This document shows, in pieces, positions 1 to 64,000 of a stretch of DNA of 64,000 nt; position 1 is the first letter of the stretch; each line of letters opens with the position of its first letter. The DNA is from a virus. The DNA lies in IMG/VR virus record IMGVR_UViG_3300030380_003294, one strand, 5' to 3'. The notes beneath the pieces are model-generated. The model did no database searches. It had not been told where the DNA came from and saw only the letters and a program-made list of their open reading frames with translations. The position numbers and the translations under genes are program-made.

Positions 1-77
1 TTAAACAGGGGATATTCTGATCCAATGAAGTCTGGTGATTGAGACTCAATCGACTGGGATACCTTATTGATGTTCAT
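1..77 (-). CDS. gp7: Baseplate wedge initiator gp7-like, N-terminus only (runs off the window)
   Basis: Manual translation from ATG at 77 gives MNINKVSQSIESQSPDFIGSEYPLF..., resembling cyanophage gp7 N-termini; lies directly downstream of gp6. Confidence 0.7.
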   Translation of the reverse strand, partial: MNINKVSQSIESQSPDFIGSEYPLF

Positions 78-83
78 CTACGC

Positions 84-2117
84 TTACGAGAAACAGGTTG
101 ATGTGTTTAGACCACCGCTGTTATCAATCGGGGCAACCTCTACAACTGCAGGGGTTGAGTCAAATATCGTTGGTGTCAAACTATTTAGAGGGACAGAGGC
201 AGGTGGTGTAGTACCAATCGGTGCTACTGTTACTTCTGGAGAAATAACATTGATAATAGTTCCAGGTGTGGAAGCAGGAATAGTTCCACTATTAGCAGGA
301 ATAGTAACAACAGGGATCTTAAGATCTCCAGGAAGGAGTGAAGGATCCGTGACACTACCTGTACCAGTAACACTATCGGTAACGTTGACTGATGAGGTAG
401 AAGGAGTATTTGTTCCTGTACTAATTACATTTACTGGTCCAAAGCAAACTTCACCAGTATCGTAGTTGACCGTGCCGATTGTATTGTTCGTGTATACCTT
501 CTTAGTACCTGTATTGTAGAAAGTGCGTAGATTTCCGTATCCATCGTCTTCAAACTGCTGATCTACACCAGGGCGATCCGCAGTTCGGAATGTTCCTGAT
601 AACAGGATAGGTTCTTTCTTACAATCTCCGTTATCACCGTCTTTAGAAGGTGCGGAGTTATAAAGTCCACTACCAGTGCTAACGCAGTAAGTATTAGTTT
701 GATTACTGTTTGGATAGATGTATTTAAGATTGGTTGTTTGTAGTGAAACGTCAGTAATAGCGTTATTAGCAAGAGAGATCGCTTTCTCGTATGCAGATCC
801 TCTAAACGTTGAGTTGAAGTTATTGATCTGAGTTTGAGTTGCCCAGTCAGTGATTGCATTCTGAATATCGGTCTTAATCTGAGAAGAACTGCTTCCTGCT
901 CCAGTATCATATAGAGCAAAGATCTTAGTATAGATGTAGATGTTATCAGGATCGACTACAACAGGGTCAATCGATGCCATGGCATACTTCCTAAGGTTAG
1001 CAGAGATTTCCTTCTTTGTAGCGTCATTTAGAAGGGATCCAGTCTTAGTTTTGATAGCAATGAATACTTTTCCATAAATGGGAGGATTCAAACTATCTCC
1101 ACCGTATGCAACAACGGAATCTGCGTTATCGTAAATTCTTTGAGTAATTAGAGCATAATCCTGTGCTGTAACTGCTCTGTATTGGGAAGAGTAGTATCTT
1201 GGTGCATTGTACTTGATAGATTCAATGCTTTCCGCATCAGAACCCATCTGAGAACGATGTAATACCTCAAGAGTAGTATTAGCACTTGAAACGATAAGTC
1301 CAGTAGAGTCTACAACACTTCCAATGAAGTTAAAGACCTTAACTTCGTTTGCTGCCTTACCAGAAGTGACCAAATACTCAAGTTGAACAACTTCTCCGTC
1401 TTTTAATGCTCTACCAACACTGTCATCACCAAATCTAACCTCGAAGCGCATATCTTCGCCTTCAGAAAGGAAGTATGCACGGGCATTCGCGGATAAACCA
1501 GTAACAGTATCTACAAGATTGTAAATATCCGCTGCTGTCGCGGTCTCGTTTGCCTTTACACTGACTTTAAGTGTTGCAAGGTCCGCTTCTGCAGATGGAA
1601 TAGTATAATTCTGTCTAGCAAAGGTATTAACGATGTACTGGAAGTTTACAAGTTGACCTTCATAGATACAAACCTCTGGAAATATTGCGATACCAGTTGT
1701 AGGACTAACTTCAATAGTAGTGTCTCTTGTAATGTTCCAAACAAAGTTACCACCAGTAGCAACTGCACCTTTTTTTACAGTTACGCTACTTGGATACACT
1801 CCGTTTGTTTGTGCTGTCTGAACTTCGAGTTTTACAGACGCTCTAGATGAAATAACACTTCTTGGAGTGTAATTCATCAACTTGGCAATATTAACTACGT
1901 TATCTCTAACAGTGGATGATGGTAAAAATGCCTCATTCAATGACATGTTGGCATTGAACGCTGAATAGTAAGTATTATAAGCAAGTGCATCAACCATATA
2001 AGACAATGCAGAACCGTCAAAGTCATAATCCGTGAACTCTGTGCGGGTTCTTAGGTATGATTTGATACTTGCTTTGACATCCTCAAAGTCTAGTGCTGTT
2101 AGATTGTTTGGTTGCAT
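84..2117 (-). CDS. gp6: Baseplate wedge subunit gp6
   Basis: 677 aa; LDFEDVKASIKSYLR..EFTDYDFDGSAL, FGDDSVGR and SQYRAVTAQDY motifs of T4 gp6. Confidence 0.95.
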   Translation of the reverse strand: MQPNNLTALDFEDVKASIKSYLRTRTEFTDYDFDGSALSYMVDALAYNTYYSAFNANMSLNEAFLPSSTVRDNVVNIAKLMNYTPRSVISSRASVKLEVQTAQTNGVYPSSVTVKKGAVATGGNFVWNITRDTTIEVSPTTGIAIFPEVCIYEGQLVNFQYIVNTFARQNYTIPSAEADLATLKVSVKANETATAADIYNLVDTVTGLSANARAYFLSEGEDMRFEVRFGDDSVGRALKDGEVVQLEYLVTSGKAANEVKVFNFIGSVVDSTGLIVSSANTTLEVLHRSQMGSDAESIESIKYNAPRYYSSQYRAVTAQDYALITQRIYDNADSVVAYGGDSLNPPIYGKVFIAIKTKTGSLLNDATKKEISANLRKYAMASIDPVVVDPDNIYIYTKIFALYDTGAGSSSSQIKTDIQNAITDWATQTQINNFNSTFRGSAYEKAISLANNAITDVSLQTTNLKYIYPNSNQTNTYCVSTGSGLYNSAPSKDGDNGDCKKEPILLSGTFRTADRPGVDQQFEDDGYGNLRTFYNTGTKKVYTNNTIGTVNYDTGEVCFGPVNVISTGTNTPSTSSVNVTDSVTGTGSVTDPSLLPGDLKIPVVTIPANSGTIPASTPGTIINVISPEVTVAPIGTTPPASVPLNSLTPTIFDSTPAVVEVAPIDNSGGLNTSTCFS

Positions 2118-2536
2118 TATTCGGGTCTCTGTAAGACAAAGGATATAGACTCAACAACAGGTAATCCAACAATCTTGTACTCGATCTCGATGTTAATCTT
2201 ATTGTTAGCAACGATTGGAGTAACTACGACTCGTGTTAGGTTTACTCTTGGTTCATACTGTTTAATTGTATTTATTATCTCTTCCTTGATTGCATCTGCG
2301 GTAAATGCATCTAATGGTTCAAAAAGTAACTCATTTACTCTTGAACCAACCAGGGGTTGAAAGGGTTTTTCACCAGGAACAGTCAAAACTAGATTTTTGA
2401 CTGCCTGTTTGATAGCATTATCGTTTTTCACGCTATAAACGTCATTCGTAAAAGGATTTAGTGGCAAAGCAATATTGAGATCTGCGAAATTACGAGATCT
2501 CTTGAAATTTTGCCCTTTTATGTCCTTTAACGCCAT
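2117..2536 (-). CDS. gp25: Baseplate wedge subunit gp25
   Basis: AIKQAVKNLVLTVPGEKPFQPLVGS...YEPRV gp25 signature; upstream of gp6. Confidence 0.95.
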   Translation of the reverse strand: MALKDIKGQNFKRSRNFADLNIALPLNPFTNDVYSVKNDNAIKQAVKNLVLTVPGEKPFQPLVGSRVNELLFEPLDAFTADAIKEEIINTIKQYEPRVNLTRVVVTPIVANNKINIEIEYKIVGLPVVESISFVLQRPE

Positions 2537-2667
2537 TTGCTATGAGGTCTTTCTTTTTTGTCGGGGTTTGCTTTCTCTATGTAGGGTGTAAGATTGTAAT
2601 CTGTAACTAAACCTACAGTTCCATGAGTTTCCTTCATGTACTTTGGATCGCGATCGGGATTAATCAT
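2527..2667 (-). CDS. Small hypothetical protein (46 aa)
   Basis: Manual translation MINPDRDPKYMKETHGTVGLVTDY...; fills the gap between PAAR and gp25. Confidence 0.55.
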   Translation of the reverse strand: MINPDRDPKYMKETHGTVGLVTDYNLTPYIEKANPDKKERPHSKWR

Positions 2668-2726
2668 AAAAGTTCAATGAGTAGTACATTAGAACTTTTT
2701 ATGGGGTTGCTATCCCAATCTATTTA

Positions 2727-3275
2727 TCAACCTCCGATGAAAACATTCTTACTTGATCCAGAAACTACACTTAAACATGGGAAAGGAGTAGTACCATTTC
2801 CAAATGGGTCTGCAAATCTACCTGCACGCCTACCGTTAATGAATACTGTCTTTGTAGTTGCAAAAAGTCTTCGAGCATGACCTGTTGATGCTTCTCTACC
2901 TGCAGCGGTTCCTAAAGTACAATGCCAAGCAGGAGTATTCCTCACCGTAAAGCATTTCTTACCAACAGACATCGTTTTGTGCTGTGTAAAGGTGGGATGC
3001 GGAACTAGATCATCCTGATCAATGATTGGGATTAGATTATTGATCATAACATTACGAACAATGGTAGTAGCAGGTTGTTGTGGCCAAGGTGTCCATGTTG
3101 CAAAATTATCCGCAATCGGCATTGCTCTAGTGTTGATCTGCGGTGCTAAGGAAGCATGAGGGCAAGGATTTGCAAAACCTCCACCTGGACCTGGTTGCCA
3201 GAGAACGCCATTTGCCTTACCATGTCCACTACATGTTCCCATGAATAGTGCTGCTGCTCCAGTCGCTCCAGTCAT
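2727..3275 (-). CDS. PAAR-like spike tip protein (gp5.4-like)
   Basis: C-terminal TVFINGRRAGRFADPF...SVVSGSSKNVFIGG; His/Cys metal-ligand candidates. Confidence 0.8.
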   Translation of the reverse strand: MTGATGAAALFMGTCSGHGKANGVLWQPGPGGGFANPCPHASLAPQINTRAMPIADNFATWTPWPQQPATTIVRNVMINNLIPIIDQDDLVPHPTFTQHKTMSVGKKCFTVRNTPAWHCTLGTAAGREASTGHARRLFATTKTVFINGRRAGRFADPFGNGTTPFPCLSVVSGSSKNVFIGG

Positions 3276-3355
3276 TAATCCTCCTTTACGTCAAAGTAGT
3301 TAGAAACACATACACCCCAAAGAACAAATGCTCCAAAAAAGATTAAGTATTCCAT
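3275..3355 (-). CDS. Small hydrophobic peptide (26 aa)
   Basis: MEYLIFFGAFVLWGVCVSNYFDVKED; abuts both neighbours. Confidence 0.4.
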   Translation of the reverse strand: MEYLIFFGAFVLWGVCVSNYFDVKED

Positions 3356-5968
3356 TTATGTTACCAAATAAGGGTTACCGTATACTCTAGTTGCTTTTGC
3401 CATGGTTTGTGCAGCATTAGTAAAGTCATTACGCATTATCATGTCCCCACTTGCACTCCAATTTTGACATCCTGGACCCTGAGGTACTTGTCCAAAGGGG
3501 AATGTGAATGTAGATGATGTAACTGCGCCAGTATTAGGATCTGTAACACTTGGTCTACTTGAAGCAGATGCGCTACAAGAGAAATGTGCTTTTCCTACAT
3601 TCTGTTGAGTAACTCCGAGTGTAACACGGATGTTTAACTGTTCCCTATTATCGGGTCTATACTGTCGTAATATGTATTTAGTTAGGTTTGACGCATATGG
3701 TAGTTCAGAGAAGGGTCCTTGTACTGTTTGAATAAAAGTCTCATCATATACCTTAATTTCTGGAATTACATCTTGAGTAAAGTCCTCAGTTAGGTTTTCA
3801 ATCGCTGTTCCTAGAGTTTCCATGTTATCTTTTGCTGCTTTCTTGAAATTTTGTGCTAATGCACTAGGTCCTAGGTCAACTCCATCAATTTCCTTATAAC
3901 TTTGCTTTGGAAGCATGACTTCTTTGATAGATTTCATGTCTCCTCTTGAAAATTGCTTCTGAACCATGGTTTCTCTACGCTTACTCTTAGGATCTAACTT
4001 AATTTCGATGTTTGGTTCGACAACTTCCGTAACTTGCTCTGCTAATTTCTTCAAATCTTCCTTTCTTTGCGTATTATCTGCTAAAATCTCTTGAATTTTG
4101 GTCGAAGAGAGTCCATCAAACGCTTCTGCTGCGTCTGGGAACGTTTTATAGAAATTTTCGAGGTTATCAAACCCAAGATCGCGCAAAGATTCGTCTACAA
4201 ACTTTTCAGTTCGCTTTTTATGGATGTTTACTACGGAAATTTGAGGTAAATTGTTGCCACTATACCCGCTACCACCGTTTTTAATAGTAATTCCAGTCAA
4301 AACACCGTTTGTAAACTCCCCTTCAACCTCTGCAGGTGTTCCAGAATCAACATATGGTGCGGTAATACTTAATTGAGGTGTTCTTCCAAGCGTATCCCAA
4401 CCAGAACCGCCTCCATTTGTGTTAATAATTGCTCCAACTACCGTTCCATTAGCAACAACTGTCGAAACATCGGGTTGAATTAGAGTATTATAGACATCAG
4501 GAGCATTTTTATCAACAAAACCAGTGGCATATTGTACAGATTTCTCTGTAAACTCGTAAAGTCCACCAAAAAACCCAACATCTTTGATGCCATAACCTGC
4601 AATTACCTTCACATCATGGTTACGATTGCTTGTATAATCAGTATTTTTGGTAAAATCACTACCATTTCCATCAAGATAAGCAAAATGATAAGGGAAATAC
4701 CCTAGAGAAGGATCAAAATCACCTGCTACAGACGGTCCATGAAGGACACGAGTGATTGTATGACCATTTAATGTGTCACCAGAGCGTAAAAGATCACTAA
4801 TAGTTCCTGATTGTGATGGAATAGGTCCAACAGTAGTAATTTTAATCGTCAGTGTAAAGGTTGTAGTACTATTATCGGGATGAATATGGTCATGAGTGAT
4901 ATTAAAGGTATCATTTACAGCATATCCTGTGCCAGGTTGAACAATATCAAGCACTGTCCAACGTGTACCACTGAATACAGTAGGATCAACTGACTCATCT
5001 TTGATAGGTTCGATACGAATATTGACTTGAAGACCTGTTTTTCCTGCTGTTTCAAGAGTATATACAGTAAATGTGGTTGCGCCCTCATCGCCCGCTTGCC
5101 AAGTATTCTGGGGAGAGTCGAATTGAATACCCTCAAGTTCACCTTCGTTCCATGCATCAGAGTAATTTACCCCATCATAGGACACTGAGAGGTCCGTTAC
5201 ACCGTTTGGAATGGTAGTAGATAGGGAATTGTATTCAAATACGACTTTCTTACTACCTGTACCAATACCAAAGAGTGTGGGATGGGGGCAGTCGGGGTCG
5301 CCCGTATAATCGATATCCTGATCAATGGTATATGAACACTGTGTGGAAGCGGGGGTACAGGTAAATCCTGCACAAGGGTGACAGATGGTATTATTAATGC
5401 TGCTCGACGCCCCAGGAGTTGTTGTTACCTCACCTGTCTCTGGATCTGTAGTAGTAGTGCTAGGCAGTGTAGTCGTGGATTCCTCGTCCTCAATGATATA
5501 AGCAGCAATACCGACCTGACCTGAGTTACTTGTTATATCATACACATAAGCAAACCATGTATCACTCCCTTGAAACCCAAAGGAGAGTTCATTCGGGAAA
5601 TAATCATAGATTGCAACAGCACCATCACTACACTCAGAACAATCTGAAGAGGATTTAACTGCTTTACCACAGTTAGCAGCAGAAGCAGGTTGATAGAAAC
5701 TTCCAGGACTTGTCCCGAAACTGGAATCACCTTCCTCTAGACAGACAATCTGGGAAGGATACATCACTGCTTGTCCCTCAGCACCAGAGACATTCACAGC
5801 ATAGTTGTTTAAACTCAGACTGTTGCGTATAAAAGACTTCGGATACTCTTTATAAGACAATCCGATTGTTTGATCTGAAGGAGCAGGTACAAATCTAGGA
5901 CATCCGTTTGGATCATCGCATGGATCTGTGATTCGATCTGCTCTCCCATCGACTATTTTACATCCCAT
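3356..5968 (-). CDS. Large virion structural protein (baseplate-associated)
   Basis: 870 aa; beta-rich with GGSGY/PGTGY repeats like those of cyanophage baseplate proteins; Cys-rich N-terminus. Confidence 0.65.
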   Translation of the reverse strand: MGCKIVDGRADRITDPCDDPNGCPRFVPAPSDQTIGLSYKEYPKSFIRNSLSLNNYAVNVSGAEGQAVMYPSQIVCLEEGDSSFGTSPGSFYQPASAANCGKAVKSSSDCSECSDGAVAIYDYFPNELSFGFQGSDTWFAYVYDITSNSGQVGIAAYIIEDEESTTTLPSTTTTDPETGEVTTTPGASSSINNTICHPCAGFTCTPASTQCSYTIDQDIDYTGDPDCPHPTLFGIGTGSKKVVFEYNSLSTTIPNGVTDLSVSYDGVNYSDAWNEGELEGIQFDSPQNTWQAGDEGATTFTVYTLETAGKTGLQVNIRIEPIKDESVDPTVFSGTRWTVLDIVQPGTGYAVNDTFNITHDHIHPDNSTTTFTLTIKITTVGPIPSQSGTISDLLRSGDTLNGHTITRVLHGPSVAGDFDPSLGYFPYHFAYLDGNGSDFTKNTDYTSNRNHDVKVIAGYGIKDVGFFGGLYEFTEKSVQYATGFVDKNAPDVYNTLIQPDVSTVVANGTVVGAIINTNGGGSGWDTLGRTPQLSITAPYVDSGTPAEVEGEFTNGVLTGITIKNGGSGYSGNNLPQISVVNIHKKRTEKFVDESLRDLGFDNLENFYKTFPDAAEAFDGLSSTKIQEILADNTQRKEDLKKLAEQVTEVVEPNIEIKLDPKSKRRETMVQKQFSRGDMKSIKEVMLPKQSYKEIDGVDLGPSALAQNFKKAAKDNMETLGTAIENLTEDFTQDVIPEIKVYDETFIQTVQGPFSELPYASNLTKYILRQYRPDNREQLNIRVTLGVTQQNVGKAHFSCSASASSRPSVTDPNTGAVTSSTFTFPFGQVPQGPGCQNWSASGDMIMRNDFTNAAQTMAKATRVYGNPYLVT

Positions 5969-6185
5969 TGACTTCTTTCTCCAACTTATCTAAACGTTGG
6001 TAGATATGATCGTAGTTTTCCTTTATATTTAAGTACTTTTCGTGTCCGTTTGGTTTATATAATATCTTTTCATGAAATGGCATTGTAGTTACATACTCTT
6101 CAATCTGTTTAATTCTATCTCCAAGGGAAAGTAAACACTCGTTGATAGTGTTCAAAGCAGTTACTACATCTTGTTCATTGTTCAT
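5958..6185 (-). CDS. Hypothetical protein
   Basis: 75-aa ORF overlapping both neighbours. Confidence 0.6.
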   Translation of the reverse strand: MNNEQDVVTALNTINECLLSLGDRIKQIEEYVTTMPFHEKILYKPNGHEKYLNIKENYDHIYQRLDKLEKEVNGM

Positions 6186-6339
6186 TGCGTTTCTTCAAAG
6201 TAAAGGAGTCTTCCTCTATAGTGTAATCAAGTTCAGAGTTAACGGTCCAACCAAGTTCTTCACAAACCTCGTAAGGAATCGTAAGGATGAGATCACCAAA
6301 GTCGTCTTCTTCGAGTGTAGTGTAGAATCTGTGTGACAT
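6175..6339 (-). CDS. AbrB/MazE-like small DNA-binding protein (54 aa)
   Basis: Manual translation MSHRFYTTLEEDDFGDLILTIPYEVCEELGWTVNSELDYTIEEDSFTLKKRNEQ; LTIP.EV.EELGW swapped-hairpin pattern. Confidence 0.55.
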   Translation of the reverse strand: MSHRFYTTLEEDDFGDLILTIPYEVCEELGWTVNSELDYTIEEDSFTLKKRNEQ

Positions 6340-6342
6340 ATT

Positions 6343-6546
6343 TCATAGGGGGTTCGTATTCTTAGAGGGGTGCATAGTCTTCCACCCCATCCATAGTGTA
6401 TATAGTGCTTCGGGATTTTTGGTTGTATACGCACCTAGGTACATATCTGCAACCTGATACATGTCAGTGTGTAAGCAATTCTCATAGTGTATTAAAGACT
6501 CTAGGCACCATGTACGAAGATCTTGAGGATAATCTCTGGAGGGCAT
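6343..6546 (-). CDS. Hypothetical protein
   Basis: 67-aa ORF, in an operon with the downstream genes. Confidence 0.6.
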   Translation of the reverse strand: MPSRDYPQDLRTWCLESLIHYENCLHTDMYQVADMYLGAYTTKNPEALYTLWMGWKTMHPSKNTNPL

Positions 6547-6771
6547 TTTTTCTCTGGGAAATTTTTTGAATCTAGGTGTATTTAATAATTGAAATAATAT
6601 AACTCTCGCTCCTGGGTACCTTTGTAGGTTAGGGTAGTTAACCGTTTTAATATAAGGGCGCGATTTTAGGGCGAGAACCCGCGCTATGACTGCGATCTCG
6701 ACTGTTTATTATAATATATAAGAGACTGCGGTTAATTCATAACATTAAAAAGGGGGTTGTTTTACCCCCTA

Positions 6772-6800
6772 ATTATATCATTTTTTGGTGTGTCTGTCAA
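6772..6800 (-). promoter_or_regulatory. Sigma70-type promoter TTGACA-17-TATAAT
   Basis: Perfect consensus on the minus strand; immediately followed by a GGGGGT-AAAACA-ACCCCC-TTTT hairpin. Confidence 0.75.
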
Positions 6801-7136
6801 CTAGGCGAAGCACCCGTTGAAATTTACCTCGATTCCGTTTTCAAAATCTTTAACTGTTTTGTTCTGGTAGTCACCTACGAACCATTCCCAGTTTTTTTGA
6901 AATACTCCGAAACCTGTCGCAAACTCATAACATAGAGCGTTTAATCTGCTCTTAGTTGTGTTTGACTGCCAACCGCCATCGAATAAAACAACAGTGTTAT
7001 CTGTTACTGTTGCGATGTGATTGCCATGTAAAAAGACCTGTGCACCGTTGTCATCATGTGAAACAGAAGTGTTAGAACTGCTGAAGTTGTTACCAGTTCT
7101 GATTGCTCTGTTCATTTGTGCTTCGATCTTTCTCAT
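6801..7136 (-). CDS. Early hypothetical protein (MRKIEAQMN...)
   Basis: Start reassigned to the ATG just downstream of the TATAAT promoter; GWQSNTTKSRLNAL motif seen in small phage proteins. Confidence 0.75.
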   Translation of the reverse strand: MRKIEAQMNRAIRTGNNFSSSNTSVSHDDNGAQVFLHGNHIATVTDNTVVLFDGGWQSNTTKSRLNALCYEFATGFGVFQKNWEWFVGDYQNKTVKDFENGIEVNFNGCFA

Positions 7137-7163
7137 GTGTGTTGCTTTGTTTGTTATGTACTT

Positions 7164-7221
7164 ATTATAACCCCCTAGCAACCCCTGTGTAGTCACCTTA
7201 TGCCACTTTGTCAACTGTCAC
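7164..7221 (-). promoter_or_regulatory. Early promoter with 22-bp palindrome (copy 1)
   Basis: ATGCCAC-N8-CTGTCAC at 7200-7221, 30 bp upstream of TATAAT (7164-7169). Confidence 0.75.
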
Positions 7222-7416
7222 AGGGCATTTGATTTCCATATAATAACCGATTGATTTAATATAATCAAATACGGATAATTTCGGCAATTCTTTATATCTT
7301 TCCCCTCTACGGTTTCTAACATCGTCCATAAAATGTTCCATGTCGTAAATTGATACAAACTCCCCTACAAGTTCGCATTCTTCGTTGTAAATTAGATAGG
7401 TCATTTTATTCTCCAT
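7198..7416 (-). CDS. Early hypothetical protein
   Basis: 72-aa ORF in the early cluster. Confidence 0.6.
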   Translation of the reverse strand: MENKMTYLIYNEECELVGEFVSIYDMEHFMDDVRNRRGERYKELPKLSVFDYIKSIGYYMEIKCPVTVDKVA

Positions 7417-7425
7417 TGTTTATAT

Positions 7426-7626
7426 TTAAGGGGTGTAAACATAATAACAATAACCTTCTGACATGAGATAATTTGCTGTCTTAGTTAACATCGGATCATC
7501 CCAACATTGATCGGTATCTAACAAGAATTGAAACAAAGAGATACCTTCATTTAGTGGGCATAATCCTTTCTCATAAAGTGTTAATAACTCAAGGTACTTT
7601 TGAGGTGCTTTGATGTTACTTAGCAT
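7426..7626 (-). CDS. Early hypothetical protein
   Basis: 66-aa ORF downstream of the promoter at 7665-7693. Confidence 0.6.
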   Translation of the reverse strand: MLSNIKAPQKYLELLTLYEKGLCPLNEGISLFQFLLDTDQCWDDPMLTKTANYLMSEGYCYYVYTP

Positions 7627-7664
7627 TGATACTTAGAACCTTTGTTTGAAACCCTACAGTGTTA

Positions 7665-7693
7665 ATTGTACCAGAATTATAATAATTTGTCAA
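7665..7693 (-). promoter_or_regulatory. Sigma70-type promoter TTGACA-17-TACAAT
   Basis: Near-perfect consensus with a 17-bp spacer. Confidence 0.7.
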
Positions 7694-7946
7694 GTCTATC
7701 TGAGTTTTCTGACAGATGTTGACTTTCGGTAAGTTGCGTGCTAAGAGTACATTTAGTTGACACATTTAACACACTATTGTAAACACTTAGTGATTTTTTT
7801 AAGTATTTAACAATATTCACAAATTTCTACGGAAAGTAACATTTTTCCTTCTTACAGTTAATCTATAATAGTCCCATAAGTCTACAGTCAGTTCTTTACA
7901 CATAGTCCAAAATGTGTTAAACTCGTTGTTACTTACTCCCTGCGGA

Positions 7947-8189
7947 TTACTCTTCTTCATTGTTAGTTACCTCTTCAAAGTACCTATTCTGTTTATTACT
8001 TTTAACCATATCTTTCCATTGATGACTATACACTAAGAGGTTTACTTGTTGATACTTACTACATGCACCTATCTGTAATTCTTCTCTCTTTTCCCATTCA
8101 TTTAGTACTAGGGTTATATAATCTTTATCAATGAAATTAACGAACCCAAAATGTTCATTAAGTGAGTAATAATCGCCTTTTTGAAACAT
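7947..8189 (-). CDS. Early hypothetical protein
   Basis: 80-aa ORF. Confidence 0.65.
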   Translation of the reverse strand: MFQKGDYYSLNEHFGFVNFIDKDYITLVLNEWEKREELQIGACSKYQQVNLLVYSHQWKDMVKSNKQNRYFEEVTNNEEE

Positions 8190-8191
8190 AA

Positions 8192-8404
8192 TTAGATCTT
8201 TAAATAAGGGAACTGATTGTTATCGAAAAAGACTAATTCATTATGAACTAGACACTTTTCGTTTAAATGTTCATCATAGATAGCAACATTCTTTTTCAAC
8301 TGATTAGGGTTGAGTTGTTGTAACTTAGTGAGCAAATCTTCATAGGTCATTGTTGCCATTACGTTAGTAGTTTGTTCACTCCAAGGGATAAGATTCCAAG
8401 ACAT
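8192..8404 (-). CDS. Early hypothetical protein
   Basis: 70-aa ORF; MTYEDLLTKLQQL.P.QL.K.V motif. Confidence 0.6.
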   Translation of the reverse strand: MSWNLIPWSEQTTNVMATMTYEDLLTKLQQLNPNQLKKNVAIYDEHLNEKCLVHNELVFFDNNQFPYLKI

Positions 8405-8446
8405 TTGAATTAATAAGTTAATACTACTTATACATGATTGCGGACG

Positions 8447-8653
8447 TTATTTATCACTTTCCGCACCAAGTTCATTTAGATCCGCAATAGTGAATAATTG
8501 ATAATCTTCCTCCAATTCTTTAATATCAAACTCCATCATGTAATGATCTAGATTAACACCTAATCGGGCAATTTCATTTAGATAAGATTGCATAACTTTC
8601 TTAGACTTGAAGTCATAAATGTTATGTTCTGTTGTCAAAGTTTGCTTAGTCAT
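8447..8653 (-). CDS. Early hypothetical protein
   Basis: 68-aa ORF. Confidence 0.55.
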   Translation of the reverse strand: MTKQTLTTEHNIYDFKSKKVMQSYLNEIARLGVNLDHYMMEFDIKELEEDYQLFTIADLNELGAESDK

Positions 8654-8694
8654 TGTTAATTAGTGAGTAGAGTAAGTATAAAGAAAACAGGCGA

Positions 8695-9150
8695 TTATCT
8701 CATATAGAGATGACCACCTGCCCAGTCTGTATTGATTGGATTGTGTATATAATTTCTCTCTCTGATAATTCTCATATCAAATCTTACATGTTTAGCGGGA
8801 CTTTTCCATGATGCAGGTTTATATACCTGACCAGTTTTTTTATCAACAAATGCTGTTACTGATCCGCCAGAATGTCTAGGATCAACTTGAATAATCTTGA
8901 AATACTTTTTACCAGACTTGATTTCAAACTTAAGTAATTTCTCTGTACCGTCTTCGATACCTTTTAATTGCTGTTTAGCATAGTCTGATAAGTCTGCTCT
9001 AGGGTTAAGAATATTTCTAGAGTGCATATTAATACGATACTGCTTATAATTCTCAGTCAATGCATTTGCATATGCTTCAGTCCATTCTACAACTCTTTGC
9101 TCTAGAGTTTTTGTTTCTAATTCTTGAGTAGTTAGAGTTGTGATTGTCAT
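8695..9150 (-). CDS. Conserved early phage protein
   Basis: 151 aa; GKKYFKI...AFVDKKTGQVYKPASWKSPAKHVRF motif common in T4-like cyanophage early regions. Confidence 0.75.
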   Translation of the reverse strand: MTITTLTTQELETKTLEQRVVEWTEAYANALTENYKQYRINMHSRNILNPRADLSDYAKQQLKGIEDGTEKLLKFEIKSGKKYFKIIQVDPRHSGGSVTAFVDKKTGQVYKPASWKSPAKHVRFDMRIIRERNYIHNPINTDWAGGHLYMR

Positions 9151-9235
9151 AGTGAGAATAATAAAGAAAAAAGGGAATAAGCAAGAAAGGTATCCCTAAG
9201 CACTTGTGAATGTTAGCATTCTTGCTTATGTTCTT

Positions 9236-9293
9236 ATTATAGGGGAAGAACCAACCACATAAGGGCAATAGTGGACAGTTTATAAAGTGTCAC
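9236..9293 (-). promoter_or_regulatory. Early promoter with 22-bp palindrome (copy 2)
   Basis: TGGACAG-N8-GTGTCAC at 9272-9293, 30 bp upstream of TATAAT (9236-9241). Confidence 0.7.
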
Positions 9294-9458
9294 TATGCTG
9301 CTTGACAAGATATTCTCCTGTCTGTATTCTTTCAAATACTGCTGACTGTTCATCAGTCAGTTCAAAATCCATATCTCTGAGAATATCCCAAAGTTTAATC
9401 ATCTGGTAAGATTCATCAAATGACATTGGAATTGAAATGGGGAAATAAGTTTTTGACA

Positions 9459-9614
9459 TTAATCGTACAATGGGTAACGTACTTCTTTTTCAACTGCATC
9501 CTTCATTACATCATACATTGCAAATTCGGGATCTTCCAATTTACAAGTTGATAGGATGTTGATAACCTCCTCCATGAGACCGATTATCATTTTTTCTTTT
9601 GGTGTTGTCTTCAT
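9459..9614 (-). CDS. Early hypothetical protein (MKTTPKEK...)
   Basis: ATGA overlap with the upstream ORF. Confidence 0.55.
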   Translation of the reverse strand: MKTTPKEKMIIGLMEEVINILSTCKLEDPEFAMYDVMKDAVEKEVRYPLYD

Positions 9615-9769
9615 TGGCATAAGTCCTCGAATCTTTCTCTTGCAATATACTCGCAATGCTCCTGCAATGCTTCCTCGGTTAGTGTATCAGCAATGCCTGA
9701 TTTCTTCATTGCTTCATACTCTTCATCAAAAAGAGTTTCTAACATATCTGCGTGATGTAAAACTGACAT
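9611..9769 (-). CDS. Early acidic hypothetical protein (52 aa)
   Basis: Manual translation MSVLHHADMLETLFDEEYE...ARERFEDLCQ. Confidence 0.6.
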   Translation of the reverse strand: MSVLHHADMLETLFDEEYEAMKKSGIADTLTEEALQEHCEYIARERFEDLCQ

Positions 9770-9988
9770 TTAAGCAACCTCCCTTATGTAACCGTTTTCT
9801 GCTTTGATGAATGCATCTAACTTAGCAACATCTAGATCAGCATCATCAAATTCAATTTTAGCACATCCTGTAACACCCCACTCTTCCAACTCTTGAGTAA
9901 ATTCTGCCCAGTTAGAGCAACAACATGCCATGTTTTGAAAGTTGTCAACTTGAACGATTCTGTTCATGATTGTTTGAGTTTTGTTCAT
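9770..9988 (-). CDS. Early hypothetical protein
   Basis: 72-aa ORF, first gene after promoter copy 3. Confidence 0.65.
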   Translation of the reverse strand: MNKTQTIMNRIVQVDNFQNMACCCSNWAEFTQELEEWGVTGCAKIEFDDADLDVAKLDAFIKAENGYIREVA

Positions 9989-10012
9989 AGTATCTTTGTT
10001 TGTTATGTACTT

Positions 10013-10071
10013 ATTATAAACAATAATGAGATCAAAAGAAACCCACCTTGTGCCACTTTGTTATGTGTCAT
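10013..10071 (-). promoter_or_regulatory. Early promoter with 22-bp palindrome (copy 3)
   Basis: GTGCCAC-N8-GTGTCAT at 10050-10071; TATAAT at 10013-10018. Confidence 0.75.
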
Positions 10072-10641
10072 AGTCCTCCAGTTTTTTGAATAGGTTTGCA
10101 TTAATGTGAATTATCTCTGCTTTGAGATCATCATTCTCAGAATAATGAAAGTTTAAGCATTCTTTGAGATATTCAACTTCTTCCTTACTAAACATTAGCA
10201 CCCTCCAGTTTATCGAATGAATGATAGAATAAGAGATCCAAAATTCTCTCGCTTAATACTTCTTCTTTATCAGTCATATAAAGACGGTAGTTTTTAAATG
10301 CTGAATAGAGTAGTTCATACTCTTCTCTTGTTAAATCTCTCATTTTTTATCATTATTAAGTGGACTTGCGAAGTAATCCCTATTGGCAACAAATAAAACT
10401 AGCAATGCTGTGAAGATGCCAAAGAATCCAATTATCAATATTGGGGACTGGGGAAAATCGTAGGTTGGAATTGTCATTGTTTAATCCTCGTAGTATGGTG
10501 CAAAAAGTTGATAGTAAAAATCATCAAAGATTTGAAACTGGTAAGCGGTATCTGCTAGAGTTTCATCCTGATCCCATCCTTTACCAACTGTATTAGTGGG
10601 ATGATTGTAACAGTCTAAAACTGCCTGATAAGTATCGTATT

Positions 10642-10854
10642 TCATTTCTTTAAAATTCCTTTAGTTGAAGTTGACAAGTAAGTAGACTTTGCTGACATTA
10701 CATTGTCTACCATGTTATCGAAAGTCTGGACATCCCAGTCTTTCATTTCTGCGATGTCTAGATCATATGCTGACATCACGAGGTCAACGAGCATATCGTA
10801 TTGACCAGAAGTAATCTCGATGTTGAGACCTTTAGTGGAAGTTGTTTTGTTCAT
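10642..10854 (-). CDS. Early hypothetical protein (MNKTTSTK...)
   Basis: ATG lies 7 nt after the -10 box, so the mRNA is probably leaderless. Confidence 0.65.
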   Translation of the reverse strand: MNKTTSTKGLNIEITSGQYDMLVDLVMSAYDLDIAEMKDWDVQTFDNMVDNVMSAKSTYLSTSTKGILKK

Positions 10855-10860
10855 GTCTTT

Positions 10861-10918
10861 ATTATAACCACTCATGACCCCATTGCGAGGATCATTGTGC
10901 CACTTTATCATCTGGCAC
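10861..10918 (-). promoter_or_regulatory. Early promoter with 22-bp palindrome (copy 4)
   Basis: GTGCCAC-N8-CTGGCAC at 10897-10918; TATAAT at 10861-10866. Confidence 0.8.
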
Positions 10919-11201
10919 AAGGGTTTGGATTTCCGTTGTGATCTTTTGGTAGTCTTAAATCGTTCTCATCAGTATAGTATGAGTCTACTGCATTCTTCAC
11001 TTCTTTATAAACACCTAAAATGGCATCTTTACCAAAATAGTCATGTTCGATTGTATCATGACCAGTACAAGAAGATCCCCAACTTGTTACATCGCTATCG
11101 ATGCGAGCATATAATCCTCTGGTTATATGGTTAAGTAATCCTAGTTCTCTTTTAGATAATCGGATTACTACTTCTTTTGAATTGTCGTAGTTCATGAGCA
11201 T
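10908..11201 (-). CDS. Early hypothetical protein
   Basis: ORF overlapping the upstream gene; start uncertain. Confidence 0.55.
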   Translation of the reverse strand: MLMNYDNSKEVVIRLSKRELGLLNHITRGLYARIDSDVTSWGSSCTGHDTIEHDYFGKDAILGVYKEVKNAVDSYYTDENDLRLPKDHNGNPNPCAR

Positions 11202-11470
11202 TGTAAAGTGTAAAGTTTTCTCTCTTCTGTTGTTAGACAACATTCGCAAATTCGATGTGCGAAATCGTAGAACATAACAGGGGCATCATCATCCCATCCG
11301 TAAACATCGTTTGGTGTAATGTCTTCATCAAGTGGAATCTTTGTATCACATCTGTCACACTCTAGTGAAGCACATTCAGCACACATATAACCATCATCGG
11401 ACGGTATTCTGTTTACATACCATCCAGATCCAAAATCTACGGATCTACCACATTCTGTGCAACATGTCAT
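11192..11470 (-). CDS. Early Cys-rich, putative zinc-binding protein
   Basis: Four CxxC motifs in 92 aa. Confidence 0.65.
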   Translation of the reverse strand: MTCCTECGRSVDFGSGWYVNRIPSDDGYMCAECASLECDRCDTKIPLDEDITPNDVYGWDDDAPVMFYDFAHRICECCLTTEERKLYTLQCS

Positions 11471-11685
11471 TTTTGATCTCCATAATAGTTTACTGCATCG
11501 GACACAACTAAGTGCCTATGAATGTAGAGTAACTTATCAAGTTCGATACCCTCTAAGTCAGTCCACTCACTCACATAATCGGTTTGATCTTCCATGAGAG
11601 TGCCATCCTTTAACCAAGGACATGAGCATAAGTTATGCTCTTCATCTAACCAAAATGCTCTACCAAAGTGAAGTGAATGTATCAT
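11467..11685 (-). CDS. Early hypothetical protein
   Basis: 72-aa ORF with ATGA overlaps. Confidence 0.65.
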   Translation of the reverse strand: MIHSLHFGRAFWLDEEHNLCSCPWLKDGTLMEDQTDYVSEWTDLEGIELDKLLYIHRHLVVSDAVNYYGDQK

Positions 11686-11945
11686 CTGAAATTCAACTCC
11701 CTGACTGGGTTTTGAGCATCTTCGATTGCTCTTGTTTCGATGATGATGTCTCTGACTCTTTCTCTATCGAGACTATCGCCCTCGCCCCAGTTGATTGTAT
11801 CAGTTGATGCACATAGATCAAGATACTTAAGGATTGCGATTGCGATCTCTCCAGTTGTTAGTCCATCGATAGGATAGAGAACATCGGGATGACTAGGTAA
11901 GTAGAATGATTCAACATACTCTAGAAATTCTTGAAAGTTGTGCAT
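11682..11945 (-). CDS. Early hypothetical protein
   Basis: 87 aa; F.EYV.SFY and GDSLDRERVRDI motifs of a cyanophage early family. Confidence 0.7.
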   Translation of the reverse strand: MHNFQEFLEYVESFYLPSHPDVLYPIDGLTTGEIAIAILKYLDLCASTDTINWGEGDSLDRERVRDIIIETRAIEDAQNPVRELNFR

Positions 11946-11965
11946 GTGTCCTTTGCTTAACTATT

Positions 11966-12026
11966 ATTATAATAGAGGATATTCACAACGAATGGGGAAA
12001 CTATGTGCCACTAATCGAACTGGCAC
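11966..12026 (-). promoter_or_regulatory. Early promoter with 22-bp palindrome (copy 5)
   Basis: GTGCCAC-N8-CTGGCAC at 12005-12026; TATTATAAT -10 region at 11966-11974. Confidence 0.8.
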
Positions 12027-12027
12027 A

Positions 12028-12261
12028 CTACCACATTTCTTCTGGTTGTTTTGCTCTATTATCCATCATTAGTTGATATTCTTCTTCTGTTCTTACTCTG
12101 AGTCTATCTTGTGTCTCTTGTAACTGTTGTAATGTGTTCTCTATCTCTGGAAATTCGAGATCACATCCTGCTTCATTGATCTCTGAGATCTTCCACTCAA
12201 GATAGTAAATCACATCACTTAGTTGATCGTAACTAAGGGGAACATTGATTGTTTTGGTCAT
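12028..12261 (-). CDS. Early hypothetical protein
   Basis: 77-aa ORF. Confidence 0.6.
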   Translation of the reverse strand: MTKTINVPLSYDQLSDVIYYLEWKISEINEAGCDLEFPEIENTLQQLQETQDRLRVRTEEEYQLMMDNRAKQPEEMW

Positions 12262-12503
12262 GCTAGTCTCCTGTCAAGTAAGTAAGAAATAAAGTTGTTG
12301 TGGTCTGCCCAGTCCTGATCGTAAAAGTCTTCGATGACTTGTTCAATTACTTCCTGTTTAGTTTGCTCACTCGCAAACTCATATCCATAGGATTGTATGA
12401 CATGCTCAATATCTGCTCTCACGTCAACATACTCAAGTCTAAACTTAAGGATGTCTGGGCAAGATTCGATCCATGCCTGAAAATCTTTGTCTGCTTGATT
12501 CAT
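12258..12503 (-). CDS. Early hypothetical protein
   Basis: 81-aa ORF with ATGA overlaps. Confidence 0.6.
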   Translation of the reverse strand: MNQADKDFQAWIESCPDILKFRLEYVDVRADIEHVIQSYGYEFASEQTKQEVIEQVIEDFYDQDWADHNNFISYLLDRRLA

Positions 12504-12721
12504 TCTTTGATCTCCTCGATAATTTCATCAAAATACTCATCCCAGTACGAGTATGCTTCATCAATAAATTCTGCTTCATTTAACTCGTTGACATAGTTGT
12601 ATAGATCATCAGTCACATATTGAATAAGTGACTTCATGTCCATACCATCTACCATTCTCTCAACATACAAATCTTTGAGATTGTCAAGTTGGTTGTCTGT
12701 TAGATCTCCTGTTTTAAGCAT
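12500..12721 (-). CDS. Early acidic hypothetical protein
   Basis: YVERMVDGMDMKSL motif; start reassigned to MLKTGDL. Confidence 0.65.
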   Translation of the reverse strand: MLKTGDLTDNQLDNLKDLYVERMVDGMDMKSLIQYVTDDLYNYVNELNEAEFIDEAYSYWDEYFDEIIEEIKE

Positions 12722-12920
12722 TGTCTTCTCCGATTGTAAAGTTTTTAAGGAAAATGAATTTGTAATCGCCATCTTGCGGATCTTTGCCATCTACCAACCA
12801 CTCTTCACATATAGCAAGAGCATCAAGTTGTTTCTCACTCTTGATAAGATTCTTCATCTGGTCAAAGAGTGAATCTGCCATGTTGTCGATGGCATATTCT
12901 CTTTCGAGTTGTAGATCCAT
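12714..12920 (-). CDS. Early hypothetical protein
   Basis: 68-aa ORF after promoter copy 6. Confidence 0.65.
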   Translation of the reverse strand: MDLQLEREYAIDNMADSLFDQMKNLIKSEKQLDALAICEEWLVDGKDPQDGDYKFIFLKNFTIGEDNA

Positions 12921-12942
12921 GTGTGTCCTGTTGAACTATACT

Positions 12943-13003
12943 ATTATAATGCCATAAAAAACCCCCTGATGGGGGGTTTAGTGGTCACTTTGTGAACTGT
13001 CAC
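12943..13003 (-). promoter_or_regulatory. Early promoter with palindrome (copy 6) and embedded terminator hairpin
   Basis: TGGTCAC-N8-CTGTCAC at 12982-13003; G/C-run hairpin with T-tract at about 12956-12979; TATAAT at 12943-12948. Confidence 0.75.
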
Positions 13004-13004
13004 A

Positions 13005-13223
13005 TCACTTGCCAATACCCATAGGATCATCTGCTTGACTTTCTAGATCAGAAATGGTAGTTTCATCGTAGATCTTTTTTTGATACTCTGAAACAGACAG
13101 AAATTCATCGCTATCAATTTGATAGGATAAACCAGTATTAGCATCAAAGTAAAATCCATCCTCTGAACTATACCAGAAGTCATCCCAGTCCTTTTTTGAG
13201 TTGGTTACATCTTTAGTTGTCAT
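13005..13223 (-). CDS. Early acidic hypothetical protein
   Basis: Start reassigned to MTTKDV. Confidence 0.55.
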   Translation of the reverse strand: MTTKDVTNSKKDWDDFWYSSEDGFYFDANTGLSYQIDSDEFLSVSEYQKKIYDETTISDLESQADDPMGIGK

Positions 13224-13371
13224 CGTAGTAAACCCTAACTGAAAGTTCTGCATTGTCTGGTAGTTCTCCATACTGTTTTTCAAATGCTTCCCATAGTTGT
13301 TTTACTATTGGATTGTAAAGATCATCAGGTAGATCTACCAAGTTGTAATATTTATCAGTCATTTTAGTCTC

Positions 13372-13605
13372 CTATAGAAATGATGTTAGAGCGTGGGGTG
13401 CATTTGGTTGGTAGTCAATCGATCTAATACACCAACCAGTTGTATCTGAGATTTTATCAACTAAGTCATCCTCTGACTCAACTTCCCAAAGACCAAGTGC
13501 ATTGTTTGTGTTGAAGTCTTTTTCTTCCTGAGATAATTGCCACTCAGGGTTTCCATCCCCAAATTCATCAAAGTCAAACTCAATGTCTGTTACTAAAAGT
13601 TTCAT
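13372..13605 (-). CDS. Early hypothetical protein
   Basis: VTDIEFDFD...EDDLVDKISDTTGWCIRSIDY motif of a cyanophage early family. Confidence 0.7.
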   Translation of the reverse strand: MKLLVTDIEFDFDEFGDGNPEWQLSQEEKDFNTNNALGLWEVESEDDLVDKISDTTGWCIRSIDYQPNAPHALTSFL

Positions 13606-13781
13606 TTTGAATCTCCTAATGCTATTTTGTCCATTGCTTTAACTGCATCAAACAAATCATAGTGTGCATTATCCAATTCATATTCTCCTGCAAGTGCTTC
13701 AGACTTATAGATGTCTGGTAGATCTTTGACTGCATCATACAGTTCATTGAATTGATCTTTTGTCAATGTGAGTGTGACCAT
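13602..13781 (-). CDS. Early hypothetical protein (59 aa)
   Basis: Manual translation MVTLTLTKDQFNELYDAVKDLP...; ATGA overlap with the downstream gene. Confidence 0.6.
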   Translation of the reverse strand: MVTLTLTKDQFNELYDAVKDLPDIYKSEALAGEYELDNAHYDLFDAVKAMDKIALGDSK

Positions 13782-13881
13782 AGTGACCTTAAATTAGATG
13801 GGTCGAAACAAAACTCACTGATTCTCATATCTTAGTAGGATAACCCCACAAATGAGTTCGGTGGTTTGTTTCGACATTATT

Positions 13882-13939
13882 AATATAACATGCTGAGACC
13901 CTGCTGTGTGCCTCTGTGTGCCACTTTAAGTAGTGGCAC
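13882..13939 (-). promoter_or_regulatory. Early promoter with perfect 22-bp palindrome (copy 7)
   Basis: GTGCCAC-N8-GTGGCAC at 13918-13939; TATATT -10 at 13882-13887. Confidence 0.75.
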
Positions 13940-13940
13940 A

Positions 13941-15173
13941 TTAGGAAACATAGGATACTGGCGGAATGCCCTCAACAAAGATATAATCAATGACATTCTG
14001 TAGTCTCTTTGCAATGCGATCTCCATACTTGTAACCAGTAGGTACGATTGCCTGACCAAACTGTTTTTTATACAAGTTGAATGCACCAACTGGAATGAGT
14101 CCCTGCTCAACTGCTTTACGATCATCTTTGTGAATACGAATGACCCTACCAATAGTTTGTGCCATTTCAATAATAGGCAAGTTCCTCAACAAAACAGTAT
14201 GAGTGAGACCAGTAACATTGATACCTTCAGACAGTATGCTGTAGTGAAAAACAACGAACCTCCTACTGTTATCGTTGCCCCACTCAGTAAGAGTATTGAA
14301 AAACTCTTCACGTCCAACTTTCTTGCCATTGATGATAGCACCAAACTTTGATGTGATATGCATAACGTCATATCCATTCTCTTTGAGATAGTGTAGAATG
14401 TCAGTCCTACCCAACATGAAACCTAGGATCTTTGAACTAGGGGCAGCAACCAAAACTTTTGCTACTTCATTACTATCGAATGAATCTAGAATGTCTTTTA
14501 GGTTGGCAGCATCTACCTCAAAGTTGTTGTGCTTATCCCTGACTCGATCAGTCTCGAAAGGCACAACTTTAGGTGGTAGAATAGCACCTGCTTCGATCAA
14601 TTCCTGTGCGGGTACTGACTCTAGAGTCTGACCCCACACTTGTGAGTTGTTCATGCCACGATTCTTTGATGCACCACGTCCAAACTTAGGTGTTGCTGTG
14701 AATGCAAACCTGCGACTAGCATTGTATGTCATGCCCATCACACCTTCAAAGAATCTTTTGCCTGTTCCATTGTGTGCTTCATCGTAGTAAATGGTATCAA
14801 CATTGATGTCAGCATCTACCACACGATGCAATGAGTGATAAGTTGTAAAAATGATCTTATGCTTAGTATGTGTGCTTACAAATAGTTTCACATCCTCTGC
14901 TTTTGTGCTAGAGAAATAGTGTGTCTCTCCTGAGTGAACATGCATAATATCTGCATCGAGACTGAACTCTGTAAACTCTGCACACAACTGATTTGCCAAC
15001 AGAATACGAGGTGCAACTACAACTGTAGTTGAATCATATCTCTGCTTCATTTGCTCCAACAAATCAGCGATCATGATATAAGTCTTACCACCACCAGTAG
15101 GCACGATGATCTGACCCATGTTGTATTCCTGCATGCGATCAAATGCACGTTGCTGATGTGGTCTCAAGTTCAT
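13941..15173 (-). CDS. Superfamily 2 (DEAH/ResIII-like) helicase
   Basis: LRPHQ Q-motif, PTGGGKT Walker A, DEAH, TAT, LSEGINV and QTIGRVIR motifs. Confidence 0.9.
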   Translation of the reverse strand: MNLRPHQQRAFDRMQEYNMGQIIVPTGGGKTYIMIADLLEQMKQRYDSTTVVVAPRILLANQLCAEFTEFSLDADIMHVHSGETHYFSSTKAEDVKLFVSTHTKHKIIFTTYHSLHRVVDADINVDTIYYDEAHNGTGKRFFEGVMGMTYNASRRFAFTATPKFGRGASKNRGMNNSQVWGQTLESVPAQELIEAGAILPPKVVPFETDRVRDKHNNFEVDAANLKDILDSFDSNEVAKVLVAAPSSKILGFMLGRTDILHYLKENGYDVMHITSKFGAIINGKKVGREEFFNTLTEWGNDNSRRFVVFHYSILSEGINVTGLTHTVLLRNLPIIEMAQTIGRVIRIHKDDRKAVEQGLIPVGAFNLYKKQFGQAIVPTGYKYGDRIAKRLQNVIDYIFVEGIPPVSYVS

Positions 15174-15195
15174 AAATCAATCTTTCAATAATATA

Positions 15196-15253
15196 ATAAT
15201 ACAAGAAAAAACCCCTTGTGTCAAGGGGTTTAGTCCAGTTTGGCAACTGTCAC
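15196..15253 (-). promoter_or_regulatory. Early promoter with palindrome (copy 8) and embedded terminator hairpin
   Basis: AGTCCAG-N8-CTGTCAC at 15232-15253; AAACCCCTTG-ACA-CAAGGGGTTT hairpin that contains TTGACA; TATTAT -10. Confidence 0.75.
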
Positions 15254-15465
15254 AAGGGTGTCACTTCATGACGTTTACACTCTACGTTCAACTTAATGGA
15301 TCGATCAGCAACATAATTGTCTACCCATTTAACCATACGATCATTTTGTGCAACCTTACCTTTATGTGTTGTTGGTTTAGTTGGCATTGTCCTAGTGAAC
15401 TGTTCGATAGTTCCATCGTTGTATTCAATTTTGATGTTGTACGTTTGAGTTGTCGTTTGCATCAA
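15250..15465 (-). CDS. Early hypothetical protein
   Basis: 71-aa ORF. Confidence 0.6.
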   Translation of the reverse strand: MMQTTTQTYNIKIEYNDGTIEQFTRTMPTKPTTHKGKVAQNDRMVKWVDNYVADRSIKLNVECKRHEVTPL

Positions 15466-15623
15466 ACCTCTTGTCCTTTTTTGTTGAATGTAATGTTGAG
15501 ATCAGGGATGAATAGCACACCATCATCTTTTAACAATGATAGCATACGGAAGAACCAAATGTCGTTATACTGTTGCTCGTATGGATCGAGATCAGGATAA
15601 TACTTTTGAGAGAATGCGATCAT
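15462..15623 (-). CDS. Early hypothetical protein (53 aa)
   Basis: Manual translation MIAFSQKYYPDLDPYEQQYNDIWFFRMLSLLKDDGVLFIPDL...; overlaps both neighbours by 4 nt. Confidence 0.6.
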   Translation of the reverse strand: MIAFSQKYYPDLDPYEQQYNDIWFFRMLSLLKDDGVLFIPDLNITFNKKGQEV

Positions 15624-16051
15624 GATACCACCTCTGGAATTGATACAGGAACGATATTAGTACTGACTACGTTATAATTGTCATCATACTTTGTATCAAT
15701 AGCAAATGCTTCCCACTTGCCATTGTAGACATATAAGAACTCTTCTCCTGAGTTTGAGTTCTCTGCATACTCATCAAAGTTTCCATCAAGACGAGGTGCT
15801 TCACTATCTCCACCATAATATTCTGGTTGGGGATCTCTCTTTACAAACTCTTGCTTTTCATTATCATATACATTATCTGACCAACATGAACTCATGTTAC
15901 CACCATCGATTAGATCAACAATATTCTTTTTTGTGTTGTACTGTTCTTTGAGAGTAACACCCAACCACTCAGGATAACCATCCCAATGATGATATACTGA
16001 GAGGATTGAACCATCTGCTAGTTGAAGTCCGATTCTTGCGTTGGTTGACAT
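15620..16051 (-). CDS. Conserved early phage protein
   Basis: MSTNARIG...SVYHHWDGYPEWLG motif family. Confidence 0.75.
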   Translation of the reverse strand: MSTNARIGLQLADGSILSVYHHWDGYPEWLGVTLKEQYNTKKNIVDLIDGGNMSSCWSDNVYDNEKQEFVKRDPQPEYYGGDSEAPRLDGNFDEYAENSNSGEEFLYVYNGKWEAFAIDTKYDDNYNVVSTNIVPVSIPEVVS

Positions 16052-16072
16052 GTGTTTTTCTTAACTATTAAT

Positions 16073-16131
16073 AGTATGGCATAAAAAATGACCCCTGCCT
16101 AGGGGTCATGTGACAGTTTGTAGATTGTCCT
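16073..16131 (-). promoter_or_regulatory. Early promoter with palindrome (copy 9) and embedded terminator hairpin
   Basis: GTGACAG-N8-TTGTCCT at 16110-16131; ATGACCCCT-AGGC-AGGGGTCAT-TTTTT hairpin; CATACT -10. Confidence 0.7.
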
Positions 16132-16392
16132 ACTCAGGAACTAGATACCTACAAATTCTTCGTGCCGATTTGTTGTGTTTTAAGTTCTCAGAATCGACTA
16201 AACAATCGAAATAGTCGTTCCATAACTCTGATTCGTATGTATCGGCATCAAAGTGGTTGTATTCTGGAGTTTGTTTGTGCGTTAAAATGTTATGCATAGG
16301 TTTTCCTCACGATAATATCATAATTATCTCATAATAATGAGAGGGTTTAGTGCATCTTGTTTTCCTCTGTGTGTAGCATATGCTGACTGGTA

Positions 16393-16578
16393 TTATTTAT
16401 GTGTCAATGTCTCAAAATTCACACAATGTACATCATAATTAATGTTCTCATTGAACAGTTCCATCACATGATAAGTTGACTCTTCTCCAACAGTAATGAC
16501 CTCTGTTTTATTCCAAGGTGTGTCTTTGTCATGATAGACAATTCGGTATGCATTTGGGATCATCGATGTACAATCCAA
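16393..16578 (-). CDS. Hypothetical protein
   Basis: 61-aa ORF. Confidence 0.5.
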   Translation of the reverse strand: MDCTSMIPNAYRIVYHDKDTPWNKTEVITVGEESTYHVMELFNENINYDVHCVNFETLTHK

Positions 16579-16748
16579 TTAGGGTCATCAGTTGGGTGTA
16601 CCCACCATCCTTGATTCATATTAGGATGAAAGACATACCACCTCTCAAGGCGTTCACTCACATGAACGAAACCATCTTTCTTTAGATGGTATTGGAACAT
16701 TTCACATGCTTCCCTTGATTCTTTTCTGGGTTCAAGTCTTACTCTCAT
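16560..16748 (-). CDS. Hypothetical protein
   Basis: 62-aa ORF; WWV...DDPNW motif. Confidence 0.6.
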   Translation of the reverse strand: MRVRLEPRKESREACEMFQYHLKKDGFVHVSERLERWYVFHPNMNQGWWVHPTDDPNWIVHR

Positions 16749-16869
16749 GCTTCAATAGAGTGAGTTTACTGCATCATATTCAGATCCGAGTACACTAGAT
16801 ACCCAATCATCCTCGTTTTCTTGAACACAATCAAATGAACTGTTGTATTCAATGTTGACTCGATCCAGT

Positions 16870-17070
16870 TTAAATGTACTGACCGAACCCCTTGCGATCT
16901 TCGATGTTTGCTCTTCGCTCAAGATCTTGCCATTGACGTTTTTTGCGTTTGAGAGTCCTGATTTCGTCATCTGTGTATAAAAATGGGTCTTTGTTTGCCT
17001 CTTTGAGTGCCTTGTTGATGGATTTAATAATCCCAACACTCGTTGTAGGTTTGTTTACAGGAGTAATCAT
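16870..17070 (-). CDS. Basic hypothetical protein
   Basis: LYTDDEIRTLKRK...RKGFG motif of a small cyanophage protein family. Confidence 0.6.
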   Translation of the reverse strand: MITPVNKPTTSVGIIKSINKALKEANKDPFLYTDDEIRTLKRKKRQWQDLERRANIEDRKGFGQYI

Positions 17071-17708
17071 AACATTGAATCTTTTGGTGTGGGGGACTCT
17101 TGTGACGCTTTGTCGTTTGGCATAACGTACAAGTTCCCTGAGAATGTAATACGGGGTGTATCTACGGGGTTAGGTGCAACCATATGAGGGTAATGTGATG
17201 GGAATACAATCAGATCTCCCTTAGATGCTTTAGGGATGACTCTAGTTTGTATTGGCATTTTGAATGCATCACTTAAACCAGACTTCTTATACTTGTCATG
17301 ATCGTTGTATATAAAACGAAACAACGGATCTCCGTCAGGTACATCATATAGGTAACACATGCTCAGGTTACAAAAAGGAACATCATGAGTATGATACTCT
17401 TGATGCATACCTTTATTATATAGATTTGCCCATGCCTCTTGAGGTTTGATCTCTATATCAATTTGAGGTTTAAGTTCATCGATCATCTTGTCTAGGGTTG
17501 ATCGGATACATTCCAACCAATCATTCCAAGGTAGATCAAGATTACCCTGAGATTGAAATGTACTTAGACAATTACAATCCCAAGGGGAATCTACATAGAT
17601 GCTTTCGTCTCTGATCTGCGGTTCAAATAATTGTTCGATCTGTTGTTGGTATTCAACAGGAACTGTCTCAATGTAATACCATTGAGGACAGAACATTTCT
17701 ATAGTCAT
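17067..17708 (-). CDS. 2OG-Fe(II) oxygenase
   Basis: WANLY..G.HQEYHTH, GDLIVFPSHYPHMV.PN and RITFSGN motifs (TIGR02466-like). Confidence 0.85.
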   Translation of the reverse strand: MTIEMFCPQWYYIETVPVEYQQQIEQLFEPQIRDESIYVDSPWDCNCLSTFQSQGNLDLPWNDWLECIRSTLDKMIDELKPQIDIEIKPQEAWANLYNKGMHQEYHTHDVPFCNLSMCYLYDVPDGDPLFRFIYNDHDKYKKSGLSDAFKMPIQTRVIPKASKGDLIVFPSHYPHMVAPNPVDTPRITFSGNLYVMPNDKASQESPTPKDSML

Positions 17709-17905
17709 TGCTTATAAAGATCATTAAGATGAAGTTTATCTACAACAGATTGAACATAGTCCATCTGTCCATGATAAAAGTCTTCAGAGATATTCTTATC
17801 TTTGAAGTATCGTTTCTGTAAGTATGAAACGTATTTAACGAGAGACTCTTTTAACATAGTCTTCTCGTTGATGTCTAGTAATGCAGAATGATAGAGGTAA
17901 CTCAT
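17705..17905 (-). CDS. Hypothetical protein
   Basis: 66-aa ORF with ATGA overlap. Confidence 0.6.
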   Translation of the reverse strand: MSYLYHSALLDINEKTMLKESLVKYVSYLQKRYFKDKNISEDFYHGQMDYVQSVVDKLHLNDLYKQ

Positions 17906-18155
17906 CCCTTTATCCGTAATGATTTAGTGTATTCTAGTACATGATCTCGTATTTCGAGAAGTTCGTCAAGACATGTTTGGTTTCTCGCACAATTCCTTAG
18001 TGCTGAGTCAGGTTTATACAATGACTCTTCAAAAAGAGTCAAACCTCTGTTGTATGCTTCTTCCTGTGGGGATAACATGTTAGTATTGTGTTGTGTAATC
18101 CATTTCGTAGGTTACTTCGGTACTGTCATCAAACTCTACTTCATCATACAAATCA

Positions 18156-18338
18156 TCATCCCCAATCTTCGTCTTGGACGTTGGCATTGAATCTTTGTTT
18201 TCTTTTGTTTGATTTGTAGTTGCCATTTGTATCTTCAAGAAAGTTTGATTTTGAATTCCGAGTCCTTTTATCTCGGATAGATTTACCATAGGAGTAGTTG
18301 CCTCGTTCGCTTCCACCCCTTCTGAACGTCTTACCCAT
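18156..18338 (-). CDS. Small basic hypothetical protein
   Basis: MGKTFRRGG..., Arg/Lys-rich. Confidence 0.55.
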   Translation of the reverse strand: MGKTFRRGGSERGNYSYGKSIRDKRTRNSKSNFLEDTNGNYKSNKRKQRFNANVQDEDWG

Positions 18339-18392
18339 TGAAATTTAGATTTTAGTCTAAAGTAAACTACAGTTTATATATGAGATGTGAGA

Positions 18393-18626
18393 TCACACCT
18401 CTGTTTCGGTTGATACGGTTCGGGACATCCCATCAGTAATGCTAAAGGGAATAAGATTCTCTGTATCAGTAATACCTTCATCAACGATGAGGTCATCAAA
18501 AACATAACCAACACCATGCAAGAAGTCTGAAGTCTTTTCCACTACATCTTGAATGAGTGTTCCTTCAAACTCCTTTGTTGTGACAGTTCCGTCTTCGTCA
18601 GTTGCGGTCAAAATAAAAGAGGGCAT
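18393..18626 (-). CDS. Hypothetical protein
   Basis: TKEFE...DVV....DFLHGVGYVF motif; follows a sigma70 promoter. Confidence 0.7.
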   Translation of the reverse strand: MPSFILTATDEDGTVTTKEFEGTLIQDVVEKTSDFLHGVGYVFDDLIVDEGITDTENLIPFSITDGMSRTVSTETEV

Positions 18627-18651
18627 TGGTCTTAACCAAGTGAACCCTCGT

Positions 18652-18680
18652 AGTATAGCAGGTTTTTAGATGGGTGTCAA
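18652..18680 (-). promoter_or_regulatory. Sigma70-type promoter TTGACA-17-TATACT
   Basis: Near-consensus; lies at the upstream boundary of the early region. Confidence 0.75.
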
Positions 18681-19036
18681 CCCTTAGGATATGCCGACTT
18701 CGTACTCTTGACTCCGTTGTACCAGACACCAGTCTTGGCGGTCTCTCCTAGTTTACCATCATCAATGTCATGCCAGAGTTGATCGAGTTGCTCTTCTATT
18801 GGATTATATGCCCACCTTCTTAACGTCTCATAACTTTGAGTAGGAGTGCTTACTCTTGAGATAGTATCTGTTTCTTTATCATATGTAAAACTTGGCGGTG
18901 CATCTGCATCTGCCTTATATGATAATGCAGACTCATCAAAATTTTTCCATTCGTAATCAGAGTGTACTTCAAATGTAGCGTCATCTGCTACTAATTGATG
19001 AACTTGACCTGCTTCGATGTGTACTAATGCTTTCAT
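18677..19036 (-). CDS. Tail-fibre assembly/chaperone-like protein
   Basis: Start reassigned to MKALVHI; C-terminal RRWAYNPIEEQLDQLWHDID...VKSTKSAYPK motif of fibre-associated proteins. Confidence 0.7.
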   Translation of the reverse strand: MKALVHIEAGQVHQLVADDATFEVHSDYEWKNFDESALSYKADADAPPSFTYDKETDTISRVSTPTQSYETLRRWAYNPIEEQLDQLWHDIDDGKLGETAKTGVWYNGVKSTKSAYPKG

Positions 19037-19041
19037 GTGAC

Positions 19042-19851
19042 TTAAGAATAATTGTAGACGATTACACAACCTGCACCACCACGACTGTTGTTGTGTGCAT
19101 AACTGTTTTGAGAATAATATCCATAACCTCCACCAGAACCCCATTGTCCATGGGTGTTCTCAGCGTTAGTGCTACTGTTATGGTGGTTTGATCCTGCTTT
19201 ATGCCAGAAACTACATCCAGATCCACCTTCTCTGTTAGATCCGTGGGACATTTCACCACCGCCCCCTGGCAAATTAATGTCTCCACCACTGGCGTTTCCA
19301 CCATGTCCACCTTCATATGGGTTATCAGTATAACCTCCATCACCACCAGTAGCAGTACAGTATGAACCAAAGGATGAAGTTCCTCCTGATCCTCCTCTAC
19401 CACCATTCCTAACATAGTCGCCACCACCACCGTAAGTATAACTTACAGTACTAACACCTGAGACGTCAATATATTTAATTGCGGTTGCTCCACCGCCTCC
19501 ACCTGCACCACGATAGTTGTTATCGTTAGTTCTAGAACCTCCACCACCACCTGTAACATATACTAAAACATGGTTGCAACCCGCAGGTTTTGTCCAAGTT
19601 CCAGATCCACCAGAAGTAGAGTTACTGTTCCATGTACCATTCTGCGATGTATATACGTTTATACCTAATAATCTACCCTCCATTGCGGTGGGAACCCATG
19701 CTGATCCGTTCCACATAATAGAATGGTTCGTACTGGGTGTACCAGAAAGAAATCCAGTCAGATTAGTAGCAGGTGCAGTATTAATAGTTGACGAGTCGCC
19801 AGTAAACTGGGTAGTTCCAACACTCAAAGTACCTACATTTAACTGTGACAT
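19042..19851 (-). CDS. Glycine-rich fibre/receptor-binding-like protein
   Basis: SGTWTKPAG...VYVTGGGGG...GGTSSFG...GGAGCVIVY glycine-rich domain. Confidence 0.75.
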   Translation of the reverse strand: MSQLNVGTLSVGTTQFTGDSSTINTAPATNLTGFLSGTPSTNHSIMWNGSAWVPTAMEGRLLGINVYTSQNGTWNSNSTSGGSGTWTKPAGCNHVLVYVTGGGGGSRTNDNNYRGAGGGGGATAIKYIDVSGVSTVSYTYGGGGDYVRNGGRGGSGGTSSFGSYCTATGGDGGYTDNPYEGGHGGNASGGDINLPGGGGEMSHGSNREGGSGCSFWHKAGSNHHNSSTNAENTHGQWGSGGGYGYYSQNSYAHNNSRGGAGCVIVYNYS

Positions 19852-19880
19852 TTAACCTACTTCAATAATTCTTACAATCC

Positions 19881-19888
19881 TATTTATA
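19881..19888 (-). promoter_or_regulatory. T4 gp55-type late promoter TATAAATA
   Basis: Exact consensus 30 bp upstream of the 19851 start, overlapping the upstream stop codon. Confidence 0.75.
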
Positions 19889-20921
19889 GAATAAACGTCA
19901 CTAGGAATGCATACCCTATTAACCATAAACACAATCCACCTAAGACCTTATAATATTTCTTGAGAGGTGTACCAAAGTATTGTTGTCCGATCATCAAACA
20001 TTTATGTGCAGGGGATAGTAGATACCCTGAGTATTCAGTTGCTAAGAACCATACAAGATACTGTTGACCAAAGATCAATACAAGTGCTGATGTCATACCT
20101 GCATACTTACCTGATGATCCCATGATATATGCTGCAACCATACCTACGAGAGTTACAGGAATAATCATACTAGGATCTGCTGCTTTTAGATATGCCATGA
20201 CAGGTGCTTTAATAAGACCTACCACACCACCAAGAGCAAGAACAATAGTAGCAATAATAGCAAAACGACCGTCAAGATACTTACCCCACTTCCAATCTTT
20301 ACAAATGATACTGTAATAACATGCCATGCCTATGAACCAAGGAAAGAAGAATATTGCTCCTGCTTTACCTACACACAATAAGAACCAAATCGTTGCAATA
20401 AATGGTGCCCATCCTCGTAATGCCCTCTGCCAGTTGAAGTCTCGGATATTATCCATGTTAGGTACAACTGATCGGGGATCAACCTTAGTAAAGATGAACC
20501 ACCATGTATATACCAAACAGATAATCAGAGGTACAAATGTATATGATAGCATTTGTCCATAAGTAATACCCAATGCTGCCATAGGCAGGATGATAGTCTT
20601 TTCTAATGGACTCCACCAATAGTAATGATGAGTTGAAAGATAATCAATGATCCCGAAGTTGGATCTCTTTTCTTTACTTGGTGGTGCGATAGCATCCAGT
20701 AGTGGTGCGGATAGTGCTACCCTGCCTGGGATTGGTAGTACACCACCCAAGATAGAGGTGATAATAATCATCACCCTGTTGTCTTTAATATATTTCTTTG
20801 CGAGTGAGTAAACATCATCTAGTACATGATACTCTCGAATAAATCCACCGAGGATCATGATACCAAAAATGTAACCCATGTAGAGTTCTTTTTGGGCGAT
20901 CGATTCTAAGATCTTAGACAT
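19884..20921 (-). CDS. Multi-pass membrane protein, DUF401-like (ion-transporter superfamily)
   Basis: About 9-10 hydrophobic segments; PGRVALSAPLLD and GYLLSPAHKCL motifs. Confidence 0.7.
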   Translation of the reverse strand: MSKILESIAQKELYMGYIFGIMILGGFIREYHVLDDVYSLAKKYIKDNRVMIIITSILGGVLPIPGRVALSAPLLDAIAPPSKEKRSNFGIIDYLSTHHYYWWSPLEKTIILPMAALGITYGQMLSYTFVPLIICLVYTWWFIFTKVDPRSVVPNMDNIRDFNWQRALRGWAPFIATIWFLLCVGKAGAIFFFPWFIGMACYYSIICKDWKWGKYLDGRFAIIATIVLALGGVVGLIKAPVMAYLKAADPSMIIPVTLVGMVAAYIMGSSGKYAGMTSALVLIFGQQYLVWFLATEYSGYLLSPAHKCLMIGQQYFGTPLKKYYKVLGGLCLWLIGYAFLVTFIL

Positions 20922-21414
20922 AATTAAAGTTGATTACCATTCTAAAGGATGCATTTGTAGTTGATGTACCTGTATGTTTCATACCATTTGGAAAGGTTAC
21001 GAACCTGTTAGCAACAGATTCTACCTTAGTACCATCTTCAAATGCTGTGTATCCATCACATGTATTCATATAAAGGATACTTGTCTTTATGTATGGACGA
21101 TCTTCTGCATCCAATACATCAACATGCATACCATGTTCAACGAGACGATCAGTCCCCATGACAAGATTTGCTTTGCACTTGATCATAGCACAAGGTTGTA
21201 CTTTTTGCAAGACAGGGTAAAGAACTTCAATAGTCTTGTCAACAGGTGCATGCCTGTCATAAAAGAAATGTACCATCTGCATATTACGATTCACATTCTC
21301 AGGTGTGTCATCAACAATCTTAGATGATTCCCAGAGTATGTTGTAACTCATCATCATCTTATACAGATGTGTAAACTCTTCTACTGGTAGGAACTGATCT
21401 TCTACATTAATCAT
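20914..21414 (-). CDS. 2OG-Fe(II) oxygenase-like protein
   Basis: HxD (HVD)...SILYMNTCDGYT...H (KHTG)...R (RMVINFNY); start reassigned to MINVEDQF. Confidence 0.8.
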   Translation of the reverse strand: MINVEDQFLPVEEFTHLYKMMMSYNILWESSKIVDDTPENVNRNMQMVHFFYDRHAPVDKTIEVLYPVLQKVQPCAMIKCKANLVMGTDRLVEHGMHVDVLDAEDRPYIKTSILYMNTCDGYTAFEDGTKVESVANRFVTFPNGMKHTGTSTTNASFRMVINFNYV

Positions 21415-21701
21415 TAATAAAGCGACTCCTCCTGATTGCTCAGAATAACTACATCGGACTCTGGATATGCCACACAAGTGAGAACAAATCCTTCTGCGAG
21501 TTGGTCATCATCAAGGAAAGATTGCTCTTCTTGATTGACTGTACCTTCCTCGACTTTACCTGCACAAGTTGAACAAGCACCTGCTCTACACGAGTATGGT
21601 AGATCAACTCCTGCTTCTTCTGCTGCGTCTAGAATATACTGATCGCCTTCGCATTCAAAGGTATCTTTAGTGCCATCGGGGTGTTTAAAAGTAACGTTCA
21701 T
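21414..21701 (-). CDS. petF: Plant-type [2Fe-2S] ferredoxin
   Basis: [15 protein letters not shown]...DQSFL-like EQSFLDDDQ...VLTCVAYP. Confidence 0.97.
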
Positions 21702-21728
21702 AGGATATCAAATGGAACATCCTATATA

Positions 21729-23453
21729 TTACTTCTCAATCACAGCAACGTGTACACCATTCCAGAAATCGTTAGCATCCTCTGACTTTTCGGTCAGAAT
21801 AGTTCTCTCCCACAGCACATTCTTGTCTTTTAGAAACTCCTTTGCTCTTTCCATTACTTTGTCAAAGTTTGCATCATCAATAACCAGAATGTAATCCTTA
21901 TCAGCATGCTTATGAAGATGTTCCAAGTTTGGAATCATATCCTCGTTGACATCAGCATCATAGAATATCACACGAGGGGGATACTGAGGATTAAATTCAA
22001 CTGCTTGAATAGGTTTAACAGAGAAACCAATAGAACAATCAGTATTCATCCATTTCTCTGCGTTCTTAATGAACTCATCAACTGGATTTGTGACGTTCTC
22101 GTAATCTTTATGCAAGTCTTTACGTTTAGGTTTGATAATTTCATCTTGGAAATCATCAATAGCATATGCCTTGACTGCACTATTCTGATATAGAGCAGCG
22201 AATACTGTACTACCCATGTATGCACCTGCATCAACATATACTGTCCCACGCTCATTGCATAGGTTGTTGAGTAAGTGTCTGATTTTATTAGATGACAATC
22301 CAAGCACATCATAACCCTCAGGGTTAAAATTAGAGTTGTTATCTACAGCACCATCAATGGCACGAATGGCACGATCTACCAGAGGATTCATTTTTCGTTG
22401 TTGCTTCTTCAATCGAGAGTCTAGCACAGATTCGCAATAGTTGCAATCCCAACAGTCAAATTGACATGTTTTAATCTTCTCTCGCCAGATATTTATGGGT
22501 GCATCAGGCATCTTGATGTCATCCATGTACTCTTCAAAGTGAGGAAACATCAACGTAGTTGGTTCTTGCCATCTTTCAATAAGATCCATGGACTCTTTTA
22601 GTCTCATGCCATCTTCTCTACCATGTAACTTGAATACATCAATACCAAGATCTAAGAACTCTTGCCAGTCCTCCTTCCAAGGGGGTAAGTTTGCTGCTTT
22701 AAGTTCATGTGCAGGGTCATAAGCATCCCATCGCTGACATGATACACGACTGATAGTGCTATTGAAGTATTGAGGTTCACTTCCCTGTCTTGTACTATTA
22801 TATTGATAATGCTCTGGCATGATAGGACATCCACCCCAACAATGCTCATTCACAAGCAATGATAGTTTGACTGGATTACCTTTCTCTTCACAATATTTCT
22901 TGGCATCAACAATTCTTTTTAGCAGATTTCTATCTCTCATCACATCCCTATCAAGGTTAATGTAATGGAAACCTGCACTTGCAAGGGTGACTATCTCGTT
23001 AGGTTTTGTCACCTCTCGTAAGATAGTATTCTTAATTTCTAGTTCTGGAAAATGTTTTTGGATCTGTCCAGTCATGATCCATGATGTATGAGGTATAGTT
23101 GCACACCTCACACCATTATCATATAGAAACTTAAAGTTCTTGATGAACTCATCTAGGTTCTTTTGATCGGGTCTTACCCAAATGTTATTGAATGTAGCAG
23201 ACAGGGGAATACCTGTCTTATCTGAAATGTATAAAGCATTCTTTGCAGCACCTTGTGCATCGCTATTGGTGCGAAAAACATCCCCCATCGCATCCTGCAT
23301 GAATGGGGGCATTCTTGTAGTAAAGTATAGGTCGTATATTACCGTTCCATTTCTCAGCAGGAATGGAATGAACTCCTCGTCAATAAACTCAGGACTTACC
23401 TTCGGATTGATTGGCAGACTGAATACGCCTATCTTCGAGGTTGTTGTGTGCAT
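21729..23453 (-). CDS. U32-family (TIM-barrel Fe-S) domain fused to a class I SAM methyltransferase
   Basis: LLVNEHCWGGCP...H...SC...FKLHGRE and CQFDCWDCNYC motifs; C-terminal YVDAGAYMGST...AIDDF...IFYD...LVIDD Rossmann methyltransferase (Methyltransf_24-like). Confidence 0.75.
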   Translation of the reverse strand: MHTTTSKIGVFSLPINPKVSPEFIDEEFIPFLLRNGTVIYDLYFTTRMPPFMQDAMGDVFRTNSDAQGAAKNALYISDKTGIPLSATFNNIWVRPDQKNLDEFIKNFKFLYDNGVRCATIPHTSWIMTGQIQKHFPELEIKNTILREVTKPNEIVTLASAGFHYINLDRDVMRDRNLLKRIVDAKKYCEEKGNPVKLSLLVNEHCWGGCPIMPEHYQYNSTRQGSEPQYFNSTISRVSCQRWDAYDPAHELKAANLPPWKEDWQEFLDLGIDVFKLHGREDGMRLKESMDLIERWQEPTTLMFPHFEEYMDDIKMPDAPINIWREKIKTCQFDCWDCNYCESVLDSRLKKQQRKMNPLVDRAIRAIDGAVDNNSNFNPEGYDVLGLSSNKIRHLLNNLCNERGTVYVDAGAYMGSTVFAALYQNSAVKAYAIDDFQDEIIKPKRKDLHKDYENVTNPVDEFIKNAEKWMNTDCSIGFSVKPIQAVEFNPQYPPRVIFYDADVNEDMIPNLEHLHKHADKDYILVIDDANFDKVMERAKEFLKDKNVLWERTILTEKSEDANDFWNGVHVAVIEK

Positions 23454-24291
23454 AATCTGAGAGAACTCCTGCTGTATCAAATAGTTGCGGTGGTTTGCCT
23501 TCCATCATTTTATCGACCCTTGCTTCTGCTGCTTCTTTAATGCCACCAACAGATCTATTGACAGCAGTAGAGTATGTCATCGCAAGATCACATACAGCAC
23601 CTTGATCTTCTGGTGCCATTTGCAACATAGATTCCAAGTTACCTGCTTGGATTCTACCAGTAGTTAGCAAGTCAATAGCAGACTGTTTACCCATACGAGC
23701 AATCCAATACTTATGCTCTTCAACTTCTTCTAGTTGTTTGTCCTCTAGAATTTTGACAATTTCACTTGCATCGTCAGTTCCTGCTTTCTCTTTAATAATA
23801 TTAAAGAAACCATTGAGTTCCTCTTTACATTGCCTGAGTTTGTTTAACCAAATCTGCCTATCAAGATACAGCAATTCTAGTTCGTATTGCTTATCCTGCT
23901 TGTAAAAAGGATTCTCTTCCTTTTCCATTTCATGCTTAACTCTAGCAATATCATTTAGACACCGCTTGAATTGAATTGTACTTTTTGATAGAGAATTCGT
24001 TCTACCTTGAATCTCCATCATTGCCTGTCGGATCTGCCTGTAGGGTGTGACCTGACTATTAACAACGTAATACTTGTTTTGAAATTCTGTTTGTCCGAAG
24101 TGTTGTTGCTCTGACCATGCCATCAGAGATTCATCGAACTTATCAATTTCTTCCCACTTATCAATACCTTCGAGTTCCTTAATTACATCAGAAACTCTGT
24201 AATCGGTATCAGAACTGGATTCCTTTTGAGTAGTCGAAAGGTTGTTTTCTTTCGATGTTTCCTGTTTCTTCATTGGTTGTGCATCTTCCAT
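23389..24291 (-). CDS. Helical/coiled-coil hypothetical protein
   Basis: About 300 aa; GQTEFQNKYYVVNSQVTPYRQIRQAMMEI and YWIARMGKQSAIDLL; start at 24291 or 24273. Confidence 0.75.
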   Translation of the reverse strand: MEDAQPMKKQETSKENNLSTTQKESSSDTDYRVSDVIKELEGIDKWEEIDKFDESLMAWSEQQHFGQTEFQNKYYVVNSQVTPYRQIRQAMMEIQGRTNSLSKSTIQFKRCLNDIARVKHEMEKEENPFYKQDKQYELELLYLDRQIWLNKLRQCKEELNGFFNIIKEKAGTDDASEIVKILEDKQLEEVEEHKYWIARMGKQSAIDLLTTGRIQAGNLESMLQMAPEDQGAVCDLAMTYSTAVNRSVGGIKEAAEARVDKMMEGKPPQLFDTAGVLSDYAHNNLEDRRIQSANQSEGKS

Positions 24292-24976
24292 ATTCAAGAC
24301 ATTGTGCATTTGACATTGCACTATTGAAGTAATCTTCAAGTACAACGTTCAGTTCACGAACACTAGAACACCCATTAATAATCTGGATCATCTTTTGTTC
24401 TGCGACTGCTAAGTCATAGAGTCCTGTTTTAAACTCTGATTGCTTGTCAACTATTTTAGTCGCAAACTGTAGAGTTGTCAAGTCTCTGACCTCTGCTAAC
24501 TTATGTATAAGTTTTGTCTCGAACTCATTATCAGCAAGGTATGCGGTTGCTTCACAAATCTGATCTGACCATGTTGCTTCTTCAAGTGTAGAGAATTTAG
24601 TTTTAAGAACATTATGTCTATGCTCAAACTCTTCTTGCACTGCCAGTACCATGACATCCTTCATGAAAGGAATGACATAGTTTGAGTACATTGTATCATC
24701 TATAGTCTCTTTTTCTTTATTTGTAGTTCCCTCTTCGTTTTGTCCGTAAGTAGATCTTTGATGCCTAATCTCTCCCCAGTACTTGTCTCCAAAGATACCA
24801 TCTTTACTGGTATATCTGAGATATGTAATGTGCTGAGGGATATACTTAAAGTATTCATCTGCAAGATGATATGATTCCAGTCCTAGGTAAGTACCAATAC
24901 GGACTCCCCACTCTCCCACCTTAGGATATTTCTCGACATCTAAAACGATGACGTCATTTGAAGTTGTGCTTGTCAT
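24209..24976 (-). CDS. Tail-fibre assembly chaperone-like protein
   Basis: EEATWSDQICEATAYLAD...LAEVRDLT...KIVDK resembles the E..TW..Q..EA.A motif of fibre-assembly proteins. Confidence 0.6.
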   Translation of the reverse strand: MTSTTSNDVIVLDVEKYPKVGEWGVRIGTYLGLESYHLADEYFKYIPQHITYLRYTSKDGIFGDKYWGEIRHQRSTYGQNEEGTTNKEKETIDDTMYSNYVIPFMKDVMVLAVQEEFEHRHNVLKTKFSTLEEATWSDQICEATAYLADNEFETKLIHKLAEVRDLTTLQFATKIVDKQSEFKTGLYDLAVAEQKMIQIINGCSSVRELNVVLEDYFNSAMSNAQCLEYGRCTTNEETGNIERKQPFDYSKGIQF

Positions 24977-26358
24977 TAGTAGTTAGGAATGTTTGTACCG
25001 TAATCGTAGTTGCCCTGTCCTGATACAGAACTAGAGGACGAACAGTGTGCTGATGACATGCCACCATGTCCTGATGGTGGTGAACTACCACCTAAGTTGT
25101 TGTAACTATCACTATTATAGTTCACTTTGAATGTGTTATTGTTCTGAGAACCATTATAGTTACCTAAACAATATCCTTTTCTCATACCCATTTCAAAGTT
25201 TTCTTCACCCATGTTACCGAAGTTAAGACCTCTAACTTGAATACCAGTAATGTCGTTACACTTCTGGTTACCATTCTGGTTGTTATTACCTGTACCAACG
25301 TACATATGTCCTAACATACTAGGAAGAATCTTCTTCCAACCATCACCACCTGGTCCATGTTCCCATGACACCCAAGATTCAGTCTTGAAGAACTGACCTC
25401 TTCTAGTTCCAGATCTCTTGACCCAACCATAAAGTCTTCCATGTCCACCCCATGTAGGGTCATCGCCACCATCATCATAGTTTGGTGGGAAACCTGAGGT
25501 TCTCATAGTTTCAGTCTTAAGATTCATAGCGTCAACTCTTGAGTTACCACCACCATATAGGTAAGACATACCTCCTGCGTGTTCATGATCTTGGTGAGAT
25601 CCCATTGAACCTCTGTTCACCGTCATGTTCCACTGCGACTGGTGTGTTAAACCAGATTCAGTTGACATTGACATCGCATTGGTATAGTTTGAAGAACCTC
25701 TATAAGTGTTCTCCATAGAGTGAAAGAAGTGCTTAGTATCAGTCCATGATCCTGCCATGTAAGCACCTGATCTATCTAAGATATCTCCTAAGTTCGATGA
25801 TGTATCTGTAGAGTGTACCGTTCTGTTTACGTTTCTCCAAGGCGAACCAGACTGGTAACCTCCTCCAACATATCCGTGTGTCCAAATTCTTGCTGTTGAC
25901 CATCCATTATCGTTTTCTCCATCGAATGACCAATATGCGTTAGTTCCGTCTGATCTTAATAATGCTCCGTTCGTGTAATTTAAACTATATCTATCGTTAG
26001 ACTGGTCTGGTAATGAACTTCCTGCTCCTGCAATCGGACCCCATTGTACCTGTCCTGCGTCTTGATCGTATGAGTAACCTTCAAAGGTTCTATCTGTACT
26101 GTTATATCTGAATAATCCTTCTACTGCTGCCCCTGGTCTTTGTGCGGTAGTACCTACAGGTACTTTCATACCGTCTGTACCTGCAATATCTAACGTATAA
26201 CTAGGTGATGCATCATTAACACCGAGTCTATTATTAGTAGAGTCAACATACAGAGTGCCAGAGTCAAAGTTAAAGTTTCCACCCGCCTCCAGTTGGAATT
26301 CAGCAGTTCCACCACCACCTGTTAGTGATACAATTTTATCAACGTTTAACTGAGACAT
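24976..26358 (-). CDS. Fibre-type N-terminal adaptor plus kelch-like beta-propeller protein
   Basis: PVGTTAQRP...GLFRYN domain, then GYVGGG/SYLYGGG/GYCLG blade-like repeats. Confidence 0.7.
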   Translation of the reverse strand: MSQLNVDKIVSLTGGGGTAEFQLEAGGNFNFDSGTLYVDSTNNRLGVNDASPSYTLDIAGTDGMKVPVGTTAQRPGAAVEGLFRYNSTDRTFEGYSYDQDAGQVQWGPIAGAGSSLPDQSNDRYSLNYTNGALLRSDGTNAYWSFDGENDNGWSTARIWTHGYVGGGYQSGSPWRNVNRTVHSTDTSSNLGDILDRSGAYMAGSWTDTKHFFHSMENTYRGSSNYTNAMSMSTESGLTHQSQWNMTVNRGSMGSHQDHEHAGGMSYLYGGGNSRVDAMNLKTETMRTSGFPPNYDDGGDDPTWGGHGRLYGWVKRSGTRRGQFFKTESWVSWEHGPGGDGWKKILPSMLGHMYVGTGNNNQNGNQKCNDITGIQVRGLNFGNMGEENFEMGMRKGYCLGNYNGSQNNNTFKVNYNSDSYNNLGGSSPPSGHGGMSSAHCSSSSSVSGQGNYDYGTNIPNY

Positions 26359-26384
26359 GTGTAGTTTTTACTCCTTCGTATTAT

Positions 26385-27494
26385 TTATGCAGGTCGAACA
26401 AGCACACAACCTCTTTTAAGGTATGTATCCTCGTTTCCACTGTCTTGGTCTGAGTGAATAACAACATGCATATCATCTGTGTATGATGTGCCGAGATCAA
26501 CGGTGAACCATGCATCACCATTAAACACGTTTGGTCCAGTACCACCAGAATTATCTCCTGGCTGAACTGTAAAGTTTCTCACAAATTCTGAGGTGTAACT
26601 AGATCCAGATCTAGAGAAGCATGTGTATCTATTACCCATGAAACCACCTGGGTTGTTACCACCTGCAACGTGAGTTGGTTGCATTCCTGCTACTGATGGG
26701 CATGAGTTACCATCATTATTAGAAATAGCAGTATAGTAAGTAAAGATGTGTTGTCCATCCCCTGCACCTGAGTTGTCACGCATGATCGTTAGACCATCAC
26801 CAACACCAGATGAAATATTTAGGAAGTTACGACCATTGACACCATCATTAGAATAATAGTTATAGAGATTAAATCTCATCTTTACATAACGATATGATAC
26901 ACCTCTATTACTAAAGGTTGCATATCGATAATCAGATCCACCTACGTTTCTGTAGTAACCGTATGTGCTATTGTTTGTAAAGTTACCTGCAGGAGTTGTA
27001 TCTCCTGTGTCATTCAAGTTATTACCTGATAATGATGATGCGTTACTGAAGAATGCAGCACCACCGCCACCCCAGTTACCAATCAAAAGATAATATGGAT
27101 GACTGTTTACAGGCACAAAGTATCTACGAACTGTACCATCTAGGTTTAGATAGTAGTTACCGTCAGCAGCAACACCTGCATCCATAAGTTCTTGAACACT
27201 AGATGCTGCTGTAGCAGCAGTTCCACCATTATTACCACCAGATGATGCCCTTACAATTTGTAACCATGAACTACCATTATAAACTTCTACTTGCAATTCT
27301 TCTGTATTAAACCTAATCATTCCTGTTGATGGGGATGATGGTCTTTGTGCTGTAGTTCCTGCAGGTAAACTAAATTGATTAAGTGCAGTCATATTACATG
27401 TACCCGCAACAAGCAACGACTCTCCATCATCGAAGTTGATCTCGAAGTTATTCATCGAGGATGCGTGTAGTTCGTTAACGTTTAGAGTACTCAT
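26385..27494 (-). CDS. Fibre/receptor-binding-like protein
   Basis: LPAGTTAQRP..GMIRFN adaptor, ADGNYYL fibrinogen-like linker, lectin-like C-terminus. Confidence 0.7.
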   Translation of the reverse strand: MSTLNVNELHASSMNNFEINFDDGESLLVAGTCNMTALNQFSLPAGTTAQRPSSPSTGMIRFNTEELQVEVYNGSSWLQIVRASSGGNNGGTAATAASSVQELMDAGVAADGNYYLNLDGTVRRYFVPVNSHPYYLLIGNWGGGGAAFFSNASSLSGNNLNDTGDTTPAGNFTNNSTYGYYRNVGGSDYRYATFSNRGVSYRYVKMRFNLYNYYSNDGVNGRNFLNISSGVGDGLTIMRDNSGAGDGQHIFTYYTAISNNDGNSCPSVAGMQPTHVAGGNNPGGFMGNRYTCFSRSGSSYTSEFVRNFTVQPGDNSGGTGPNVFNGDAWFTVDLGTSYTDDMHVVIHSDQDSGNEDTYLKRGCVLVRPA

Positions 27495-27497
27495 GTT

Positions 27498-28529
27498 TTA
27501 TGCGTAGAAGAATAACCAGTACATATGATTTTGGGATCCAGGGTTATTTATCCCCCAACTACCAGACCAGTTAGGTTCTGGGAAGTTTTGGTTTGAATAG
27601 TTGTTACCTGTCTGTCCTACCCATGCATGGTGTTCAACGTTACAACCGTTAGATGCACAACCTAAAGCATTAATCATACTGAAAGTATAGTTTTCGCAGT
27701 TTGCGGGTGAAACATGCCAAGTATTGTTTGGATTAAGTTCACCTGCACTACTACCTCTATATCTATTGTCTGATGCCTGTGCAGATCCTTTCAAGAACTG
27801 CATTCCTGAGAGTTGTGTACCACCAATGTTACTATGGTTGTTTAGAGAGATGTAACTATTGAACATATTATACATGTTTCCACCTCTGGAAGTGAAAACA
27901 CCATTGATATATGCAACTTCAGTAGATGTATCGTAAGGTGTACCTGCTGTAGCAAACCCTTGCATAATCAATACATCATTTGCTGACCATCCTCTATAAT
28001 GATTTGACTTGAAGTCAGTTCCCATTGCATTTCTTGCAGTACCAGTAGTTGATGTAGTTGTCCAGTTACCATACCAAGAGTCTGAACCACCTGTGTAACT
28101 ACCATGTGAAGTATTGTCTGTAATAGATGCAACCATGACCCAATACTTACCATTACCATCCTTATATGCATACACTTCTTCTGTATTAGTGCCATCAAAC
28201 TTGATATACCAATATCCAGATCCAGGGTCATTACTTGATAAGTTTGCCATTGATGTGAATGGTGCATTAGATGTACCATTCTCTCCTTGATATTGTACCC
28301 AAGTGCTACCACTCCATACTTCTACCGCCTGATCACTTGTATTCCACCGTATATACCCTGGGTTTGGACTACTTGGTCTTTGCCCAGTTGTACCTGTAGG
28401 TAGACGCAAAGCACCAGTTCCATCGTGATAAACATTACCGTTTATCTGCAATGTATGCCCTGCAGGAATTGATGTTTGATTTAGTGTTGCGGGTATGCCA
28501 CCGATGCTACCAACAGTTAGTCTGCTCAT
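27498..28529 (-). CDS. Fibre/receptor-binding-like protein (fibrinogen/intelectin-like head)
   Basis: LPTGTTGQRP..GYIRWN adaptor; SGYWYIK...WVMVAS...DFKS pattern. Confidence 0.7.
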   Translation of the reverse strand: MSRLTVGSIGGIPATLNQTSIPAGHTLQINGNVYHDGTGALRLPTGTTGQRPSSPNPGYIRWNTSDQAVEVWSGSTWVQYQGENGTSNAPFTSMANLSSNDPGSGYWYIKFDGTNTEEVYAYKDGNGKYWVMVASITDNTSHGSYTGGSDSWYGNWTTTSTTGTARNAMGTDFKSNHYRGWSANDVLIMQGFATAGTPYDTSTEVAYINGVFTSRGGNMYNMFNSYISLNNHSNIGGTQLSGMQFLKGSAQASDNRYRGSSAGELNPNNTWHVSPANCENYTFSMINALGCASNGCNVEHHAWVGQTGNNYSNQNFPEPNWSGSWGINNPGSQNHMYWLFFYA

Positions 28530-28551
28530 TCTATTAAGCGTTTACTTCTAT

Positions 28552-29175
28552 TTATTGACCTGGGGTTGGATACTCCTCCACCCATGCAGTAACAATGTAC
28601 TTATCTTTATTTAGGGGCGGATTACCTCGGTGTGTCCATGCCCAGTCACAAGGGAAGATAACAAACTTACCTGCCTTTGGTTTTACTCTGAAATGTTGAT
28701 ATAAAAATTCTGTTTCACCACCTTCAAATCCATCATTTAGATAGATCATGGTTGCTAACTTACGATATGGTGCAGAGGGTGTTGATTCATAGTGCCATGC
28801 ATGATAACCCTGCCCAGGTTCTGTCTTTTGGAGTTTCGCCATGGTATGTTGAAACCTACGTCCAACCAGAATATCATACTTCAATACATACTCTCTTAAT
28901 GCTTGTTCAGTAAGATAATTCCAACGTTGGAAGATTGATCTTGACAAATTATCATGAAAGTATTCTACTGGTAACTCATGCATAAAGATTTGAGAATCAG
29001 CAGCACCTTTCTCTGCGTGTCTCTTGATTGTCAAACCATTATCTGATATGAACTTATAGTAATCCAGTATTGGTTGACAATCTAGATTAGTTTCAAACTC
29101 ACTAATGAAATTATCGTTGTGTGTTACATTAGTGATTACTGGTTCGCCTCCATACTGAGAAGCGAAAGGACTCAT
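28552..29175 (-). CDS. 2OG-Fe(II) oxygenase (prolyl 4-hydroxylase-like)
   Basis: GYHAWHYE...IYLNDGFEGGETEF...FP..W..THRGNPP...KYIVTAW. Confidence 0.9.
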   Translation of the reverse strand: MSPFASQYGGEPVITNVTHNDNFISEFETNLDCQPILDYYKFISDNGLTIKRHAEKGAADSQIFMHELPVEYFHDNLSRSIFQRWNYLTEQALREYVLKYDILVGRRFQHTMAKLQKTEPGQGYHAWHYESTPSAPYRKLATMIYLNDGFEGGETEFLYQHFRVKPKAGKFVIFPCDWAWTHRGNPPLNKDKYIVTAWVEEYPTPGQ

Positions 29176-29363
29176 TACCATTTATTAATCGGGCAGTGGA
29201 ATACAGGAAAGCGTGCTTTAACTGCAAGCACACAATTACATTTAGTACAGATCCCAATAGGGGATTTATACTGACAGTCATTGCATATTCTAATCCGATT
29301 TTGATATAATGTCAAGTCAGGTACATCACCATCCTCGACAATCAGTTTAGCTTGACCAGACAC
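29175..29363 (-). CDS. Small Cys-rich metal-binding protein
   Basis: RIRICNDC...CTKCNC...K......CP..KW, six Cys. Confidence 0.75.
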   Translation of the reverse strand: MSGQAKLIVEDGDVPDLTLYQNRIRICNDCQYKSPIGICTKCNCVLAVKARFPVFHCPINKW

Positions 29364-29616
29364 CGTTATTGAATACTTCTAATTTATTGGATCCCGTATT
29401 GAATCTTAACTGCCCGTTTACATATCCTCTGTTGGGTGCTCTATCAATCACTATATCATCAAACTGTTGAGTTGTGCCATATGGTAATGGTAATGCACTT
29501 TGTGATCCTGTAATTCTTAATTCTGCTCCACCTTTAAATGCAAAATCACTGTCTTGATCTAAAGTAACAGTGAATCCAGGTGTTAGTCCTTGTAATTGTG
29601 CAACTCTTACCTTCAT
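29347..29616 (-). CDS. Short fibre-adaptor-only protein
   Basis: LPYGTTQQF...GQLRFNTGSNKLEVFNNGVW with no head domain. Confidence 0.65.
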   Translation of the reverse strand: MKVRVAQLQGLTPGFTVTLDQDSDFAFKGGAELRITGSQSALPLPYGTTQQFDDIVIDRAPNRGYVNGQLRFNTGSNKLEVFNNGVWSS

Positions 29617-30029
29617 CGTACACTCCAAGCACCACCAGACTCCACAGTGACTGTGAAACCAGAGTTAATTGTGATAGGTCCTGCACTCATTCCGTTAGCA
29701 AATTCTGCTCCTGCACTTGGTCCGACTGAAATATTTTCTGCAATAGTGTTTGCGTTAGTTCTAATGATACTATCCGTTCCTAAACTTGGTCCACCACCTG
29801 CAACTGGTGCCCATCCTGCACTACCTGTACCATCATCTGCTTTATAGATTTCTGCGGAGTCAAGATCACTATTGAATCTTAGTGTACCAACTGAAATACC
29901 AGTAGGTCTTTGTGCCTGAGTACCTGAGGGTAACCTAAACACTGAGTTAGTGTTCAAGAAACTTAAGGTTGTTATGATTGCTTGTGTACTAGTGGCAATC
30001 TGATTACCACTTACTCTTGAAATTGCCAT
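29613..30029 (-). CDS. Short tail-fibre connector protein
   Basis: LPSGTQAQRP..GTLRFN plus C-terminal NGMSAGPITINSGFTVTV..G..W motif. Confidence 0.7.
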   Translation of the reverse strand: MAISRVSGNQIATSTQAIITTLSFLNTNSVFRLPSGTQAQRPTGISVGTLRFNSDLDSAEIYKADDGTGSAGWAPVAGGGPSLGTDSIIRTNANTIAENISVGPSAGAEFANGMSAGPITINSGFTVTVESGGAWSVR

Positions 30030-30033
30030 GAGA

Positions 30034-33000
30034 TTAGATAGGTAGTTCTAAGATGTGAACAGTGTCTGATGCGAGTGGAGCATCACCAGATGAGAATACA
30101 ACGTTAGCACCGTTTGCATCAACTGTATAATTGGTTCCTGCAATCTGTGCTACACCATTAAGGAATACTAAGAGTGAATCATCAGAGTGTTTGATACCTC
30201 CACTATATGTAGTTACAGCAAACGTTAGAGTAGTACCGTCTCCTGTATATGTTTTAGTGATATACTTGTCAGCACCAACACCACCTCGTCCAGTAACAAC
30301 TAAGTCACCATCAACTTTTGCGTTACCGAGGATGCCCACTCGGAATCCAGATACCGCAGCAGTACCAATACCAATATGTTCAGTGTTATTAAAAGTATCA
30401 ATATTGATCTCACCAGTATTTGTGAGACCAAACTCTGACCACACTCCATTGTAATAAATCCAACCAAGAGATTTCCCAGGTGTCCAGTTAATATTATAAA
30501 CAAGGTCACCATCAGAAGGTGTATCGTAGTTGGTGATATTACTAAAATCTGGTTGTCCATTCGCTAATGAAGGTGCTAGTAAGGTTTGCTTAATAACTGT
30601 GCCATCTGCGTTGTAGTAAGAAATCTTTCTTGCTTGAATATTATTAGTAAAGGTTGATAGTCCTTGGAATGTAACAGGACCTGCGAAGATAGATTCTAAC
30701 TGGTTAGATGCACCACCAAGTACGGTGAGTTTGTCGGTAAGAACCAACTCAGAGAATGTCTGAATTGTAGTGTTCTCTTCACCAACAACGTTCAACTGAG
30801 CGATGTCTTCGTTTGTAATCTGACCTGTAACAGGGTTGATAACTTGGTTACCAATGAATAGGTCACCATTAGAGTTAAGACCTGAGTAGAATGAAACTCC
30901 TCCTTCTTCTTTAATAGACTGAGAGAATCGGATCTGCTCTTGAGTTAGAGTCTCTACCTGTGTTTGAGGGAACGCTGTACTATAGTTTCCAGGTCCGAAA
31001 CCAAGGTACTCAAAGGTGTGATTACCTGATCTGAGGATGGAGTGACGTCTGAATTCGACATTGATCGGAGCAACAGTTCCATCGTTGTTTTCTCTGATCT
31101 TGATTTTCCTGACCTCCTCATCGCCAGCTCGTGCAGTAAGTTGCACATTTGAGAGTTTTGCGTTATTGGAATCATAGTTAGGTGTAGTACCAGGTTGAGT
31201 CCAACCTGTATCAGTTAAGAGGAACTGAATTCCTTCCTTAGTAATTGATCTCTTAGGATCCTTTGCAGGAGTTGGGTTTGCACCATCAGTAGCATTAACA
31301 AGACCAATGGTAACATTATCAGCAACTGAGACTGCAGCGAGAGGGTCTGCAAGGGGGTTGTCTCTGTCAAACGTAGGATAGACCTCATTAACGTTTTGAG
31401 AGAACTTCCTGTCGTCAAAGTTGGAAGTTGTAGGTGAAATAGAACCGCATAACAATGTCATGTAATAGATACCGTCATTCACACCTCTTTCAAATGGTTG
31501 TACGATTTCAATATCGTAGATGTAGAAACATCTTTGAAGATTATAAGTCGTAGTATCACTATTCAATGGTTGCATAACGTAACCAGAGAGGGGATCTCTA
31601 GGTAGAGGATTAGACTTATCCTTATCAATGACGTATCTTACACGATAGGTTCTATCCTGCAAGTCACGAGGGTCAGGGATTCTCTTAAGGAATGTGCTTG
31701 GAGTAAAGTTTACGTTATTATATTGTGTGTTTGTAGATATTGTTTGATAGATGTCAGAGTTTGAACTTACAGATAGATACCAACCACCAACTTGTCCTGC
31801 TACTCCACCAATGGTGTAAGTTGCACTATCATATTGAATTGGAGATCCTGGGACACCTGCTGCCAGACCAGATACACTAGGTCCATAAGGTGAAATGCTT
31901 GCTGATTGAACAGTAGCAGTTGAAGCACCAGTTGCAACTAAGAGACAGTTGATCTTGTCGGCAACTGCACTAGCACCTGTGCCATCTTGACGTGCACCAA
32001 CGGTGAAACCCTGCACTCTAGTTGTAGGAGGTGACGCTTCAGTCGTGTATCCATACAGATAGAGTCTAGTTCCAGGGGTACCACCTTGACCTGCAAGCGA
32101 TGCGTTAACGACCTTAGTCCTTTGAATATCGATGTTAACCCAGTTAACAGAAGTTTCTTCGCCAAAGATTATATTTCCTGAGGAGATGTTTCCAGTAAGA
32201 GTGCCACTAAGTGTAATAGCACCAGTGTTAGTATTAACCGTTCCAACAGTTGTACCTGCAGGAATATTAGGTCCTGATACAGACATGCCTTGGATAATAC
32301 CAAGAGCATCACCAACTTTTGCTGTAGTTAAGGTAATGGTATTAGTACCAGTAGAACCATTAGCAAGAGTAGAGATAACGTTGAGTGCCTTAGGTGGAAT
32401 GATGTGAGTCAGTGCACCTGCTTTATCTTTCGAGAATGCTTTTGCTTTGAAACCTGCTGATCTAAGAGCAGTGTTACCAAAGTTGGAGTTAGAGTTGGTG
32501 ATTGACATGTCACCACCGCTGAGTGCAGTGAAGTGACCTTGATATCCCACAGCAAACACTGACACCGCTTGGATGAATGAATCATTACTACACTTAATGT
32601 GTTCGTGACCCCATCCTTTTCTATATTCTGCGAAACCATCTAAGTGTGCACCGTCTCCTGCAGTTGCAACATCATAGTTTCCAGTTGATTGATTATATCT
32701 TACGAACGCTCTATCATCTTTTTGAAGACTCAAACCAGTGAACTGTGCCACAACCATTGATTTGAAACCAGTTGCTTTAGCACCGTTTGCATGCATACCA
32801 TTCATGCCCCACACACTTCTCAGTGACAGGTTGAATGCATAAGGTGATGCTGAGTCAACAGTATCGATTTCAGTCTTAACAGCAATGTTTGAACCTACAG
32901 CGTTTCCTGTTGGTTCTCCTTGCATTTGGTAAGTAAAGACGTTACCACTTGCGGATGTGACCGTGAAACTTCCGTTATAAAGTCCTGCATCAACTTCGGA

Positions 33001-34002
33001 TTGCGGTCCAGTTGATCCTGTAACACCACTAACGTTGATGTTAACACCAACAGAAAATCCGTGGTCCCTGGGATTATCAAACTCGTCAACAGTGACAGCC
33101 GTTGCTGTCTGTCCATTTCTTGTGATCTGTAAGACTCTGTATTCATCTGAAATTGGTCCAACGATTCTATTTTCCTCGACCCTTGGTTGAATCTGGTCAG
33201 CAGCAGGATCGCCAGAGGTATCGGGAATCGTTGCGAATGCTTTCGATACCTTCTGATAATAAATCTCTAGGTCAGTTCTTTCAAGAATGTTAGGAACAGC
33301 AGAGTAATCTGTGTTTGGAACTGTACCGTCAGTAATAAGTTTGGAGAGAGGGTTAAGACCATCAGCAAACTCAAAACAAGTTAATCTATGGTGTGAGAAC
33401 TTAGGTGCAAGTGTCTCTACACTATCAGGTTTGTAATATACACCCTCCTCAGCACCATCAAAGAAGGAGAACTGCCAGAAATATGTACCACCAGTTACTT
33501 TGAAGATTGCAGTTCTAGGAGGAACTTGGTCTTCTGTGTTGATACCCTTCGCAGCATAAGTCGTAGGATAAGGAACATACTTGGGGATGATCTTAGTTCT
33601 TCTAAGGTCAGTACCAACCAAAGAACAACCTCTAGGTACGATGATACCACCTTCAACAGAATTATACTTGTATAATACGTTGTTAGGTGAGGTTAAGTCT
33701 AGGTTAGAGTTTGCGTCAATCGGAGCAACGTTTGTATATAAAACTTCACCTGGTCTGTTGTCAACAATATATTCGGCAGGATAGAGCATGATACTGAAAG
33801 CATCAAACTCGTCATTACTTAAACCAACTCTATATGAAAATCTTGCCACTTCAAGAAATGCCCTTTGAATCGATTTAAAGGGACGCAATGCAGAGTTACC
33901 TCTGTTATCAATAGCATCCGATGCATCGAAGTCATCAGGGTTGACATATATGATACGTCCAGTTCTGGACGTAATAATATTCTTCAGTCTAGTTAGGGAC
34001 AT
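30034..34002 (-). CDS. Long tail fibre / fibre-base protein
   Basis: 1322 aa; IIYVNPDDFDASD..NRGNS..RPFKSIQRAFLE N-terminus and SGNHTFEYLGFGPGNYS motif of cyanophage fibre proteins. Confidence 0.85.
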   Translation of the reverse strand: MSLTRLKNIITSRTGRIIYVNPDDFDASDAIDNRGNSALRPFKSIQRAFLEVARFSYRVGLSNDEFDAFSIMLYPAEYIVDNRPGEVLYTNVAPIDANSNLDLTSPNNVLYKYNSVEGGIIVPRGCSLVGTDLRRTKIIPKYVPYPTTYAAKGINTEDQVPPRTAIFKVTGGTYFWQFSFFDGAEEGVYYKPDSVETLAPKFSHHRLTCFEFADGLNPLSKLITDGTVPNTDYSAVPNILERTDLEIYYQKVSKAFATIPDTSGDPAADQIQPRVEENRIVGPISDEYRVLQITRNGQTATAVTVDEFDNPRDHGFSVGVNINVSGVTGSTGPQSEVDAGLYNGSFTVTSASGNVFTYQMQGEPTGNAVGSNIAVKTEIDTVDSASPYAFNLSLRSVWGMNGMHANGAKATGFKSMVVAQFTGLSLQKDDRAFVRYNQSTGNYDVATAGDGAHLDGFAEYRKGWGHEHIKCSNDSFIQAVSVFAVGYQGHFTALSGGDMSITNSNSNFGNTALRSAGFKAKAFSKDKAGALTHIIPPKALNVISTLANGSTGTNTITLTTAKVGDALGIIQGMSVSGPNIPAGTTVGTVNTNTGAITLSGTLTGNISSGNIIFGEETSVNWVNIDIQRTKVVNASLAGQGGTPGTRLYLYGYTTEASPPTTRVQGFTVGARQDGTGASAVADKINCLLVATGASTATVQSASISPYGPSVSGLAAGVPGSPIQYDSATYTIGGVAGQVGGWYLSVSSNSDIYQTISTNTQYNNVNFTPSTFLKRIPDPRDLQDRTYRVRYVIDKDKSNPLPRDPLSGYVMQPLNSDTTTYNLQRCFYIYDIEIVQPFERGVNDGIYYMTLLCGSISPTTSNFDDRKFSQNVNEVYPTFDRDNPLADPLAAVSVADNVTIGLVNATDGANPTPAKDPKRSITKEGIQFLLTDTGWTQPGTTPNYDSNNAKLSNVQLTARAGDEEVRKIKIRENNDGTVAPINVEFRRHSILRSGNHTFEYLGFGPGNYSTAFPQTQVETLTQEQIRFSQSIKEEGGVSFYSGLNSNGDLFIGNQVINPVTGQITNEDIAQLNVVGEENTTIQTFSELVLTDKLTVLGGASNQLESIFAGPVTFQGLSTFTNNIQARKISYYNADGTVIKQTLLAPSLANGQPDFSNITNYDTPSDGDLVYNINWTPGKSLGWIYYNGVWSEFGLTNTGEINIDTFNNTEHIGIGTAAVSGFRVGILGNAKVDGDLVVTGRGGVGADKYITKTYTGDGTTLTFAVTTYSGGIKHSDDSLLVFLNGVAQIAGTNYTVDANGANVVFSSGDAPLASDTVHILELPI

Positions 34003-34034
34003 TTCCTATCTGCTTTTTTAGTATTTATTGGGGT

Positions 34035-35522
34035 TTAACTTCCACCGCCAGAACCAGAAGTTCCTGCAGTTTGAGCATAGGTACGAGTAGTGAATCCAGT
34101 AGAACTGTCTTCAAAACCAACTAATGTAAATGAACAATCTGCGTCATTGTTCTCAACGACCAGTCTTTGCCCTGGTCCAATAACAAGAGACTTGATCTCT
34201 TCTGTAGTATTTGCAGTGATAGCATTGTCCTTGCGGATGTAATGCTTCGTTTCAACTGTTGCACCAGAAGAAGTAACAGAAGAAACTGTTACAGTAGAAC
34301 GAGTGCCAGTTGTTAACTTAGGATTATCTAAGAATGTATCCGAACCAGAGATGTTCGCAGAACCTTCACCAAGAACAACATATAGAGCAGTTCCTGTGTA
34401 GTCACGAACAAATCCAAAAGGACCTGCAGTTTGACTAGTAACAGTATAACTTACACCGTTATAATCAAATGTATCTGAGTTGTCTACCCAGGTCCCAGAA
34501 ACATTGTATACGAAAACAGAGTCATAACTATATGAATTTGATGTATTGATAATTCTGTCTGTTCCCCCGTAATTTGAGTTTGCAGCAGTTCCAGTTGTTC
34601 CTTCATAATAGTAAAGTGATGCAGGGAGTGATGAGTTAGCAGTAAGATCATACTGAATGTATGCACCACTGGAACCTGCAGTTCCGTTTGTAGTCTTACC
34701 AGTCGTATACTCCGTACCGTCATCAGAGTTACCTGCAGTTCCGTCAGGACCCCACTCACCATTCACAGTTTCAGAGAGTTTGAATACCAAACTACTCATA
34801 CTTGAGTCTGATACATCAAAACGATATGTTCTGTCTCCCAATACTTCAAATGAGGTTCCAAGATAAAGATTCTCAGTACCACCAGAGGTAGTAAATGTAA
34901 ATTCATTGGCAGCAGTACCAACACCACCAGATGAGATAGTGGCAGTTGCACCACCAGATGCTGTGATAGAGTCACCATCAGTAAACTCAGATCCAGAACC
35001 ATTTAAGGTAGAAGGACCAATGTAAAGAGTTGAACCACCAGAACCAGATGCAACAGCAAAAATAGTTGCAACAGATGTGTTACCACCTGATCCCTTTGAA
35101 ATAGTATTGCCGACTGCGAAAGTACCAGTTACAGATTCAACTGCAACAGATCTGATTGCCTTACTCTTTACTGCAATAGAAGTGAATGGTGGAATATAAA
35201 ATGATTCAAACACTGCTGTCTTTTCTCCATCAGCAGATGTTAGTAATTGATTAACGTTAAGACCTTGATCAGCACCAACTGCTGTACCTAAGTTAAACCT
35301 GTAACCAGTGAACACGTCACCAGTGTGTAATTTGTAAGTTGAAGCGTCTAAGACGACATGTTGATCGTAGTCTTTTACAGCAACGTCAAAAGAGGTGTTT
35401 GATCCACCTTGTGCAGTCACAGACAAAACCGTACTTGCAGATGCATCGATAGGTGCCTTGTAGAGCACCGTATTGGTAGTCGCACCTGGTTTTGCTGATG
35501 CAAGTAGTCCTTGTTTAGCCAT
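34035..35522 (-). CDS. Virion structural protein
   Basis: 495 aa, Gly/Ser/Thr-rich; TYRFDVSDSS...GTAGSSGAY...LYYY domain. Confidence 0.7.
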   Translation of the reverse strand: MAKQGLLASAKPGATTNTVLYKAPIDASASTVLSVTAQGGSNTSFDVAVKDYDQHVVLDASTYKLHTGDVFTGYRFNLGTAVGADQGLNVNQLLTSADGEKTAVFESFYIPPFTSIAVKSKAIRSVAVESVTGTFAVGNTISKGSGGNTSVATIFAVASGSGGSTLYIGPSTLNGSGSEFTDGDSITASGGATATISSGGVGTAANEFTFTTSGGTENLYLGTSFEVLGDRTYRFDVSDSSMSSLVFKLSETVNGEWGPDGTAGNSDDGTEYTTGKTTNGTAGSSGAYIQYDLTANSSLPASLYYYEGTTGTAANSNYGGTDRIINTSNSYSYDSVFVYNVSGTWVDNSDTFDYNGVSYTVTSQTAGPFGFVRDYTGTALYVVLGEGSANISGSDTFLDNPKLTTGTRSTVTVSSVTSSGATVETKHYIRKDNAITANTTEEIKSLVIGPGQRLVVENNDADCSFTLVGFEDSSTGFTTRTYAQTAGTSGSGGGS

Positions 35523-35528
35523 TGTTTA

Positions 35529-36854
35529 TTAGAATCCTGAGTAGAAGAATTGTTGTTGTCTTGTTTGACCAGTGAGGTTGTTTGCTCCAATACCTGCACC
35601 GAATGTAACGTCATCAACAGTTACGTTTTCAGTAGATAGGAGTGTGGCATCAGCGTCAGGGAACTTAATGGTTCTAGGACCTGTAATACCTTCAGCAGAC
35701 AGTGTAATTTGTCCCTGAGTGTTTCCAGTTGATTTAACTACTGGACTGTTTAAACTCTTATTAAAGAGTTCTGCTGCAGACTTCTCAGTGATCAGCATGT
35801 TATATGTGTCTGCACCTCTATTTAGATTATCTGTAGCAGGGAATCTAAAGACTTCGCTTGTTGATGTGTTTACGTTAGCAAGATTGAATGAAACCTTTTT
35901 AGTCGCATCAGTATTGTCTGAAAAGATTGCATTCTCATAACTCTTGTTAGAGAGTGTTTGAGTTGTCGTTGTACCAACAAACGTTAATGATAAATCAGGA
36001 ACTGTAAGAGTCCTGTTAGCAGTCAAGGCAGAGGTGTTAAAAATCGCATAGTTGGTCGCAGTTTCTGCGTTTGCTGCCAACCTAAGATCAACAATAGTCT
36101 TATTAAGCGTAATTTGTTCTGCTTTTGTATCAAGTAAAGTAGATGAAGTTGCAGTAGGTTCTGCAGTAGTTGTTACTGTACCTGCGTCAGGTAGGAAGTA
36201 AGAACGTCTTGCACCTGATGTAGTTGGCCAATTAATTTGGAAGATTGCTTCCTCTGTGCCATCTACGATAACAAAGTTATCCTCATCAATAAGAATAGTT
36301 TTATTTGTCAGTGTCTGCTGAGTATCAGCACCAACAACAGTAGTTCCATTACCAGAGGTAATAGCGGGAAGGGTGAAGATACGAGTATTAGTACCAGTAC
36401 CAATATTAGAAACTTCAAATCTCGCTTTAGGACCTTGAGCATCTTCTAAGATAAATGTCTGGTCAGAGATTAAGAAGTTACCCGTAACCTTTACAGCACC
36501 CGTACCTTTCGGTGCGAGAACAATATCGGTGTTGTTTGCAACGTCATCAACTGCAGTAATGTACAGAGATGTGCTGCTGTTACCATTATCAATACGAGTA
36601 CAGTAGAAACCACCATCACCAAAGGCAATACCGATTTGATCGTATGCATTTTGATACAATCCACTGTCTCGGTCCAAATCAAACGACAGACCTGGGGCAG
36701 TTTTAGTACCCTGTGCCAGTCCTTTGAACAACTGATTAATTTTTGCCTTTCTGTTTGGAATCAAAGGGTCCGACACCACCACAGGAAGAATCGCTTCTCC
36801 TGACAGGTTTGCGTCAGATATTGTCTCCAGTTGTGAAATCTTTCTGGTTCCCAC
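35529..36854 (-). CDS. Virion structural / fibre-associated protein (GTG start)
   Basis: RKISQL N-terminus, APGLSFDLDRDSGLY motif, repeated QTLTNKT motifs. Confidence 0.75.
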   Translation of the reverse strand: MGTRKISQLETISDANLSGEAILPVVVSDPLIPNRKAKINQLFKGLAQGTKTAPGLSFDLDRDSGLYQNAYDQIGIAFGDGGFYCTRIDNGNSSTSLYITAVDDVANNTDIVLAPKGTGAVKVTGNFLISDQTFILEDAQGPKARFEVSNIGTGTNTRIFTLPAITSGNGTTVVGADTQQTLTNKTILIDEDNFVIVDGTEEAIFQINWPTTSGARRSYFLPDAGTVTTTAEPTATSSTLLDTKAEQITLNKTIVDLRLAANAETATNYAIFNTSALTANRTLTVPDLSLTFVGTTTTQTLSNKSYENAIFSDNTDATKKVSFNLANVNTSTSEVFRFPATDNLNRGADTYNMLITEKSAAELFNKSLNSPVVKSTGNTQGQITLSAEGITGPRTIKFPDADATLLSTENVTVDDVTFGAGIGANNLTGQTRQQQFFYSGF

Positions 36855-36881
36855 GAATAATCACACTATTTCTTACAGTTT

Positions 36882-36889
36882 TATTTATA
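36882..36889 (-). promoter_or_regulatory. T4 gp55-type late promoter TATAAATA
   Basis: Exact consensus heading the fibre island; variant NATAAATA boxes also occur at 26382, 28549, 34022, 41523, 42277 and 55802. Confidence 0.75.
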
Positions 36890-36893
36890 CAGG

Positions 36894-37598
36894 TTATTCA
36901 ACTTCGGGTTCGATCTGGACTTCAACTGCGTTCTCTTCGTTATACTCTCTTTGTTCTTCTTCGATTGTTTTATATGCCCATTCGTCAGTATGTCCGACTG
37001 ACCACCACTTAGGTAGTGTCTCAACAGCATAGTTTTGTGTACACACTTTAAAGTCAGGTGTCTTTAGATGATCATTATCAACTAGACTATTATCAAAGAA
37101 CTGACACCTATTATTAGGTTGTGCTGCAAATTGTCCGTTATCTAGTGCAATAACATTGAATGTCTTATGCTCAGGGTCATGCTCTGAGAAGTTTGTATCT
37201 AATACAGAGAAGTCAGGATGTGCAGTATCAATAGTGAATTCATATTCACCTGGGTGCATCTTTCTATCTTTACCAAAGAACTGACACCTACCTAACAGAG
37301 GTTTCTCAACTACGGTAATATTGTAGTCAAAGCAATCCCATAGTTCTAATACATCTAATGGTAACTGATTATCCCAATCAATATCTGGATTCCATACAAA
37401 GGCACTGAGTGGTAACTTATCGAAGAGTGCACCGTAGTCAGTCAGTAAGGTCTCAAAGTATAATGCTTTTGCTTGAATACTCCTTACAGAGATCCAAATT
37501 CCTGGGGTTAGTTCCCCATGTCCTTTTTCAAGATCGTATAAGTATTCTTTCTTTACCCATACTTTTCTGGGAGGTAAAGGATGAACTAAGTATGCCAT
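36894..37598 (-). CDS. Conserved phage hypothetical protein
   Basis: 234 aa; GALFDKLPLSAF, LWDCFDY and NGQFAAQPNNR motifs. Confidence 0.8.
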   Translation of the reverse strand: MAYLVHPLPPRKVWVKKEYLYDLEKGHGELTPGIWISVRSIQAKALYFETLLTDYGALFDKLPLSAFVWNPDIDWDNQLPLDVLELWDCFDYNITVVEKPLLGRCQFFGKDRKMHPGEYEFTIDTAHPDFSVLDTNFSEHDPEHKTFNVIALDNGQFAAQPNNRCQFFDNSLVDNDHLKTPDFKVCTQNYAVETLPKWWSVGHTDEWAYKTIEEEQREYNEENAVEVQIEPEVE

Positions 37599-37933
37599 TA
37601 AGAGAAATAAGATTCAGTTATAATCCCCTCTTCAAATGATACCATACACCGAGGGGTAGGTGCATAGTGAACTCCCCATTTTGCAGGGTAGAGTTCAAGT
37701 TGTTTGGTTATACAAAATGGCGTAACTTTGCCATGATTTGTACTTTTTGCGACTTTGATGCATTCAGCATCTTCAAAAGCATAAGTTCCAGAATAGTCAA
37801 TACTCCAGAGTTTACCTTTAGGATCAATATAATATTGACTCATGAATCCGTCAAGATCCTGAGTTCTAAGTTCGCGGTTCCACATTCCTGGACCCAGATC
37901 GAACTGAGAGTATATTATATCATAAATTCCCAT
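37598..37933 (-). CDS. Hypothetical protein
   Basis: 111-aa ORF; MGIYD...TQDLD...YYIDPKG.L. Confidence 0.7.
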   Translation of the reverse strand: MGIYDIIYSQFDLGPGMWNRELRTQDLDGFMSQYYIDPKGKLWSIDYSGTYAFEDAECIKVAKSTNHGKVTPFCITKQLELYPAKWGVHYAPTPRCMVSFEEGIITESYFS

Positions 37934-37957
37934 TCATAGTCTCTCATTTAACTTATA

Positions 37958-38040
37958 TAGGAGTGGGGGGACTTGAACCCCCACGACACAAGGTCAACAG
38001 ATTTTAAGTCTGGTGCGTCTACCGATTCCGCCACACTCCC
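37958..38040 (-). tRNA. trnL: tRNA-Leu(UAA)
   Basis: Acceptor stem GGGAGTG/CACTCCT, D-loop GGTAGA, anticodon loop CT-TAA-AA, long variable arm, GGTTCAAGTCC T-arm; CCA not encoded. Confidence 0.95.
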
Positions 38041-38094
38041 AATTTAGTCTTTAATGCTTTGAGTCGTTTTTTGGCAGCACGAAGTGCCTGAGGT

Positions 38095-38289
38095 TTAAGA
38101 TGCCTCTTCTGATCCTTCTTTGAATGTTTTTGCCAGTTCGGTAGGTACATCTTGGGGATGAAATTGACAGTATTCGTTAAAGGTGATTTTCATCTCCTTA
38201 GTAGTCAGGTTACAATGTTCTGCTGCTTTTGGCAAGTTCCATCTAGCATGGAATAGCATTTCCATTGATTTTCTAGTCTCTGGTCTCAT
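38095..38289 (-). CDS. Small HTH-like hypothetical protein
   Basis: WNLPKAAEHCNLTTKEMKITF. Confidence 0.65.
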   Translation of the reverse strand: MRPETRKSMEMLFHARWNLPKAAEHCNLTTKEMKITFNEYCQFHPQDVPTELAKTFKEGSEEAS

Positions 38290-38437
38290 ATTCTGGTTTT
38301 AACTGATGATAAACAAGAACAAATGCTTCACAACGAGGACAAGTTAGATTAGTTTCTATCTCGTACTCAAAATCTTCGGGGCATTCATTATCTCCACCCC
38401 AAATAAGATTTGGGAAACCGCATGACCAACAATTCAT
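38273..38437 (-). CDS. Small zinc-ribbon protein (54 aa)
   Basis: Manual translation MNCWSCGFPNLIWGGD...TNLTCPRCEAFVLVY. Confidence 0.65.
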   Translation of the reverse strand: MNCWSCGFPNLIWGGDNECPEDFEYEIETNLTCPRCEAFVLVYHQLKPEYETRD

Positions 38438-38509
38438 TTCTTAAACACTCCCAACTTTGCGAGAATGTATACTCCTAGAACTGTCCAGAATACGATTTCT
38501 AATCCTATG

Positions 38510-38734
38510 TTATTCACTTAATCCTGGTGCCTCCATGAATGATTTTCGGAATTCTTCAACTTGATCTTGAATTTCTTCGGGAACTGGTGGTACCTCATTT
38601 ACAGGAACCATCATAGCAGACTTCCCGTCAGGACGAGTGATTTTCCAACAAACACGTTGCGTTTCACAAAGATCCATAATAAAGTCGAAGTGATCTTCTG
38701 CTTGACGCAAAGTAATTCCAATAGGTCCAATCAT
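38510..38734 (-). CDS. Phd/YefM antitoxin-like protein
   Basis: ITLRQAEDHFDFIMDLC...WKITRPDGKSAMMVPV matches the Phd DNA-binding pattern. Confidence 0.55.
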   Translation of the reverse strand: MIGPIGITLRQAEDHFDFIMDLCETQRVCWKITRPDGKSAMMVPVNEVPPVPEEIQDQVEEFRKSFMEAPGLSE

Positions 38735-38928
38735 TGTTCAGCAAAACAGTAAGTGATCATGTCATGGTCAACGGTGTCTTGAATAGCACTGATGATTTCT
38801 GCAAAACCCTCAGCACCTTCCTTATTCCATTGCCACTCGATAGTCCTGTCAAATCCCTCGTTGTCCATGAGTTTCACAGACCTTTTGGAAAAATTGACAA
38901 AGACATGTTCCAACCAAGTGTCGTTCAT
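38731..38928 (-). CDS. Hypothetical protein
   Basis: 65-aa ORF behind a sigma70 promoter and GGAG RBS. Confidence 0.65.
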   Translation of the reverse strand: MNDTWLEHVFVNFSKRSVKLMDNEGFDRTIEWQWNKEGAEGFAEIISAIQDTVDHDMITYCFAEQ

Positions 38929-38947
38929 AATTCTCCTGTACCTATGT

Positions 38948-38976
38948 AGTATAACAGACCCTTAGACCCCTGTCAA
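38948..38976 (-). promoter_or_regulatory. Sigma70-type promoter TTGACA-17-TATACT
   Basis: Near-consensus. Confidence 0.75.
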
Positions 38977-38977
38977 G

Positions 38978-41503
38978 TCAATTTAGGTAGATATTGCTAC
39001 CAGTCAGTTTCATAACTGCACCTGCCTTCAGGGTCATGGCAGCACCTGATGTGATAGATGCTGCAGTGGTGCATGCCATTGTCATAGCACCTGCTTTAAC
39101 ATTAACATTGAATAGACCTGTAGTCACTACATTATTATAACCTGGTGCTCCAGAAGTCACCGTTACAGGACCAAGTTCATTCAATAGGGTATTAGTCGGA
39201 ACTGGTCTAGTCTTAGAGGGAAATTGTTTAGTTGTAATGTCTCCGAAACAAGTAGTAAAAACTCCTGGTGCAGGAATCGTTGATGTTGGATCAGTATTGA
39301 TCATCTGGTTTAACACAGGAGTCGCAAGGTTGATAACACTATTACCAGACAATACAAGTTCATTACCACTCATCTTTTGAAGTTTACATGAGTTTTCATA
39401 GATAGATCCAGTAAACTTAGTATTATTAGCACCATTACTAAATTCTGCTCCTTGCAATGTTAAAGCAGCACCCGCAGTTTTAACATCTACATCTGAGTTA
39501 AATGAAATTGTGTGTTTCTGAATCTTGCTGCTCTTTTTCTTACCGTTTTTATCTACTGTTTTAGGTGCACCAGATGCGTTGAGGAAGAAACCTCCACCAA
39601 CTTCAAGATGGCAGTCACCAGTAATCTTCAGACGATAATCACCTTCTACGTTTAGAACAGTATCACCATCTACAGTTGTACAATCGTCACCCATAACATC
39701 TACGGTGTGATTTCCTGCGTAACTAGAGTGATCGGCAACTAAGTTACCAGTATCATCTTTAGTATTACCTCGGTTAGTCTTTTTATATGCTTCAAGTTTC
39801 TTTTCTACCTCTGCCTCTGAAATGTCTGCATTACTTTCTCTAAGTTTTTTCAGAAATGTCCACTCTGCAAAAGTGTTGTTATTGATGTTATAAGAAGAGT
39901 GAGTAGTTCCACTAGGTTCCCTCATGACATGTGCCTGACGACCTGGGGTTCCTACATGGTGATCAAATGAACCATCAACAAATGTTTTTGCTACTTGTAG
40001 ATATGGATCTGCTTTTGTAAAGATTTGATCAAGAATACCACCTGCAGCACTATCACCTTCACAACTTCCTCTATTACTACCTCGAATTTTATTGATATTT
40101 TCTAATTCTTCGTCACTACAGTTGGTAACACCGAATAATGGGAAGTAACCATGACTATCAGCACCTCCATCAGGTTTTCTATCGCATCCACCACCAAGAA
40201 ACTTAACGAATAGAGAAAGGAGACCCGAAAGACCAGTAAGTCCGTTTTGAAAGAAGTCATTTCCTGCATCAAAGATACCAGAACCTTTTTCCCAGTTGTT
40301 GATGATGTCTTGTGCACCGCTGACTGCACTAACTGTTGTTTTTACAGCAGAAATTACCTTTTTAAGATCATTAAGAACTTTTTGTACATTACATACGATA
40401 CTATCAATGGTTTCTTGCACACCTTGCATTACCATTTCTGCTTTACTGATAGCACCCTCTAACATTCCCGAAATTAAACCAGTGATAGATCCAACAGGAT
40501 CTGAAATAAAACTAGTAATTTGACTATCAAAGATACAGAGTTGTGATAAAATCTGTTGTACCGCAGTTTGAATCAACCCCATTTGTAAAAATGGAACTCC
40601 TGGTGCAAGTTTGGAAAAGTCTAGTAGACCACCCAACTTTTCAGCAAGTGCTGATGTTGATTCTCTAATCGCAGAGATGATTTGAGTGAAGATTGCACCC
40701 AAGAAATTTTGTAGTTTTGCTGTAAGTTTCTCAATAGTTACAACTTTACCTGATACAATGTCAAGAAAATCTCCATCTTCTGTTGCAATCAGTGTACCTG
40801 CTGTATCAGCAATATCCTCCAACAGGTAGTTTAATTTTGCTTCTACAGATTTCCATGGTCCACCTACACCATTTGCAGTAGGGATTGGTTTACTAGGTGA
40901 TCTTGGTTTTGTTGGATTACCAGAGGATCCTGGGAGGTGTACACCTATATTATTAGGTGATCCTGGACCTGCAGGTTCTGGTGATACTTTACTTCCAGGA
41001 TTTTTTACAGCATTTGATCCAGAAGCATTCTCCTTATTATTGACTTTATTACTATTAGGATCTGCAGTCCTTCTAAGTGCAGGGTTCACCTGAGGACCTT
41101 CCATTGCTTCACCTGTTAAGGTGAATTGATGCTTTTTACCACTCGCAAGACTTTTTTGAATACGCAAAACACCAATAACAATCGGCATTTGAGCAGATTC
41201 TCCATCCATGAAGAATCCCATAACAATCGCACCAGGTTGAAGTTGTCCTGCACTCTCACCCTGACCATCATTACCTGCCTGAGAAGTATGTTGTAATACT
41301 GTTGCCCATGGTAATTCGTCTGTAGGTAAGTCAGCAACCGTACCACCTCTCACATTAGTGTAATATCCGAGCACACGAACCTTACACCGACCGAGTTCCA
41401 TCGGGTCTTCATTGTCTTCAACTTCTCCAACCCACCAATAAAATCCGTCTTTACCAACGAAATTTACTGTAGGTTCATTGAGAATCCCTTCAACTGTGTT
41501 CAT
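38978..41503 (-). CDS. gp5: Baseplate hub/central spike gp5
   Basis: FYWWVGEVED..DP..LGRCKVRVLG...DELPWA...GFFMDG..AQMP OB-fold; C-terminal beta-helix repeats. Confidence 0.9.
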   Translation of the reverse strand: MNTVEGILNEPTVNFVGKDGFYWWVGEVEDNEDPMELGRCKVRVLGYYTNVRGGTVADLPTDELPWATVLQHTSQAGNDGQGESAGQLQPGAIVMGFFMDGESAQMPIVIGVLRIQKSLASGKKHQFTLTGEAMEGPQVNPALRRTADPNSNKVNNKENASGSNAVKNPGSKVSPEPAGPGSPNNIGVHLPGSSGNPTKPRSPSKPIPTANGVGGPWKSVEAKLNYLLEDIADTAGTLIATEDGDFLDIVSGKVVTIEKLTAKLQNFLGAIFTQIISAIRESTSALAEKLGGLLDFSKLAPGVPFLQMGLIQTAVQQILSQLCIFDSQITSFISDPVGSITGLISGMLEGAISKAEMVMQGVQETIDSIVCNVQKVLNDLKKVISAVKTTVSAVSGAQDIINNWEKGSGIFDAGNDFFQNGLTGLSGLLSLFVKFLGGGCDRKPDGGADSHGYFPLFGVTNCSDEELENINKIRGSNRGSCEGDSAAGGILDQIFTKADPYLQVAKTFVDGSFDHHVGTPGRQAHVMREPSGTTHSSYNINNNTFAEWTFLKKLRESNADISEAEVEKKLEAYKKTNRGNTKDDTGNLVADHSSYAGNHTVDVMGDDCTTVDGDTVLNVEGDYRLKITGDCHLEVGGGFFLNASGAPKTVDKNGKKKSSKIQKHTISFNSDVDVKTAGAALTLQGAEFSNGANNTKFTGSIYENSCKLQKMSGNELVLSGNSVINLATPVLNQMINTDPTSTIPAPGVFTTCFGDITTKQFPSKTRPVPTNTLLNELGPVTVTSGAPGYNNVVTTGLFNVNVKAGAMTMACTTAASITSGAAMTLKAGAVMKLTGSNIYLN

Positions 41504-41547
41504 CTATCTTGAGATTTTTGATTATTTATGGAAAAACCTTGGAGGTT

Positions 41548-41570
41548 AAAATTTTGGCGGGATTTTTTTG
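41548..41570. repeat. 23-bp intergenic A/T-tract element (copy 1)
   Basis: aaaattttggcgggatttttttg, identical to 53790-53812. Confidence 0.85.
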
Positions 41571-41585
41571 CCCCGATTTTTGAAA

Positions 41586-42035
41586 CTAAAAGGCGATTTT
41601 GGTTTTGACAAACTTATAGGTTTCTTTACTACCCCAGATCATCTTACCATCAACATACCCTTGGTCACAACTATGTAACTTGTCACCGAAGAGTGACATC
41701 TGTGATTTGATTTCAACTCCATTAGCAATACAATTTCCCACTACAGAACCGTGCCATGCGTTACCATCAAATGTAAACAGCATACCACACTCTTCAGATT
41801 TTGTCCACTCTAAATCGTAATTCTCTATTAATACTTCAGTGTCTGATATTATTACCTTCTTGTGATATCTTTTTCTATATGGTTTACTTGGACCGTCAAC
41901 TCTATAGTAATTTTGAGACTGAAAACCCCCTTCTATCTCTTGCCAATGCATGTAAATTGATGCATAGGCATGGGGATTCGCTTGTGCTTGTGCTATGTTA
42001 TTCCAGAGTCCTAAAAGGTAAGACTCAATCGTCAT
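41586..42035 (-). CDS. cpeT: CpcT/CpeT-type phycobilin lyase
   Basis: GLWNNIAQAQANP, PYRKR and DQGY..G..IWGS motifs. Confidence 0.85.
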   Translation of the reverse strand: MTIESYLLGLWNNIAQAQANPHAYASIYMHWQEIEGGFQSQNYYRVDGPSKPYRKRYHKKVIISDTEVLIENYDLEWTKSEECGMLFTFDGNAWHGSVVGNCIANGVEIKSQMSLFGDKLHSCDQGYVDGKMIWGSKETYKFVKTKIAF

Positions 42036-42252
42036 AGATTAGGCATTCTGGTTCGTCAGGATGCACTTCACAAAATAGTTCAAGCGCAGTTGGATCATGG
42101 TGATCACCCTCTGCAATCTCGTGGCGATGATTATGAGCATAAACTTCTAACTCATGCAACTCTTCAGTAATGTGTCTGCGAGATGCAGGAGATGTCATCG
42201 GATTGTCTAGGATGTCTTGATCTTTTTGGATGTGTTCTTCTAGTGTTTTCAT
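42025..42252 (-). CDS. cp12: CP12 Calvin-cycle inhibitor
   Basis: C-terminal LELFCEVHPDEPECLIYDD. Confidence 0.92.
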   Translation of the reverse strand: MKTLEEHIQKDQDILDNPMTSPASRRHITEELHELEVYAHNHRHEIAEGDHHDPTALELFCEVHPDEPECLIYDD

Positions 42253-42282
42253 GTTAGTACCTTAGTAGTACAAAACTATTTA

Positions 42283-43683
42283 TCAACTAACAGCGTCCTT
42301 CATGAGGAGCATTTCCGAAGAAAATGTATCAGATGATCCTTTATGAGCAATCGTAACAATCATGTAACGACCACTATACCTCTTATCTCTCTTAATCTTA
42401 TCACCAGATTTTACTGTAGATGGTAAGGTAACATCGATACCAGAACCTGCATAGAGGTCCAGATTTCCAGGAATTGAGATTTGTAGTTTTGTGTTTTTTA
42501 GTGATTCCATTCTCATCCATTGATATGCTTGCAACTCTACGAGTGCTTCATAATTTTTGGAGGAACTTCTGTTCAAACCAGGTATGTAGTTATACCACTT
42601 CTTATCGAAGATTTGGTTTGGAAGTATACTATAACGTACCCTCTTAGGGTTGTCAATAAGATTTTTGGTTTCATTATCAAGTCGTGACACAGGGTTGACT
42701 GCCTTCTTTCCACCCAAGTGTGACATTGATTTCCAGATATCATTAATATTATAGTTGAAACTTGCTCCTGCTAAGTCTGGACTCTTACCACCCCATCTAG
42801 ATTGATTGATTGTTACAGGATCAAACCCCACACTGTATCCTGACCACGCACCATGCCTCAATCCCATCAAAAAGTTTTTCTCCTCTGGGAATGATACAGT
42901 ATCAATTTTATACTGGTCTGTTGCTCCATTACCTACCCTCTTTAAAGAAAGAGAATAACTATACAATCTTGTTTTACCTGTTTTTTCATCAGTTTTGGTA
43001 TCACCATCCTGATCATTGATATCATCAATCATACCATCAATAGATTTGAAGTGATAACCTAATGCATTTTCAAAGAATGTGTACCCGTTTTGATAACTAC
43101 CACCCGTTTTCTTTTTTCTGACTGTTCTCTGGGTAATCCAATAGATTGTATCTAAAGGTCTCCAGTTTGGTGCTATAAACTTATGTTTGGTTAAACTATC
43201 CTCTGCAAATACTTTTTTCTCACTTCCAAGAAACATAGTGTTTCCCACTAATGTTTTGACAATATCAGTTGCTTCAATACCAGTCTTTTTAAAGATTACT
43301 TCTGAGTTTCCAAAAACATTTGCTGCTTCATTCTTAATATATTCATCAGAACATGCATGAATAATAAATGCATCAGTAGTTTGAGTAACTCTACTTCTAC
43401 TACTAATGTTGTATGATCTAAAAGAATACTTTCTCGTAACAACACTTCCTTTAACTTCAAACCTAATCAGTTCAGATCCAGTAAAAACATTTGAAAGACC
43501 TGCACTATCTTCAAAGATAAACATTGCCTCGATTGTTGCAGACTCAATGCTCTCGTAGATCTCCCAAGTTTTGAGAAAGGTGATTAAATTATATCCACCA
43601 TCTTTAGTTGTAAGTTTTTCTCCATCTCTCTCAAGAGAAATTGTGACAGTACAATCACCCGCATTTACTCTTTTAATACTCAT
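42283..43683 (-). CDS. Baseplate hub protein (gp27-like)
   Basis: IYESIE, FFENALGYHFKSIDGM, IPGNLDLYAG and YSGRYMI motifs; located between the tape-measure genes and gp5. Confidence 0.7.
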   Translation of the reverse strand: MSIKRVNAGDCTVTISLERDGEKLTTKDGGYNLITFLKTWEIYESIESATIEAMFIFEDSAGLSNVFTGSELIRFEVKGSVVTRKYSFRSYNISSRSRVTQTTDAFIIHACSDEYIKNEAANVFGNSEVIFKKTGIEATDIVKTLVGNTMFLGSEKKVFAEDSLTKHKFIAPNWRPLDTIYWITQRTVRKKKTGGSYQNGYTFFENALGYHFKSIDGMIDDINDQDGDTKTDEKTGKTRLYSYSLSLKRVGNGATDQYKIDTVSFPEEKNFLMGLRHGAWSGYSVGFDPVTINQSRWGGKSPDLAGASFNYNINDIWKSMSHLGGKKAVNPVSRLDNETKNLIDNPKRVRYSILPNQIFDKKWYNYIPGLNRSSSKNYEALVELQAYQWMRMESLKNTKLQISIPGNLDLYAGSGIDVTLPSTVKSGDKIKRDKRYSGRYMIVTIAHKGSSDTFSSEMLLMKDAVS

Positions 43684-46472
43684 CGTAAAAGACCTCTCAT
43701 AAAGTTGTTGTTGGAATTAAGAGCATATGCTGTGCTTTTTAACACACCATTCATATTTACAGTTCCTACACCAGGTAAACTATTTACCGATGTCGAACCT
43801 CCTCCTCCACCACCTGACGCACCTGCTAGACCTTCTTGTGCTTGATTGACAGCATTAGCAGTCGCAGCATTAGATGATCTCACTGTTGTTGCTGCAGCAG
43901 TTACAGCATTAGTTACGCCTTCTTTGAATTGTTTTCTTGATTCATTTCTATCTGAAGTTGCCTGTGTTAATGCTCCTGATCCGCTTGAAGCAGATCCAAA
44001 CTGACTGGAAACTCCTGCTCCCATTCTCTCTTCTATACTCTTTGCACTAGAGGGTTTGCCAAGACCCAAAGTATTAATCAGTTTTACTGTATTGTTTGCA
44101 GCACCACCACCCTCAGAGTCAGAACCACTAGTGGTATCATCTGCTGAAGAAGTATCAATAGTACCATCATACCCAAGTGTATTATTGGCAGGGTGTGTTA
44201 GTGCAACAACTCCTGTAGTTCCTGCTCCATACACAGAAGCAACTCCCTTATAACGACCATTCTGCCAGTGTCCACTCCAAAGTTTCATTCCACCATTCTT
44301 AGCAATAGCAGAGTCATTGCCACTTGAACTGCGAGCAGCGTTCCAATTAGAATGCCTAGTGGTGAAGATCAAGGCACCAGAGGGAATCTTTTTATCCTTA
44401 ACACTCTTCGCCCATTCATCCTTATTCATCACATTAACATTTGCATTTCCATAAGGAGATTTAATTTTAAACGGTTTACCAAGACCTTCAATGGATCCCC
44501 ATTTAAAACGATTGATTGCCTGTGACATCAGACCCCTAGGGTTATTACGATCTTTACTGGTATAGACACTTGGATGTCCGATGTTTGCTCCAACTTTTTC
44601 TGCTGTCAATATAACACCAGTAGTACATTGTCCTCTAGCTGCATTAGCAAGAGGAGTATTATCACCCAATTTACCAAGTTCACCACCTGCTGCCATCTCC
44701 TTCATTTTCATGAACTGTTTTTTTCTCCTCTCCATTCGAGTATCTAGAGGTCGTCCAGTCTTCGGATCGTACTCACCACCACCGTCAAAGAGTCCTATGC
44801 CTTTGATTGCACTAAGGAACTTATTGGCAAGTCCTCCAAAGAACCCCGTGTTTCCCTGTTCGGCATCTTCAGTTCTATTTCTTGCACCACTATCAGTACG
44901 TCCAGTGCTATCTCCACTAATATATGCAGGACCACTGCTAACACCTTTCGATTGCATCAATTCGATCAACTTCTTAGGGTAAGTAGGATCTGTAGCATAA
45001 CCTTCAGACTTCAGCATTGCTGCTGCTTCATTAGGACTACCCGCATTGTTGACACCTTTATATCCTTTGTAATCTTTATACCACTGAGTTACAAGATGAC
45101 CAACAGCATCCTGAGGTGTGTCGAAGTTTTTGAAGTTAGCGTTGATATAAACGTCTTTACCATTGATAACTTCTCTAGTTCTCTGATTTGCTGAAGATTC
45201 GCCACCAGTTGCTTTGATTCCAAAGAAATTGTTTTTAGCAGACAAAGCTGATCCCCATCCACTTTCTAGTGCCCACTGAGCACTGACGAGTTGCGGATAC
45301 TTTGCACCCTTCTCCTTACCCCACTCAGTGAATTTGTCCCATCCTTCTTGTCTCGTTACCTCTCCACCTTCAGCATAACCTAGTCTCTTTGCCTCTGCCT
45401 GTCTCATGGCAGTCAAACCAGGATTCTTACGGGTTGCAGGAGTATCATACGGTGTGACAAATGCTTGTCCACCTGCTGATTTCATAGAAACATACTCTGT
45501 CCCATGACCAATGAATGCTGTAGATTTACCACCATCAAGTGATACAGGGTATCCAGACTGAGGACCTTGAATCCAACCACCCTTAGAATATCCTTTAACT
45601 ATACCACCCTTTGCTTTCCCTTCTTTCTTGTCATCATCATTAGATGGGTTAGCACCATCTCCAGAGTCCCCACTTGATTTTGTTAACTGATTAATAGCAA
45701 CCGTGCTTACGATAGTTGCTCCTACTCCTACTGCTAGTTTCTTCCAAGAAGCACCTCTGCTTCCAGGCATGCGTGGGCCAGCACCTTTAGTCAGAATTCT
45801 TACTAGTGTTCTTGCTGCAGTTGTAATATCTTTTGCAAGTTTAACTGGATTAGTTAACCAACGCAAACCTAGGAATAGAGAACCTATACCTATGATTGCC
45901 TTACCAAATCCAATAGTTTTTTCCCACCAAGAAGTATCATCAGACAGTAACATGTACAGTCCGTCAATAGTCTGGGTAATTCCAAACTTTGCCCAGTCAA
46001 ATATAAACTTACCGATAGCACCAATGACTTCAATAATCTTTACAACTTTAGATTGATTTTCGTCCTTTGATAACCAACTAAGAGCAGGTAAAATAATCAA
46101 TCCCTTGAATAGATTACCCAGTAATCCTAAGAGTCCTTCAAGAAATCCACCACCTTTTTTCAGTATCCCTTTAGCAACTTTGCCCATGATACTACCTTTC
46201 TTGGTCTTCCCATACTTGGGATCCATCTTAGGTTTATTCTTGTTTAAATCTTCAAGTCTTTCTAGTTCTACCTTTTTTAGATCAGCAACAATACCTGCCA
46301 TGCCATTGATAGTGGCACCTAAATTATTAATTGCTTCAGTGCTTTTGTTTAAACTTACCGTTGTCGCATACTCGCCAGGATCTTTCTTCTCTAAATCAGA
46401 AGGCGGTTCCTTAACATTTACAAACTTGTAAAAGTTAATCTTCGATGATTTTTGTACTGCTGCCTTTGCCAT
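43680..46472 (-). CDS. Tape-measure-like virion protein with a GH73 (FlgJ-like) muralytic domain
   Basis: Hydrophobic Gly/Ala-rich N-half; AQWALESGWG...NNFFGIKA...GYATDPTY glucosaminidase motifs. Confidence 0.75.
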   Translation of the reverse strand: MAKAAVQKSSKINFYKFVNVKEPPSDLEKKDPGEYATTVSLNKSTEAINNLGATINGMAGIVADLKKVELERLEDLNKNKPKMDPKYGKTKKGSIMGKVAKGILKKGGGFLEGLLGLLGNLFKGLIILPALSWLSKDENQSKVVKIIEVIGAIGKFIFDWAKFGITQTIDGLYMLLSDDTSWWEKTIGFGKAIIGIGSLFLGLRWLTNPVKLAKDITTAARTLVRILTKGAGPRMPGSRGASWKKLAVGVGATIVSTVAINQLTKSSGDSGDGANPSNDDDKKEGKAKGGIVKGYSKGGWIQGPQSGYPVSLDGGKSTAFIGHGTEYVSMKSAGGQAFVTPYDTPATRKNPGLTAMRQAEAKRLGYAEGGEVTRQEGWDKFTEWGKEKGAKYPQLVSAQWALESGWGSALSAKNNFFGIKATGGESSANQRTREVINGKDVYINANFKNFDTPQDAVGHLVTQWYKDYKGYKGVNNAGSPNEAAAMLKSEGYATDPTYPKKLIELMQSKGVSSGPAYISGDSTGRTDSGARNRTEDAEQGNTGFFGGLANKFLSAIKGIGLFDGGGEYDPKTGRPLDTRMERRKKQFMKMKEMAAGGELGKLGDNTPLANAARGQCTTGVILTAEKVGANIGHPSVYTSKDRNNPRGLMSQAINRFKWGSIEGLGKPFKIKSPYGNANVNVMNKDEWAKSVKDKKIPSGALIFTTRHSNWNAARSSSGNDSAIAKNGGMKLWSGHWQNGRYKGVASVYGAGTTGVVALTHPANNTLGYDGTIDTSSADDTTSGSDSEGGGAANNTVKLINTLGLGKPSSAKSIEERMGAGVSSQFGSASSGSGALTQATSDRNESRKQFKEGVTNAVTAAATTVRSSNAATANAVNQAQEGLAGASGGGGGGSTSVNSLPGVGTVNMNGVLKSTAYALNSNNNFMRGLLR

Positions 46473-48796
46473 TATAAGCGTCTAGAAGTTACAGAAGAGA
46501 TAGATGAGGTTCCACCACCGCCTTTATTTATTGGCACTGCAGTAGGAATAGGAACTAAGGTTTGCATGATGATTGGAACTGGCAGCATTTCATCTGCTGA
46601 TTCTTTTATTGCTATGTCTTGTGACAAACCACCACTGATAAACACTGCTTGAATTTGATTCTCAACCTTCTGAATTATTGGTTGTATCTTATGCTCAGGT
46701 GTAGCAATGTGAGGTTTTATGGTTTTAACAATTCCATTCATGGTCTTGCTAAAGTTGGGCATTCCTGTCATAGGAACAATACCACCTTCTGCTCTCATAG
46801 GAACAAGACCACCTTCTGCCTTCTCTTCCAAACGAGAACCTTGACCTTCATAACTCTCATTCTTCATGCCCTCAATCAAACCTTTATTACCTGTGACAGC
46901 ACCAACAATAGTTCCAAAACTAGGAAGCATATCAGCGTATACCTTATCAATGACTGGTTTGATCTTATTAAGACCTGGAATTTTATTAACAAACTTCTCT
47001 TCAGCAGTTTGCATTTCTGGAATGAGATCACGAAGGAACATGTAACCATCAATGAAATATCCTGCTGCAACAGCACCTGCACCTAGAGGTGCTCCTGCAC
47101 CAAGAGTTCCTGCTGTACCAAGATAACCTGCTAATTCTAATCCACCTGATGCACCTTCTAACATAGCACCAATAGTATCACCTTTTGAAAGTCTGTCATA
47201 AGCAAATAAGAAGTTTACAATAGAACCTACAAGTGGTAAGAATGACATTGCTCTCTTACCTAATATCTTACCTGCTTTAGGAATAGCTCCAATACCACCA
47301 TCAATACCTATTGACTTCAATACTTTTGGTGCCTTATCCATTCCTGGAATTTTCATAATTATATTCTTGGCACCATCTACCATAGGTGTCACGATTTTTG
47401 TTATATTCTCGATAAGAGGTTTAAACTTCGCCATCAACCTATCAAGGACTTCTTTCTTTAACTTCGCACTTAAATTAGAGAGTCCGTCTGCTGCCCAACT
47501 ATAAGCACCTTTGATTTTACTGGCACCAAAATCAAGAGCATTCTTACTTGCCTTTGATACTGAATCATATGCTTTAACTGCTTTAGATGGAAGACTTTTG
47601 AGAGCATCTAGAATTGAAGGACCTGCTTTCTTTGACGCAAGAGACCAACCCGTCTCAATCAGATTCGCAAGTTGCTTTCCTCTTTTGTTTATTTCTTCCA
47701 GTCCTGCTGTACCAAGTTTTTTTCCTGTATCTACAAGATTGTCAAATCCTCTTTGGAAGATGTTTTTGCCTTTTGATGCTGATTTTACGTCATCTGCTTT
47801 ATTAGCAAGATCACCCGCAACCTCAGTTACCGCTGTTAATTTTTTTATCTGACGATTATATGCTTTAGTTGCTTGAACTAGATTACCAGGTTCGGGTTTA
47901 GTATTTTTTAAAGCATTCTGAAAAATCCTTAAACCATCCTCACCAGTTTCTGCTAATATCTTCTTTGCCTTTTTACCTGCTGCCTCACCAAATTCATCGG
48001 TGACATTCTTAAGAATGTTTTTTGCCTTTTTACCTTTCTGTAATGCTTTCCTTGCATCATTAACACTATCAATAGTATCTGCTGTTTCTTCTGCCTGTCT
48101 TCCTAAATTAAGTAGGCCACCTACAGCATCGATTGCCATTAGGATTCCAGTTATACCAGTGATGGCACCAATAACTGTTCCTAATCCTTTAAGTCTATCT
48201 CCAATAGTTTTTTCTTTACCAAACAAATTATCAACGGTGGTCATTATCGCACCAGTGATCTTTGAAGCAAACTCAAATAATTTATTGAATACAAATCCAG
48301 TCTTTTCAATAAAGACTTTTACTTTCTCTGTGTTTTCTGGATCTTTTAGGTAAACTAGTAGATTTAAGAAGAGTGCTGTACCTGCAACCTTCGCTAGAAG
48401 ACCTGCAATAGGTGCCATGAATCCTCCTAGGAATCCAAAGAACCCATTCTTAGATTTTAAGAGACCACCTAATAATCCTTTCTTAGGTTTCTTCTTGATC
48501 TCTTTATCAAACTCTTTATCCGTCTTACCCTGTTCAATTCTCTTGCCTTCTTGTGCTTCCTCTGCAGCATTATCCCGTTCTCTTTGCAACCTTCTACGTT
48601 GCTGTTTCTCTATCTCAGTTTCAGTTCTTTTGAACGCATTATTAATCTTAGCAAGATCATTTAAACCATCTGCCATACTGCTAACCGTGTTACCAACACG
48701 ATTAATAGCAAATAATTGTGAACGTGCAGCAATAGCAGCAGGGTTTTTTATACCTGCTGGTGGTGAAACCAGTTTGTATGCTACAACTTTTGCCAC
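46472..48796 (-). CDS. Tape-measure-like protein (GTG start)
   Basis: 774 aa, Ala/Gly/Lys-rich helical with hydrophobic stretches; follows gp26/gp51. Confidence 0.65.
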   Translation of the reverse strand: MAKVVAYKLVSPPAGIKNPAAIAARSQLFAINRVGNTVSSMADGLNDLAKINNAFKRTETEIEKQQRRRLQRERDNAAEEAQEGKRIEQGKTDKEFDKEIKKKPKKGLLGGLLKSKNGFFGFLGGFMAPIAGLLAKVAGTALFLNLLVYLKDPENTEKVKVFIEKTGFVFNKLFEFASKITGAIMTTVDNLFGKEKTIGDRLKGLGTVIGAITGITGILMAIDAVGGLLNLGRQAEETADTIDSVNDARKALQKGKKAKNILKNVTDEFGEAAGKKAKKILAETGEDGLRIFQNALKNTKPEPGNLVQATKAYNRQIKKLTAVTEVAGDLANKADDVKSASKGKNIFQRGFDNLVDTGKKLGTAGLEEINKRGKQLANLIETGWSLASKKAGPSILDALKSLPSKAVKAYDSVSKASKNALDFGASKIKGAYSWAADGLSNLSAKLKKEVLDRLMAKFKPLIENITKIVTPMVDGAKNIIMKIPGMDKAPKVLKSIGIDGGIGAIPKAGKILGKRAMSFLPLVGSIVNFLFAYDRLSKGDTIGAMLEGASGGLELAGYLGTAGTLGAGAPLGAGAVAAGYFIDGYMFLRDLIPEMQTAEEKFVNKIPGLNKIKPVIDKVYADMLPSFGTIVGAVTGNKGLIEGMKNESYEGQGSRLEEKAEGGLVPMRAEGGIVPMTGMPNFSKTMNGIVKTIKPHIATPEHKIQPIIQKVENQIQAVFISGGLSQDIAIKESADEMLPVPIIMQTLVPIPTAVPINKGGGGTSSISSVTSRRL

Positions 48797-48798
48797 TG

Positions 48799-48981
48799 CT
48801 ATTGTTTCTCCTTCATTCTACGTTCTTCCTCTTTGAGGTGTTGTACTAACATGTCAACATAGATTTCTTTCTCCCATGGCATGAGGTTATCTATGTGTTC
48901 GATGTTCCACTTGTGGTGGTGCATCAACGCAAAGTTACCCTCATAATATGCCTGTAGAGATGTGTGAAGTAGGGCTACCCG
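48799..48981 (-). CDS. gp51: Baseplate hub assembly protein gp51-like frame (no ATG at the expected start)
   Basis: Manual translation RVALLHTSLQAYYEGNFALMHHHKWNIEHIDNLMPWEKEIYVDMLVQHLKEEERRMKEKQ; first ATG only at 48924. Confidence 0.8.
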   Translation of the reverse strand, partial: RVALLHTSLQAYYEGNFALMHHHKWNIEHIDNLMPWEKEIYVDMLVQHLKEEERRMKEKQ

Positions 48982-49685
48982 AAAAAACTTGCTAGTCCTT
49001 CGAGTGTTACATCACTTTCTACTTTAGTGTTGGGATTAGTTACCTTAACTGTGTGAGCAAGTTTTGGCATAGTGTCAAAAAACTCTTGCACTTTTGCAAA
49101 CTGTGCACTATTCATATCATCAAAGAATGCAAGGACCTCATCTTGAGGTACATCTTTACAGTCATAGACCTGATTAGGATCTTGAATAGTTTTTACACAT
49201 GCTGCTGCCATCTTAAAGACTTCTTCTACACCGATGTTTTGATCAGTGAAGTTCAGTGTCACAAACATATCCAAACTTGGATATCCCATTTCGATAGCAC
49301 ATTCATCAGTTAACTGAATGCTTGACTTGTGCCCCTTTGTTTTCTTGACCTTGATTTGATCAAGAGGGATCGAGACCTTTGCAGTGGTCTCTCCATCATC
49401 AGGACAGGTGACAACTACATCAACTTCTTCACCGACAGATTTAGTTCTAATCTGTAAGAAAAGATATTCAATATCAAAGGTTGCCAAATTGTCTACAGAA
49501 TCTAGGTCTGTGCAATTTGTAATGATGTCTTTGATTGCATCGATGATGTTTGATTGATCACCAGTTTCAGTTGCGACTAATAGTAACTTTTCTTCTTTAA
49601 CAAGAAATGGTCTATAGTTCACAGTTCTACCATCAGAAGGTAGTTTCAGTTTGTACTTAGGGGTATTTAACTTAGGTAATGCCAT
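48975..49685 (-). CDS. gp26: Baseplate hub assembly protein gp26
   Basis: MALPKL..P.Y, YRPFLVKEEKLLL, FDIEYLFLQIR.KSVGE and LEGLASFF motifs. Confidence 0.9.
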   Translation of the reverse strand: MALPKLNTPKYKLKLPSDGRTVNYRPFLVKEEKLLLVATETGDQSNIIDAIKDIITNCTDLDSVDNLATFDIEYLFLQIRTKSVGEEVDVVVTCPDDGETTAKVSIPLDQIKVKKTKGHKSSIQLTDECAIEMGYPSLDMFVTLNFTDQNIGVEEVFKMAAACVKTIQDPNQVYDCKDVPQDEVLAFFDDMNSAQFAKVQEFFDTMPKLAHTVKVTNPNTKVESDVTLEGLASFFG

Positions 49686-49711
49686 AAGGTAATATTCACT
49701 TCATGTTTTAT

Positions 49712-50551
49712 TTAGCTAAGGAACGAACCTGCATATTCTTTTAGTCCACTTAATGCATTATATGTCATTCCTCCTGCCTTAACGAAGAACTTTTGTGATT
49801 TATTAAAGAAATTACCAATATGCTGAGTAAAGTTCCTTTCAGATCTATCATCTGTAGTTCCTCCTGATGTGTCAGGAACAGTAATTTGCTTTCTTAATCC
49901 AGGATCTGAAAATGCTTCTGCAGCATGGAATCTATATCTCTCGTAGTAAAATCCCATACTCAAAGTCATGATTCCATTCTGTTCATTATTCAACTGAATA
50001 CTACCAATGTTGTACGGGAATACGTTAAACATCTCCCAACAACCCGTCAATACGTTGATATTACTTTGTGACTCCCACTTATAAACTCTCACTACTGGAG
50101 ACACATACTGTTGATAGAAGTCTACCATCTGGTTAGAGTCTCTACTTATTCTGTTCACCCATGTTTCAAAAATTGCTCTTGTCTGTTGAGATGAGGGAAT
50201 GATAAACTCAACCTGCATCTGACTAAATGATTGGTTGGTTGCGTATCTTACTGACGCACCTGGAGGTTGGAACTGACCAGTAGTAATCTGTCTACTAGGC
50301 AAACTCACACTTTTTGCAAAGTAATCTAGTAAATCAGCAACACCTCTACTTTCCAAGGTAGTTTTATCTGTAGTGGACTGACCACCAACATTTTGACCAA
50401 GTAAGATAGGAGGAGAAGCAAAACTAATCGTCCACTTATTAAGAGTCGCAGGACGTTTTGTCTCGTCCTTGATCATAGTAGATAAGAACGAACCAACACC
50501 ACCACCAGTTTTGGCGATCTGTCTTGCTTGATCTGAATTTGGAATTGCCAT
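49712..50551 (-). CDS. Tail tube initiator-like protein (gp54/gp19 fold)
   Basis: SVSLPSR..TT, FETWVN, NVFPYNIGSIQL...F.Y tube-fold motifs. Confidence 0.7.
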   Translation of the reverse strand: MAIPNSDQARQIAKTGGGVGSFLSTMIKDETKRPATLNKWTISFASPPILLGQNVGGQSTTDKTTLESRGVADLLDYFAKSVSLPSRQITTGQFQPPGASVRYATNQSFSQMQVEFIIPSSQQTRAIFETWVNRISRDSNQMVDFYQQYVSPVVRVYKWESQSNINVLTGCWEMFNVFPYNIGSIQLNNEQNGIMTLSMGFYYERYRFHAAEAFSDPGLRKQITVPDTSGGTTDDRSERNFTQHIGNFFNKSQKFFVKAGGMTYNALSGLKEYAGSFLS

Positions 50552-50970
50552 TAGATTTTAAGTTCTTTCTCTGTGATTAACATAAACTCCCACGAGTTAT
50601 CTTTACAGAACTCGGTTGCTGCTTTCCACTTTGCCTGATTTACAGCGTAAGTGACGACCTCATTTATGTATCGTTTAGTATGTCGTTTTTGAGTTTTAGG
50701 TTCAAGAGTTTGTTTGAATGGTTTGACTTCAACCAAATACTTTTTATTCTTGACCTTTACATAAAAGTCAGGGAAATATCTATGTTTTCTACCATCAACA
50801 GGAGAAACATAAGGTATAATAATCTCTTCACTACCCCATTCCTGTACAGAAGGAGTTACATCACACCACTTCATAAACTTATACTCCCAAGATGACCTAT
50901 AAATAACATTATTAGGATCACCTTTGTACTTTCTAGGGAAACTTGGTCGGTATTTACCCTGATACCTCAT
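50551..50970 (-). CDS. gp4: Head completion nuclease gp4
   Basis: KYKGDPNNVIYRSSWE..FMKWCD, HRYFPDFY, EVKP and NQAKWKAA motifs. Confidence 0.93.
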   Translation of the reverse strand: MRYQGKYRPSFPRKYKGDPNNVIYRSSWEYKFMKWCDVTPSVQEWGSEEIIIPYVSPVDGRKHRYFPDFYVKVKNKKYLVEVKPFKQTLEPKTQKRHTKRYINEVVTYAVNQAKWKAATEFCKDNSWEFMLITEKELKI

Positions 50971-51008
50971 AAATATACTATGTGTACGCTTTTATTTAGG
51001 TAGGAATC

Positions 51009-52073
51009 TTGGCAGAGAAACAAGAGAAAACTGTATTACGATATCCTCTAGAGCCTGTAGTGCCAGAATCTGATAAGGAATCATTTCCTACAGAGGCGGT
51101 TGACTATGTAATGTTTCAAAGAAAGAGAATCAATTATAACGATGGTGGTAAAGGTTACAAAGGGTTAAATACGTTAAAAACTAACGCACAAGGTCTTCCT
51201 TCAAGTGATGTAAACTTTAAACCTAATAAGACTAGAGTATATTTAGCGATGCCTAAGCAGATCTCAACTGCTTATAGTGCAAGTTACTCTAAAGTTGATA
51301 TGGGTGTCGCAGGTGTTATAGCATCTACGATGATTGGTGATGCAGCAGGTGGATCAATGACTGTAGATTCTGCAGCAGAGAATGTTCAGAACTTTGCTTC
51401 AGCAGGATTACCTCAAGCAACAGGTAACGTATTAGCAGGGATAACAGGTAGTCTCAACCAATTAATTGGTGGAGGAGGTAATGTAACAGCAGCAGATCTT
51501 TTGGCAGTTGGTCAGGGTAGAGTATTCAATCCCTTTGCCGAACAGATCTTCAAAGAAATGCAGTTTAGAACTCACACTTTCCAGTTCAAGTTGTTCTCTC
51601 GTTCAATGCAAGAAGCAAAAGAGAACTTCAATATTATTAGATACCTAAAAACAGGTGCTGCACCTATTGTGCAATCAGTAGATGACGAGGCAGTGTTGGG
51701 AATCTTTGGTTCAGAGAAAGAAGGAGGAGTTGGCGCAGACGAAACTGAGGTTGGTAATTTTAAAGAAGCAGCAGATGCAAACGCAAGCGTGCTTCAAGGA
51801 GCAAGATTTTTTGAAGTCCCTGACAAGTATGATATTAAGTTTGTTAGATATAATCCCGCAGATGAAACACTAGGTGAAGATGGTGGTTTACATTTTAGAA
51901 TTCATACCTCAGTATGTACTAACATTTCTGTAAACTATACACCTGATGGACAGTATTCGTCATTCCAAACTACAGGTAATGGTGCTGTAGCAGTACCTGC
52001 CATTGCACTCAGTATGAGTTTTACTGAGACCAGTCTTGTTACTCAAAAACATATCTTCGGTGGAGGTTTCTAA
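51009..52073 (+). CDS. gp48: Baseplate tail-tube cap gp48
   Basis: LRYP, VYLAMP, NPFAEQIF...FRTHTFQFKL, VNYTPDG and LSMSFTE motifs. Confidence 0.85.
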   Translation: MAEKQEKTVLRYPLEPVVPESDKESFPTEAVDYVMFQRKRINYNDGGKGYKGLNTLKTNAQGLPSSDVNFKPNKTRVYLAMPKQISTAYSASYSKVDMGVAGVIASTMIGDAAGGSMTVDSAAENVQNFASAGLPQATGNVLAGITGSLNQLIGGGGNVTAADLLAVGQGRVFNPFAEQIFKEMQFRTHTFQFKLFSRSMQEAKENFNIIRYLKTGAAPIVQSVDDEAVLGIFGSEKEGGVGADETEVGNFKEAADANASVLQGARFFEVPDKYDIKFVRYNPADETLGEDGGLHFRIHTSVCTNISVNYTPDGQYSSFQTTGNGAVAVPAIALSMSFTETSLVTQKHIFGGGF

Positions 52074-53086
52074 TGTCTTACTTTTCTTATTTCCCTAATG
52101 TATATGTCGGAGAAGGCATTACCAATGATCAAAACTATCGATATCGTTTAGTTACAAATCTATTCAGACGAGTCAAGGTAAGAGAAGATCTTAATAAGTT
52201 TGTAACTCAATTTGAAGCATACTCTATTAAACCAGGTGAAACTCCATCATCTTTGGCACTAAGATTCTTGGGAGATGAGTTCTTAGATTGGGTTATACTC
52301 TTATGTAATAACGTTACAGACTTCTATGAGCAATGGCCAAAGACTGACTATGACTTACAAAAGTATGTGAATACTGTATATTCAGATCCAGATGCTGTTA
52401 ATCATTATGAAACTCAAGAAGCAATAGATGGAACAACAGTCGTAACAAGGAAAGGTATTGAAGTTTTAGATAGTTATAGAACTGTCATGCCAGATGGAAC
52501 GGTTCTTTCTGCAGAGCAATCAAGATTTCCTGTATCAAACTATGAACACGAAGTCTTTAAGAATGAAGTAAAAAGACAAATTGTAATGCCAACTAGAGGT
52601 TTAGCAGACTTAATGGTTGATGAGTTTGAAGATCTCATTGCATATGATCCTCATCCAGAACTAGATGATGTAAACAATAAGAAAACCCCACTGAGTATCT
52701 CAGCAAGGTTCATTGATATTGCGGGTTATGTTACTGCTAGTGTGTCTAGACAGTCAGCAGCAACTAGCACAACTACATTTGACTATGGTCCCTCTGGTTC
52801 TAACACTACATCAGGAAGCGTAGGAGTTGCAACTAGCACATCTACTGATGCTACAACTACAACAACTAGCACAGGTGCAAGTAGCAGCACCTCTAGTAGT
52901 ACATCTAGCAGCACATACAACAGCGGAACAAGTTCTTCATCTTCGAGCAGCAGTTCTTCCTCTTCAAGTTCTAGTTCTTCTAGCAGCAGTAGTAGTGGTA
53001 GCAGTTCTTCTTCTGGATCCTCAGGTTCTTCTGGATCCTCAGGTTCTTCTGGATCCTCAGGTGGAGGTTACGGAGGAGGATATTAA
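52073..53086 (+). CDS. gp53: Baseplate wedge gp53 with a long Ser/Thr/Gly tail
   Basis: MSYFSYFPN, YSIKPGETP, LDWVILLCNN..D.YEQWP and HYET motifs. Confidence 0.88.
   Translation: MSYFSYFPNVYVGEGITNDQNYRYRLVTNLFRRVKVREDLNKFVTQFEAYSIKPGETPSSLALRFLGDEFLDWVILLCNNVTDFYEQWPKTDYDLQKYVNTVYSDPDAVNHYETQEAIDGTTVVTRKGIEVLDSYRTVMPDGTVLSAEQSRFPVSNYEHEVFKNEVKRQIVMPTRGLADLMVDEFEDLIAYDPHPELDDVNNKKTPLSISARFIDIAGYVTASVSRQSAATSTTTFDYGPSGSNTTSGSVGVATSTSTDATTTTTSTGASSSTSSSTSSSTYNSGTSSSSSSSSSSSSSSSSSSSSSSGSSSSSGSSGSSGSSGSSGSSGGGYGGGY
53009..53062 (+). repeat. Three perfect copies of an 18-bp tandem repeat (SSGSSG)
   Basis: tcttctggatcctcaggt x3 within the gp53 tail. Confidence 0.9.
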
Positions 53087-53424
53087 TACCAATCCGATCT
53101 ATCACATCCCCATCGCTTAACTTCTGTTGAGTGAAAACGATCCTGCATGTATCGTATGACTGCTTTGTAGTCTGTGTTTGGATTACATGAGAATAGATCA
53201 CACCTAGCAACGTTATCTTCAGGCCATGTGTGTATGCTTATATGACTCTCTGCAAGTAATGCATAACCAGTAACACCCTGAGGTTGAAACTTATGGGTGT
53301 CAACTTTCAATAGTTCTAACTTACCAATCTCTGCTGCTTCTATCAAAGTTTCTTTGATGTACTCTTCATCATCCAATGTAAGAGTGAATAAGCATCCTTT
53401 TAAGTCGAATAAGACGTGTTTCAT
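53083..53424 (-). CDS. speD: S-adenosylmethionine decarboxylase-family pyruvoyl proenzyme
   Basis: HKFQPQGVTGYALLAESHISIHTWPE...DLFSC. Confidence 0.92.
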   Translation of the reverse strand: MKHVLFDLKGCLFTLTLDDEEYIKETLIEAAEIGKLELLKVDTHKFQPQGVTGYALLAESHISIHTWPEDNVARCDLFSCNPNTDYKAVIRYMQDRFHSTEVKRWGCDRSDWY

Positions 53425-53666
53425 AGGATTTCATCCATAATAAATTTCTTTGTTAATACTGGTTTACCGAATAGATCTAGTTGTAATCCGTCTGCATCTA
53501 CAAATCGGTCGTCTTCTTCGTTCTTTCTATGATGTTGCCAGTAATAACTTCCATCTTCTCTACGATATAACCAACTAGTGTCGTGTGAAGTGATGGGGAA
53601 GCATGCAATACACGTTTGCTTGTGTTGCCAACAGGGATCGATTGCTCGTTTTTCATACTCAGTCAT
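53421..53666 (-). CDS. Hypothetical protein
   Basis: 81-aa ORF with ATGA overlap. Confidence 0.6.
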   Translation of the reverse strand: MTEYEKRAIDPCWQHKQTCIACFPITSHDTSWLYRREDGSYYWQHHRKNEEDDRFVDADGLQLDLFGKPVLTKKFIMDEIL

Positions 53667-53789
53667 CCGTATAGATTCGCATTATAATGCTTTCTAGGAG
53701 GCACATAGGTTACATTTGGTACTACTTTAACCTTCAAATAGATTCTCAGTAGTTGTTCAGAGGAGAGCATAAAAAAAACTTAAGGGGTC

Positions 53790-53812
53790 AAAATTTTGGC
53801 GGGATTTTTTTG
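53790..53812. repeat. 23-bp intergenic A/T-tract element (copy 2)
   Basis: Identical to 41548-41570. Confidence 0.85.
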
Positions 53813-53834
53813 GGGGGTCTGGGGAAATAAAAAG

Positions 53835-54089
53835 TCATTTTCGGATTACGACGACATCCCCTTCGTCATCATCGTCATCTTCTTCATCATCATCTACAAA
53901 TCCTCTGAAGACTAGCAACTCTTCTCCACTCTGGACGTCTGACATCTCAGGGTGTACGTTTCTAGTTCTCTTTATAGGTTTATCCATCTCTTCAATCACT
54001 GAAGTCATACTTTTAAAAGTAAAAGCAAAAGTAGCACCACAAAGTGCTACAAAGAAAATAAGATAGATAAACACCATAAAGTCATTCAT
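53835..54089 (-). CDS. Small membrane protein (DUF2973-like)
   Basis: N-terminal transmembrane helix, HPEM..V..GEELLVF motif, acidic tail. Confidence 0.65.
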   Translation of the reverse strand: MNDFMVFIYLIFFVALCGATFAFTFKSMTSVIEEMDKPIKRTRNVHPEMSDVQSGEELLVFRGFVDDDEEDDDDDEGDVVVIRK

Positions 54090-54409
54090 CGCTGCAGAAG
54101 TTTTTGTATTGGAACCTGTTTAATTAAATCTAGTTTATCTATGATATCGTTCTCGATCCTGTCAACAATGTTAACATCGATGTCCATGAACGGTGGGATG
54201 ATTCCTAAGATGCGAAGAAGTCCATCCAGAAACAATGCCAAGGTTGTGAACCCTAGAATCATAGAGATGACTGTAGCATCTCTATTATGTTTCCGCATGG
54301 ACTCTTCGTCAATTCTTCGTGCCTCATCTACTGCTTCCTTAATGAGTTTGTCAACTTCATCTTTAGTGTAGCAGTGCTCTGCTTTAATATCAGAGAATCG
54401 ATGTGGCAT
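54086..54409 (-). CDS. Hypothetical membrane protein
   Basis: KHNRDATVISMILGFTTLALFLDGLLRILGIIPPFM; start reassigned to MPHRF. Confidence 0.7.
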   Translation of the reverse strand: MPHRFSDIKAEHCYTKDEVDKLIKEAVDEARRIDEESMRKHNRDATVISMILGFTTLALFLDGLLRILGIIPPFMDIDVNIVDRIENDIIDKLDLIKQVPIQKLLQR

Positions 54410-54413
54410 TGAA

Positions 54414-54815
54414 TTAACCTCCGTCAATTTGGCAACCTGCCATTGCACCTCCGACTATACCGAGGGGAATGGACCAGATATAAGCATCGTTTTCGGAGAT
54501 TGCTGCTGCTCCTGCGCCACCTAGTAACGCTCCAATCGCTGTACCTTCCCGACAATCATTAGTGTCAGGTTCGATGTGAGAGTCATCAAAGTATCTTCGA
54601 CGTCCTCTACATGGAATTTGTACATCATAAGAATCGTACTCAATCCAACCCCTGCTGTAGGGGTTTCCATTAGAACCAGGGGGATGATAGATCTCCTTGG
54701 TTACTGTTTTAGTACAAACCTCATCACGATAGTAATGTCTGTAACGAGGACCCCCTGCCTGAGCAGGGAGGGTCAACGATGATGCCATTAAGATGGCAGC
54801 AAGAGTGAATTTCAT
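54414..54815 (-). CDS. Secreted glycine-zipper 2TM protein
   Basis: Signal peptide; C.EGTAIGALLGG...W.IPLGIVGGAMAGC. Confidence 0.75.
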   Translation of the reverse strand: MKFTLAAILMASSLTLPAQAGGPRYRHYYRDEVCTKTVTKEIYHPPGSNGNPYSRGWIEYDSYDVQIPCRGRRRYFDDSHIEPDTNDCREGTAIGALLGGAGAAAISENDAYIWSIPLGIVGGAMAGCQIDGG

Positions 54816-55738
54816 TCTTCTTCAGCGAGTTTAGAGAAGTAAGACAGAGCATCTTCTTCAGTATCTACAGGTGAGGAAGCAACTGCTTTCTCACGGAAGT
54901 CATTGACTTCTGCACCCCAGTTGTTAGAAGTTGGAGTAGGAAGAACCTCCTCTTCACTCTCATCAACAGGACGTGGTGCTGCATTCAACTGTAACACAAG
55001 GTTCAAACGTTCCTTGAGTTTTTCATAAGTCTTAAAGTTCTTGGGTGCTTCAAAGTCAGCAAGTGAATATGCTTGCTTCCAAAGAGACTCAAGTTTCTTG
55101 TCGTCATCAAGAAGGGGACCAGGTGCTGCGAACTCTGACTTGTCATAGTTCCAGTAACCATCGACCTTACGAATCTTCAACTTGAAGTTCGCTCCTTCCC
55201 AGAAGTTAAAAGGATCAAGAGGTTGCTCGTCTGCAAATGCAGGTTGCATTGCTTCAACAAGTTTGTCAAAAATCTTCTTACCATACTTATACAAGAAAAC
55301 CCTGCCCTCATTCTCAGGATGAGCAGGATCACTCACAACATAGATGTTGCTGTAGTATGAAAGTTTACGCTTTTGTGCTCGTGCCTGTGCACGTTGTGGA
55401 GATCCTTCTCCACCTGCGTTCCAAAGTTCTGTATTATACTCAGAGACAGGATCTTGCTTACCAAGAGTAGTCAAAGAGTTTTCGATGTACCACTGCCCAC
55501 CAGGACCTTTGAATGCGTGACTCCACACTTTTGCAAATGGAATATCTTCGCCATCAGGTGCAGGTAGGAATCGGATAACTGCGTAACCGTTACCTGATTT
55601 GTCCAGTTCTGGTTTCCAAAGACGGTCATCTACATTAGATGAACCTGCTTGGGGTTGATTGAGTTTCTCAATCTCTTGTGTCAGTTTTGCCAAGGTATTG
55701 CCAGTAGCAGATGCCTTTTTAAGTGATGCAAATGACAT
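54812..55738 (-). CDS. gp32: Single-stranded DNA-binding protein gp32
   Basis: GNGYAVIRFLPA, WYIENSLTT, YGKKIFDK, GANFKLK, NYDKSEF motifs; acidic tail ending YFSKLAEE. Confidence 0.97.
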   Translation of the reverse strand: MSFASLKKASATGNTLAKLTQEIEKLNQPQAGSSNVDDRLWKPELDKSGNGYAVIRFLPAPDGEDIPFAKVWSHAFKGPGGQWYIENSLTTLGKQDPVSEYNTELWNAGGEGSPQRAQARAQKRKLSYYSNIYVVSDPAHPENEGRVFLYKYGKKIFDKLVEAMQPAFADEQPLDPFNFWEGANFKLKIRKVDGYWNYDKSEFAAPGPLLDDDKKLESLWKQAYSLADFEAPKNFKTYEKLKERLNLVLQLNAAPRPVDESEEEVLPTPTSNNWGAEVNDFREKAVASSPVDTEEDALSYFSKLAEEE

Positions 55739-55789
55739 AGTTTGTATTCTCCGTATTAGTTGGATTGATTGGGTGTTTACTACTTGATT

Positions 55790-55818
55790 ATCGTAGCATA
55801 CTATTTATGCGTTGTCAA
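55790..55818 (-). promoter_or_regulatory. Overlapping sigma70 (TTGACA-17-TACGAT) and late (CATAAATA) promoters for gp32
   Basis: Both elements present; they overlap the HNH stop codon. Confidence 0.6.
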
Positions 55819-56380
55819 CAGACTCGTTTATCGCCTTGGTCCATGGGTTGTTCTGACGTGCTGTTGCCCACTTGAGGTTAGTCAGATGATTGTTCTGTGT
55901 ATCTCCATCTTTATGATCGATGTGTGCCAGTTCCCTAAGTGCTTGCTTGACCGTCTCAGGTGTTGCGTCCCAGTCCTCCTTAGGAATTCCCATCTCATGA
56001 GAGTGAGTATCTAAAGGTTCCCATGCCTCCTTGACTGCCCTGTACTTAGGGATAGTTACTTGAATTGCATCAGGACTTTGCCTAACTCTTTTGTGATACT
56101 TAGATGTTGGATCATTAACATATTTCTGGAATGGTTTTGCTCTCTTCTCAAGTTGAGGAAAGTCTTTTACATCTAGAGTGATACCAAAAGCAGGTGCAGA
56201 TTTGTAACTGGTATTACCTCTCTGATAATTATTTGTTGTTGGATTAAGTATCCTAGGATTTTTAGTTCGTGTGCTTAGACCACGACCATCCCTTGCTACA
56301 AACAATGTAGGAATGACTTTGCCTTGATAAGGAACTGGACGCCACTCGTCCTCACCCATAAATTCTTCTAAACCAATCAT
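55805..56380 (-). CDS. Free-standing HNH endonuclease
   Basis: EWRPV N-terminus; IDHKDGDTQNNHLTNLKWATARQN HNH motif. Confidence 0.85.
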   Translation of the reverse strand: MIGLEEFMGEDEWRPVPYQGKVIPTLFVARDGRGLSTRTKNPRILNPTTNNYQRGNTSYKSAPAFGITLDVKDFPQLEKRAKPFQKYVNDPTSKYHKRVRQSPDAIQVTIPKYRAVKEAWEPLDTHSHEMGIPKEDWDATPETVKQALRELAHIDHKDGDTQNNHLTNLKWATARQNNPWTKAINESVDNA

Positions 56381-56574
56381 GATTTTTCTTGTTTTGCTGT
56401 TTGAAAGTATAGTTTGTAGTATCGTTTCTTCATTTCATCTAGTGTATTCATATCATCATCGAATGCCATGAACTTAAGTAACTGATACGATCCTTCTAGT
56501 TCACTGATTAGACGTAGTATGTTGACACTATGTCTTTCTAGACCACCATGGTCCCATTTACTACGGTCTGTCAA
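56377..56574 (-). CDS. Hypothetical protein
   Basis: 65 aa; NILRLISELEGSYQ..KFM.F. Confidence 0.65.
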   Translation of the reverse strand: MTDRSKWDHGGLERHSVNILRLISELEGSYQLLKFMAFDDDMNTLDEMKKRYYKLYFQTAKQEKS

Positions 56575-56893
56575 GTTCCTGTTTCGCAGCGTTCTCTAAT
56601 GTAACCACCATAGAATCCATACAGTCCATAAGATCTCTGAATCCAAATGCTTTTGTCAACGAATGGATTCTCTCTTTCATTTCCCTTGCTTCCATGTCTT
56701 CTTTTGCAGCAAGACATAGACGGAAGTAAAATGTTTTTTGTTTCTCAATCAAATCTTTACATCCTTCGATGTGCTCCAGTTTTTCTTCCTTGCTCATCTC
56801 TGCAAGTTGTGAAGTTACTGTAGCAACTGATTGATATGTTTTGAAGATATCATTAAGATTATCTTGGACTTGTTCGGACTCGAAAAAACTCAT
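56561..56893 (-). CDS. Conserved cyanophage protein (DUF1825-like)
   Basis: MSFFESEQVQ...LIEKQKTFYFRL.L. Confidence 0.7.
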   Translation of the reverse strand: MSFFESEQVQDNLNDIFKTYQSVATVTSQLAEMSKEEKLEHIEGCKDLIEKQKTFYFRLCLAAKEDMEAREMKERIHSLTKAFGFRDLMDCMDSMVVTLENAAKQELDRP

Positions 56894-57489
56894 AGCTTTG
56901 TGTGTATTACGTCTAGGATTACTCCTTTATACTTCTTACAATCTACATGTAAAAATGATTTGTATTTGGTTACCTTCATCTTAGTATCTTCCCAGATAGG
57001 ATCAACTAAAATTTTAGAAAGGTTATCAATATAACCTAAGCAGTTTTCAAAGATGACTAATGTGTCTAGTGAAACTTCATTAGCATAGTATCTCCTTAAC
57101 AGTGGAGGGTGTACTCCTTCTTCTGCTTTAAAGATGTCTTCAAATGATCTCTCATAAGGTTGTTCAAGATCATCTAATAAAACATTAACATCTTCTTTAA
57201 ATTTATAAGTCAAAGACTCTCGATCAATTTTCCATCGAGTATAGTTTTCCACACTGAATGACTTGATGTATCCTCTAGGATCTGCCAAAAAGTTAGCGAT
57301 GAAATAATCAAAGACCTCATGATCCTTGTACTTCACCGCTAGTTTTTTGAAAAAGTATCGATCAAGTCTCTGCTCAAAAGATTTTTCGGAAGCACGGACT
57401 TTACCTCGATACTTTTCATAGTCGTAGTCTTTTCTTGTGAAGTGTTGTTTAAGTGCTAGGTAAGTTTTATAAACTTCAAACCCTGTCAC
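56890..57489 (-). CDS. gp59: Helicase loader gp59
   Basis: FEVYKTYLALKQHF...YDY.KY.GK...DRYFFKKLA. Confidence 0.9.
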   Translation of the reverse strand: MTGFEVYKTYLALKQHFTRKDYDYEKYRGKVRASEKSFEQRLDRYFFKKLAVKYKDHEVFDYFIANFLADPRGYIKSFSVENYTRWKIDRESLTYKFKEDVNVLLDDLEQPYERSFEDIFKAEEGVHPPLLRRYYANEVSLDTLVIFENCLGYIDNLSKILVDPIWEDTKMKVTKYKSFLHVDCKKYKGVILDVIHTKL

Positions 57490-57776
57490 AGTGGTAACAC
57501 TCCTTTAGAAGTTTGTTTCATGTAGTTGAGACGCTGTGCCTCATGCCTCAAGCGTTCCTTGAGGGGTTTGGATAATAACTTTGGAACCGTCTCGATTTCG
57601 ATATCATTTTCCTGACAGTATGTAACTACTGCTTCGATGTAAGTAATAAGACCACCGCTACTCTTTACAAGTCTTTCAATCTCTTGAGAGAACTTAGTAG
57701 GTGTGAGGAACTTCTCCTCTACAACGGTTTTGGTAGACTTTTTCTTACCATCTTGTGACAGTACTTTATCAACCAT
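57486..57776 (-). CDS. gp33: Late transcription coactivator gp33
   Basis: FSQEIERLV...YIEAVVTYCQENDIEIETVPKLLSKPLKERL; start reassigned to MVDKV. Confidence 0.88.
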   Translation of the reverse strand: MVDKVLSQDGKKKSTKTVVEEKFLTPTKFSQEIERLVKSSGGLITYIEAVVTYCQENDIEIETVPKLLSKPLKERLRHEAQRLNYMKQTSKGVLPL

Positions 57777-58446
57777 GATGGAAAGCGACGAATTCAGAGA
57801 TGTAGGTTTTGAGTAACTGTAAATAGTCATCAAGATTGTACTTCTCAAATATTTGAATAGTCCCCTCTTCAGTGGCAATGAGTGTGACAATTTTCTTTAC
57901 CTCGATTCCAGATCTTTCAAGGAACATCGCTGCATATGCAGTCTCTTGAACAAAGTAATGCTCAATGTATGATTCCTTTTTTTCTTTAGTGGAAGTTTTA
58001 AAATCGATCACTGCTAATTCGCCATCGAACTCAGCAATGCAGTCAACACGTCCTGCAAGTCCGAGATAGTGAGAGTATAGGAAAGTTTCTAAGCAATGTA
58101 TGTTTGAAATACGATTGAGATCTTTCTTTGCGGATTGAAACATACGAACTGACAATGGATTGTTCTCCAGATACTGTTCGATGTTTAAATTACCTCGGAT
58201 ATAGTCTTCGGTGATACTGTGAAATGCTGTGCCTCTTTGTGTTGCTCTTGCAGTGATACGATTTGCCTCTTGTTCACCAATTTTGGTCCTCCATTCTTTG
58301 AAGAACTGTGCGTTCTGAAACGATGTGATTGAGGTAACACTTGGAAAGTATTTATCAGTATCAGGTATTTTATAAAAACGAACACCGTCTTTATTCACAG
58401 GTTCAACTTCTGTTTCTTTGAAGTCTACTTTAACGAAGTCAAACAT
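57769..58446 (-). CDS. PD-(D/E)xK exonuclease
   Basis: PSVTSI, RGTAFH, AGRVDCIAE...IDFKTS and YFVQETAYA motifs. Confidence 0.88.
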   Translation of the reverse strand: MFDFVKVDFKETEVEPVNKDGVRFYKIPDTDKYFPSVTSITSFQNAQFFKEWRTKIGEQEANRITARATQRGTAFHSITEDYIRGNLNIEQYLENNPLSVRMFQSAKKDLNRISNIHCLETFLYSHYLGLAGRVDCIAEFDGELAVIDFKTSTKEKKESYIEHYFVQETAYAAMFLERSGIEVKKIVTLIATEEGTIQIFEKYNLDDYLQLLKTYISEFVAFHHG

Positions 58447-59208
58447 TTAAAATCCGAGATTGTATTTACTGATGAGATACGACTTCACAAGACCAGAGCG
58501 AACGATATCATTGATATCAAACTCGATGCATGCGAACTCCTTCATCTCTTCTAAGATTTTGATGAAGTCTGAGATACCAGACCTATCATTCTCTCGTGTA
58601 AGGTCAGTCTGAGTGATGTCACCACAGAACATAATCTTACTGTCTTCACCAATTCTGGTGATCATTGAATCCAACTCATGAAAGTTTAAGTTGGAGAATT
58701 CATCTACAATAACGATAGCATTATCAAGAGTAACACCACGAATAAAACTTGTAGACCAGAAACTAATAGTTTCCTGCGCTCTAAGATTGTCATAAAGCAT
58801 CTCAAATGAATTGTCATCTGGCATACTGAACATGTATCTAACCATGTTCTTGTATGGAATCTGATAAAGTGCAGACTTATCTTCATGGTCTCCTGGTAGG
58901 AAACCAATCTCTCTGGTAGGAACCAAAGACCTTACAATGTATATCTTATCATAAGGAGTAGATTCGTCAAGTACCTCTTGCAATGCAAGATACAAAGTGA
59001 TAAAGGTTTTACCTGTACCCGCTGCACCATGCAGTAAGAGATTCTTTCCTTCACTATACTGTGCAAAGGCAGTCTTCTGATTATCTGTTAGAGGACTAAC
59101 AGGAACCAGATACGATGAATCGATAGGTTTCTTTCTTTTCATAGACTTCTTGGACATTCCGTTAGGGAAAGTTTTAGGAGAGTTAGTTCCTTTTCTTGCT
59201 CTTGCCAT
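58447..59208 (-). CDS. phoH: PhoH-family ATPase
   Basis: GAAGTGKT, IGFLPG, FIRGVTLDN, DEFSN and GDITQTDL motifs. Confidence 0.95.
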   Translation of the reverse strand: MARARKGTNSPKTFPNGMSKKSMKRKKPIDSSYLVPVSPLTDNQKTAFAQYSEGKNLLLHGAAGTGKTFITLYLALQEVLDESTPYDKIYIVRSLVPTREIGFLPGDHEDKSALYQIPYKNMVRYMFSMPDDNSFEMLYDNLRAQETISFWSTSFIRGVTLDNAIVIVDEFSNLNFHELDSMITRIGEDSKIMFCGDITQTDLTRENDRSGISDFIKILEEMKEFACIEFDINDIVRSGLVKSYLISKYNLGF

Positions 59209-59211
59209 AGT

Positions 59212-59442
59212 TTAGGTGAATCGACTCAAGTTTGAACGAGGATGTGCTGCTTGTACTTTGGACATGACTTCTTTGAAACCATCATCCATCTTAGGTGTAC
59301 CATAGGTTTTACCTGCAACACCCGCAGACCAGTCTTTATCCCAGTCTGGGTTATCCTTTCGCCATTGATCATAATCTGTCATTGACATGGAGAGTTCCTT
59401 TGTCTCTCCAGTTTCTTTGTTTTTTACTGGGTAGGTAGGCAT
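59212..59442 (-). CDS. Conserved T4-like hypothetical protein
   Basis: MPTYPVKNKETGE...GFKEVMSKV..AHP. Confidence 0.75.
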   Translation of the reverse strand: MPTYPVKNKETGETKELSMSMTDYDQWRKDNPDWDKDWSAGVAGKTYGTPKMDDGFKEVMSKVQAAHPRSNLSRFT

Positions 59443-60074
59443 TAGTTCCACTCCATTGCTTCAGAAATAATAGGGAATTGTTCAATAAAGATTTGCTTAC
59501 AAGCGTTAGCAATATCCATGTGTTCCTGTTGTGTACCGTGACCAGATCTCAAAGAAATGTAGTGCATCCATGAACGGATGCTGCCTGACATGTAGATTTT
59601 GGTGGGCGTACATAAAGGTAGGATCATTCTAGCACACTCTTTAGCAATACCGCGAGAGAGCATGTCTTCATAAAGTGCGAATGAATCATCAATGACTTTA
59701 CGCATCTTTATATCATACTCTTGAACTAAGAATTCGTCAACATCATCGATGCTGTTCTGACGATTCTTTGTGTCCTGACGTCTGAGTTTAGGTAACTCAA
59801 TCTTGCCTAGCAGAGTACTATCAGCATAGCGTTGGGAAAATTCTTGATATGTGAACGAACGGTGCCTGAGAATCTGTGCAGCGATTGCTCTTGTTGTGCA
59901 GATCTCTAGTGTCATGAACGCTTGTTCAAAGATACTCCAGTGCTGATGTTTGATACAGTACTTTAACAACCCTGATACCTTAGGGTTCTCTTGATTATTG
60001 GGATTGCTTACTCGTGCTACATAACCAATAGTCTTCTCCGCTTCGGGAGTGACCGAAATCAGACTTACATTCAT
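59442..60074 (-). CDS. thyX: Flavin-dependent thymidylate synthase
   Basis: HWSIFE; QILRHRSFTYQEFSQRY (RHRxxxxxxxSxR motif); ECAR..LP. Confidence 0.96.
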   Translation of the reverse strand: MNVSLISVTPEAEKTIGYVARVSNPNNQENPKVSGLLKYCIKHQHWSIFEQAFMTLEICTTRAIAAQILRHRSFTYQEFSQRYADSTLLGKIELPKLRRQDTKNRQNSIDDVDEFLVQEYDIKMRKVIDDSFALYEDMLSRGIAKECARMILPLCTPTKIYMSGSIRSWMHYISLRSGHGTQQEHMDIANACKQIFIEQFPIISEAMEWN

Positions 60075-60352
60075 CGGGATTTTTTCTTCTTAGGTTTTTT
60101 TGCTTCAGTTGGATCGTTCCACAATTTAGGATTTACATTACCCTTGGATTGTACGAACGTTACAAAGTCTTTCTTATAGAGATCATAATAATAATCAAAA
60201 AGATCTACTGCCTTTTGGCAGATAGTAATGTCATAACGTTCTTTACCGTCCACCTTATAGGTTACAAGGTAGGCAGTATAAGGCAACGAGGTATCGTTTG
60301 CCTTCTCTTTATCACAGTTCTCATGAAGAACTTTCAACTTCTGTTCCCCCAC
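60071..60352 (-). CDS. Hypothetical protein
   Basis: LPYTAYLVTY...FDYYYDLY...G.VNPKLW. Confidence 0.7.
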   Translation of the reverse strand: MGEQKLKVLHENCDKEKANDTSLPYTAYLVTYKVDGKERYDITICQKAVDLFDYYYDLYKKDFVTFVQSKGNVNPKLWNDPTEAKKPKKKKSR

Positions 60353-60801
60353 TCAATTTGCGTGAATGCTTCTTTGACTACTGCTTTTGTGATACGCTTG
60401 TACTTTGTACTAAGTCTCTTATCTTTTACAAGGCAGAGAAGTTCTGCTTCTTCAGCAGACAGTCCTTCTAGGAGTTGGACAAACAGAGATTCTCTTTTAA
60501 GACCAGGTAGTTTATCAGCACCACCTTTCACAAATCTGTACAAACCTTTGTACTCTTGCTCTAAGCGAGTGTGATCAGTGCCTACTGGTGCATCATTAGG
60601 TGTGTAAGGTACATCACCCTCTGGAAGCATGGAGACTACACTGTCATCAAAGTTCCAGATCAAAAGAGATCTAAGTGCTTGACTGTTGTGTCTATGAAGA
60701 ATTTGAATCTTCTCGTCCTTTGTTTTTGCGTTTGAGACTTTTCGTAAAACCTCACTGATAAGCAACCTAGGGTTGCTGTTGTCCATGTTTTTAGTTGCCA
60801 T
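60334..60801 (-). CDS. Conserved T4-like hypothetical protein
   Basis: LISEVL...LPEGDVPY...KRESLFVQLLEGL..EEA. Confidence 0.8.
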   Translation of the reverse strand: MATKNMDNSNPRLLISEVLRKVSNAKTKDEKIQILHRHNSQALRSLLIWNFDDSVVSMLPEGDVPYTPNDAPVGTDHTRLEQEYKGLYRFVKGGADKLPGLKRESLFVQLLEGLSAEEAELLCLVKDKRLSTKYKRITKAVVKEAFTQIEWGNRS

Positions 60802-60822
60802 AATGATTGTTAAATAATGAAA

Positions 60823-61059
60823 TCAATCTTCCTCGTCATCGTCGAGTTCTTGGATATCCCAAGGTGATGTTGGTCTGACGTAGATAAGTTCATCATGTAA
60901 GATGTTACCGTCCTCATCAAGCATCTCTGGATGTGTAACTGACTTGGCATAAGCAGCGTTTTCGATGTAATCTTCAACGTATCCTTTTGCCAACCAAGAA
61001 ACAGTCATTCCTAAGATGAATGCTCCGATGGTAACTAATGTTGCTAGTGCTATTAGCAT
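60823..61059 (-). CDS. Small membrane protein
   Basis: Transmembrane helix followed by HPEMLDEDGN. Confidence 0.7.
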   Translation of the reverse strand: MLIALATLVTIGAFILGMTVSWLAKGYVEDYIENAAYAKSVTHPEMLDEDGNILHDELIYVRPTSPWDIQELDDDEED

Positions 61060-61118
61060 GGTTTCCTCCTATGGAATAAAGAATAAATGGAAACCAACCT
61101 CCTATGTTTGAACTACTT

Positions 61119-61472
61119 TTATTTAGAAACTTTTTTGCGTCCTGGTCTACGATCTAATTCATATTGCCAAGCATCTTGTAGGATCTTGTACAAATAATCT
61201 TTGATCTTTCTTGCTCTTGGTTTCCCAAGATGACCATACGCTTCACGAATAAATCGGTGGTCTGTGCTTTTGCCACCCTTGATGTAATGATCTAAATCAT
61301 AGCAAAGTTGCGAGATTGTATCTGCAGTTGAGGAAGAAATAAAATCACTTATCTCTCTCCTCTTGATCTTGTTTGCTTTTAAGTAATCGTATGCTTTGAA
61401 ATAAAACTTGTTTTCTTCAAAGGCACAATCAATGGATCGCTCCACAAGATCATAAAATTCTTCCATTATCAA
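61119..61472 (-). CDS. Hypothetical protein
   Basis: REAYGHLGKPRARKIKDYL motif. Confidence 0.7.
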   Translation of the reverse strand: MIMEEFYDLVERSIDCAFEENKFYFKAYDYLKANKIKRREISDFISSSTADTISQLCYDLDHYIKGGKSTDHRFIREAYGHLGKPRARKIKDYLYKILQDAWQYELDRRPGRKKVSK

Positions 61473-61705
61473 ATAAGGTTGTGTTCACGGAGGTATTGTA
61501 CAGTCTCAGTGCATCCACCAAGATTAGTACTGTTCAGCACTACCTGAGGAAAGGTAGAACCGTTACCGAATTGATTATAGAATGCTTCTCGTTCAAAGTC
61601 AACCCCCAGTTTGTATTCTCGGAAATTGTATCCTTTTCCTTCGAGCACTTGTTTTACTTTAGTGCAGTAAGGGCAACCAGTACGAGTGTAAACAGCAAAG
61701 TTCAT
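61469..61705 (-). CDS. nrdC: Glutaredoxin
   Basis: CPYC, TFPQV and GGC motifs. Confidence 0.92.
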   Translation of the reverse strand: MNFAVYTRTGCPYCTKVKQVLEGKGYNFREYKLGVDFEREAFYNQFGNGSTFPQVVLNSTNLGGCTETVQYLREHNLI

Positions 61706-61723
61706 GAGCATAGTAGGGAGAAT

Positions 61724-61748
61724 AAAAAAGGGGACCCGTAGATCCCCT
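61724..61748 (-). terminator. Intrinsic terminator
   Basis: GGGGATC-TAC-GGGTCCCC stem followed by T6 on the minus strand, downstream of the beta-barrel gene. Confidence 0.75.
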
Positions 61749-61774
61749 AGGTTTCAGTTTATATAGCAGCGATT

Positions 61775-62152
61775 TTAGAAGGAGTACTTAATACCTGCCT
61801 TCGTGCCATATCCGCGATCAACATTGCTGTCGCCAGATCCAAGGAAACTAACTTCACCGTATGCAGAAAGAGCATCGGACAACCCAAGACCAAGACCTGC
61901 TTTACCAGAAGGAACAGTGTCTGCCTCTCCACCATCAGGAGAAACGAAAGTAGCACCGCCCTGTACATAGTATGAAGCAGATTCTCCAAGAGCACCTTCC
62001 CAACCAACGTGAGCGTCAGTATTAGTTCCAGTATAGTTTGAACCAGTCCACGCAGAATTGGCTTCGACGTTCACATATGGACCTGCGAAGGCAGCACCAG
62101 AGGCGAGAAGAGGAGCAGCAACAGATGCTGCGATTACAGATTTAATAGACAT
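61775..62152 (-). CDS. Small outer-membrane beta-barrel protein
   Basis: Start reassigned to MSIKSV; signal peptide ending AFA|GPYVNVE, amphipathic strands, C-terminal KYSF beta-signal. Confidence 0.8.
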   Translation of the reverse strand: MSIKSVIAASVAAPLLASGAAFAGPYVNVEANSAWTGSNYTGTNTDAHVGWEGALGESASYYVQGGATFVSPDGGEADTVPSGKAGLGLGLSDALSAYGEVSFLGSGDSNVDRGYGTKAGIKYSF

Positions 62153-62154
62153 TT

Positions 62155-62305
62155 TTTTAAAAGAATTTACTTGCGGAATTTTTCTACCCGCAGATGAAAG
62201 AAGTCTCGACATGACTTCGTGTTAGGTATGATTGAAGATGACCTAGCGCGAGTAGTTGAGGCATTCGGAAATACTTAATCAGGTGGCGTCCCACCTTCAC
62301 CGAGT
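62155..62305 (-). ncRNA. Structured 5' leader RNA, manA-motif-like
   Basis: Hairpins AGGUGG/CCACCU, UAGGU/ACCUA, GAAGUC/GACUUC and UGCGG/CCGCA, plus a possible CUCG/CGAG pseudoknot; family assigned from memory. Confidence 0.65.
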
Positions 62306-62338
62306 ATTTATACTAACATGATCCCAAGGATTTGTCAA
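62305..62338 (-). promoter_or_regulatory. Overlapping sigma70 (TTGACA-17-TAGTAT) and late (TATAAATA) promoters
   Basis: Both consensus elements lie directly upstream of the structured leader. Confidence 0.75.
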
Positions 62339-62490
62339 GTGTCGTTGGAATGTTTTTGTTCCAACTTAATCTCAGCACGCCTCTTGAGAAGTTTAGCGTA
62401 CATGACCTCCTCCTTAGTATAGCATGCTTTGTTCTTTTTGCGTGCTTTAATAATCTTTTTTGCTGCTTTTATTGTGTCTTTTAATCTCAT
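62335..62490 (-). CDS. Small basic hypothetical protein (51 aa)
   Basis: Manual translation MRLKDTIKAAKKIIKARKKNKACYTKEEVMYAKLLKRR... Confidence 0.6.
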   Translation of the reverse strand: MRLKDTIKAAKKIIKARKKNKACYTKEEVMYAKLLKRRAEIKLEQKHSNDT

Positions 62491-62692
62491 GACGGATTTC
62501 CTCCAGTTTTTGTCTTGATTCTACAAGCATCTTAGCGACCTTTGCCCTGCCCTCATAGTATGCATCAGGATTAAATTGAATGTCAATGTAGTCCATGGGG
62601 TCCATGATTGCATCGAACTCTGCATCACCATCACCTACAATCTCCCTGATCTCTTTAGGCAGATCTTCATTTTTAATCTTTGGTAGTTCCAT
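62447..62692 (-). CDS. Hypothetical protein
   Basis: Start reassigned to MELPKIK, which overlaps the upstream stop codon. Confidence 0.65.
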   Translation of the reverse strand: MELPKIKNEDLPKEIREIVGDGDAEFDAIMDPMDYIDIQFNPDAYYEGRAKVAKMLVESRQKLEEIRHEIKRHNKSSKKDY

Positions 62693-63999
62693 TAGTACCC
62701 TCCTTCGGATGCTGATTCTGTTAGTTTGTATCCTACAGCGTCTCGTGTTGACCAAATGAGATTGCTCACACTTGGTACACCTAGTGTTAGATCAAACGAT
62801 GTTGCCACATAGTCTACACCCGCACCTGCTGTAATGTCAAGTTTTGCGTTACAGTCATTGCCATCAAGATCTCTGAAACATAGTCTGGTGTTATTATTCT
62901 CGCGTACAAATCCACCTGAGTTAGCGACGATGGTTGCATTATAAGTTTGACCTCCTTGTAGTACAACCGTTCTACTAGTTTCACCTGAGGATCTGCTCGT
63001 ATCTTGAACAAACTGTTGACCTGCTGCGGTGTAGGTTCCTAGAGCAGTGCTATAAGAGTTTGGATTATCACTCCATTCAAAATCTAGTACAAACTCTCTG
63101 CTGCCAGATCCTGTCGTTACGATACTTCCATTAGAACTAAAAGTTGCATTGACGTTAGAAGATCCTGCTACTGCTTTTAATCTATATGCTACACCACCTG
63201 GGTTCTTAGACCACACATTATTACTTGCTTGGGAAAACGTTATGTTGGTCACTGTGACCCCAAGTACATGAGGTCCTGTGCTTACGTTATTAATATTTAT
63301 AGTTGATGCTGCCTTGCTTGCAATAGAACCAATGCTTACACCGTCCCATGTGAATGATGCAGTGTCATCACAGGCAACCTCTAGTTCATAATTACCTGCT
63401 GTTTCGATCATTATATTAGAAGTCGCAGTGTGTGGTGTACCAGAGAGGACTGCTGTGTTAGAAGGGTAGACAGCATACTCATTCAAGAGAGCATGACTCG
63501 CCCAAGTTTGATGTGGACCTGACTTAACCCATGGAGCAGGTGCAGGTACAAAGCATTCAGTGCCTCTACAGATCTTTAAATACCATCCACCAGGGTTTCT
63601 ACCCCAGTTGTATGCAAGACCTTCTGGTTGTCCATCAGCACCTACAAACCCTGCATCAGAGTTTGTACACCTTACTGATAGTGTTAATGTACCTGCATTG
63701 AGTGTAAGAGATTGTGAGTATGGAGTAGCATATGAACCACCTGCAAAGATACCACCTGATACATTATTAAAGTTTGCGAGTGGAATTGATATATCATCTA
63801 AAAACACTGAGAATGTATCATCAGCACCACCAGTGATTGTGTATGTATCTGTAGCAGGAATAGGGATTTGATATGTTACTTCTTGTATTTGACGAGGAAG
63901 AGTACATTGTTCTGGGTTTACCCATACAGCAAACTTGTTTCCCTCTTCACTCCAATAACTATCGTTTCCTGGGTTATCGATATCCCTACTTACTACAGG
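62692..63999 (-). CDS. Virion structural protein with PA14-like repeats (5'-truncated by the window edge)
   Basis: Frame is open to the window end; repeated ADD/CDD...W..NPGG motifs. Confidence 0.7.
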   Translation of the reverse strand, partial: PVVSRDIDNPGNDSYWSEEGNKFAVWVNPEQCTLPRQIQEVTYQIPIPATDTYTITGGADDTFSVFLDDISIPLANFNNVSGGIFAGGSYATPYSQSLTLNAGTLTLSVRCTNSDAGFVGADGQPEGLAYNWGRNPGGWYLKICRGTECFVPAPAPWVKSGPHQTWASHALLNEYAVYPSNTAVLSGTPHTATSNIMIETAGNYELEVACDDTASFTWDGVSIGSIASKAASTININNVSTGPHVLGVTVTNITFSQASNNVWSKNPGGVAYRLKAVAGSSNVNATFSSNGSIVTTGSGSREFVLDFEWSDNPNSYSTALGTYTAAGQQFVQDTSRSSGETSRTVVLQGGQTYNATIVANSGGFVRENNNTRLCFRDLDGNDCNAKLDITAGAGVDYVATSFDLTLGVPSVSNLIWSTRDAVGYKLTESASEGGY

Positions 64000-64000
64000 A

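Follow-up and report, generated by a model that had tools for sequence, protein, structure and literature searches.

The closest described relatives of the system analysed here are built around proteins of the U32 family. In Bacillus subtilis, the trmR-trhP1-trhP2 operon carries out U32 hydroxylation followed by COMT-like O-methylation, which produces mo5U34 in tRNA (PMC6599085). Likewise, UbiU-UbiV(-UbiT) and RlhA (ho5C2501 in 23S rRNA) are Cys-ligated 4Fe-4S U32 barrels that use prephenate and act independently of O2 (PMC10990095, PMC5727448). Among cyanomyoviruses, petF and the multi-copy 2OG-Fe(II) oxygenases are known sporadic auxiliary genes, and T4-GC351-354 were entered as hypothetical proteins in the same survey (Sullivan et al. 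2010, PMC3037559).

The window, that is, the whole stretch of 64,000 nucleotides that we analysed, comes from a marine cyanobacterial virus (cyanophage). Seven co-oriented open reading frames (g1, g2, g3, g4, petF, g6 and g7) fill positions 19884-26358 of its minus strand, and our results show that they form a layered locus and not one fixed seven-gene system. We propose, with a probability of about 0.5, that g4 is a late hydroxylate-then-O-methylate tailoring enzyme with g3 as its obligate partner, a late protein being its most likely target.

Layout and late transcription of the locus

The features of the locus are as follows.

26382-26389, minus strand: late-promoter-like box CATAAATA, 23 nt 5' of the g1 start
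24976-26358, minus strand: g1, 460 aa, first gene of the late unit
24209-24976, minus strand: g2, 255 aa
23389-24291, minus strand: g3, 300 aa
21729-23453, minus strand: g4, 574 aa
22389-23453, minus strand: N-domain of g4 (residues 1 to about 355), predicted divergent U32-like TIM barrel
21729-22328, minus strand: C-domain of g4 (residues 376-574), predicted class I SAM-methyltransferase fold
21414-21728, minus strand: inserted cassette (27-nt spacer plus petF), missing from sibling contig L142
21414-21701, minus strand: petF, 95 aa, plant-type 2Fe-2S ferredoxin
20914-21414, minus strand: g6, 166 aa
19884-20921, minus strand: g7, 345 aa, optional last gene of the unit
19881-19888, minus strand: box TATAAATA, late promoter of the following gene, overlapping the stop codon of g7
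19042-19851: Gly_rich_2 protein (E 3.7e-9), gene after g7

The reading frames and their junctions confirm the seven contiguous same-strand genes of the first-pass annotation, the sole gap being the 27 nt between g4 and petF. The g1/g2 junction is TAATG, with a 1-nt overlap, and TAATG also joins petF to g6; g2 and g3 overlap by 65-83 nt (many g3 homologues use the Met at 24273 as their start), g3 and g4 by 65 nt, and g6 and g7 by 8 nt.

Both late-type boxes that had been noticed, at 26382 and 19881, are present and conserved in relatives. Within the window the motif shows no enrichment (11 copies against 8.2 expected), and g4 itself contains a third copy (22490-22497). In related sequences, NATAAATA sits 22-28 nt 5' of g1 in 26/26 distinct upstream sequences and is kept before the gene after g7 in 12/12; by the same count, it occurs upstream of none of g2 (0/32), g3 (0/27), g4 (0/57), g6 (0/28) or g7 (0/15). 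The P-HM2 orthologues PHM2_098-101, among them the g2 orthologue PHM2_099, all fall into the 'Late' class (PMC5082946, supplementary file 3). Together, these results show that g1-g4 are transcribed late from one promoter 5' of g1, and they bear out the proposed single late transcription unit.

The conserved block and its variable additions

The g1-g2-g3-g4 block is invariant across all related viral contigs examined, with g1 to g3 lying in order upstream of g4 in 56/56 loci; it is a conserved accessory block, carried by roughly one in four cyanomyovirus records. Its first gene had been read as a beta-propeller, a label we could not confirm: a search of g1 for internal repeats found none that would support it. 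The product is a Gly/Ser/Asn-rich 'sericin-like' protein (phrog_1417, T4-GC351) that has a short N-terminal motif in common with two upstream fibre-like proteins; over residues 55-96 of g1, 38-40% identity is shared with the proteins encoded at 26385-27494 and 27498-28529. The position of g2 (phrog_1604, T4-GC352) between g1 and g3 is conserved, but its 'fibre-chaperone-like' label was backed by no search, and no family matched it in Pfam or NCBIfam. Virion proteomes have been published for S-SM1, S-PM2 and Syn9, none of which is named among the g3 or g4 matches listed, these being the smaller part of all matches.

The coiled-coil protein g3 (phrog_1409, T4-GC353) does turn out to be a true partner of g4. 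Searches for g3 and for the g4 barrel each matched 126 of 50,697 phage records with an identical breakdown, Ralstonia jumbo phages included (for comparison, about 459 cyanophage records carry gp6), and g3 directly precedes g4 in 73/74 loci. Within the block, the N-terminal g4 barrel and g3 behave as an obligate pair. The predicted structure of g3 (pLDDT 78.6) is all-helical with a long antiparallel hairpin, has 23 invariant polar or aromatic residues in its sequence family, and retrieves generic helical matches only (Z 10.6 or less). In phage RP12, ORF140, ORF139 and ORF138 are homologues of g3, the g4 N-domain and g7, respectively, and adjoin one another or overlap by 8 nt; g3 matches ORF140 both by profile (HMM E 1.3e-23) and by fold (TM 0.83), and a collagen-repeat protein is encoded three genes upstream.

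Sequence searches of g4 against Pfam and NCBIfam, U32 and methyltransferase models included, and of its C-domain against Pfam and the PDB, returned no match. Its proposed nature, that of a U32-like barrel joined to a domain resembling O-methyltransferases, is confirmed by structure only, as seen in the predicted model. Residues 5-289 are best matched by the U32 protein Mk0906 (5d88; Z 16.4, rmsd 3.3 Å, 227/247 residues aligned), which is the sole TIM barrel among the best 50 structure matches; Foldseek gives TM 0.71 for this pair, and hhalign a modest match to canonical U32 proteins (probability 37%, E 3.6e-4). U32-type motifs add to this (C-x-C...C, following strand 7, and K-[IL]-x-G-R); the N-domain carries KLHGR, and seven cysteines are invariant: C205, C209, C239 and C330-x3-C334-x2-C337-x2-C340. 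The C-domain model is nearest to cation-dependent O-methyltransferases of the CCoAOMT/COMT/TrmR type (8c9v, Z 17.2; 5x7f, 17.1; 3tr6, 16.9), with TrmR structures among the tied best matches (5zw3, Z 16.2, and another at 15.1). It carries the motifs VYVDAGAYMGS, AIDDF, FYDAD and IDDAN, and is replaced or degenerate in some family members.

Homologues of the g4 N-domain also occur in other settings. In bacteria their neighbours are an ABC-C39/HlyD/OEP exporter in one setting, radical-SAM/SPASM genes in another, and in a third a cluster comprising a GLUG protein, a sulfotransferase, an ATP-grasp enzyme and a GNAT; they come without g3 and g7, which counts against the explanation that we favour. 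Another T4-like lineage has, among its fibre genes, a distant g4N-like gene that is accompanied by a Trp halogenase and a ferritin and followed by four g6-like paralogues. These bacterial and distant T4-like contexts hint at a protein or peptide target.

What follows g4 is variable. The ferredoxin identity of petF holds (Fer2, E 5e-26); its membership of the unit does not. The sibling contig L142, 97-98% identical in protein sequence, lacks the insertion of about 315 bp, and there the g4 stop overlaps the g6 start. The 27-nt spacer before petF holds the inverted repeat ATAGGAT..ATCCTAT. None of the 49 other g4 loci having enough downstream DNA has petF next to g4, and in metaG-MbCM1 an unrelated 89-aa ORF fills this slot. 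The gene is found elsewhere in the genome in 286 phage records, and far from g4 in S-RIM12 and S-CAM4. These results show that petF is a very recent cassette insertion, outside the unit.

The small protein g6 (phrog_274), which GenBank records wrongly call denV or tail fibre, weakly resembles a 2OG-Fe(II) oxygenase, as had been suggested: it shows HxD...H, but its match to 2OG-FeII_Oxy_3 (E 2.5e-4, 22.4 bits) falls below the cut-off of 27. The DUF401-like transporter label of g7 stands (45.5 bits, cut-off 24), DUF401/COG1906 membrane proteins being predicted secondary transporters of the ion-transporter superfamily (PMC5898192). In the close clade, g6 follows g4 in 29/31 loci and g7 comes next in 14/31; in the distant clade neither follows g4 (0/18). 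Only 12 phage records contain g7, and every such lineage is named among the g4 matches. The tie of g7 to g3/g4 is non-random: it abuts them in RP12, and of 71 viral loci 34 have it directly after g4-g6. It lies elsewhere in the other 37, as in S-CAM4, and none of 30 bacterial DUF401 genes examined has a U32 neighbour. In other phages it is also found within auxiliary metabolic gene regions. Both g6 and g7 are optional additions to the same late transcript, with g7 tied to g3/g4. In all, the conserved late unit, the two-domain nature of g4, the g3/g4 partnership and the g7 tie survive from the proposed seven-gene system, whereas petF is outside it and g6 and g7 are optional.

Proposed function and alternatives

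In the mechanism that we favour, the seven invariant cysteines of the g4 barrel would hold one or two Fe-S or metal centres, and the barrel would hydroxylate an aromatic or heteroaromatic carbon independently of O2, like TrhP, RlhA and UbiU/V. The fused domain, of the cation-dependent O-methyltransferase type, would then methylate the new hydroxyl, and helical g3 would serve the barrel as adaptor or scaffold. In phages that have g7, this DUF401 carrier may transport either a metal complex or a small anion used as co-substrate. The target would be a late-made protein, for which fibre-like g1 is the prime candidate in cyanophages. This is the weakest step: a late virion protein is our favoured guess, and a fibre target is something we infer. 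To our knowledge, the U32 substrates characterised so far are all RNA bases or precursors of quinones and none is a protein, which counts against it. Moreover, g1 cannot be a universal g4 target, because RP12 has the g3, g4N and g7 homologues without g1, g2 or the methyltransferase domain.

That same retention of g3/g4N/g7 in RP12 suggests a target common to unrelated hosts, and would suit a nucleic acid. It is possible, if unlikely, that g4 and g3 modify tRNA, rRNA or phage DNA, converting pyrimidine C5-H to hydroxyl and then methoxyl (ho5U/ho5C to mo5U/mo5C) as TrhP and TrmR do, with the adjacent fibre genes incidental. Indeed, the sole characterised pairing of a U32 protein with a COMT-like methyltransferase makes mo5U34 (PMC6599085), and TrmR structures are among the tied best C-domain matches (Z 16.2, 15.1), although these matches are not TrmR-specific. 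The orthologues are, however, expressed late, within an operon of structural genes whose only late promoter precedes g1, and g1-g4 synteny is unbroken in 56/56 loci. In T4-like phages, nucleic-acid modification genes are usually early or middle, and the bacterial g4N contexts resemble peptide or protein tailoring. Late expression inside a fibre-gene operon likewise argues against a unit for the synthesis or alteration of a small aromatic metabolite, whether quinone-like or not, an explanation we consider rather improbable. Here g4 would act like UbiU/V plus UbiG, g3 as an accessory like UbiT, and g7 as carrier of substrate or product. UbiG performs O-methylation after UbiU/V hydroxylation, a small molecule fits an enzyme-linked transporter, and g7 does occur in auxiliary metabolic gene regions of other phages; moreover, UbiU/V belong to the U32 Fe-S hydroxylases and depend on an accessory protein (PMC10990095, PMC10470549). 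On the other side, Ralstonia and cyanobacteria have different quinones, g7 is missing from most g4-bearing phages, and g3 is a helical hairpin with no lipid-binding fold matched.

The two remaining alternatives have little in their favour. U32 was originally defined as a collagenase family, a CxxxCxxCxxC motif is able to bind zinc, and RP12 encodes a collagen-repeat protein three genes upstream, so that the g4 barrel might be non-redox: it could act on fibre proteins as a U32-type protease or maturation factor, or be a zinc-binding structural or assembly protein. We find this improbable, since all U32 members of defined function are Fe-S hydroxylases (PMC6599085, PMC5727448, PMC10990095) and an O-methyltransferase-like fusion suits hydroxylation better. 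Least credible of all is a single dedicated system of seven genes, in which petF would be the electron donor of the U32 enzyme and both oxygenase and transporter would be integral. In this genome, two conserved late boxes enclose the seven genes, which share one orientation and are coupled in translation, and the inserted petF keeps its TAATG coupling to g6, so it may be co-expressed and could serve opportunistically. For petF, however, this reading is largely refuted by the 97-98% identical sibling contig, and petF is missing from 49/49 other g4 loci and far from g4 in S-RIM12 and S-CAM4, its slot being held by the 89-aa ORF in metaG-MbCM1; the distant clade also lacks g6 and g7.

Comparison with known systems

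Two components of the locus, petF and g6, belong to the sporadic auxiliary gene sets of cyanomyoviruses (PMC3037559); the U32-like/methyltransferase nature of T4-GC354 and its pairing with T4-GC353 are not recognised in that work. The contiguous, coupled ORF140-139-138 of RP12 and RP31, annotated as hypothetical, resemble the cyanophage locus in their homologues of g3, the g4 barrel (39% identity) and g7 (31% identity), and differ from it in the lack of the methyltransferase domain, g1, g2, g6 and petF and in belonging to an unrelated phage family and host. Mk0906 of Methanopyrus kandleri (PDB 5d88) has 10-11% sequence identity to g4 and no fused methyltransferase. Like UbiU-UbiV(-UbiT) and RlhA, g4 would depend on a partner or accessory protein. 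No sequence-level match links it to them, its partner g3 is a helical hairpin whereas UbiU and UbiV are both U32 proteins, and its methyltransferase is fused and not a separate protein. The same genetic coupling of a U32-type enzyme to a cation-dependent COMT-like O-methyltransferase is seen in TrhP1/TrhP2 (YrrN/YrrO) with TrmR (YrrM), which are separate proteins in B. subtilis. Canonical U32 proteins are recognised by Pfam and g4 is not; relative to TrhP, the cysteines of its N-domain are spaced C-x3-C and include an additional CxxxCxxCxxC cluster, and g4 is further set apart from TrhP/TrmR by its obligate helical partner g3 and by late expression in a phage fibre-gene operon.

Layout and predicted late transcription of the locus

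The locus belongs to a T4-like cyanomyovirus whose closest sequenced relatives are P-RSM1 (86% DNA identity) and metaG-MbCM1 (83%), and it lies between a stretch of baseplate and helicase genes and the long tail-fibre genes. Reading of the sequence bore out the seven contiguous minus-strand ORFs, and the junctions between them, reported in the first-pass annotation; they fill positions 19884-26358.

Genes of the locus, their junctions and the flanking late boxes
26382-26389, late box ahead of g1
24976-26358, minus strand, g1 (460 aa), fibre-like protein; joined to g2 by TAATG
24209-24976, minus strand, g2 (255 aa); overlaps g3 by 65-83 nt
23389-24291, minus strand, g3 (300 aa), helical protein; overlaps g4 by 65 nt
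21729-23453, minus strand, g4 (574 aa), U32-like barrel and methyltransferase fold in the structure model; gap of 27 nt to petF
21414-21701, minus strand, petF (95 aa), ferredoxin; joined to g6 by TAATG
20914-21414, minus strand, g6 (166 aa), weakly oxygenase-like; overlaps g7 by 8 nt
19884-20921, minus strand, g7 (345 aa), DUF401 membrane protein
19881-19888, late box ahead of the gene after g7
19042-19851, gene after g7

The YATAAATA motif shows no enrichment within the window (11 seen against 8.2 expected, one of them inside g4), yet we consider both flanking boxes to be real because they are conserved: NATAAATA occurs 22-28 nt upstream of g1 in 26/26 distinct related upstream sequences, and upstream of the gene after g7 in all 12 distinct related sequences. 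It was found upstream of none of the internal genes (g2, 0/32; g3, 0/27; g4, 0/57; g6, 0/28; g7, 0/15). The orthologues of g1-g4 in Prochlorococcus phage P-HM2 are PHM2_098-101, and Thompson et al. 2016, who followed the transcriptome through infection, assign all four to the 'Late' class (PMC5082946, supplementary file 3). Because of this conservation, restricted to the flanks, and of the P-HM2 classification, the earlier proposal of one late operon stands, as a predicted T4-type late transcription unit headed by g1, with its expression class taken from the P-HM2 orthologues. A third box, CATAAATA, lies inside g4 at positions 22490-22497, ca. 760 nt upstream of petF. Scans for sigma-70 promoters and terminators gave results at or near chance and were uninformative.

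The g4 protein and its partner g3

None of g1-g4 yielded a match in Pfam, NCBIfam or PDB sequence searches, and they match only PHROGs of unknown function; for g4 this held with Pfam at E values of up to 0.1 and also for its C-terminal domain, and 10/10 sampled g4 homologues likewise had no Pfam family. With the same Pfam U32 model (PF01136), canonical U32 genes were detected in MAGs in which homologues of g4N, the N-terminal barrel of g4, are present as well. The AlphaFold model of g4 is confident (pLDDT 89.2) and contains a TIM barrel at residues 5-289, whose best solved match was the U32 protein Mk0906 (5d88_A; Z 16.4, rmsd 3.3 A, 227/247 residues aligned; Foldseek TM 0.71), the sole TIM barrel in the best 50 rows of the fold search (Z 13.7 or more).

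The alignment of 42 members of the g4 family contains seven invariant cysteines (C205, C209, C239, C330, C334, C337 and C340), spaced as C205-x3-C209-x29-C239 plus an extra C330-x3-C-x2-C-x2-C340, and a near-invariant K275..G278 R279 (KLHGR). The canonical U32 proteins from the MAGs with g4N homologues show, after strand 7, an invariant C170-x6-C177-x19-C197, together with K248, I249, G251 and R252 (K-I-E-G-R); when the two separate alignments are compared by eye, the cysteines and KLHGR of g4 follow the same topology with other spacing. Comparison of both families with hhalign gave a modest link in consistent register (probability 37%, E 3.6e-4, 109 columns, strands 3-6). Because of the fold match, this modest link and the lack of a Pfam match, our reading is that the barrel of g4 belongs, as a divergent branch, to the U32 superfamily but lies outside the Pfam family, with putative Fe-S binding.

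Residues 376-574 of g4 are modelled as a class I (Rossmann-type) methyltransferase fold, nearest to cation-dependent O-methyltransferases such as CCoAOMT and COMT (8c9v, Z 17.2; 5x7f, 17.1; 3tr6, 16.9) and closely followed by TrmR (5zw3, Z 16.2), with tRNA m1A58 methyltransferases scoring equally well. By eye, a resemblance to motif I, post-I and the D..D-x-N metal site can be seen in VYVDAGAYMGS, AIDDF, FYDAD and IDDAN. The U32-methyltransferase fusion proposed from the sequence alone is therefore upheld for both folds by the structure model, but not by any Pfam U32 match. Two full-length relatives of g4, P0004 and P0007, have a C-terminal domain that is degenerate or not methyltransferase-like, so the fusion partner of the barrel varies within the family. 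The annotated start of g4 in P-RSM1 is ca. 50 codons short of the conserved N-terminus.

The model of g3 is all-helical, with a long hairpin. Its fold search retrieved only its own family and generic helical hairpins (Z <=10.6, below the level that is meaningful for helical proteins), and the ESM Atlas returned no usable match. Its polar or aromatic residues are invariant at 23 positions, which exceeds what a plain coiled coil would retain. The annotation of metaG-MbCM1 divides both g2 and g3 into a pair of ORFs, which looks like an error.

Using eight sequences as query, we found 80 IMG/VR loci with the g4 barrel, with g4 identities of 53%-90%; g3 lay directly upstream of g4 in 73/74 loci, and g1 to g3 were upstream in order in 56/56. 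Besides, g3 and g4 each match 126 of 50,697 phage records, and both sets break down identically by organism and by host: 123 are from cyanophages and the remainder include Ralstonia phages RP12 and RP31. The coiled-coil protein is thus well supported as a partner of g4. As the gp6 baseplate gene is present in about 459 cyanophage records, the g1-g4 block would occur in approximately a quarter of the cyanomyovirus records. In RP12, ORF140 is a homologue of g3 (HMM E 1.3e-23; fold TM 0.83), ORF139 of the g4 barrel (39% identity) and ORF138 of g7 (31% identity), and the three genes are adjacent, abutting or overlapping by 8 nt; that enzyme, partner and transporter have stayed side by side in phages so far apart speaks for their being a functional unit. 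ORF141 and ORF142 of RP12 showed no detectable relation to g1 or g2.

The petF cassette and the variable genes g6 and g7

The petF product is a plant-type 2Fe-2S ferredoxin (Fer2, PF00111, 90.8 bits, E 5.4e-26) that carries CRAGACSTC...LTC, corresponding to the Fer2 pattern C-x4-C-x2-C...C, and is 61-77% identical to annotated cyanophage ferredoxins. The sibling contig L142 shares g1, g3, g4, g6 and g7 at 97-98% protein identity, and g2 at 92%, in the order g1-g2-g3-g4-g6-g7; there, the stop codon of g4 overlaps the start of g6. Compared with it, the window has a 27-nt spacer and petF (ca. 315 bp) inserted exactly at the g4/g6 junction, with TAATG coupling to g6 kept; the spacer (positions 21702-21728) holds the inverted repeat ATAGGAT..ATCCTAT. 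The same slot is occupied by an unrelated 89-aa ORF ('esterase') in metaG-MbCM1 (L001:7528-7797), and is empty in P-RSM1 (L002:6498-6501) and L142. We found petF beside g4 in 0/49 g4 loci; it is present in 286 phage records and, among the matches listed that also have g4, such as S-RIM12 and S-CAM4, the two genes are tens of kilobases apart. Since petF is missing from L142 and the other g4 loci, and is far from g4 elsewhere, sequence comparison identifies it as a cassette that was inserted recently into a hot spot, and not as a conserved electron donor of the unit. This speaks against a ferredoxin dedicated to the U32 enzyme, as had been suggested, and corrects a tempting reading of this phage gene; opportunistic use of petF by the unit is possible.

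The g6 product is weakly 2OG-Fe(II)-oxygenase-like (2OG-FeII_Oxy_3, 22.4 bits, below the cut-off of 27), and H-V-D, a distal K-H and an R 11 residues further on can be recognized by eye. Public annotations mislabel its homologues as 'tail fiber protein' or 'DNA endonuclease V (denV)'. In turn, g7 is a membrane protein of the DUF401/COG1906 family (PF04165, 45.5 bits against a cut-off of 24), for which a role in secondary transport, as part of the GntP/DctM class, has been predicted (Makarova et al., PMC5898192); it would represent a short, divergent phage subfamily, because it scores only 50 bits with TIGR00529, far under the cut-off of 378.

Both genes are only partially associated with g4. 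In the close clade, defined by a g4 identity of 64% or more, g6 follows g4 in 29/31 loci and g7 in 14/31; in the distant clade, neither does so in any of 18 loci. Only 12 phage records contain g7 (metaG-MbCM1, S-CAM4/ACG-2014j, S-H25 and RP12/RP31), and every g7-bearing lineage is named among the listed g4 matches, although in S-CAM4 both genes are 56 kb apart. Of the viral contigs with g7, 71 extend far enough upstream to be scored: the order is g4-g6-g7 in 34 of them, and g7 lies elsewhere in 37. Away from g4, g7 sits in auxiliary-metabolic-gene regions: downstream of nrdA/nrdB in the two such loci examined, in one of which (L188:5474-7445) it is preceded by a different small 2OG oxygenase (4-nt overlap) and followed by cpeT, and between porin-like and glutaredoxin genes in two freshwater contigs (L012:7495-10445; L013:4660-6462). 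Therefore, the link of g7 to g3 and g4 is not obligatory. We also considered a general U32-DUF401 link, which was rejected because 30 Desulfobacterota DUF401 loci (1.5-kb flanks) contained no U32, g4N or g3 gene and no g3 or g7 homologue was found near the bacterial g4N genes.

Candidate target and chemistry

The products of g1-g4 correspond to clusters T4-GC351 ('sericin-like', g1) and T4-GC352-354 (g2-g4), all of them hypothetical (Sullivan et al. 2010, PMC3037559). With g1, the ESM Atlas retrieved only its own 'sericin-like' clusters, and internal repeats were found neither by self-BLAST nor when its profile was compared with itself, the best off-diagonal match spanning 20 columns at E 0.35; the beta-propeller assigned to g1 in the first-pass annotation, a fold of four to eight repeated blades, is thus putative. 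Its N-terminal motif of ca. 40 residues is common to both upstream fibre-like proteins, up1 and up2 (positions 26385-28529), which have an N-terminal region in common (33% identity over 121 aa); on the other side, the gene after g7 carries a Gly_rich_2 domain, like the fibre-adjacent genes of another T4-like lineage (see below). Nothing in our searches supports the chaperone role that had been put forward for g2.

Searched by itself against 1.84 billion representative proteins, the barrel has 294 matches (E up to 1e-3), and many of these stand alone, with a length of 330-440 aa. In bacteria, it is present in MAGs from anaerobic and microaerophilic lineages (Smithella/Syntrophaceae, Desulfocapsa, Sulfurimonas, Hydrogenimonas and Aliarcobacter); our scan of bacterial contigs used a single peptide pattern, with 9 loci, and consequently underestimates their prevalence. 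In Syntrophaceae/Smithella MAGs (L096, L099, L100, L005) the barrel homologue, sometimes as tandem duplicates, is part of a conserved cluster whose other members are a GLUG-repeat protein of 1287 aa, a sulfotransferase, an ATP-grasp enzyme, GNAT, TauE and CysD/CysNC, for sulfate activation, and which looks like a sulfation or tailoring cluster. Other bacterial neighbours are an ABC-C39/HlyD/OEP exporter and radical-SAM and SPASM genes. In a Hydrogenimonas MAG (L101:3106-9068), the homologue comes immediately after a csm operon of CRISPR type III-A (Cas10, Csm2, RAMPs) and in the same orientation, and may be there by chance or as an accessory gene. In the other T4-like lineage, which comes from metagenomes (L008-L011, at about 5794-12289 in each), a distant 432-aa homologue (26% identity), lacking the methyltransferase, lies between tail-fibre genes (Peptidase_S74, Gly_rich_2) and gp13/gp14, where its neighbours are a Trp halogenase, a 167-aa ORF, a ferritin and four g6-like paralogues in tandem (HMM E 4e-13 to 1e-4). 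We lean towards the view that these contexts point to the tailoring of peptides, proteins or surface polymers.

A late protein is our favoured target for g4, because of the late expression, the fibre-like g1 heading the operon and the bacterial contexts. Nevertheless, RP12 has no g1 or g2 and, to our knowledge, all known U32 substrates are RNA or quinone; two other targets therefore stay live on the same evidence, a nucleic acid, which we consider unlikely, and a small metabolite, whose chances seem slimmer still. In the most specific form of the late-protein reading, to which we give a probability of about 0.2, g3-g4 would be the first protein-acting U32-type O2-independent hydroxylase, responsible for late hydroxylation and then O-methylation of aromatic residues of the fibre-like g1, and perhaps of its neighbours, with a dedicated DUF401 carrier supplying co-substrate or iron. 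If true, marine phages would possess chemically tailored receptor-binding appendages. Virion proteomes have been published for S-SM1, S-PM2 and Syn9, none of which is named among the matches listed for g3 or g4.

In the literature searched, including with 'sericin' and cyanophage as search terms, we found no paper linking U32 to these cyanophage genes, and database records call g1-g4 and g6 hypothetical or misname them. The first-pass annotation had proposed a seven-gene system; we read g4 as a new, divergent variant of the U32 superfamily, with a fused methyltransferase and a new partner, and not as a demonstrated new kind of system. It would extend the U32 hydroxylase superfamily by a subfamily that current models miss. 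Genes T4-GC351-354, 'hypothetical proteins' since 2010 in roughly a quarter of sequenced cyanomyovirus genomes, can now be assigned a fold and a plausible chemistry for the largest of them, g4, an obligate partner, g3, and an occasional transporter partner, g7. With the same trio in an unrelated jumbo phage, they are candidates for the enzymatic tailoring of a virion component, or of another late target, in abundant ocean viruses.

The best reading of g4 is that of an enzyme whose target, a carbon of an aromatic or heteroaromatic kind, would be hydroxylated and then O-methylated; g3 would be its adaptor. UbiU/V and RlhA share the O2-independent, prephenate-dependent chemistry of U32 proteins. 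The closest worked example for g4 is trmR-trhP1-trhP2 of B. subtilis, which likewise combines U32 hydroxylation with COMT-like O-methylation: there, U34 of the tRNA is first hydroxylated by the U32 proteins and then turned into mo5U34 by the methyltransferase (PMC6599085).

Follow-up and report, generated by a model that had tools for sequence, protein, structure and literature searches.

A phage protein joining a remote U32-like barrel to a methyltransferase, a possible hydroxylating and O-methylating enzyme of a tail-fibre cassette

The window, that is, the whole stretch of 64,000 nucleotides of viral DNA that was analysed, carries at 21729..23453 (stop codon included) a marine T4-like cyanophage gene for a protein of 574 aa (cyanophage gene cluster T4-GC_354, phrog_1458); this gene and all other features located below lie on the minus strand. 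Structural models and profile comparison strongly support its N-terminal domain as a remote branch of the U32 superfamily, and models likewise strongly support its C-terminal domain as a class I methyltransferase of the cation-dependent O-methyltransferase type. We tentatively favour, with somewhat less than even confidence, a two-domain tailoring enzyme that would hydroxylate and then O-methylate a macromolecule of the tail-fibre module. Hydroxylation followed by O-methylation is the best, though unproven, interpretation of the data.

The target ORF is a single uninterrupted frame with an ATG start at 23453. An in-frame TTG at 23480 is unused in the relatives, whose proteins start at the same methionine. 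At 90% identity the family falls into 1937 clusters, and 126 phage records contain it. It had been considered at the outset that the fusion might be an assembly artefact absent from relatives. This concern was dispelled, as the barrel-methyltransferase fusion is full length in 123 of the 126 records, and the same methyltransferase is fused in four 50%-identity clusters. The fusion is thus genuine. The target-type methyltransferase was found only as the C-terminus of the fusion: a search for short stand-alone relatives of this domain gave fragments only, and no close stand-alone form was found. Pfam (E=10), NCBIfam and PADLOC returned no named family for the target or for its two helical partner proteins. 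Among the other neighbours tested, a DUF401 gene gave a sub-threshold TIGR00529 match and a patatin neighbour gave phospholipase-effector matches. When the PDB was searched by sequence, the protein alone and the profiles A1, A2 and A6 retrieved only noise (for example YacP and de novo TIM barrels). The T4 late-promoter motif TATAAATA was matched 5 times against 4.0 expected, which is uninformative. Metatranscriptome contigs from two studies cover the gene and its cassette at ~97-98% identity, which is no proof of transcription.

The N-domain (residues 1-365, 22359..23453) was modelled with AF2 at a pLDDT of 92.3 as an eight-stranded TIM barrel with three helices and a cysteine loop. A U32-like TIM barrel had been set as a test of the assignment, and it was obtained: the closest solved fold by VIA is the U32 protein Mk0906 (PDB 5d88; Z 16.6, rmsd 3.2, 229/247 aa), the next-ranked fold reaching Z 12.8, and 5d88 is also the top Foldseek match (E 1.9e-7). 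The barrel is common to the target, Mk0906 and the U32 hydroxylation proteins UbiU/UbiV, TrhP/YegQ and RlhA/YdcP. However, the target lacks the U32 C-terminal domain and is instead fused to a methyltransferase.

The Pfam check called for in the preliminary description was negative, since PF01136 (gathering score 22.4 bits) matched neither the whole protein nor the N-domain even at E=10. Only one of 56 relatives matched this model (E 0.033), and a PF01136 search of bacterial genomes G002-G006 did not detect the barrel genes. Canonical U32 genes coexist with barrel relatives in the same bacterial genomes. Because PF01136 gives no match, the U32 link rests on the predicted fold and on profile-profile comparison. 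In hhalign, the N-domain profile matched a profile of 16 true U32 proteins with a probability of 95.3% (E 2.3e-8, score 65.9), the alignment spanning N-domain residues 66-186 and YegQ 44-157 (barrel strands 3-6). Reversed and shuffled controls scored at most 20.7, with probabilities below 1%. The probability climbed with the diversity of the U32 template, from 57% to 79% and to 95.3%. A homologue search with YegQ, which gave orthologues at least 89% identical and one 59% match, did not widen this profile; it was widened with U32 genes from genomes G003-G006. A tblastn search of phages with UbiV retrieved contaminant records only. The U32 assignment of the preliminary description therefore stands as remote kinship, by predicted fold and profile comparison, but not by the Pfam model.

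Across 56 diverse relatives sharing 23-47% identity with the target protein, seven cysteines (C205, C209, C239, C330, C334, C337 and C340) never vary; they are grouped 3 + 4. All motifs reported earlier were located where expected in the 574-aa protein, and the invariance of these cysteines indicates that they did not arise by chance. NEHCWGGCP (residues 202-210, 22824..22850) follows strand 7 and contains C205 and C209; in the extended, low-confidence part of the hhalign alignment, C205xxxC209 falls on the CX3C of the U32 cysteine motif. VSC (residues 237-239, 22737..22745) supplies C239, the third cysteine of the putative barrel-face group. FKLHGRE (residues 274-280, 22614..22634) stands directly after strand 8, with K275, G278 and R279 nearly invariant in the 56 relatives. 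The K-I-E-G-R feature that follows the last barrel strand is thus present as F-K-L-H-G-R at 274-279, although the stretch of alignment placing FKLHGR on the KIEGR of E. coli U32 proteins is again the extended, low-confidence one. Finally, CQFDCWDCNYC (residues 330-340, 22434..22466), in the loop before the linker helix, carries C330, C334, C337 and C340, and this four-cysteine loop is a putative second metal site.

The cysteine pattern is not the canonical one. The PROSITE-type U32 signature, which we take to be E-x-F-x2-G-[SA]-[LIVM]-C-x4-G-x-C, is visible in the E. coli U32 paralogues and is missing from the N-domain, where the matching stretch reads LSLLVNEHCWGGCP. The published U32 motif CX6CX15CX3/4C binds a 4Fe-4S cluster, and UbiU and UbiV deviate from it (bioRxiv 10.1101/587956). 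This four-cysteine motif is incomplete in the N-domain: CX3C alone aligns and the CX6C pair is missing, the target having instead C239 and the C-terminal four-cysteine loop. C188, 16 residues upstream of the aligned CX3C, is conserved in cyanophages only. Sequence cannot separate Fe-S from Zn at the barrel cysteine sites.

These features leave some room for a barrel that is not a hydroxylase, which we regard as unlikely. The Zn or Fe-S cysteine sites would then serve another chemistry: they might activate a thiol or another nucleophile, as Zn/Cys3 barrels do, or take part in dehydrations, reductions or radical reactions beside radical SAM enzymes, and the methyltransferase would act on a pre-existing group. 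The barrels of BHMT (Zn, three Cys) and MTHFR come next after 5d88 in Foldseek, closely behind it, and the barrel-face motif of the target also holds only three cysteines. Moreover, several barrel relatives are flanked by radical SAM/SPASM genes, and hydroxylase activity in vitro has not yet been reported for any U32 protein (PMC10990095). On the other hand, U32 is the only family reached by profile comparison and clearly the nearest fold, the C-x3-C-P and K-x-H-G-R motifs fall on the cluster and active-site motifs of U32 proteins, and the partner enzymes described below are of hydroxyl-directed types.

The C-domain (residues 366-574, 21732..22358) was modelled by AF2 at a pLDDT of 96.5 with the seven-stranded class I SAM methyltransferase fold. 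Its top Foldseek and VIA matches are all SAM methyltransferases, foremost cation-dependent O-methyltransferases (VIA: 8c9v, Z 17.0; MeT1, 16.8; Rv0187, 16.6; B. subtilis TrmR, 5zw3, 16.0). The fold is thus common to the catechol/CCoAOMT, MeT1 and TylF/MycF/SpnH enzymes (Methyltransf_24, Methyltransf_3), at Z 15-17, and the C-domain shares with them motif I, an acidic residue after strand 2 and probably a D...DD.N cluster. Motif I, the SAM-binding glycine loop, reads GAYMGST (residues 410-416, 22206..22226), the acidic residue is D433, and the putative cluster is formed by D499 of DADV (residues 499-502, 21948..21959) and by DDAN (residues 526-529, 21867..21878). A set of 24 fused proteins shows no variation at G410, G414, S415, T416, D433, D499, D526, D527 and N529, and D499 and DDAN likely form the metal/substrate acidic cluster. 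In contrast to these enzymes, the C-domain has the histidine of DGDH replaced and scores below the cut-off of PF13578 (Methyltransf_24), with 14.1 bits (E 0.094) against a gathering score of 26.3 bits. The histidine of DGxH, present as DGDH or DAEH in more distant relatives, is replaced in the clade of the target alone. The PF13578 cut-off is passed by relatives P0123 (36.4 bits) and P0060 (31.1 bits), and many relatives carry a precomputed match. The earlier description of a class I methyltransferase with DADV in place of DGxH was thereby confirmed, the family assignment again being one of remote kinship. Its suggestion that the domain could be degenerate appears unlikely: since the SAM and acidic motifs are invariant, the C-domain is probably active as a methyltransferase.

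The target is the last gene of a cassette in the order propeller protein, two helical proteins and enzyme. The propeller-like fibre-region protein (phrog_1417, 24976..26358) has GGY-type repeats, and a LamG/DUF2341 protein of 1511 aa encoded in a Leptospirales locus has a C-terminus that matches its body. The second helical partner (phrog_1604, T4-GC_352, 24209..24976) has relatives in the same Leptospirales locus and in metagenome contig L047. The upstream helical partner (phrog_1409, T4-GC_353, 23389..24273) overlaps the target start with its end; the ESM Atlas gave no usable match for this protein of 294 aa. Relatives of phrog_1409 lie upstream of the barrel gene, directly adjoining it in cyanophages, RP31 and L047 and one gene away from it in the Leptospirales chromosome. 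A Ralstonia jumbo phage and the Leptospirales chromosome carry the cassette as well, and a gene for a DUF401 membrane protein often accompanies it.

As the target gene sits within a structural gene block, the protein might itself be a fibre-assembly factor or a virion component with vestigial enzyme-like domains. The phrog_1604 relative in L047 does show a weak, sub-threshold match to Sheath_initiator (E 2.7e-4). However, even very divergent relatives retain unchanged the seven cysteines, the putative barrel-face residues and all the SAM and acidic motifs, and such invariance is typical of active enzymes, which makes a structural role highly improbable.

A 2Fe-2S ferredoxin gene (21414..21701) directly follows the target, but it is strain-specific: P-RSM1 and metaG-MbCM1 do not have it here, and in one contig of a metatranscriptomic library 268 other letters stand in its place. 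The ferredoxin was therefore dropped as a conserved, dedicated electron partner and, from these gene arrangements, is probably outside the conserved unit. In P-RSM1 and metaG-MbCM1, the target is followed by a 2OG-Fe(II)-oxygenase-like gene of ~166 aa, found in the window at 20914..21414. A 187-aa ORF with a TTG start would run to 21477 and overlap the ferredoxin gene; the gene end was put at 21414 because relatives cover the C-terminal 166 aa only.

The DUF401/TIGR00529-like membrane protein (19884..20921) is encoded two genes from the target in the window, and its gene adjoins and overlaps the barrel gene in RP31, in the Leptospirales chromosome and in contig L022. DUF401 occurs in 12 phage records; the barrel gene was confirmed in 11 of them, and the remaining one, S-H25, was not among the matches listed. 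A canonical counterpart of this pairing was also sought: G006, the sole genome with both a canonical DUF401 and a canonical U32 gene, has them on different contigs.

Barrel relatives without the fusion were found beside other transferases. Stand-alone relatives lie beside a GT2 glycosyltransferase, whose gene overlaps the stop of the barrel gene, or beside a sulfotransferase and a CysD/CysNC/TauE (PAPS) operon. Other relatives occur with radical SAM genes or in contexts without any transferase. Glycosyltransferases and sulfotransferases typically act on hydroxyl groups. Together with the fused methyltransferase, this may point to a pattern of hydroxyl-capping partners, based on three gene contexts.

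The DUF401 linkage and these sulfotransferase/PAPS/TauE and GT2 contexts also suit an enzyme that tailors the envelope or a small molecule. It would then work with DUF401 on a host surface glycan, a lipid or a quinone-like compound, for receptor masking, for superinfection exclusion or as an auxiliary metabolic step like that of UbiU/V followed by UbiG. In the case of UbiU/V, the substrate is a membrane-bound phenol (bioRxiv 10.1101/587956). However, DUF401 is dispensable: it is present in only 9 of ~123 cyanophage records with the fusion, it lies 56 kb from the barrel gene in S-CAM4, and it is far less constant than the propeller and helical partners. We therefore hold envelope tailoring to be improbable.

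A further possibility is RNA modification. In B. subtilis, TrhP1/TrhP2 and then TrmR (YrrM) convert U34 of tRNA to ho5U and then mo5U, and the preliminary description had drawn on this pathway as an analogy. The logic is the same, a U32-type step followed by a cation-dependent O-methyltransferase. The target would produce a 5-hydroxy- and then a 5-methoxy-pyrimidine (mo5U-like) in tRNA or rRNA, tuning the decoding of AT-rich phage genes. TrhP and RlhA are indeed U32 proteins acting on RNA (PMC10990095), and TrmR is among the tied top matches of the C-domain. It is tied, however, with many unrelated methyltransferases. TrhP1/TrhP2 and TrmR are separate proteins acting on tRNA, whereas the target is one chain with no RNA-binding module, in a tail-fibre cassette. 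Moreover, the Peptidase_U32_C domain (PF16325) of E. coli YegQ/TrhP and its orthologues is absent from the target, the fibre-region cassette is conserved from cyanophages to a bacterial chromosome, and the relatives pair with GT2, a sulfotransferase or a membrane protein, not with RNA enzymes. The pI of the protein does not set RNA binding apart from other roles. The analogy loses force because the U32 C-terminal domain is missing and the tail-fibre context is conserved; tRNA is an unlikely target, and we give RNA modification in general little credence.

For the favoured hydroxylation and O-methylation, the following steps can be proposed. The barrel would bind one or two Fe-S clusters and hydroxylate a substrate carbon without O2, as would be expected from the U32 O2-independent hydroxylation chemistry of UbiU/UbiV, TrhP and RlhA (PMC10990095), with prephenate as the probable oxygen donor. 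The C-domain would next methylate the new hydroxyl with SAM, yielding a methoxy group. The substrate would most likely be the propeller/fibre protein or a surface glycan rather than tRNA. A macromolecule of the fibre module is suggested by the position of the gene in the cassette and by the pairing of stand-alone relatives with GT2 and sulfotransferase/PAPS genes; a target tied to this module is most likely, the fibre linkage being one of gene neighbourhood only.

The proposed steps can be compared with anaerobic ubiquinone synthesis, in which UbiU/UbiV and UbiG hydroxylate an aromatic carbon and then O-methylate it with SAM. UbiT, an accessory non-catalytic partner of UbiU/UbiV, is comparable to the helical partners of the target, and membrane association as in UbiU/V would be possible through DUF401. 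In contrast to the target, UbiU/V is a heterodimer with one four-cysteine cluster in each subunit. UbiG belongs to another methyltransferase subfamily than the C-domain, and there are no quinone-pathway genes near the target.

A more specific version, which we put forward as rather unlikely, is an O2-independent post-translational pathway in which a phage U32-like Fe-S enzyme hydroxylates a protein or glycan and caps it with a methyl group. Candidate substrates would be a glycan that faces the receptor or protein residues, such as aromatic side chains in the propeller with GGY repeats at the tip of the fibre. The helical proteins would be dedicated partners and DUF401 an optional membrane component, while sister systems would cap the new hydroxyl with sugar or sulfate.

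That U32 proteins are Fe-S proteins required for O2-independent, prephenate-dependent hydroxylation is a recent insight. To our knowledge, substrates are known for only a minority of the U32 subfamilies, and U32 proteins lack an in vitro assay. Pfam does not detect the branch to which the target belongs, although this branch is abundant in marine cyanomyoviruses and ocean metagenomes. With its barrel fused to the presumed follow-up enzyme and accompanied by a small, fixed set of partners, it offers a compact system for finding the substrate and the chemistry. Were the enzyme to act on a fibre protein or a receptor glycan, some of the ocean's most abundant phages would have a novel way of tailoring virions or surfaces. 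Should the post-translational pathway prove true, proteins or glycans would join quinones and RNA as substrates of U32 chemistry, and marine phages would gain a chemical means of tuning their adsorption structures.

The gene at 21729-23453 (minus strand) is one single ORF of 574 amino acids, in which an N-terminal TIM barrel domain (residues 1-365) is fused to a C-terminal class I methyltransferase domain (residues 366-574). All the sequence motifs listed in the preliminary description were found in this protein, each in its place. The source virus is a T4-like cyanomyovirus that, among named records, comes closest to Prochlorococcus phage P-RSM1 (89% identity for the fused protein, 74-98% for the neighbouring genes). 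The protein matches phrog_1458 (E 1.7e-287), is labelled T4-GC_354 in the annotations of P-HM2 and metaG-MbCM1, and counts 1937 relatives when proteins are clustered at 90% identity; near-identical DNA is present in marine metagenomes from 11 studies. It thus represents a conserved phage gene family, found in 126 phage records and both full length and fused in 123 of them. Therefore the fusion is not an assembly artefact absent from relatives.

The N-domain had been described as a U32 Fe-S domain. In Pfam it had no match, and the Peptidase_U32 model (PF01136) did not recognize the protein even at E=10. Nothing was found in NCBIfam, PADLOC or the PDB sequences. When 1.84 billion representatives were searched exhaustively, 294 relatives emerged, mostly stand-alone proteins of 330-450 aa and likewise without a Pfam family. 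Alignment of 56 relatives (23-47% identity) revealed seven invariant cysteines (C205, C209, C239, C330, C334, C337 and C340), candidate ligands for Fe-S or Zn; D41, N89, K141, T143, D168, R169, R173, E203, E214, H215, D272, K275, G278 and R279 were nearly invariant. The last four of these cysteines lie in an extra loop of the domain.

The AlphaFold2 model derived from this alignment is an eight-stranded TIM barrel (pLDDT 92.3, pTM 0.90), as expected of a U32 domain. Its top Foldseek match was the U32 protein Mk0906 (5d88; E 1.9e-7). In a VIA search of 48,161 chains, 5d88 gave a Z of 16.6 (rmsd 3.2 Å, 229 of 247 residues), followed by MTHFR and other generic barrels with Z no higher than 12.8; Mk0906 is thus the best solved structural match of the predicted fold. 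In profile-profile comparisons, the probability of a match to true U32 proteins grew as the template widened, from 57% with four E. coli U32 paralogues to 79% with ten U32 sequences and 95.3% (E 2.3e-8, score 65.9) with 16, the latter including U32 genes of four unrelated bacterial genomes. Reversed or column-shuffled templates scored at most 20.7, with a probability below 1%. The confident core of the alignment covers strands 3-6; beyond it, in an extension of low confidence, C205-x3-C209 lines up with the CX3C of the U32 cluster motif as published (bioRxiv 10.1101/587956) and FKLHGR with KIEGR. Altogether, homology to U32 is well supported and the N-domain is a remote member of the superfamily, but it lacks what formally defines the family (a match to the Pfam model, the CX6C half of the cysteine motif and the PROSITE-type signature). 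Outside the target family, the best viral structural match was BFVD A0A3G3MCS7, a 269-aa 'Peptidase' of Escherichia phage OLB35 (Foldseek E 3.7e-11, TM 0.73 on the target, 20% identity), which may stand midway between the target's branch and the canonical U32 proteins.

The C-domain model displayed a seven-stranded class I methyltransferase fold (pLDDT 96.5), and its top structural matches were SAM methyltransferases without exception. Small cation-dependent O-methyltransferases led the VIA search (8c9v, Z 17.0; MeT1, 16.8; Rv0187, 16.6; a Coxiella O-methyltransferase, 16.6; B. subtilis TrmR, 16.0), with some tRNA m1A and precorrin methyltransferases tying within about 1 Z. The protein itself scores below the Methyltransf_24 (PF13578) cut-off, though there are relatives that pass it. 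In 24 fused proteins, G410, G414, S415 and T416 (motif I), D433, D499, D526, D527 and N529 are invariant, and the sole motif residue lost is the His after D499, in the target's clade only. A degenerate domain, considered earlier, is therefore unlikely, and fold and motifs together give good support to an intact O-methyltransferase. In one 553-aa relative (P0124, L016 235-1896), the methyltransferase is replaced by DUF7483 (PF24299, E 1e-51).

The target closes a compact cassette in the tail-fibre region, where it follows a propeller-like 460-aa protein and helical proteins of 255 and 294/318 aa; its start is overlapped by the 3' end of the helical gene just before it. A structural role of the protein is a very unlikely rival explanation in such surroundings, to be set against the invariant methyltransferase motifs. 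The same block is present in P-RSM1, P-HM2, S-CAM4, metaG-MbCM1 and a Red Sea contig. The latter (L031, PBPE01000072.1, Tara Red Sea), with the propeller, both helical genes and the fused enzyme, is labelled as a Dehalococcoidia MAG and is evidently a mis-binned cyanophage contig. In metaG-MbCM1 (L046 3469-5062), each helical partner is annotated as two ORFs (T4-GC_352 twice, T4-GC_353 twice), probably frameshift errors of a metagenome assembly rather than real splits. Profiles from the cyanophage proteins revealed a relative of the 318-aa protein, the barrel and a DUF401 protein, in this order, in Ralstonia jumbo phage RP31. A Leptospirales chromosome of 6.4 Mb has, in sequence, a 1511-aa LamG/DUF2341 protein that matches the propeller at its C-terminus, the two helical proteins, the barrel and DUF401. 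On contig L047, from a metagenome, the barrel comes after the two helical proteins. Cross-hits in PHROG and purpose-built profiles indicated a common short N-terminal segment in the fibre-region proteins of 138, 343, 369 and 460 aa (24976-30029, minus strand), which by sequence look like a family of interchangeable fibre tips sharing one adaptor. A prolyl-4-hydroxylase-like gene (28552-29181) lies amid these genes.

Two genes downstream of the target lies a DUF401/TIGR00529-like membrane protein gene (19884-20921, minus strand), with counterparts at L002 (6016-7056), L017 (7071-8180) and L022 (1359-2090). It directly adjoins the barrel gene in RP31, Leptospirales and L022. Only 12 records of the phage collection contain DUF401, and the barrel gene was confirmed in 11 of them, the twelfth, S-H25, not being among the barrel-gene records listed. 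An envelope or small-molecule role together with DUF401 is a less likely rival to the fibre-linked role suggested by the cassette. The petF-like 2Fe-2S ferredoxin gene 27 nt past the target stop (21414-21701, minus strand; Fer2, E 5e-26) was rejected as a conserved partner: P-RSM1 has no gene there, the place is taken in metaG-MbCM1 by an 89-aa ORF with the annotation 'esterase', and on one contig of a metatranscriptomic library 268 other letters connect 21415 to 21736. This ferredoxin is strain-specific, and its position is a small replaceable cassette slot. The 187-aa ORF at 20914-21477 (minus strand) weakly matches 2OG-FeII_Oxy_3 (E 3e-4) and has relatives in related phages for its C-terminal 166 aa only. 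It falls in phrog_274 ('DNA endonuclease V') and is named 'tail fiber protein' in GenBank (metaG-MbCM1), conflicting annotations that are probably wrong; in Syn19, Syn33 and S-BM1, the corresponding matches fall on a 'denV' feature, a candidate counterpart.

Stand-alone relatives occur in other settings. One adjoins a GT2 glycosyltransferase gene with tailspike genes around, and another lies beside Gly_rich_2/DUF4376 fibre genes. In Syntrophaceae/Smithella, single-strand operons (L008 743-9287; L028 9169-14249) encode a sulfotransferase, two tandem barrel paralogues, a 258-aa weak relative, GNAT, TauE, CysD and CysN-CysC, and from their gene content look like a sulfation pathway built around this barrel family. 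Other relatives are flanked on both sides by paralogous radical SAM/SPASM genes, as in a Campylobacterales cluster of radical SAM, 291-aa protein, barrel and radical SAM/SPASM genes (L012 1640-5808; L041 5970-10138); on another contig, a radical SAM gene overlaps the start of the barrel gene (P0128). Hydroxyl groups are the typical targets of glycosyl-, sulfo- and methyl-transferases, the alternative partners of these relatives.

Because of these partners, because the fused domain is of the O-methyltransferase type and because hydroxylation is the only chemistry connected with U32 proteins (PMC10990095), we infer that the barrel would hydroxylate a substrate and the C-domain would then O-methylate the new hydroxyl. 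Another barrel chemistry, at a Zn or Fe-S site, is a less likely rival to this hydroxylation. RNA modification is a further, unlikely one; however, what the conserved cassette suggests as substrate is a fibre-linked macromolecule rather than tRNA. Moreover, E. coli YegQ/TrhP and its orthologues possess a U32 C-terminal domain that the target lacks, consistent with a non-tRNA substrate. The single-chain hydroxylate-then-methylate enzyme proposed initially is thus partly supported: both domain homologies are well supported, the mechanism is a proposal and the cassette points away from tRNA. The protein represents a new U32-superfamily variant that Pfam does not detect, joined to an O-methyltransferase.

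What the first reader, a model, noticed from the sequence alone, without database searches (positions are those of the whole stretch)
48799..48990. Probable programmed -1 frameshift fusing gp26 to gp51 (lambda G/GT-like tail chaperone logic)
Seen: gp26 ends AGT TTT TTC GGG TAG, containing the slippery heptamer T TTT TTC (48987-48981). The -1 frame continues CGG GTA GCC CTA CTT CAC... straight into the gp51-like sequence (LLHTSLQAYYEGNFALMHHHKW...MPWEKEIY). That frame has no ATG or GTG before the conserved-looking YY..NFALM block; the first TTG/ATG falls at its end. The pair lies immediately upstream of the tape-measure-like genes. Known: long-tailed phages make tail-assembly chaperones G/GT (lambda) or E/E+E' (P2) by -1 frameshifting at this genomic position. 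Inference: gp26 and a gp26-gp51 fusion of about 295 aa are the equivalent chaperone pair in T4-like cyanophages, where the two are normally annotated as separate genes.
Basis: partly seen in the sequence, partly recalled or inferred. Interest (0 to 1): 0.75.

Follow-up and report, generated by a model that had tools for sequence, protein, structure and literature searches.

The report
Frameshift joins cyanophage gp26 and gp51
One tail-assembly chaperone gene of this T4-like cyanophage very probably makes a short and a long protein because some ribosomes slip back one base on a strictly conserved TTTTTTC; phage T4 makes the same pair from two genes (26 and 51), and the principle appears to have been published in 2022.

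Summary
On the minus strand, gp26 (48975..49685, 236 aa) ends AGT TTT TTC GGG TAG. The in-phase heptamer T_TTT_TTC lies at 48987-48981, and the -1 frame runs on to 48802 with no start codon before codon 20/21.

The signal is conserved. In 51 distinct junctions from 81 loci, with gp26 identity down to 35%:
- the T run always starts at codon position 3;
- the codon that supplies the first T encodes five different residues yet ends in T in 51 of 51;
- the 18 codons after the slip site vary as coding sequence does in the -1 frame;
- 48 of 51 have no start codon upstream of the slip site.

T4 gp51 is a gp26 paralogue (PF12322, E 3.9e-52) with a C-terminal tail homologous to this -1 ORF. T4 gp26 stops where the slip site lies here and encodes its FF as TTC TTT. 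T4 has two PF12322 genes; eight other records examined have one each. The predicted gp26 N-terminal domain best matches the HK97 tail assembly chaperone (Z 7.5).

My verdict is a -1 ribosomal frameshift giving a 236-aa and a 295-aa form (confidence 0.8). No protein evidence exists.

Vladimirov, Gautam and Davidson (Virology 2022) appear to have published the principle; I saw only citing passages. This scan had already noted the same thing on many other genomes. It is a new member of a known kind, still unannotated in the records I read.

The parts
48975..49685 (-). gp26-family gene, the short chaperone form (TAC-N), 236 aa; stop TAG at 48977-48975
   Evidence: Pfam PF12322 T4_baseplate E 1.1e-74 over residues 9-235. 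phrog_150 'baseplate hub' E 2.6e-85, profile 5-232 of 282. AlphaFold2 model pLDDT 86.9, pTM 0.80. Residues 1-89 best match HK97 tail assembly chaperone 2ob9_B, Z 7.5.
48981..48987 (-). slippery heptamer T_TTT_TTC in phase with gp26 (codons S233-F234-F235)
   Evidence: Sequence read directly. In phase in 51 of 51 distinct junctions: TTTTTTC 47, TTTTTTA 3, TTTTTTT 1. H_HH.U_UU.Y is listed among the most efficient -1 motifs in E. coli (PMC4066793, passages).
48799..48981 (-). -1 frame extension read after the slip: 60 codons (CGG at 48981-48979 through CAA at 48804-48802) plus stop TAG 48801-48799. This is the C-terminal tail of the long form (TAC-NC, 295 aa). Relatives annotate its last 42-45 codons as 'gp51'.
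   Evidence: phrog_634 'baseplate hub assembly catalyst' E 1.1e-29, profile 54-116 of 121, and phrog_150 C-terminal part 228-281 of 282, E 0.0031. It aligns to the C-terminal tail of T4 gp51 directly after the conserved FF. In 51 distinct sequences, entropy summed over codons 2-19 is 13.9/10.9/21.8 bits for positions 1/2/3. There are no stops in this frame, against stops in 51 of 51 in each other frame.
48982..49011 (-). upstream part of the -1 open frame (10 codons overlapping the gp26 3' end), with no ATG, GTG or TTG
   Evidence: Stop-to-stop ORF list. 48 of 51 distinct relatives also lack any start codon here. Three, from one clade (L079, L081, L083), have an ATG 14 codons upstream.
48922..48927 (-). 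TTG (48927-48925) and ATG (48924-48922): first possible starts in the -1 frame, at the position annotated as the gp51 start in Syn33 and S-8S29
   Evidence: The residue at this position is Met in 41, Ile in 9 and Thr in 1 of 51, so it behaves as an internal residue.
48996..49001 (-). GAAGGA (codons E228-G229), a Shine-Dalgarno-like hexamer ending 8 nt before the heptamer. Possible upstream stimulator; idea only.
   Evidence: Sequence. E in 50 of 51 and G in 51 of 51 at these codons. T4 gp26 also has AGA GGC here, so protein constraint can explain it.
46472..48796 (-). 774-aa downstream gene, tape-measure-like by position
   Evidence: It starts 2 nt after the -1 ORF stop. The genes at the matching place are annotated tape measure in HTVC008M and Cr30. 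PHROG labels it 'endolysin' (phrog_790). No BLASTP similarity to T4 gp29.
49712..50551 (-). 279-aa upstream gene of the tail-tube family (gp54-like tube initiator)
   Evidence: phrog_45 'tail tube' E 2.8e-47. Weak PF06841 Phage_T4_gp19 hit, E 0.016, below the cut-off.

Best explanation
The gp26-family gene is the tail/hub assembly chaperone gene of this T4-like cyanophage, and it is decoded in two ways. Most ribosomes read the 0 frame and stop at TAG 48977-48975, giving the 236-aa short form. A minority, with tRNA-Phe on TTT (P site) and TTC (A site), slip back one base on T_TTT_TTC (48987-48981). Both tRNAs re-pair with TTT, and translation continues in the -1 frame for 60 more codons to TAG 48801-48799, giving a 295-aa long form. 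The long form has the architecture of T4 gp51 and the short form that of T4 gp26. So one gene plus a frameshift does here what two paralogous genes do in T4. By analogy with lambda gpG/gpGT (recalled, not tested here), the shared N-terminal part would coat the tape-measure protein encoded just downstream. The tail of the minor long form would link that complex to tube or hub proteins, and neither form would stay in the virion. Shown here: the anatomy, its conservation, the homology to gp26 and gp51, and a chaperone-like fold. Inferred: the slip itself, its mechanism, its efficiency and the binding partners.
For: (1) Anatomy is as described. (2) The downstream ORF is in the -1 frame in 84 of 84 sequences, that is 83 loci plus the window, with gp26 identity from 100% down to 35%. 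(3) In 51 distinct junctions the T run is in phase in 51 of 51. The third base of the preceding codon is invariant across six codons and five residues, while neighbouring third positions carry 0.99-1.92 bits. (4) The 18 codons between the slip site and the annotated start vary with codon periodicity in the -1 frame. H7 is kept in 50, L10 in 51, Y13 in 49, N17 in 48 and F18 in 51 of 51, and no stops occur. 48 of 51 have no start codon from which this segment could be reached. (5) T4 gp51 hits PF12322 at E 3.9e-52 over residues 1-201 and covers phrog_150 positions 13-280 of 282. T4 gp26 covers only 14-235. In alignment A1, T4 gp51 continues past the FF exactly where the window's -1 ORF begins, and T4 gp26 ends three residues after it. 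(6) T4 has 2 PF12322 genes; 8 other records have 1 each. (7) Natural control: T4 gp26 encodes its FF as GAG TTC TTT. (8) An in-phase T_TTT_TTY followed by an open -1 frame of 57-74 codons occurs in 9 of 11 further named phages from Straboviridae, Ackermannviridae, Pootjesviridae, Menderavirus and others. (9) A contiguous natural protein, P0121, matches phrog_150 5-277 of 282 and phrog_634 9-119 of 121, each in one stretch. (10) The gp26 model's best structural matches among 48,161 chains are the HK97 tail assembly chaperone (Z 7.5, rmsd 4.0, 83 aligned), then 3fgx_B (Z 7.1) and 3klu_A YqbN (Z 7.0). The next row has Z 4.8. (11) U_UU.U_UU.Y is among the efficient -1 motifs in E. coli (PMC4066793, passages).
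Against: There is no protein, ribosome-profiling or reporter evidence for this or any cyanophage. No conserved downstream RNA structure was found. The window's 101 nt fold at z -0.54. Across 45 distinct relatives the mean z is -0.71, with 11 of 45 below -2 and different hairpins in different clades. Foldseek against the PDB gave no match at E <= 0.001, and Z 7.5 lies in the range the tool calls middling. A Met is present at codon 21 in 41 of 51, and several records annotate a separate 45-aa gp51, so independent initiation of a small peptide is not excluded. Some distant lineages (D490, Cr30, Ps15, K448) have an ATG overlapping the gp26 stop. Two of 11 named distant phages (Salmonella SP1, Vibrio K448) lack the heptamer and keep only T_TTC. 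Frameshift efficiency on this motif in cyanobacteria is unknown.
Confidence: 0.8

Rival explanations
1. Transcriptional slippage: RNA polymerase adds one U in the run of six, and a subset of mRNAs then encodes the same 295-aa protein in a single frame.
For: The signal is a homopolymer run. One relative has eight T's and HTVC008M and Cr30 have seven. No RNA stimulator of ribosomal slipping was found. [quoted passage not shown]
Against: The run is only 6 nt in 50 of 51 distinct junctions. The last codon is TTC in 47 and TTT in 1, which keeps the run short. The run is locked to codon position 3 in 51 of 51, which tandem tRNA slippage needs and polymerase slippage does not. Known slippage-prone runs are usually longer (recalled). 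Contigs from four metatranscriptome libraries of a relative (most laid contigs 95-99% alike, two 90-95%) bridge the run without an indel. That is weak evidence, because contigs drop rare variants.
Confidence: 0.08
2. Two separate proteins, as annotated: gp26 ends at its stop, and a 42-aa gp51 starts on its own at TTG 48927 or ATG 48924. No fusion is made.
For: Syn33, S-8S29 and HTVC008M records annotate a 45-aa gp51. Met at codon 21 is present in 41 of 51. GAGGG lies 10-13 nt upstream of the TTG/ATG in the window.
Against: This leaves 18 conserved, codon-periodic, stop-free codons upstream of that start unexplained. The Met is Ile or Thr in 10 of 51, and in L021 and L022 the first possible start is codon 34. 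It does not explain the invariant in-phase heptamer. T4 gp51 carries the homologous tail fused to a gp26-like domain.
Confidence: 0.07
3. Termination-reinitiation or non-canonical initiation near the gp26 stop makes a free tail peptide of about 60 aa.
For: In D490, Cr30, Ps15 and K448 an ATG overlaps the gp26 stop (TAATG or TGATG) in the -1 frame.
Against: The window and 48 of 51 distinct close relatives have no ATG/GTG/TTG near the stop. The lineages that have the overlapping ATG, except K448, still keep the in-phase heptamer.
Confidence: 0.03
4. Artefact: a sequencing or assembly error in a homopolymer, or a broken gene.
For: Homopolymer runs are error-prone. Three metagenome proteins (P0121, P0122, P0123) show in-frame fusions with odd junctions that look like assembly errors.
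Against: The same arrangement occurs in 51 distinct sequences, in isolate genomes from many laboratories and in 11 distant named phages. Only 4 proteins longer than 123 aa carrying the tail were found in the protein collection.
Confidence: 0.01

Closest known systems
T4 gp26 (208 aa) and gp51 (249 aa), hub assembly chaperones; named TAC-N and TAC-NC of T4-like phages by Vladimirov, Gautam and Davidson, Virology 2022, 566:9-15 (paper not held; seen only as a reference and in citing passages)
   Same: The family is the same: PF12322, phrog_150 and phrog_634. The short form ends just after the conserved FF, and the long form adds a homologous tail of about 50-60 residues. The Leiman 2010 review lists both as hub assembly chaperones and says gp51 is absent from the virion (PMC3004832, passages). 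A citing paper states that poly-T slippery sequences occur in TAC-N genes of T4-like phages.
   Different: In T4 the two forms are separate, divergently transcribed genes with about 20% identity, and the T run is broken. Here one gene plus a -1 slip is inferred. I could not check whether the 2022 paper treats cyanophages specifically.
Lambda gpG/gpGT and P2 gpE/gpE+E': the conserved -1 frameshift in tail assembly chaperone genes of long-tailed phages (Xu, Hendrix and Duda, Mol Cell 2004; content recalled, only the reference seen)
   Same: Two overlapping ORFs lie just upstream of the tape-measure-position gene. An in-phase heptamer sits one codon before the 0-frame stop. The -1 ORF has no start of its own. 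The N-terminal domain has a chaperone-like fold (best match HK97 chaperone 2ob9).
   Different: There is no sequence similarity to lambda G/T. The short form is about 236 aa, roughly twice the size of lambda gpG as I recall it. The slippery sequence is U_UUU_UUC, whereas lambda uses G_GGA_AAG (recalled). In T4 biology the function is described as hub assembly, not tube-length control.
Tail assembly chaperone frameshift of Vandenendeviridae and Andersonviridae (Pseudomonas phage Adele paper, PMC12846349, passages read)
   Same: [quoted passage not shown]
   Different: The protein family and phage groups differ. The motif reported there is GTTTTT.

Membership tests
T4 gp26/gp51 family (Pfam PF12322 T4_baseplate; phrog_150; phrog_634) | gp26-type domain over the family's curated cut-off | tested here: met
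   PF12322 E 1.1e-74, 251 bits against a cut-off of 24.5, residues 9-235. phrog_150 E 2.6e-85.
T4 gp26/gp51 family (Pfam PF12322; phrog_150; phrog_634) | C-terminal tail homologous to that of T4 gp51 | tested here: met
   The -1 ORF hits phrog_634 at E 1.1e-29, profile 54-116 of 121. T4 gp51 residues 147-246 hit the same profile at positions 2-103. The two align in A1.
T4 gp26/gp51 family | One short and one long form per genome | tested here: met
   T4 has 2 PF12322 genes. Syn33, D490, LPCS28, P-RSM1, S-8S29, HTVC008M, Cr30 and SP1 (partial record) have 1 gene each, followed by a -1 tail ORF. tblastn with gp26 finds no second copy in the 64-kb window. The window's whole genome is not held.
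-1 frameshifted tail assembly chaperone pair (lambda G/GT type) | [quoted passage not shown] | tested here: met
   T_TTT_TTC at 48987-48981. In phase in 51 of 51 distinct junctions.
-1 frameshifted tail assembly chaperone pair (lambda G/GT type) | Downstream ORF in the -1 frame, conserved as coding, with no start of its own | tested here: met
   -1 offset in 84 of 84. No upstream start in 48 of 51. Codon periodicity and no stops.
-1 frameshifted tail assembly chaperone pair (lambda G/GT type) | Position between a tail tube gene and the tape measure gene | tested here: inconclusive
   The upstream gene is of the tube family (phrog_45, E 2.8e-47). The downstream 774-aa gene is tape-measure-like only by position and by annotation in HTVC008M and Cr30. 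BLASTP against T4 gp29 gives E 1.9.
-1 frameshifted tail assembly chaperone pair (lambda G/GT type) | Tail assembly chaperone fold of the N-terminal part | tested here: met
   VIA-align over 48,161 chains: the top hit is 2ob9_B, the HK97 tail assembly chaperone (Z 7.5, rmsd 4.0, 83 of 104 residues, model residues 1-89). Next are 3fgx_B (Z 7.1) and 3klu_A YqbN (Z 7.0), and the following row has Z 4.8. Caveats: the Z is middling by the tool's own note, and Foldseek gave E 1.6 and probability 0.54 for 2ob9_B. That YqbN is a chaperone homologue is recalled, not tested.
-1 frameshifted tail assembly chaperone pair (lambda G/GT type) | Both products made in a fixed ratio, required for tail assembly and absent from virions | not testable with these tools
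   Needs protein work. For T4, gp51 is stated to be required but absent from the particle (PMC3004832, passages).
-1 frameshifted tail assembly chaperone pair (lambda G/GT type) | Stimulatory RNA element (downstream structure or upstream SD-like sequence) | tested here: inconclusive
   No conserved downstream structure. An SD-like GAAGGA ends 8 nt upstream, but its codons (E, G) are protein-conserved and the Gly codon is also present in T4. As far as I recall, this feature is not obligatory for the family.

The most novel reading that the evidence does not exclude
A bare U_UUU_UUC placed one codon before the 0-frame stop, with no downstream RNA structure and perhaps helped by the SD-like GARGG 8-9 nt upstream, sets the short-to-long chaperone ratio. 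The one-gene frameshift form would be the ancestral state of the whole T4-like supergroup (Kyanoviridae, several Straboviridae, Ackermannviridae, Pootjesviridae, Menderavirus). T4's two genes would be a later duplication that let the run decay. Lineages such as Kuttervirus SP1 and Vibrio K448 would have reduced the signal to the tetramer U_UUC or switched to reinitiation. The 60-residue tail would be the adaptor that hands the tape-measure complex to hub or tube proteins.
Probability: 0.3. Interest if true: 0.45.

Novelty: new member of a known kind. Interest (0 to 1): 0.3.

Why it matters
The finding corrects a systematic annotation error. In the records I read, the tail is either a stand-alone 45-aa 'gp51 baseplate hub assembly catalyst' (Syn33, S-8S29, HTVC008M) or an unannotated gap (P-RSM1, LPCS28, SP1). 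It is most likely the C-terminus of a 295-aa chaperone isoform.

It also shows that T4-like phages follow the general rule of long-tailed phages: a short and a long tail chaperone are made from one locus. It explains why T4 gp51 and gp26 are paralogues. It gives T4-like cyanophages, which are very abundant in the sea, a clean and strictly conserved recoding site that could be tested with a simple reporter.

It is not a new principle. A 2022 paper appears to have identified the pair, and this scan has noted the same site on many other genomes.

Tried and rejected
1. Downstream RNA stimulator. Folding of 101 nt gave z -0.54. Folding the 60 nt after the heptamer in 45 distinct relatives gave mean z -0.71. 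The hairpins with z < -2 (11 of 45) differ between clades and derive from local codons. Nothing conserved was found.

2. RNA evidence. 16 metatranscriptome runs hold part of the stretch, all kept as contigs. I laid four of them, from two studies. Contigs of a relative (most laid contigs 95-99% alike, two 90-95%) bridge the junction in 4 of 4 runs with no indel at the run. Contigs cannot show rare variants, transcription or strand, so this neither proves expression nor excludes polymerase slippage.

3. Natural in-frame fusions. A search for longer proteins carrying the tail gave only 4 hits among 5 candidates. P0121, P0122 and P0123 have odd junctions and, in P0122, further read-throughs. I take them to be assembly errors and used P0121 only as a contiguous test sequence.

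4. An alignment of P0121 with separate gp26 and tail rows (A2) was misaligned by MAFFT. I dropped it, so no model of the long form was made.

5. A sequence search of solved structures with the gp26 profile gave nothing below E 0.14. Foldseek against the PDB gave nothing at E <= 0.001.

6. Tree of 22 gp26-type domains. T4 gp26 and the gp51 N-domain pair up (87/74), but both are long branches and the tool flags the join as unsafe. It is no firm evidence for a T4-lineage duplication.

7. BLASTP of the 774-aa downstream protein against T4 gp29 found no similarity.

8. Complex prediction was not used. There are at least four candidate partners for the tail and only one job, so a result would not have moved the odds.

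9. Literature. Searches found no paper on a gp26/gp51 frameshift in cyanophages. One search found only papers that cite the 2022 Virology paper, which is not held.

10. The window's own assembly is not held, so a second PF12322 copy could be excluded only in the 64-kb window and in complete relatives.
Full report
**What is there.**
The finding lies in the baseplate and tail module of a T4-like cyanophage. Its nearest named relative is P-RSM1, at 84% nucleotide identity over the locus and 86% gp26 identity. Going down the minus strand the genes are:
- a head-closure gene (50551..50970);
- a tail-tube-family gene (49712..50551; phrog_45, E 2.8e-47);
- the gp26-family gene (48975..49685, 236 aa; PF12322, E 1.1e-74);
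- a 70-codon open -1 frame (48799..49011);
- a 774-aa gene and a 930-aa gene.

gp26 ends GCA AGT TTT TTC GGG TAG. The heptamer T_TTT_TTC therefore lies at 48987-48981, in X_XXY_YYZ phase, one codon before the stop. The -1 frame has no ATG, GTG or TTG until TTG 48927 and ATG 48924, which are codons 20 and 21 after the heptamer. A slip would give 235 + 60 = 295 residues.

**Is it conserved?**
A scan of IMG/VR with gp26 returned 80 loci with 100% to 35% protein identity. Together with three named cyanophages and the window, 84 of 84 sequences have the tail ORF in the -1 frame, and a T run lies right before the gp26 stop.

I reduced the window plus the 80 IMG/VR loci to 51 distinct junctions:
- The run starts at codon position 3 in 51 of 51.
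- The heptamer is TTTTTTC in 47, TTTTTTA in 3 and TTTTTTT in 1.
- The codon that supplies the first T is AGT (29), AAT (8), GCT (6), TCT (5), GAT (2) or ACT (1). That is five different residues with an invariant third base.
- Third positions of the ten preceding codons carry 0.99 to 1.92 bits.

So the constraint acts on the nucleotides, not on the protein.

T4 provides a natural control. Its gp26 keeps the two Phe residues but writes them GAG TTC TTT.

**Is the -1 segment coding, and can it be reached?**
In the 51 distinct sequences, codons 2-19 lie before the start that some records annotate. Their summed entropies are 13.9, 10.9 and 21.8 bits for codon positions 1, 2 and 3. Residues H7, L10, Y13, N17 and F18 are nearly invariant. 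There is no stop in this frame, while all 51 have stops in each of the other two frames.

48 of 51 have no start codon in the -1 frame upstream of the heptamer. Three, from one clade, have an ATG 14 codons upstream. The first start inside the ORF is:
- at codon 20 or 21 in 42 of 51;
- at codon 6 in 6;
- at codon 13 in 1;
- at codon 34 in 2.

The 'start' residue at codon 21 is Met in 41, Ile in 9 and Thr in 1. A conserved coding segment with no way in except from gp26 is the classical signature of a programmed shift.

**What the two products are.**
The -1 ORF hits phrog_634 ('baseplate hub assembly catalyst', the gp51 label) at E 1.1e-29, but only at profile positions 54-116. It also hits the C-terminal end of the gp26 profile phrog_150, positions 228-281 of 282.

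T4 explains this. Genes 26 and 51 are divergent neighbours there. T4 gp51 (249 aa) is itself a full gp26-family protein (PF12322, E 3.9e-52, residues 1-201; phrog_150 positions 13-280), with phrog_634 covering residues 147-246. T4 gp26 (208 aa) covers phrog_150 only to position 235. The two are about 20% identical.

In alignment A1, T4 gp26 ends three residues after the conserved FF. T4 gp51 continues with a tail that aligns with the window's -1 ORF. The contiguous metagenome protein P0121 matches both profiles end to end.

T4 has two PF12322 genes. Syn33, P-RSM1, S-8S29, HTVC008M, Cr30, Vibrio D490, Cronobacter LPCS28 and Salmonella SP1 (a partial record) have one each. The window holds no second copy. 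So the frameshift product equals gp51 in architecture and the 0-frame product equals gp26.

**Beyond cyanophages.**
I inspected 11 further named phages. All 11 have an open -1 frame of 57-74 codons after gp26.
- Nine have an in-phase T_TTT_TTY: Vibrio D490, Cronobacter LPCS28, Aeromonas AsSzw2, Pelagibacter HTVC008M, Caulobacter Cr30, Stenotrophomonas Ps15, Agrobacterium OLIVR5, Ochrobactrum ORM_20 and Acinetobacter SH-Ab 15599.
- Two, Salmonella SP1 and Vibrio K448, keep only ATT TTC or CTT TTC. This is the tetramer U_UU.C, which ranks second among tetramers in E. coli (PMC4066793, passages).
- D490, Cr30, Ps15 and K448 also have an ATG overlapping the stop, so reinitiation is possible there.

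I judged similarity of these -1 ORFs to the tail by eye, except for D490 (phrog_634, E 3.8e-20).

**Mechanism.**
I favour tandem -1 tRNA slippage. The motif class H_HH.U_UU.Y is among the most efficient in E. coli, and U_UU.U_UU.C is used by some IS elements. The fixed codon phase is what ribosomal slippage requires and polymerase slippage does not. The strong preference for TTC over TTT as the last codon (47 to 1) keeps the run at six.

I found no conserved downstream structure. An SD-like GAAGGA ends 8 nt upstream, but its codons are protein-conserved and the Gly codon is also present in T4, so it remains an idea. Contigs from RNA libraries bridge the run without an indel, which is weak evidence.

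**Chaperone identity.**
An AlphaFold2 model of gp26 (pLDDT 86.9, pTM 0.80) gave no significant Foldseek hit. In an exhaustive structural alignment against 48,161 chains, its three best matches are the HK97 tail assembly chaperone 2ob9_B (Z 7.5, rmsd 4.0, 83 residues), 3fgx_B (Z 7.1) and 3klu_A YqbN (Z 7.0). All three cover model residues 1 to about 90, and the next row has Z 4.8. This fits the G/GT reading, with the caveat that the Z is middling.

The Leiman 2010 review lists gp26 and gp51 as hub assembly chaperones and calls gp51 essential, of unknown function and absent from the particle (PMC3004832, passages).

The tape-measure identity of the downstream gene is positional. It is annotated as tape measure in HTVC008M and Cr30 but has no BLASTP similarity to T4 gp29.

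**Novelty.**
Earlier notes of this scan pointed me to Vladimirov, Gautam and Davidson, Virology 2022. The paper is not held. Two citing papers describe it:
- The PRFect preprint says some T4-like phages carry a short gene and a long fused gene instead of frameshifting (PMC10274946).
- The phage Adele paper says poly-T slippery sequences occur in TAC-N genes of T4-like phages (PMC12846349).

My own searches found no paper on this site in cyanophages, but the principle is in print. The scan has reported the same site on at least 43 other genomes. I therefore class this window as a well-supported new member of a known kind. Its practical value is for annotation, because none of the records I read annotates the shift.

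**Verdict.**
My confidence is 0.8 for a -1 ribosomal frameshift making a 236-aa and a 295-aa chaperone. Interest is 0.3.

Noticed in passing
window 43680..48796 (-): Two large genes in tandem follow the chaperone locus, of 774 aa and 930 aa. Their N-terminal ~200 residues are weakly alike (27% identity, E 0.002). The second carries a glucosaminidase domain (PF01832, E 3.5e-21, residues 391-508). PHROGs label both 'endolysin'. They look like a duplicated or split tape-measure gene, one copy with a wall-degrading domain.
   Followed up: partly
L084:2803-2850 (T4 gene 26 3' end): T4 gp26 keeps the FF motif but encodes it GAG TTC TTT, so the slippery run is absent where two separate genes exist. 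T4 also annotates an internal product, 26'.
   Followed up: yes
L086 (Salmonella phage SP1, Kuttervirus) and L098 (Vibrio phage K448): These two lineages have the -1 tail ORF but no heptamer, only ATT TTC or CTT TTC (tetramer T_TTC). K448 also has an ATG overlapping the stop. This may be a reduced slip signal or a switch to reinitiation.
   Followed up: partly
L085, L094, L095 (Vibrio D490, Caulobacter Cr30, Stenotrophomonas Ps15): The in-phase T_TTT_TTY heptamer and an ATG overlapping the gp26 stop (TAATG or TGATG) occur together, so two routes to the tail may coexist.
   Followed up: no
L079, L081, L083 (IMG/VR loci, gp26 about 35% identical): One clade has an ATG 14 codons upstream of the heptamer in the -1 frame, inside gp26. 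It is the only group of the 51 with a possible independent start.
   Followed up: no
P0121, P0122, P0123 (metagenome proteins): These are rare in-frame gp26-tail fusions whose junctions differ from the predicted slip product. P0122 also reads through into the next gene. They are probably homopolymer errors in long-read assemblies.
   Followed up: partly
window 52073..53086 (+): The gp53-like baseplate wedge protein (phrog_232, E 4.4e-86) ends in a long Ser/Thr/Gly low-complexity tail of roughly 100 residues.
   Followed up: no
window 41586..42035, 36894..37598, 28552..29181 (-): Host-like auxiliary genes sit among the tail genes: a CpeT-like protein (phrog_488), a protein in a PHROG labelled 'ferredoxin' (phrog_3704) and a 2OG-Fe(II) oxygenase (phrog_61).
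   Followed up: no
L002 (P-RSM1), L087 (LPCS28), L086 (SP1): In these records the tail ORF is not annotated at all, and a gap of 160-500 nt follows gp26.
   Followed up: yes
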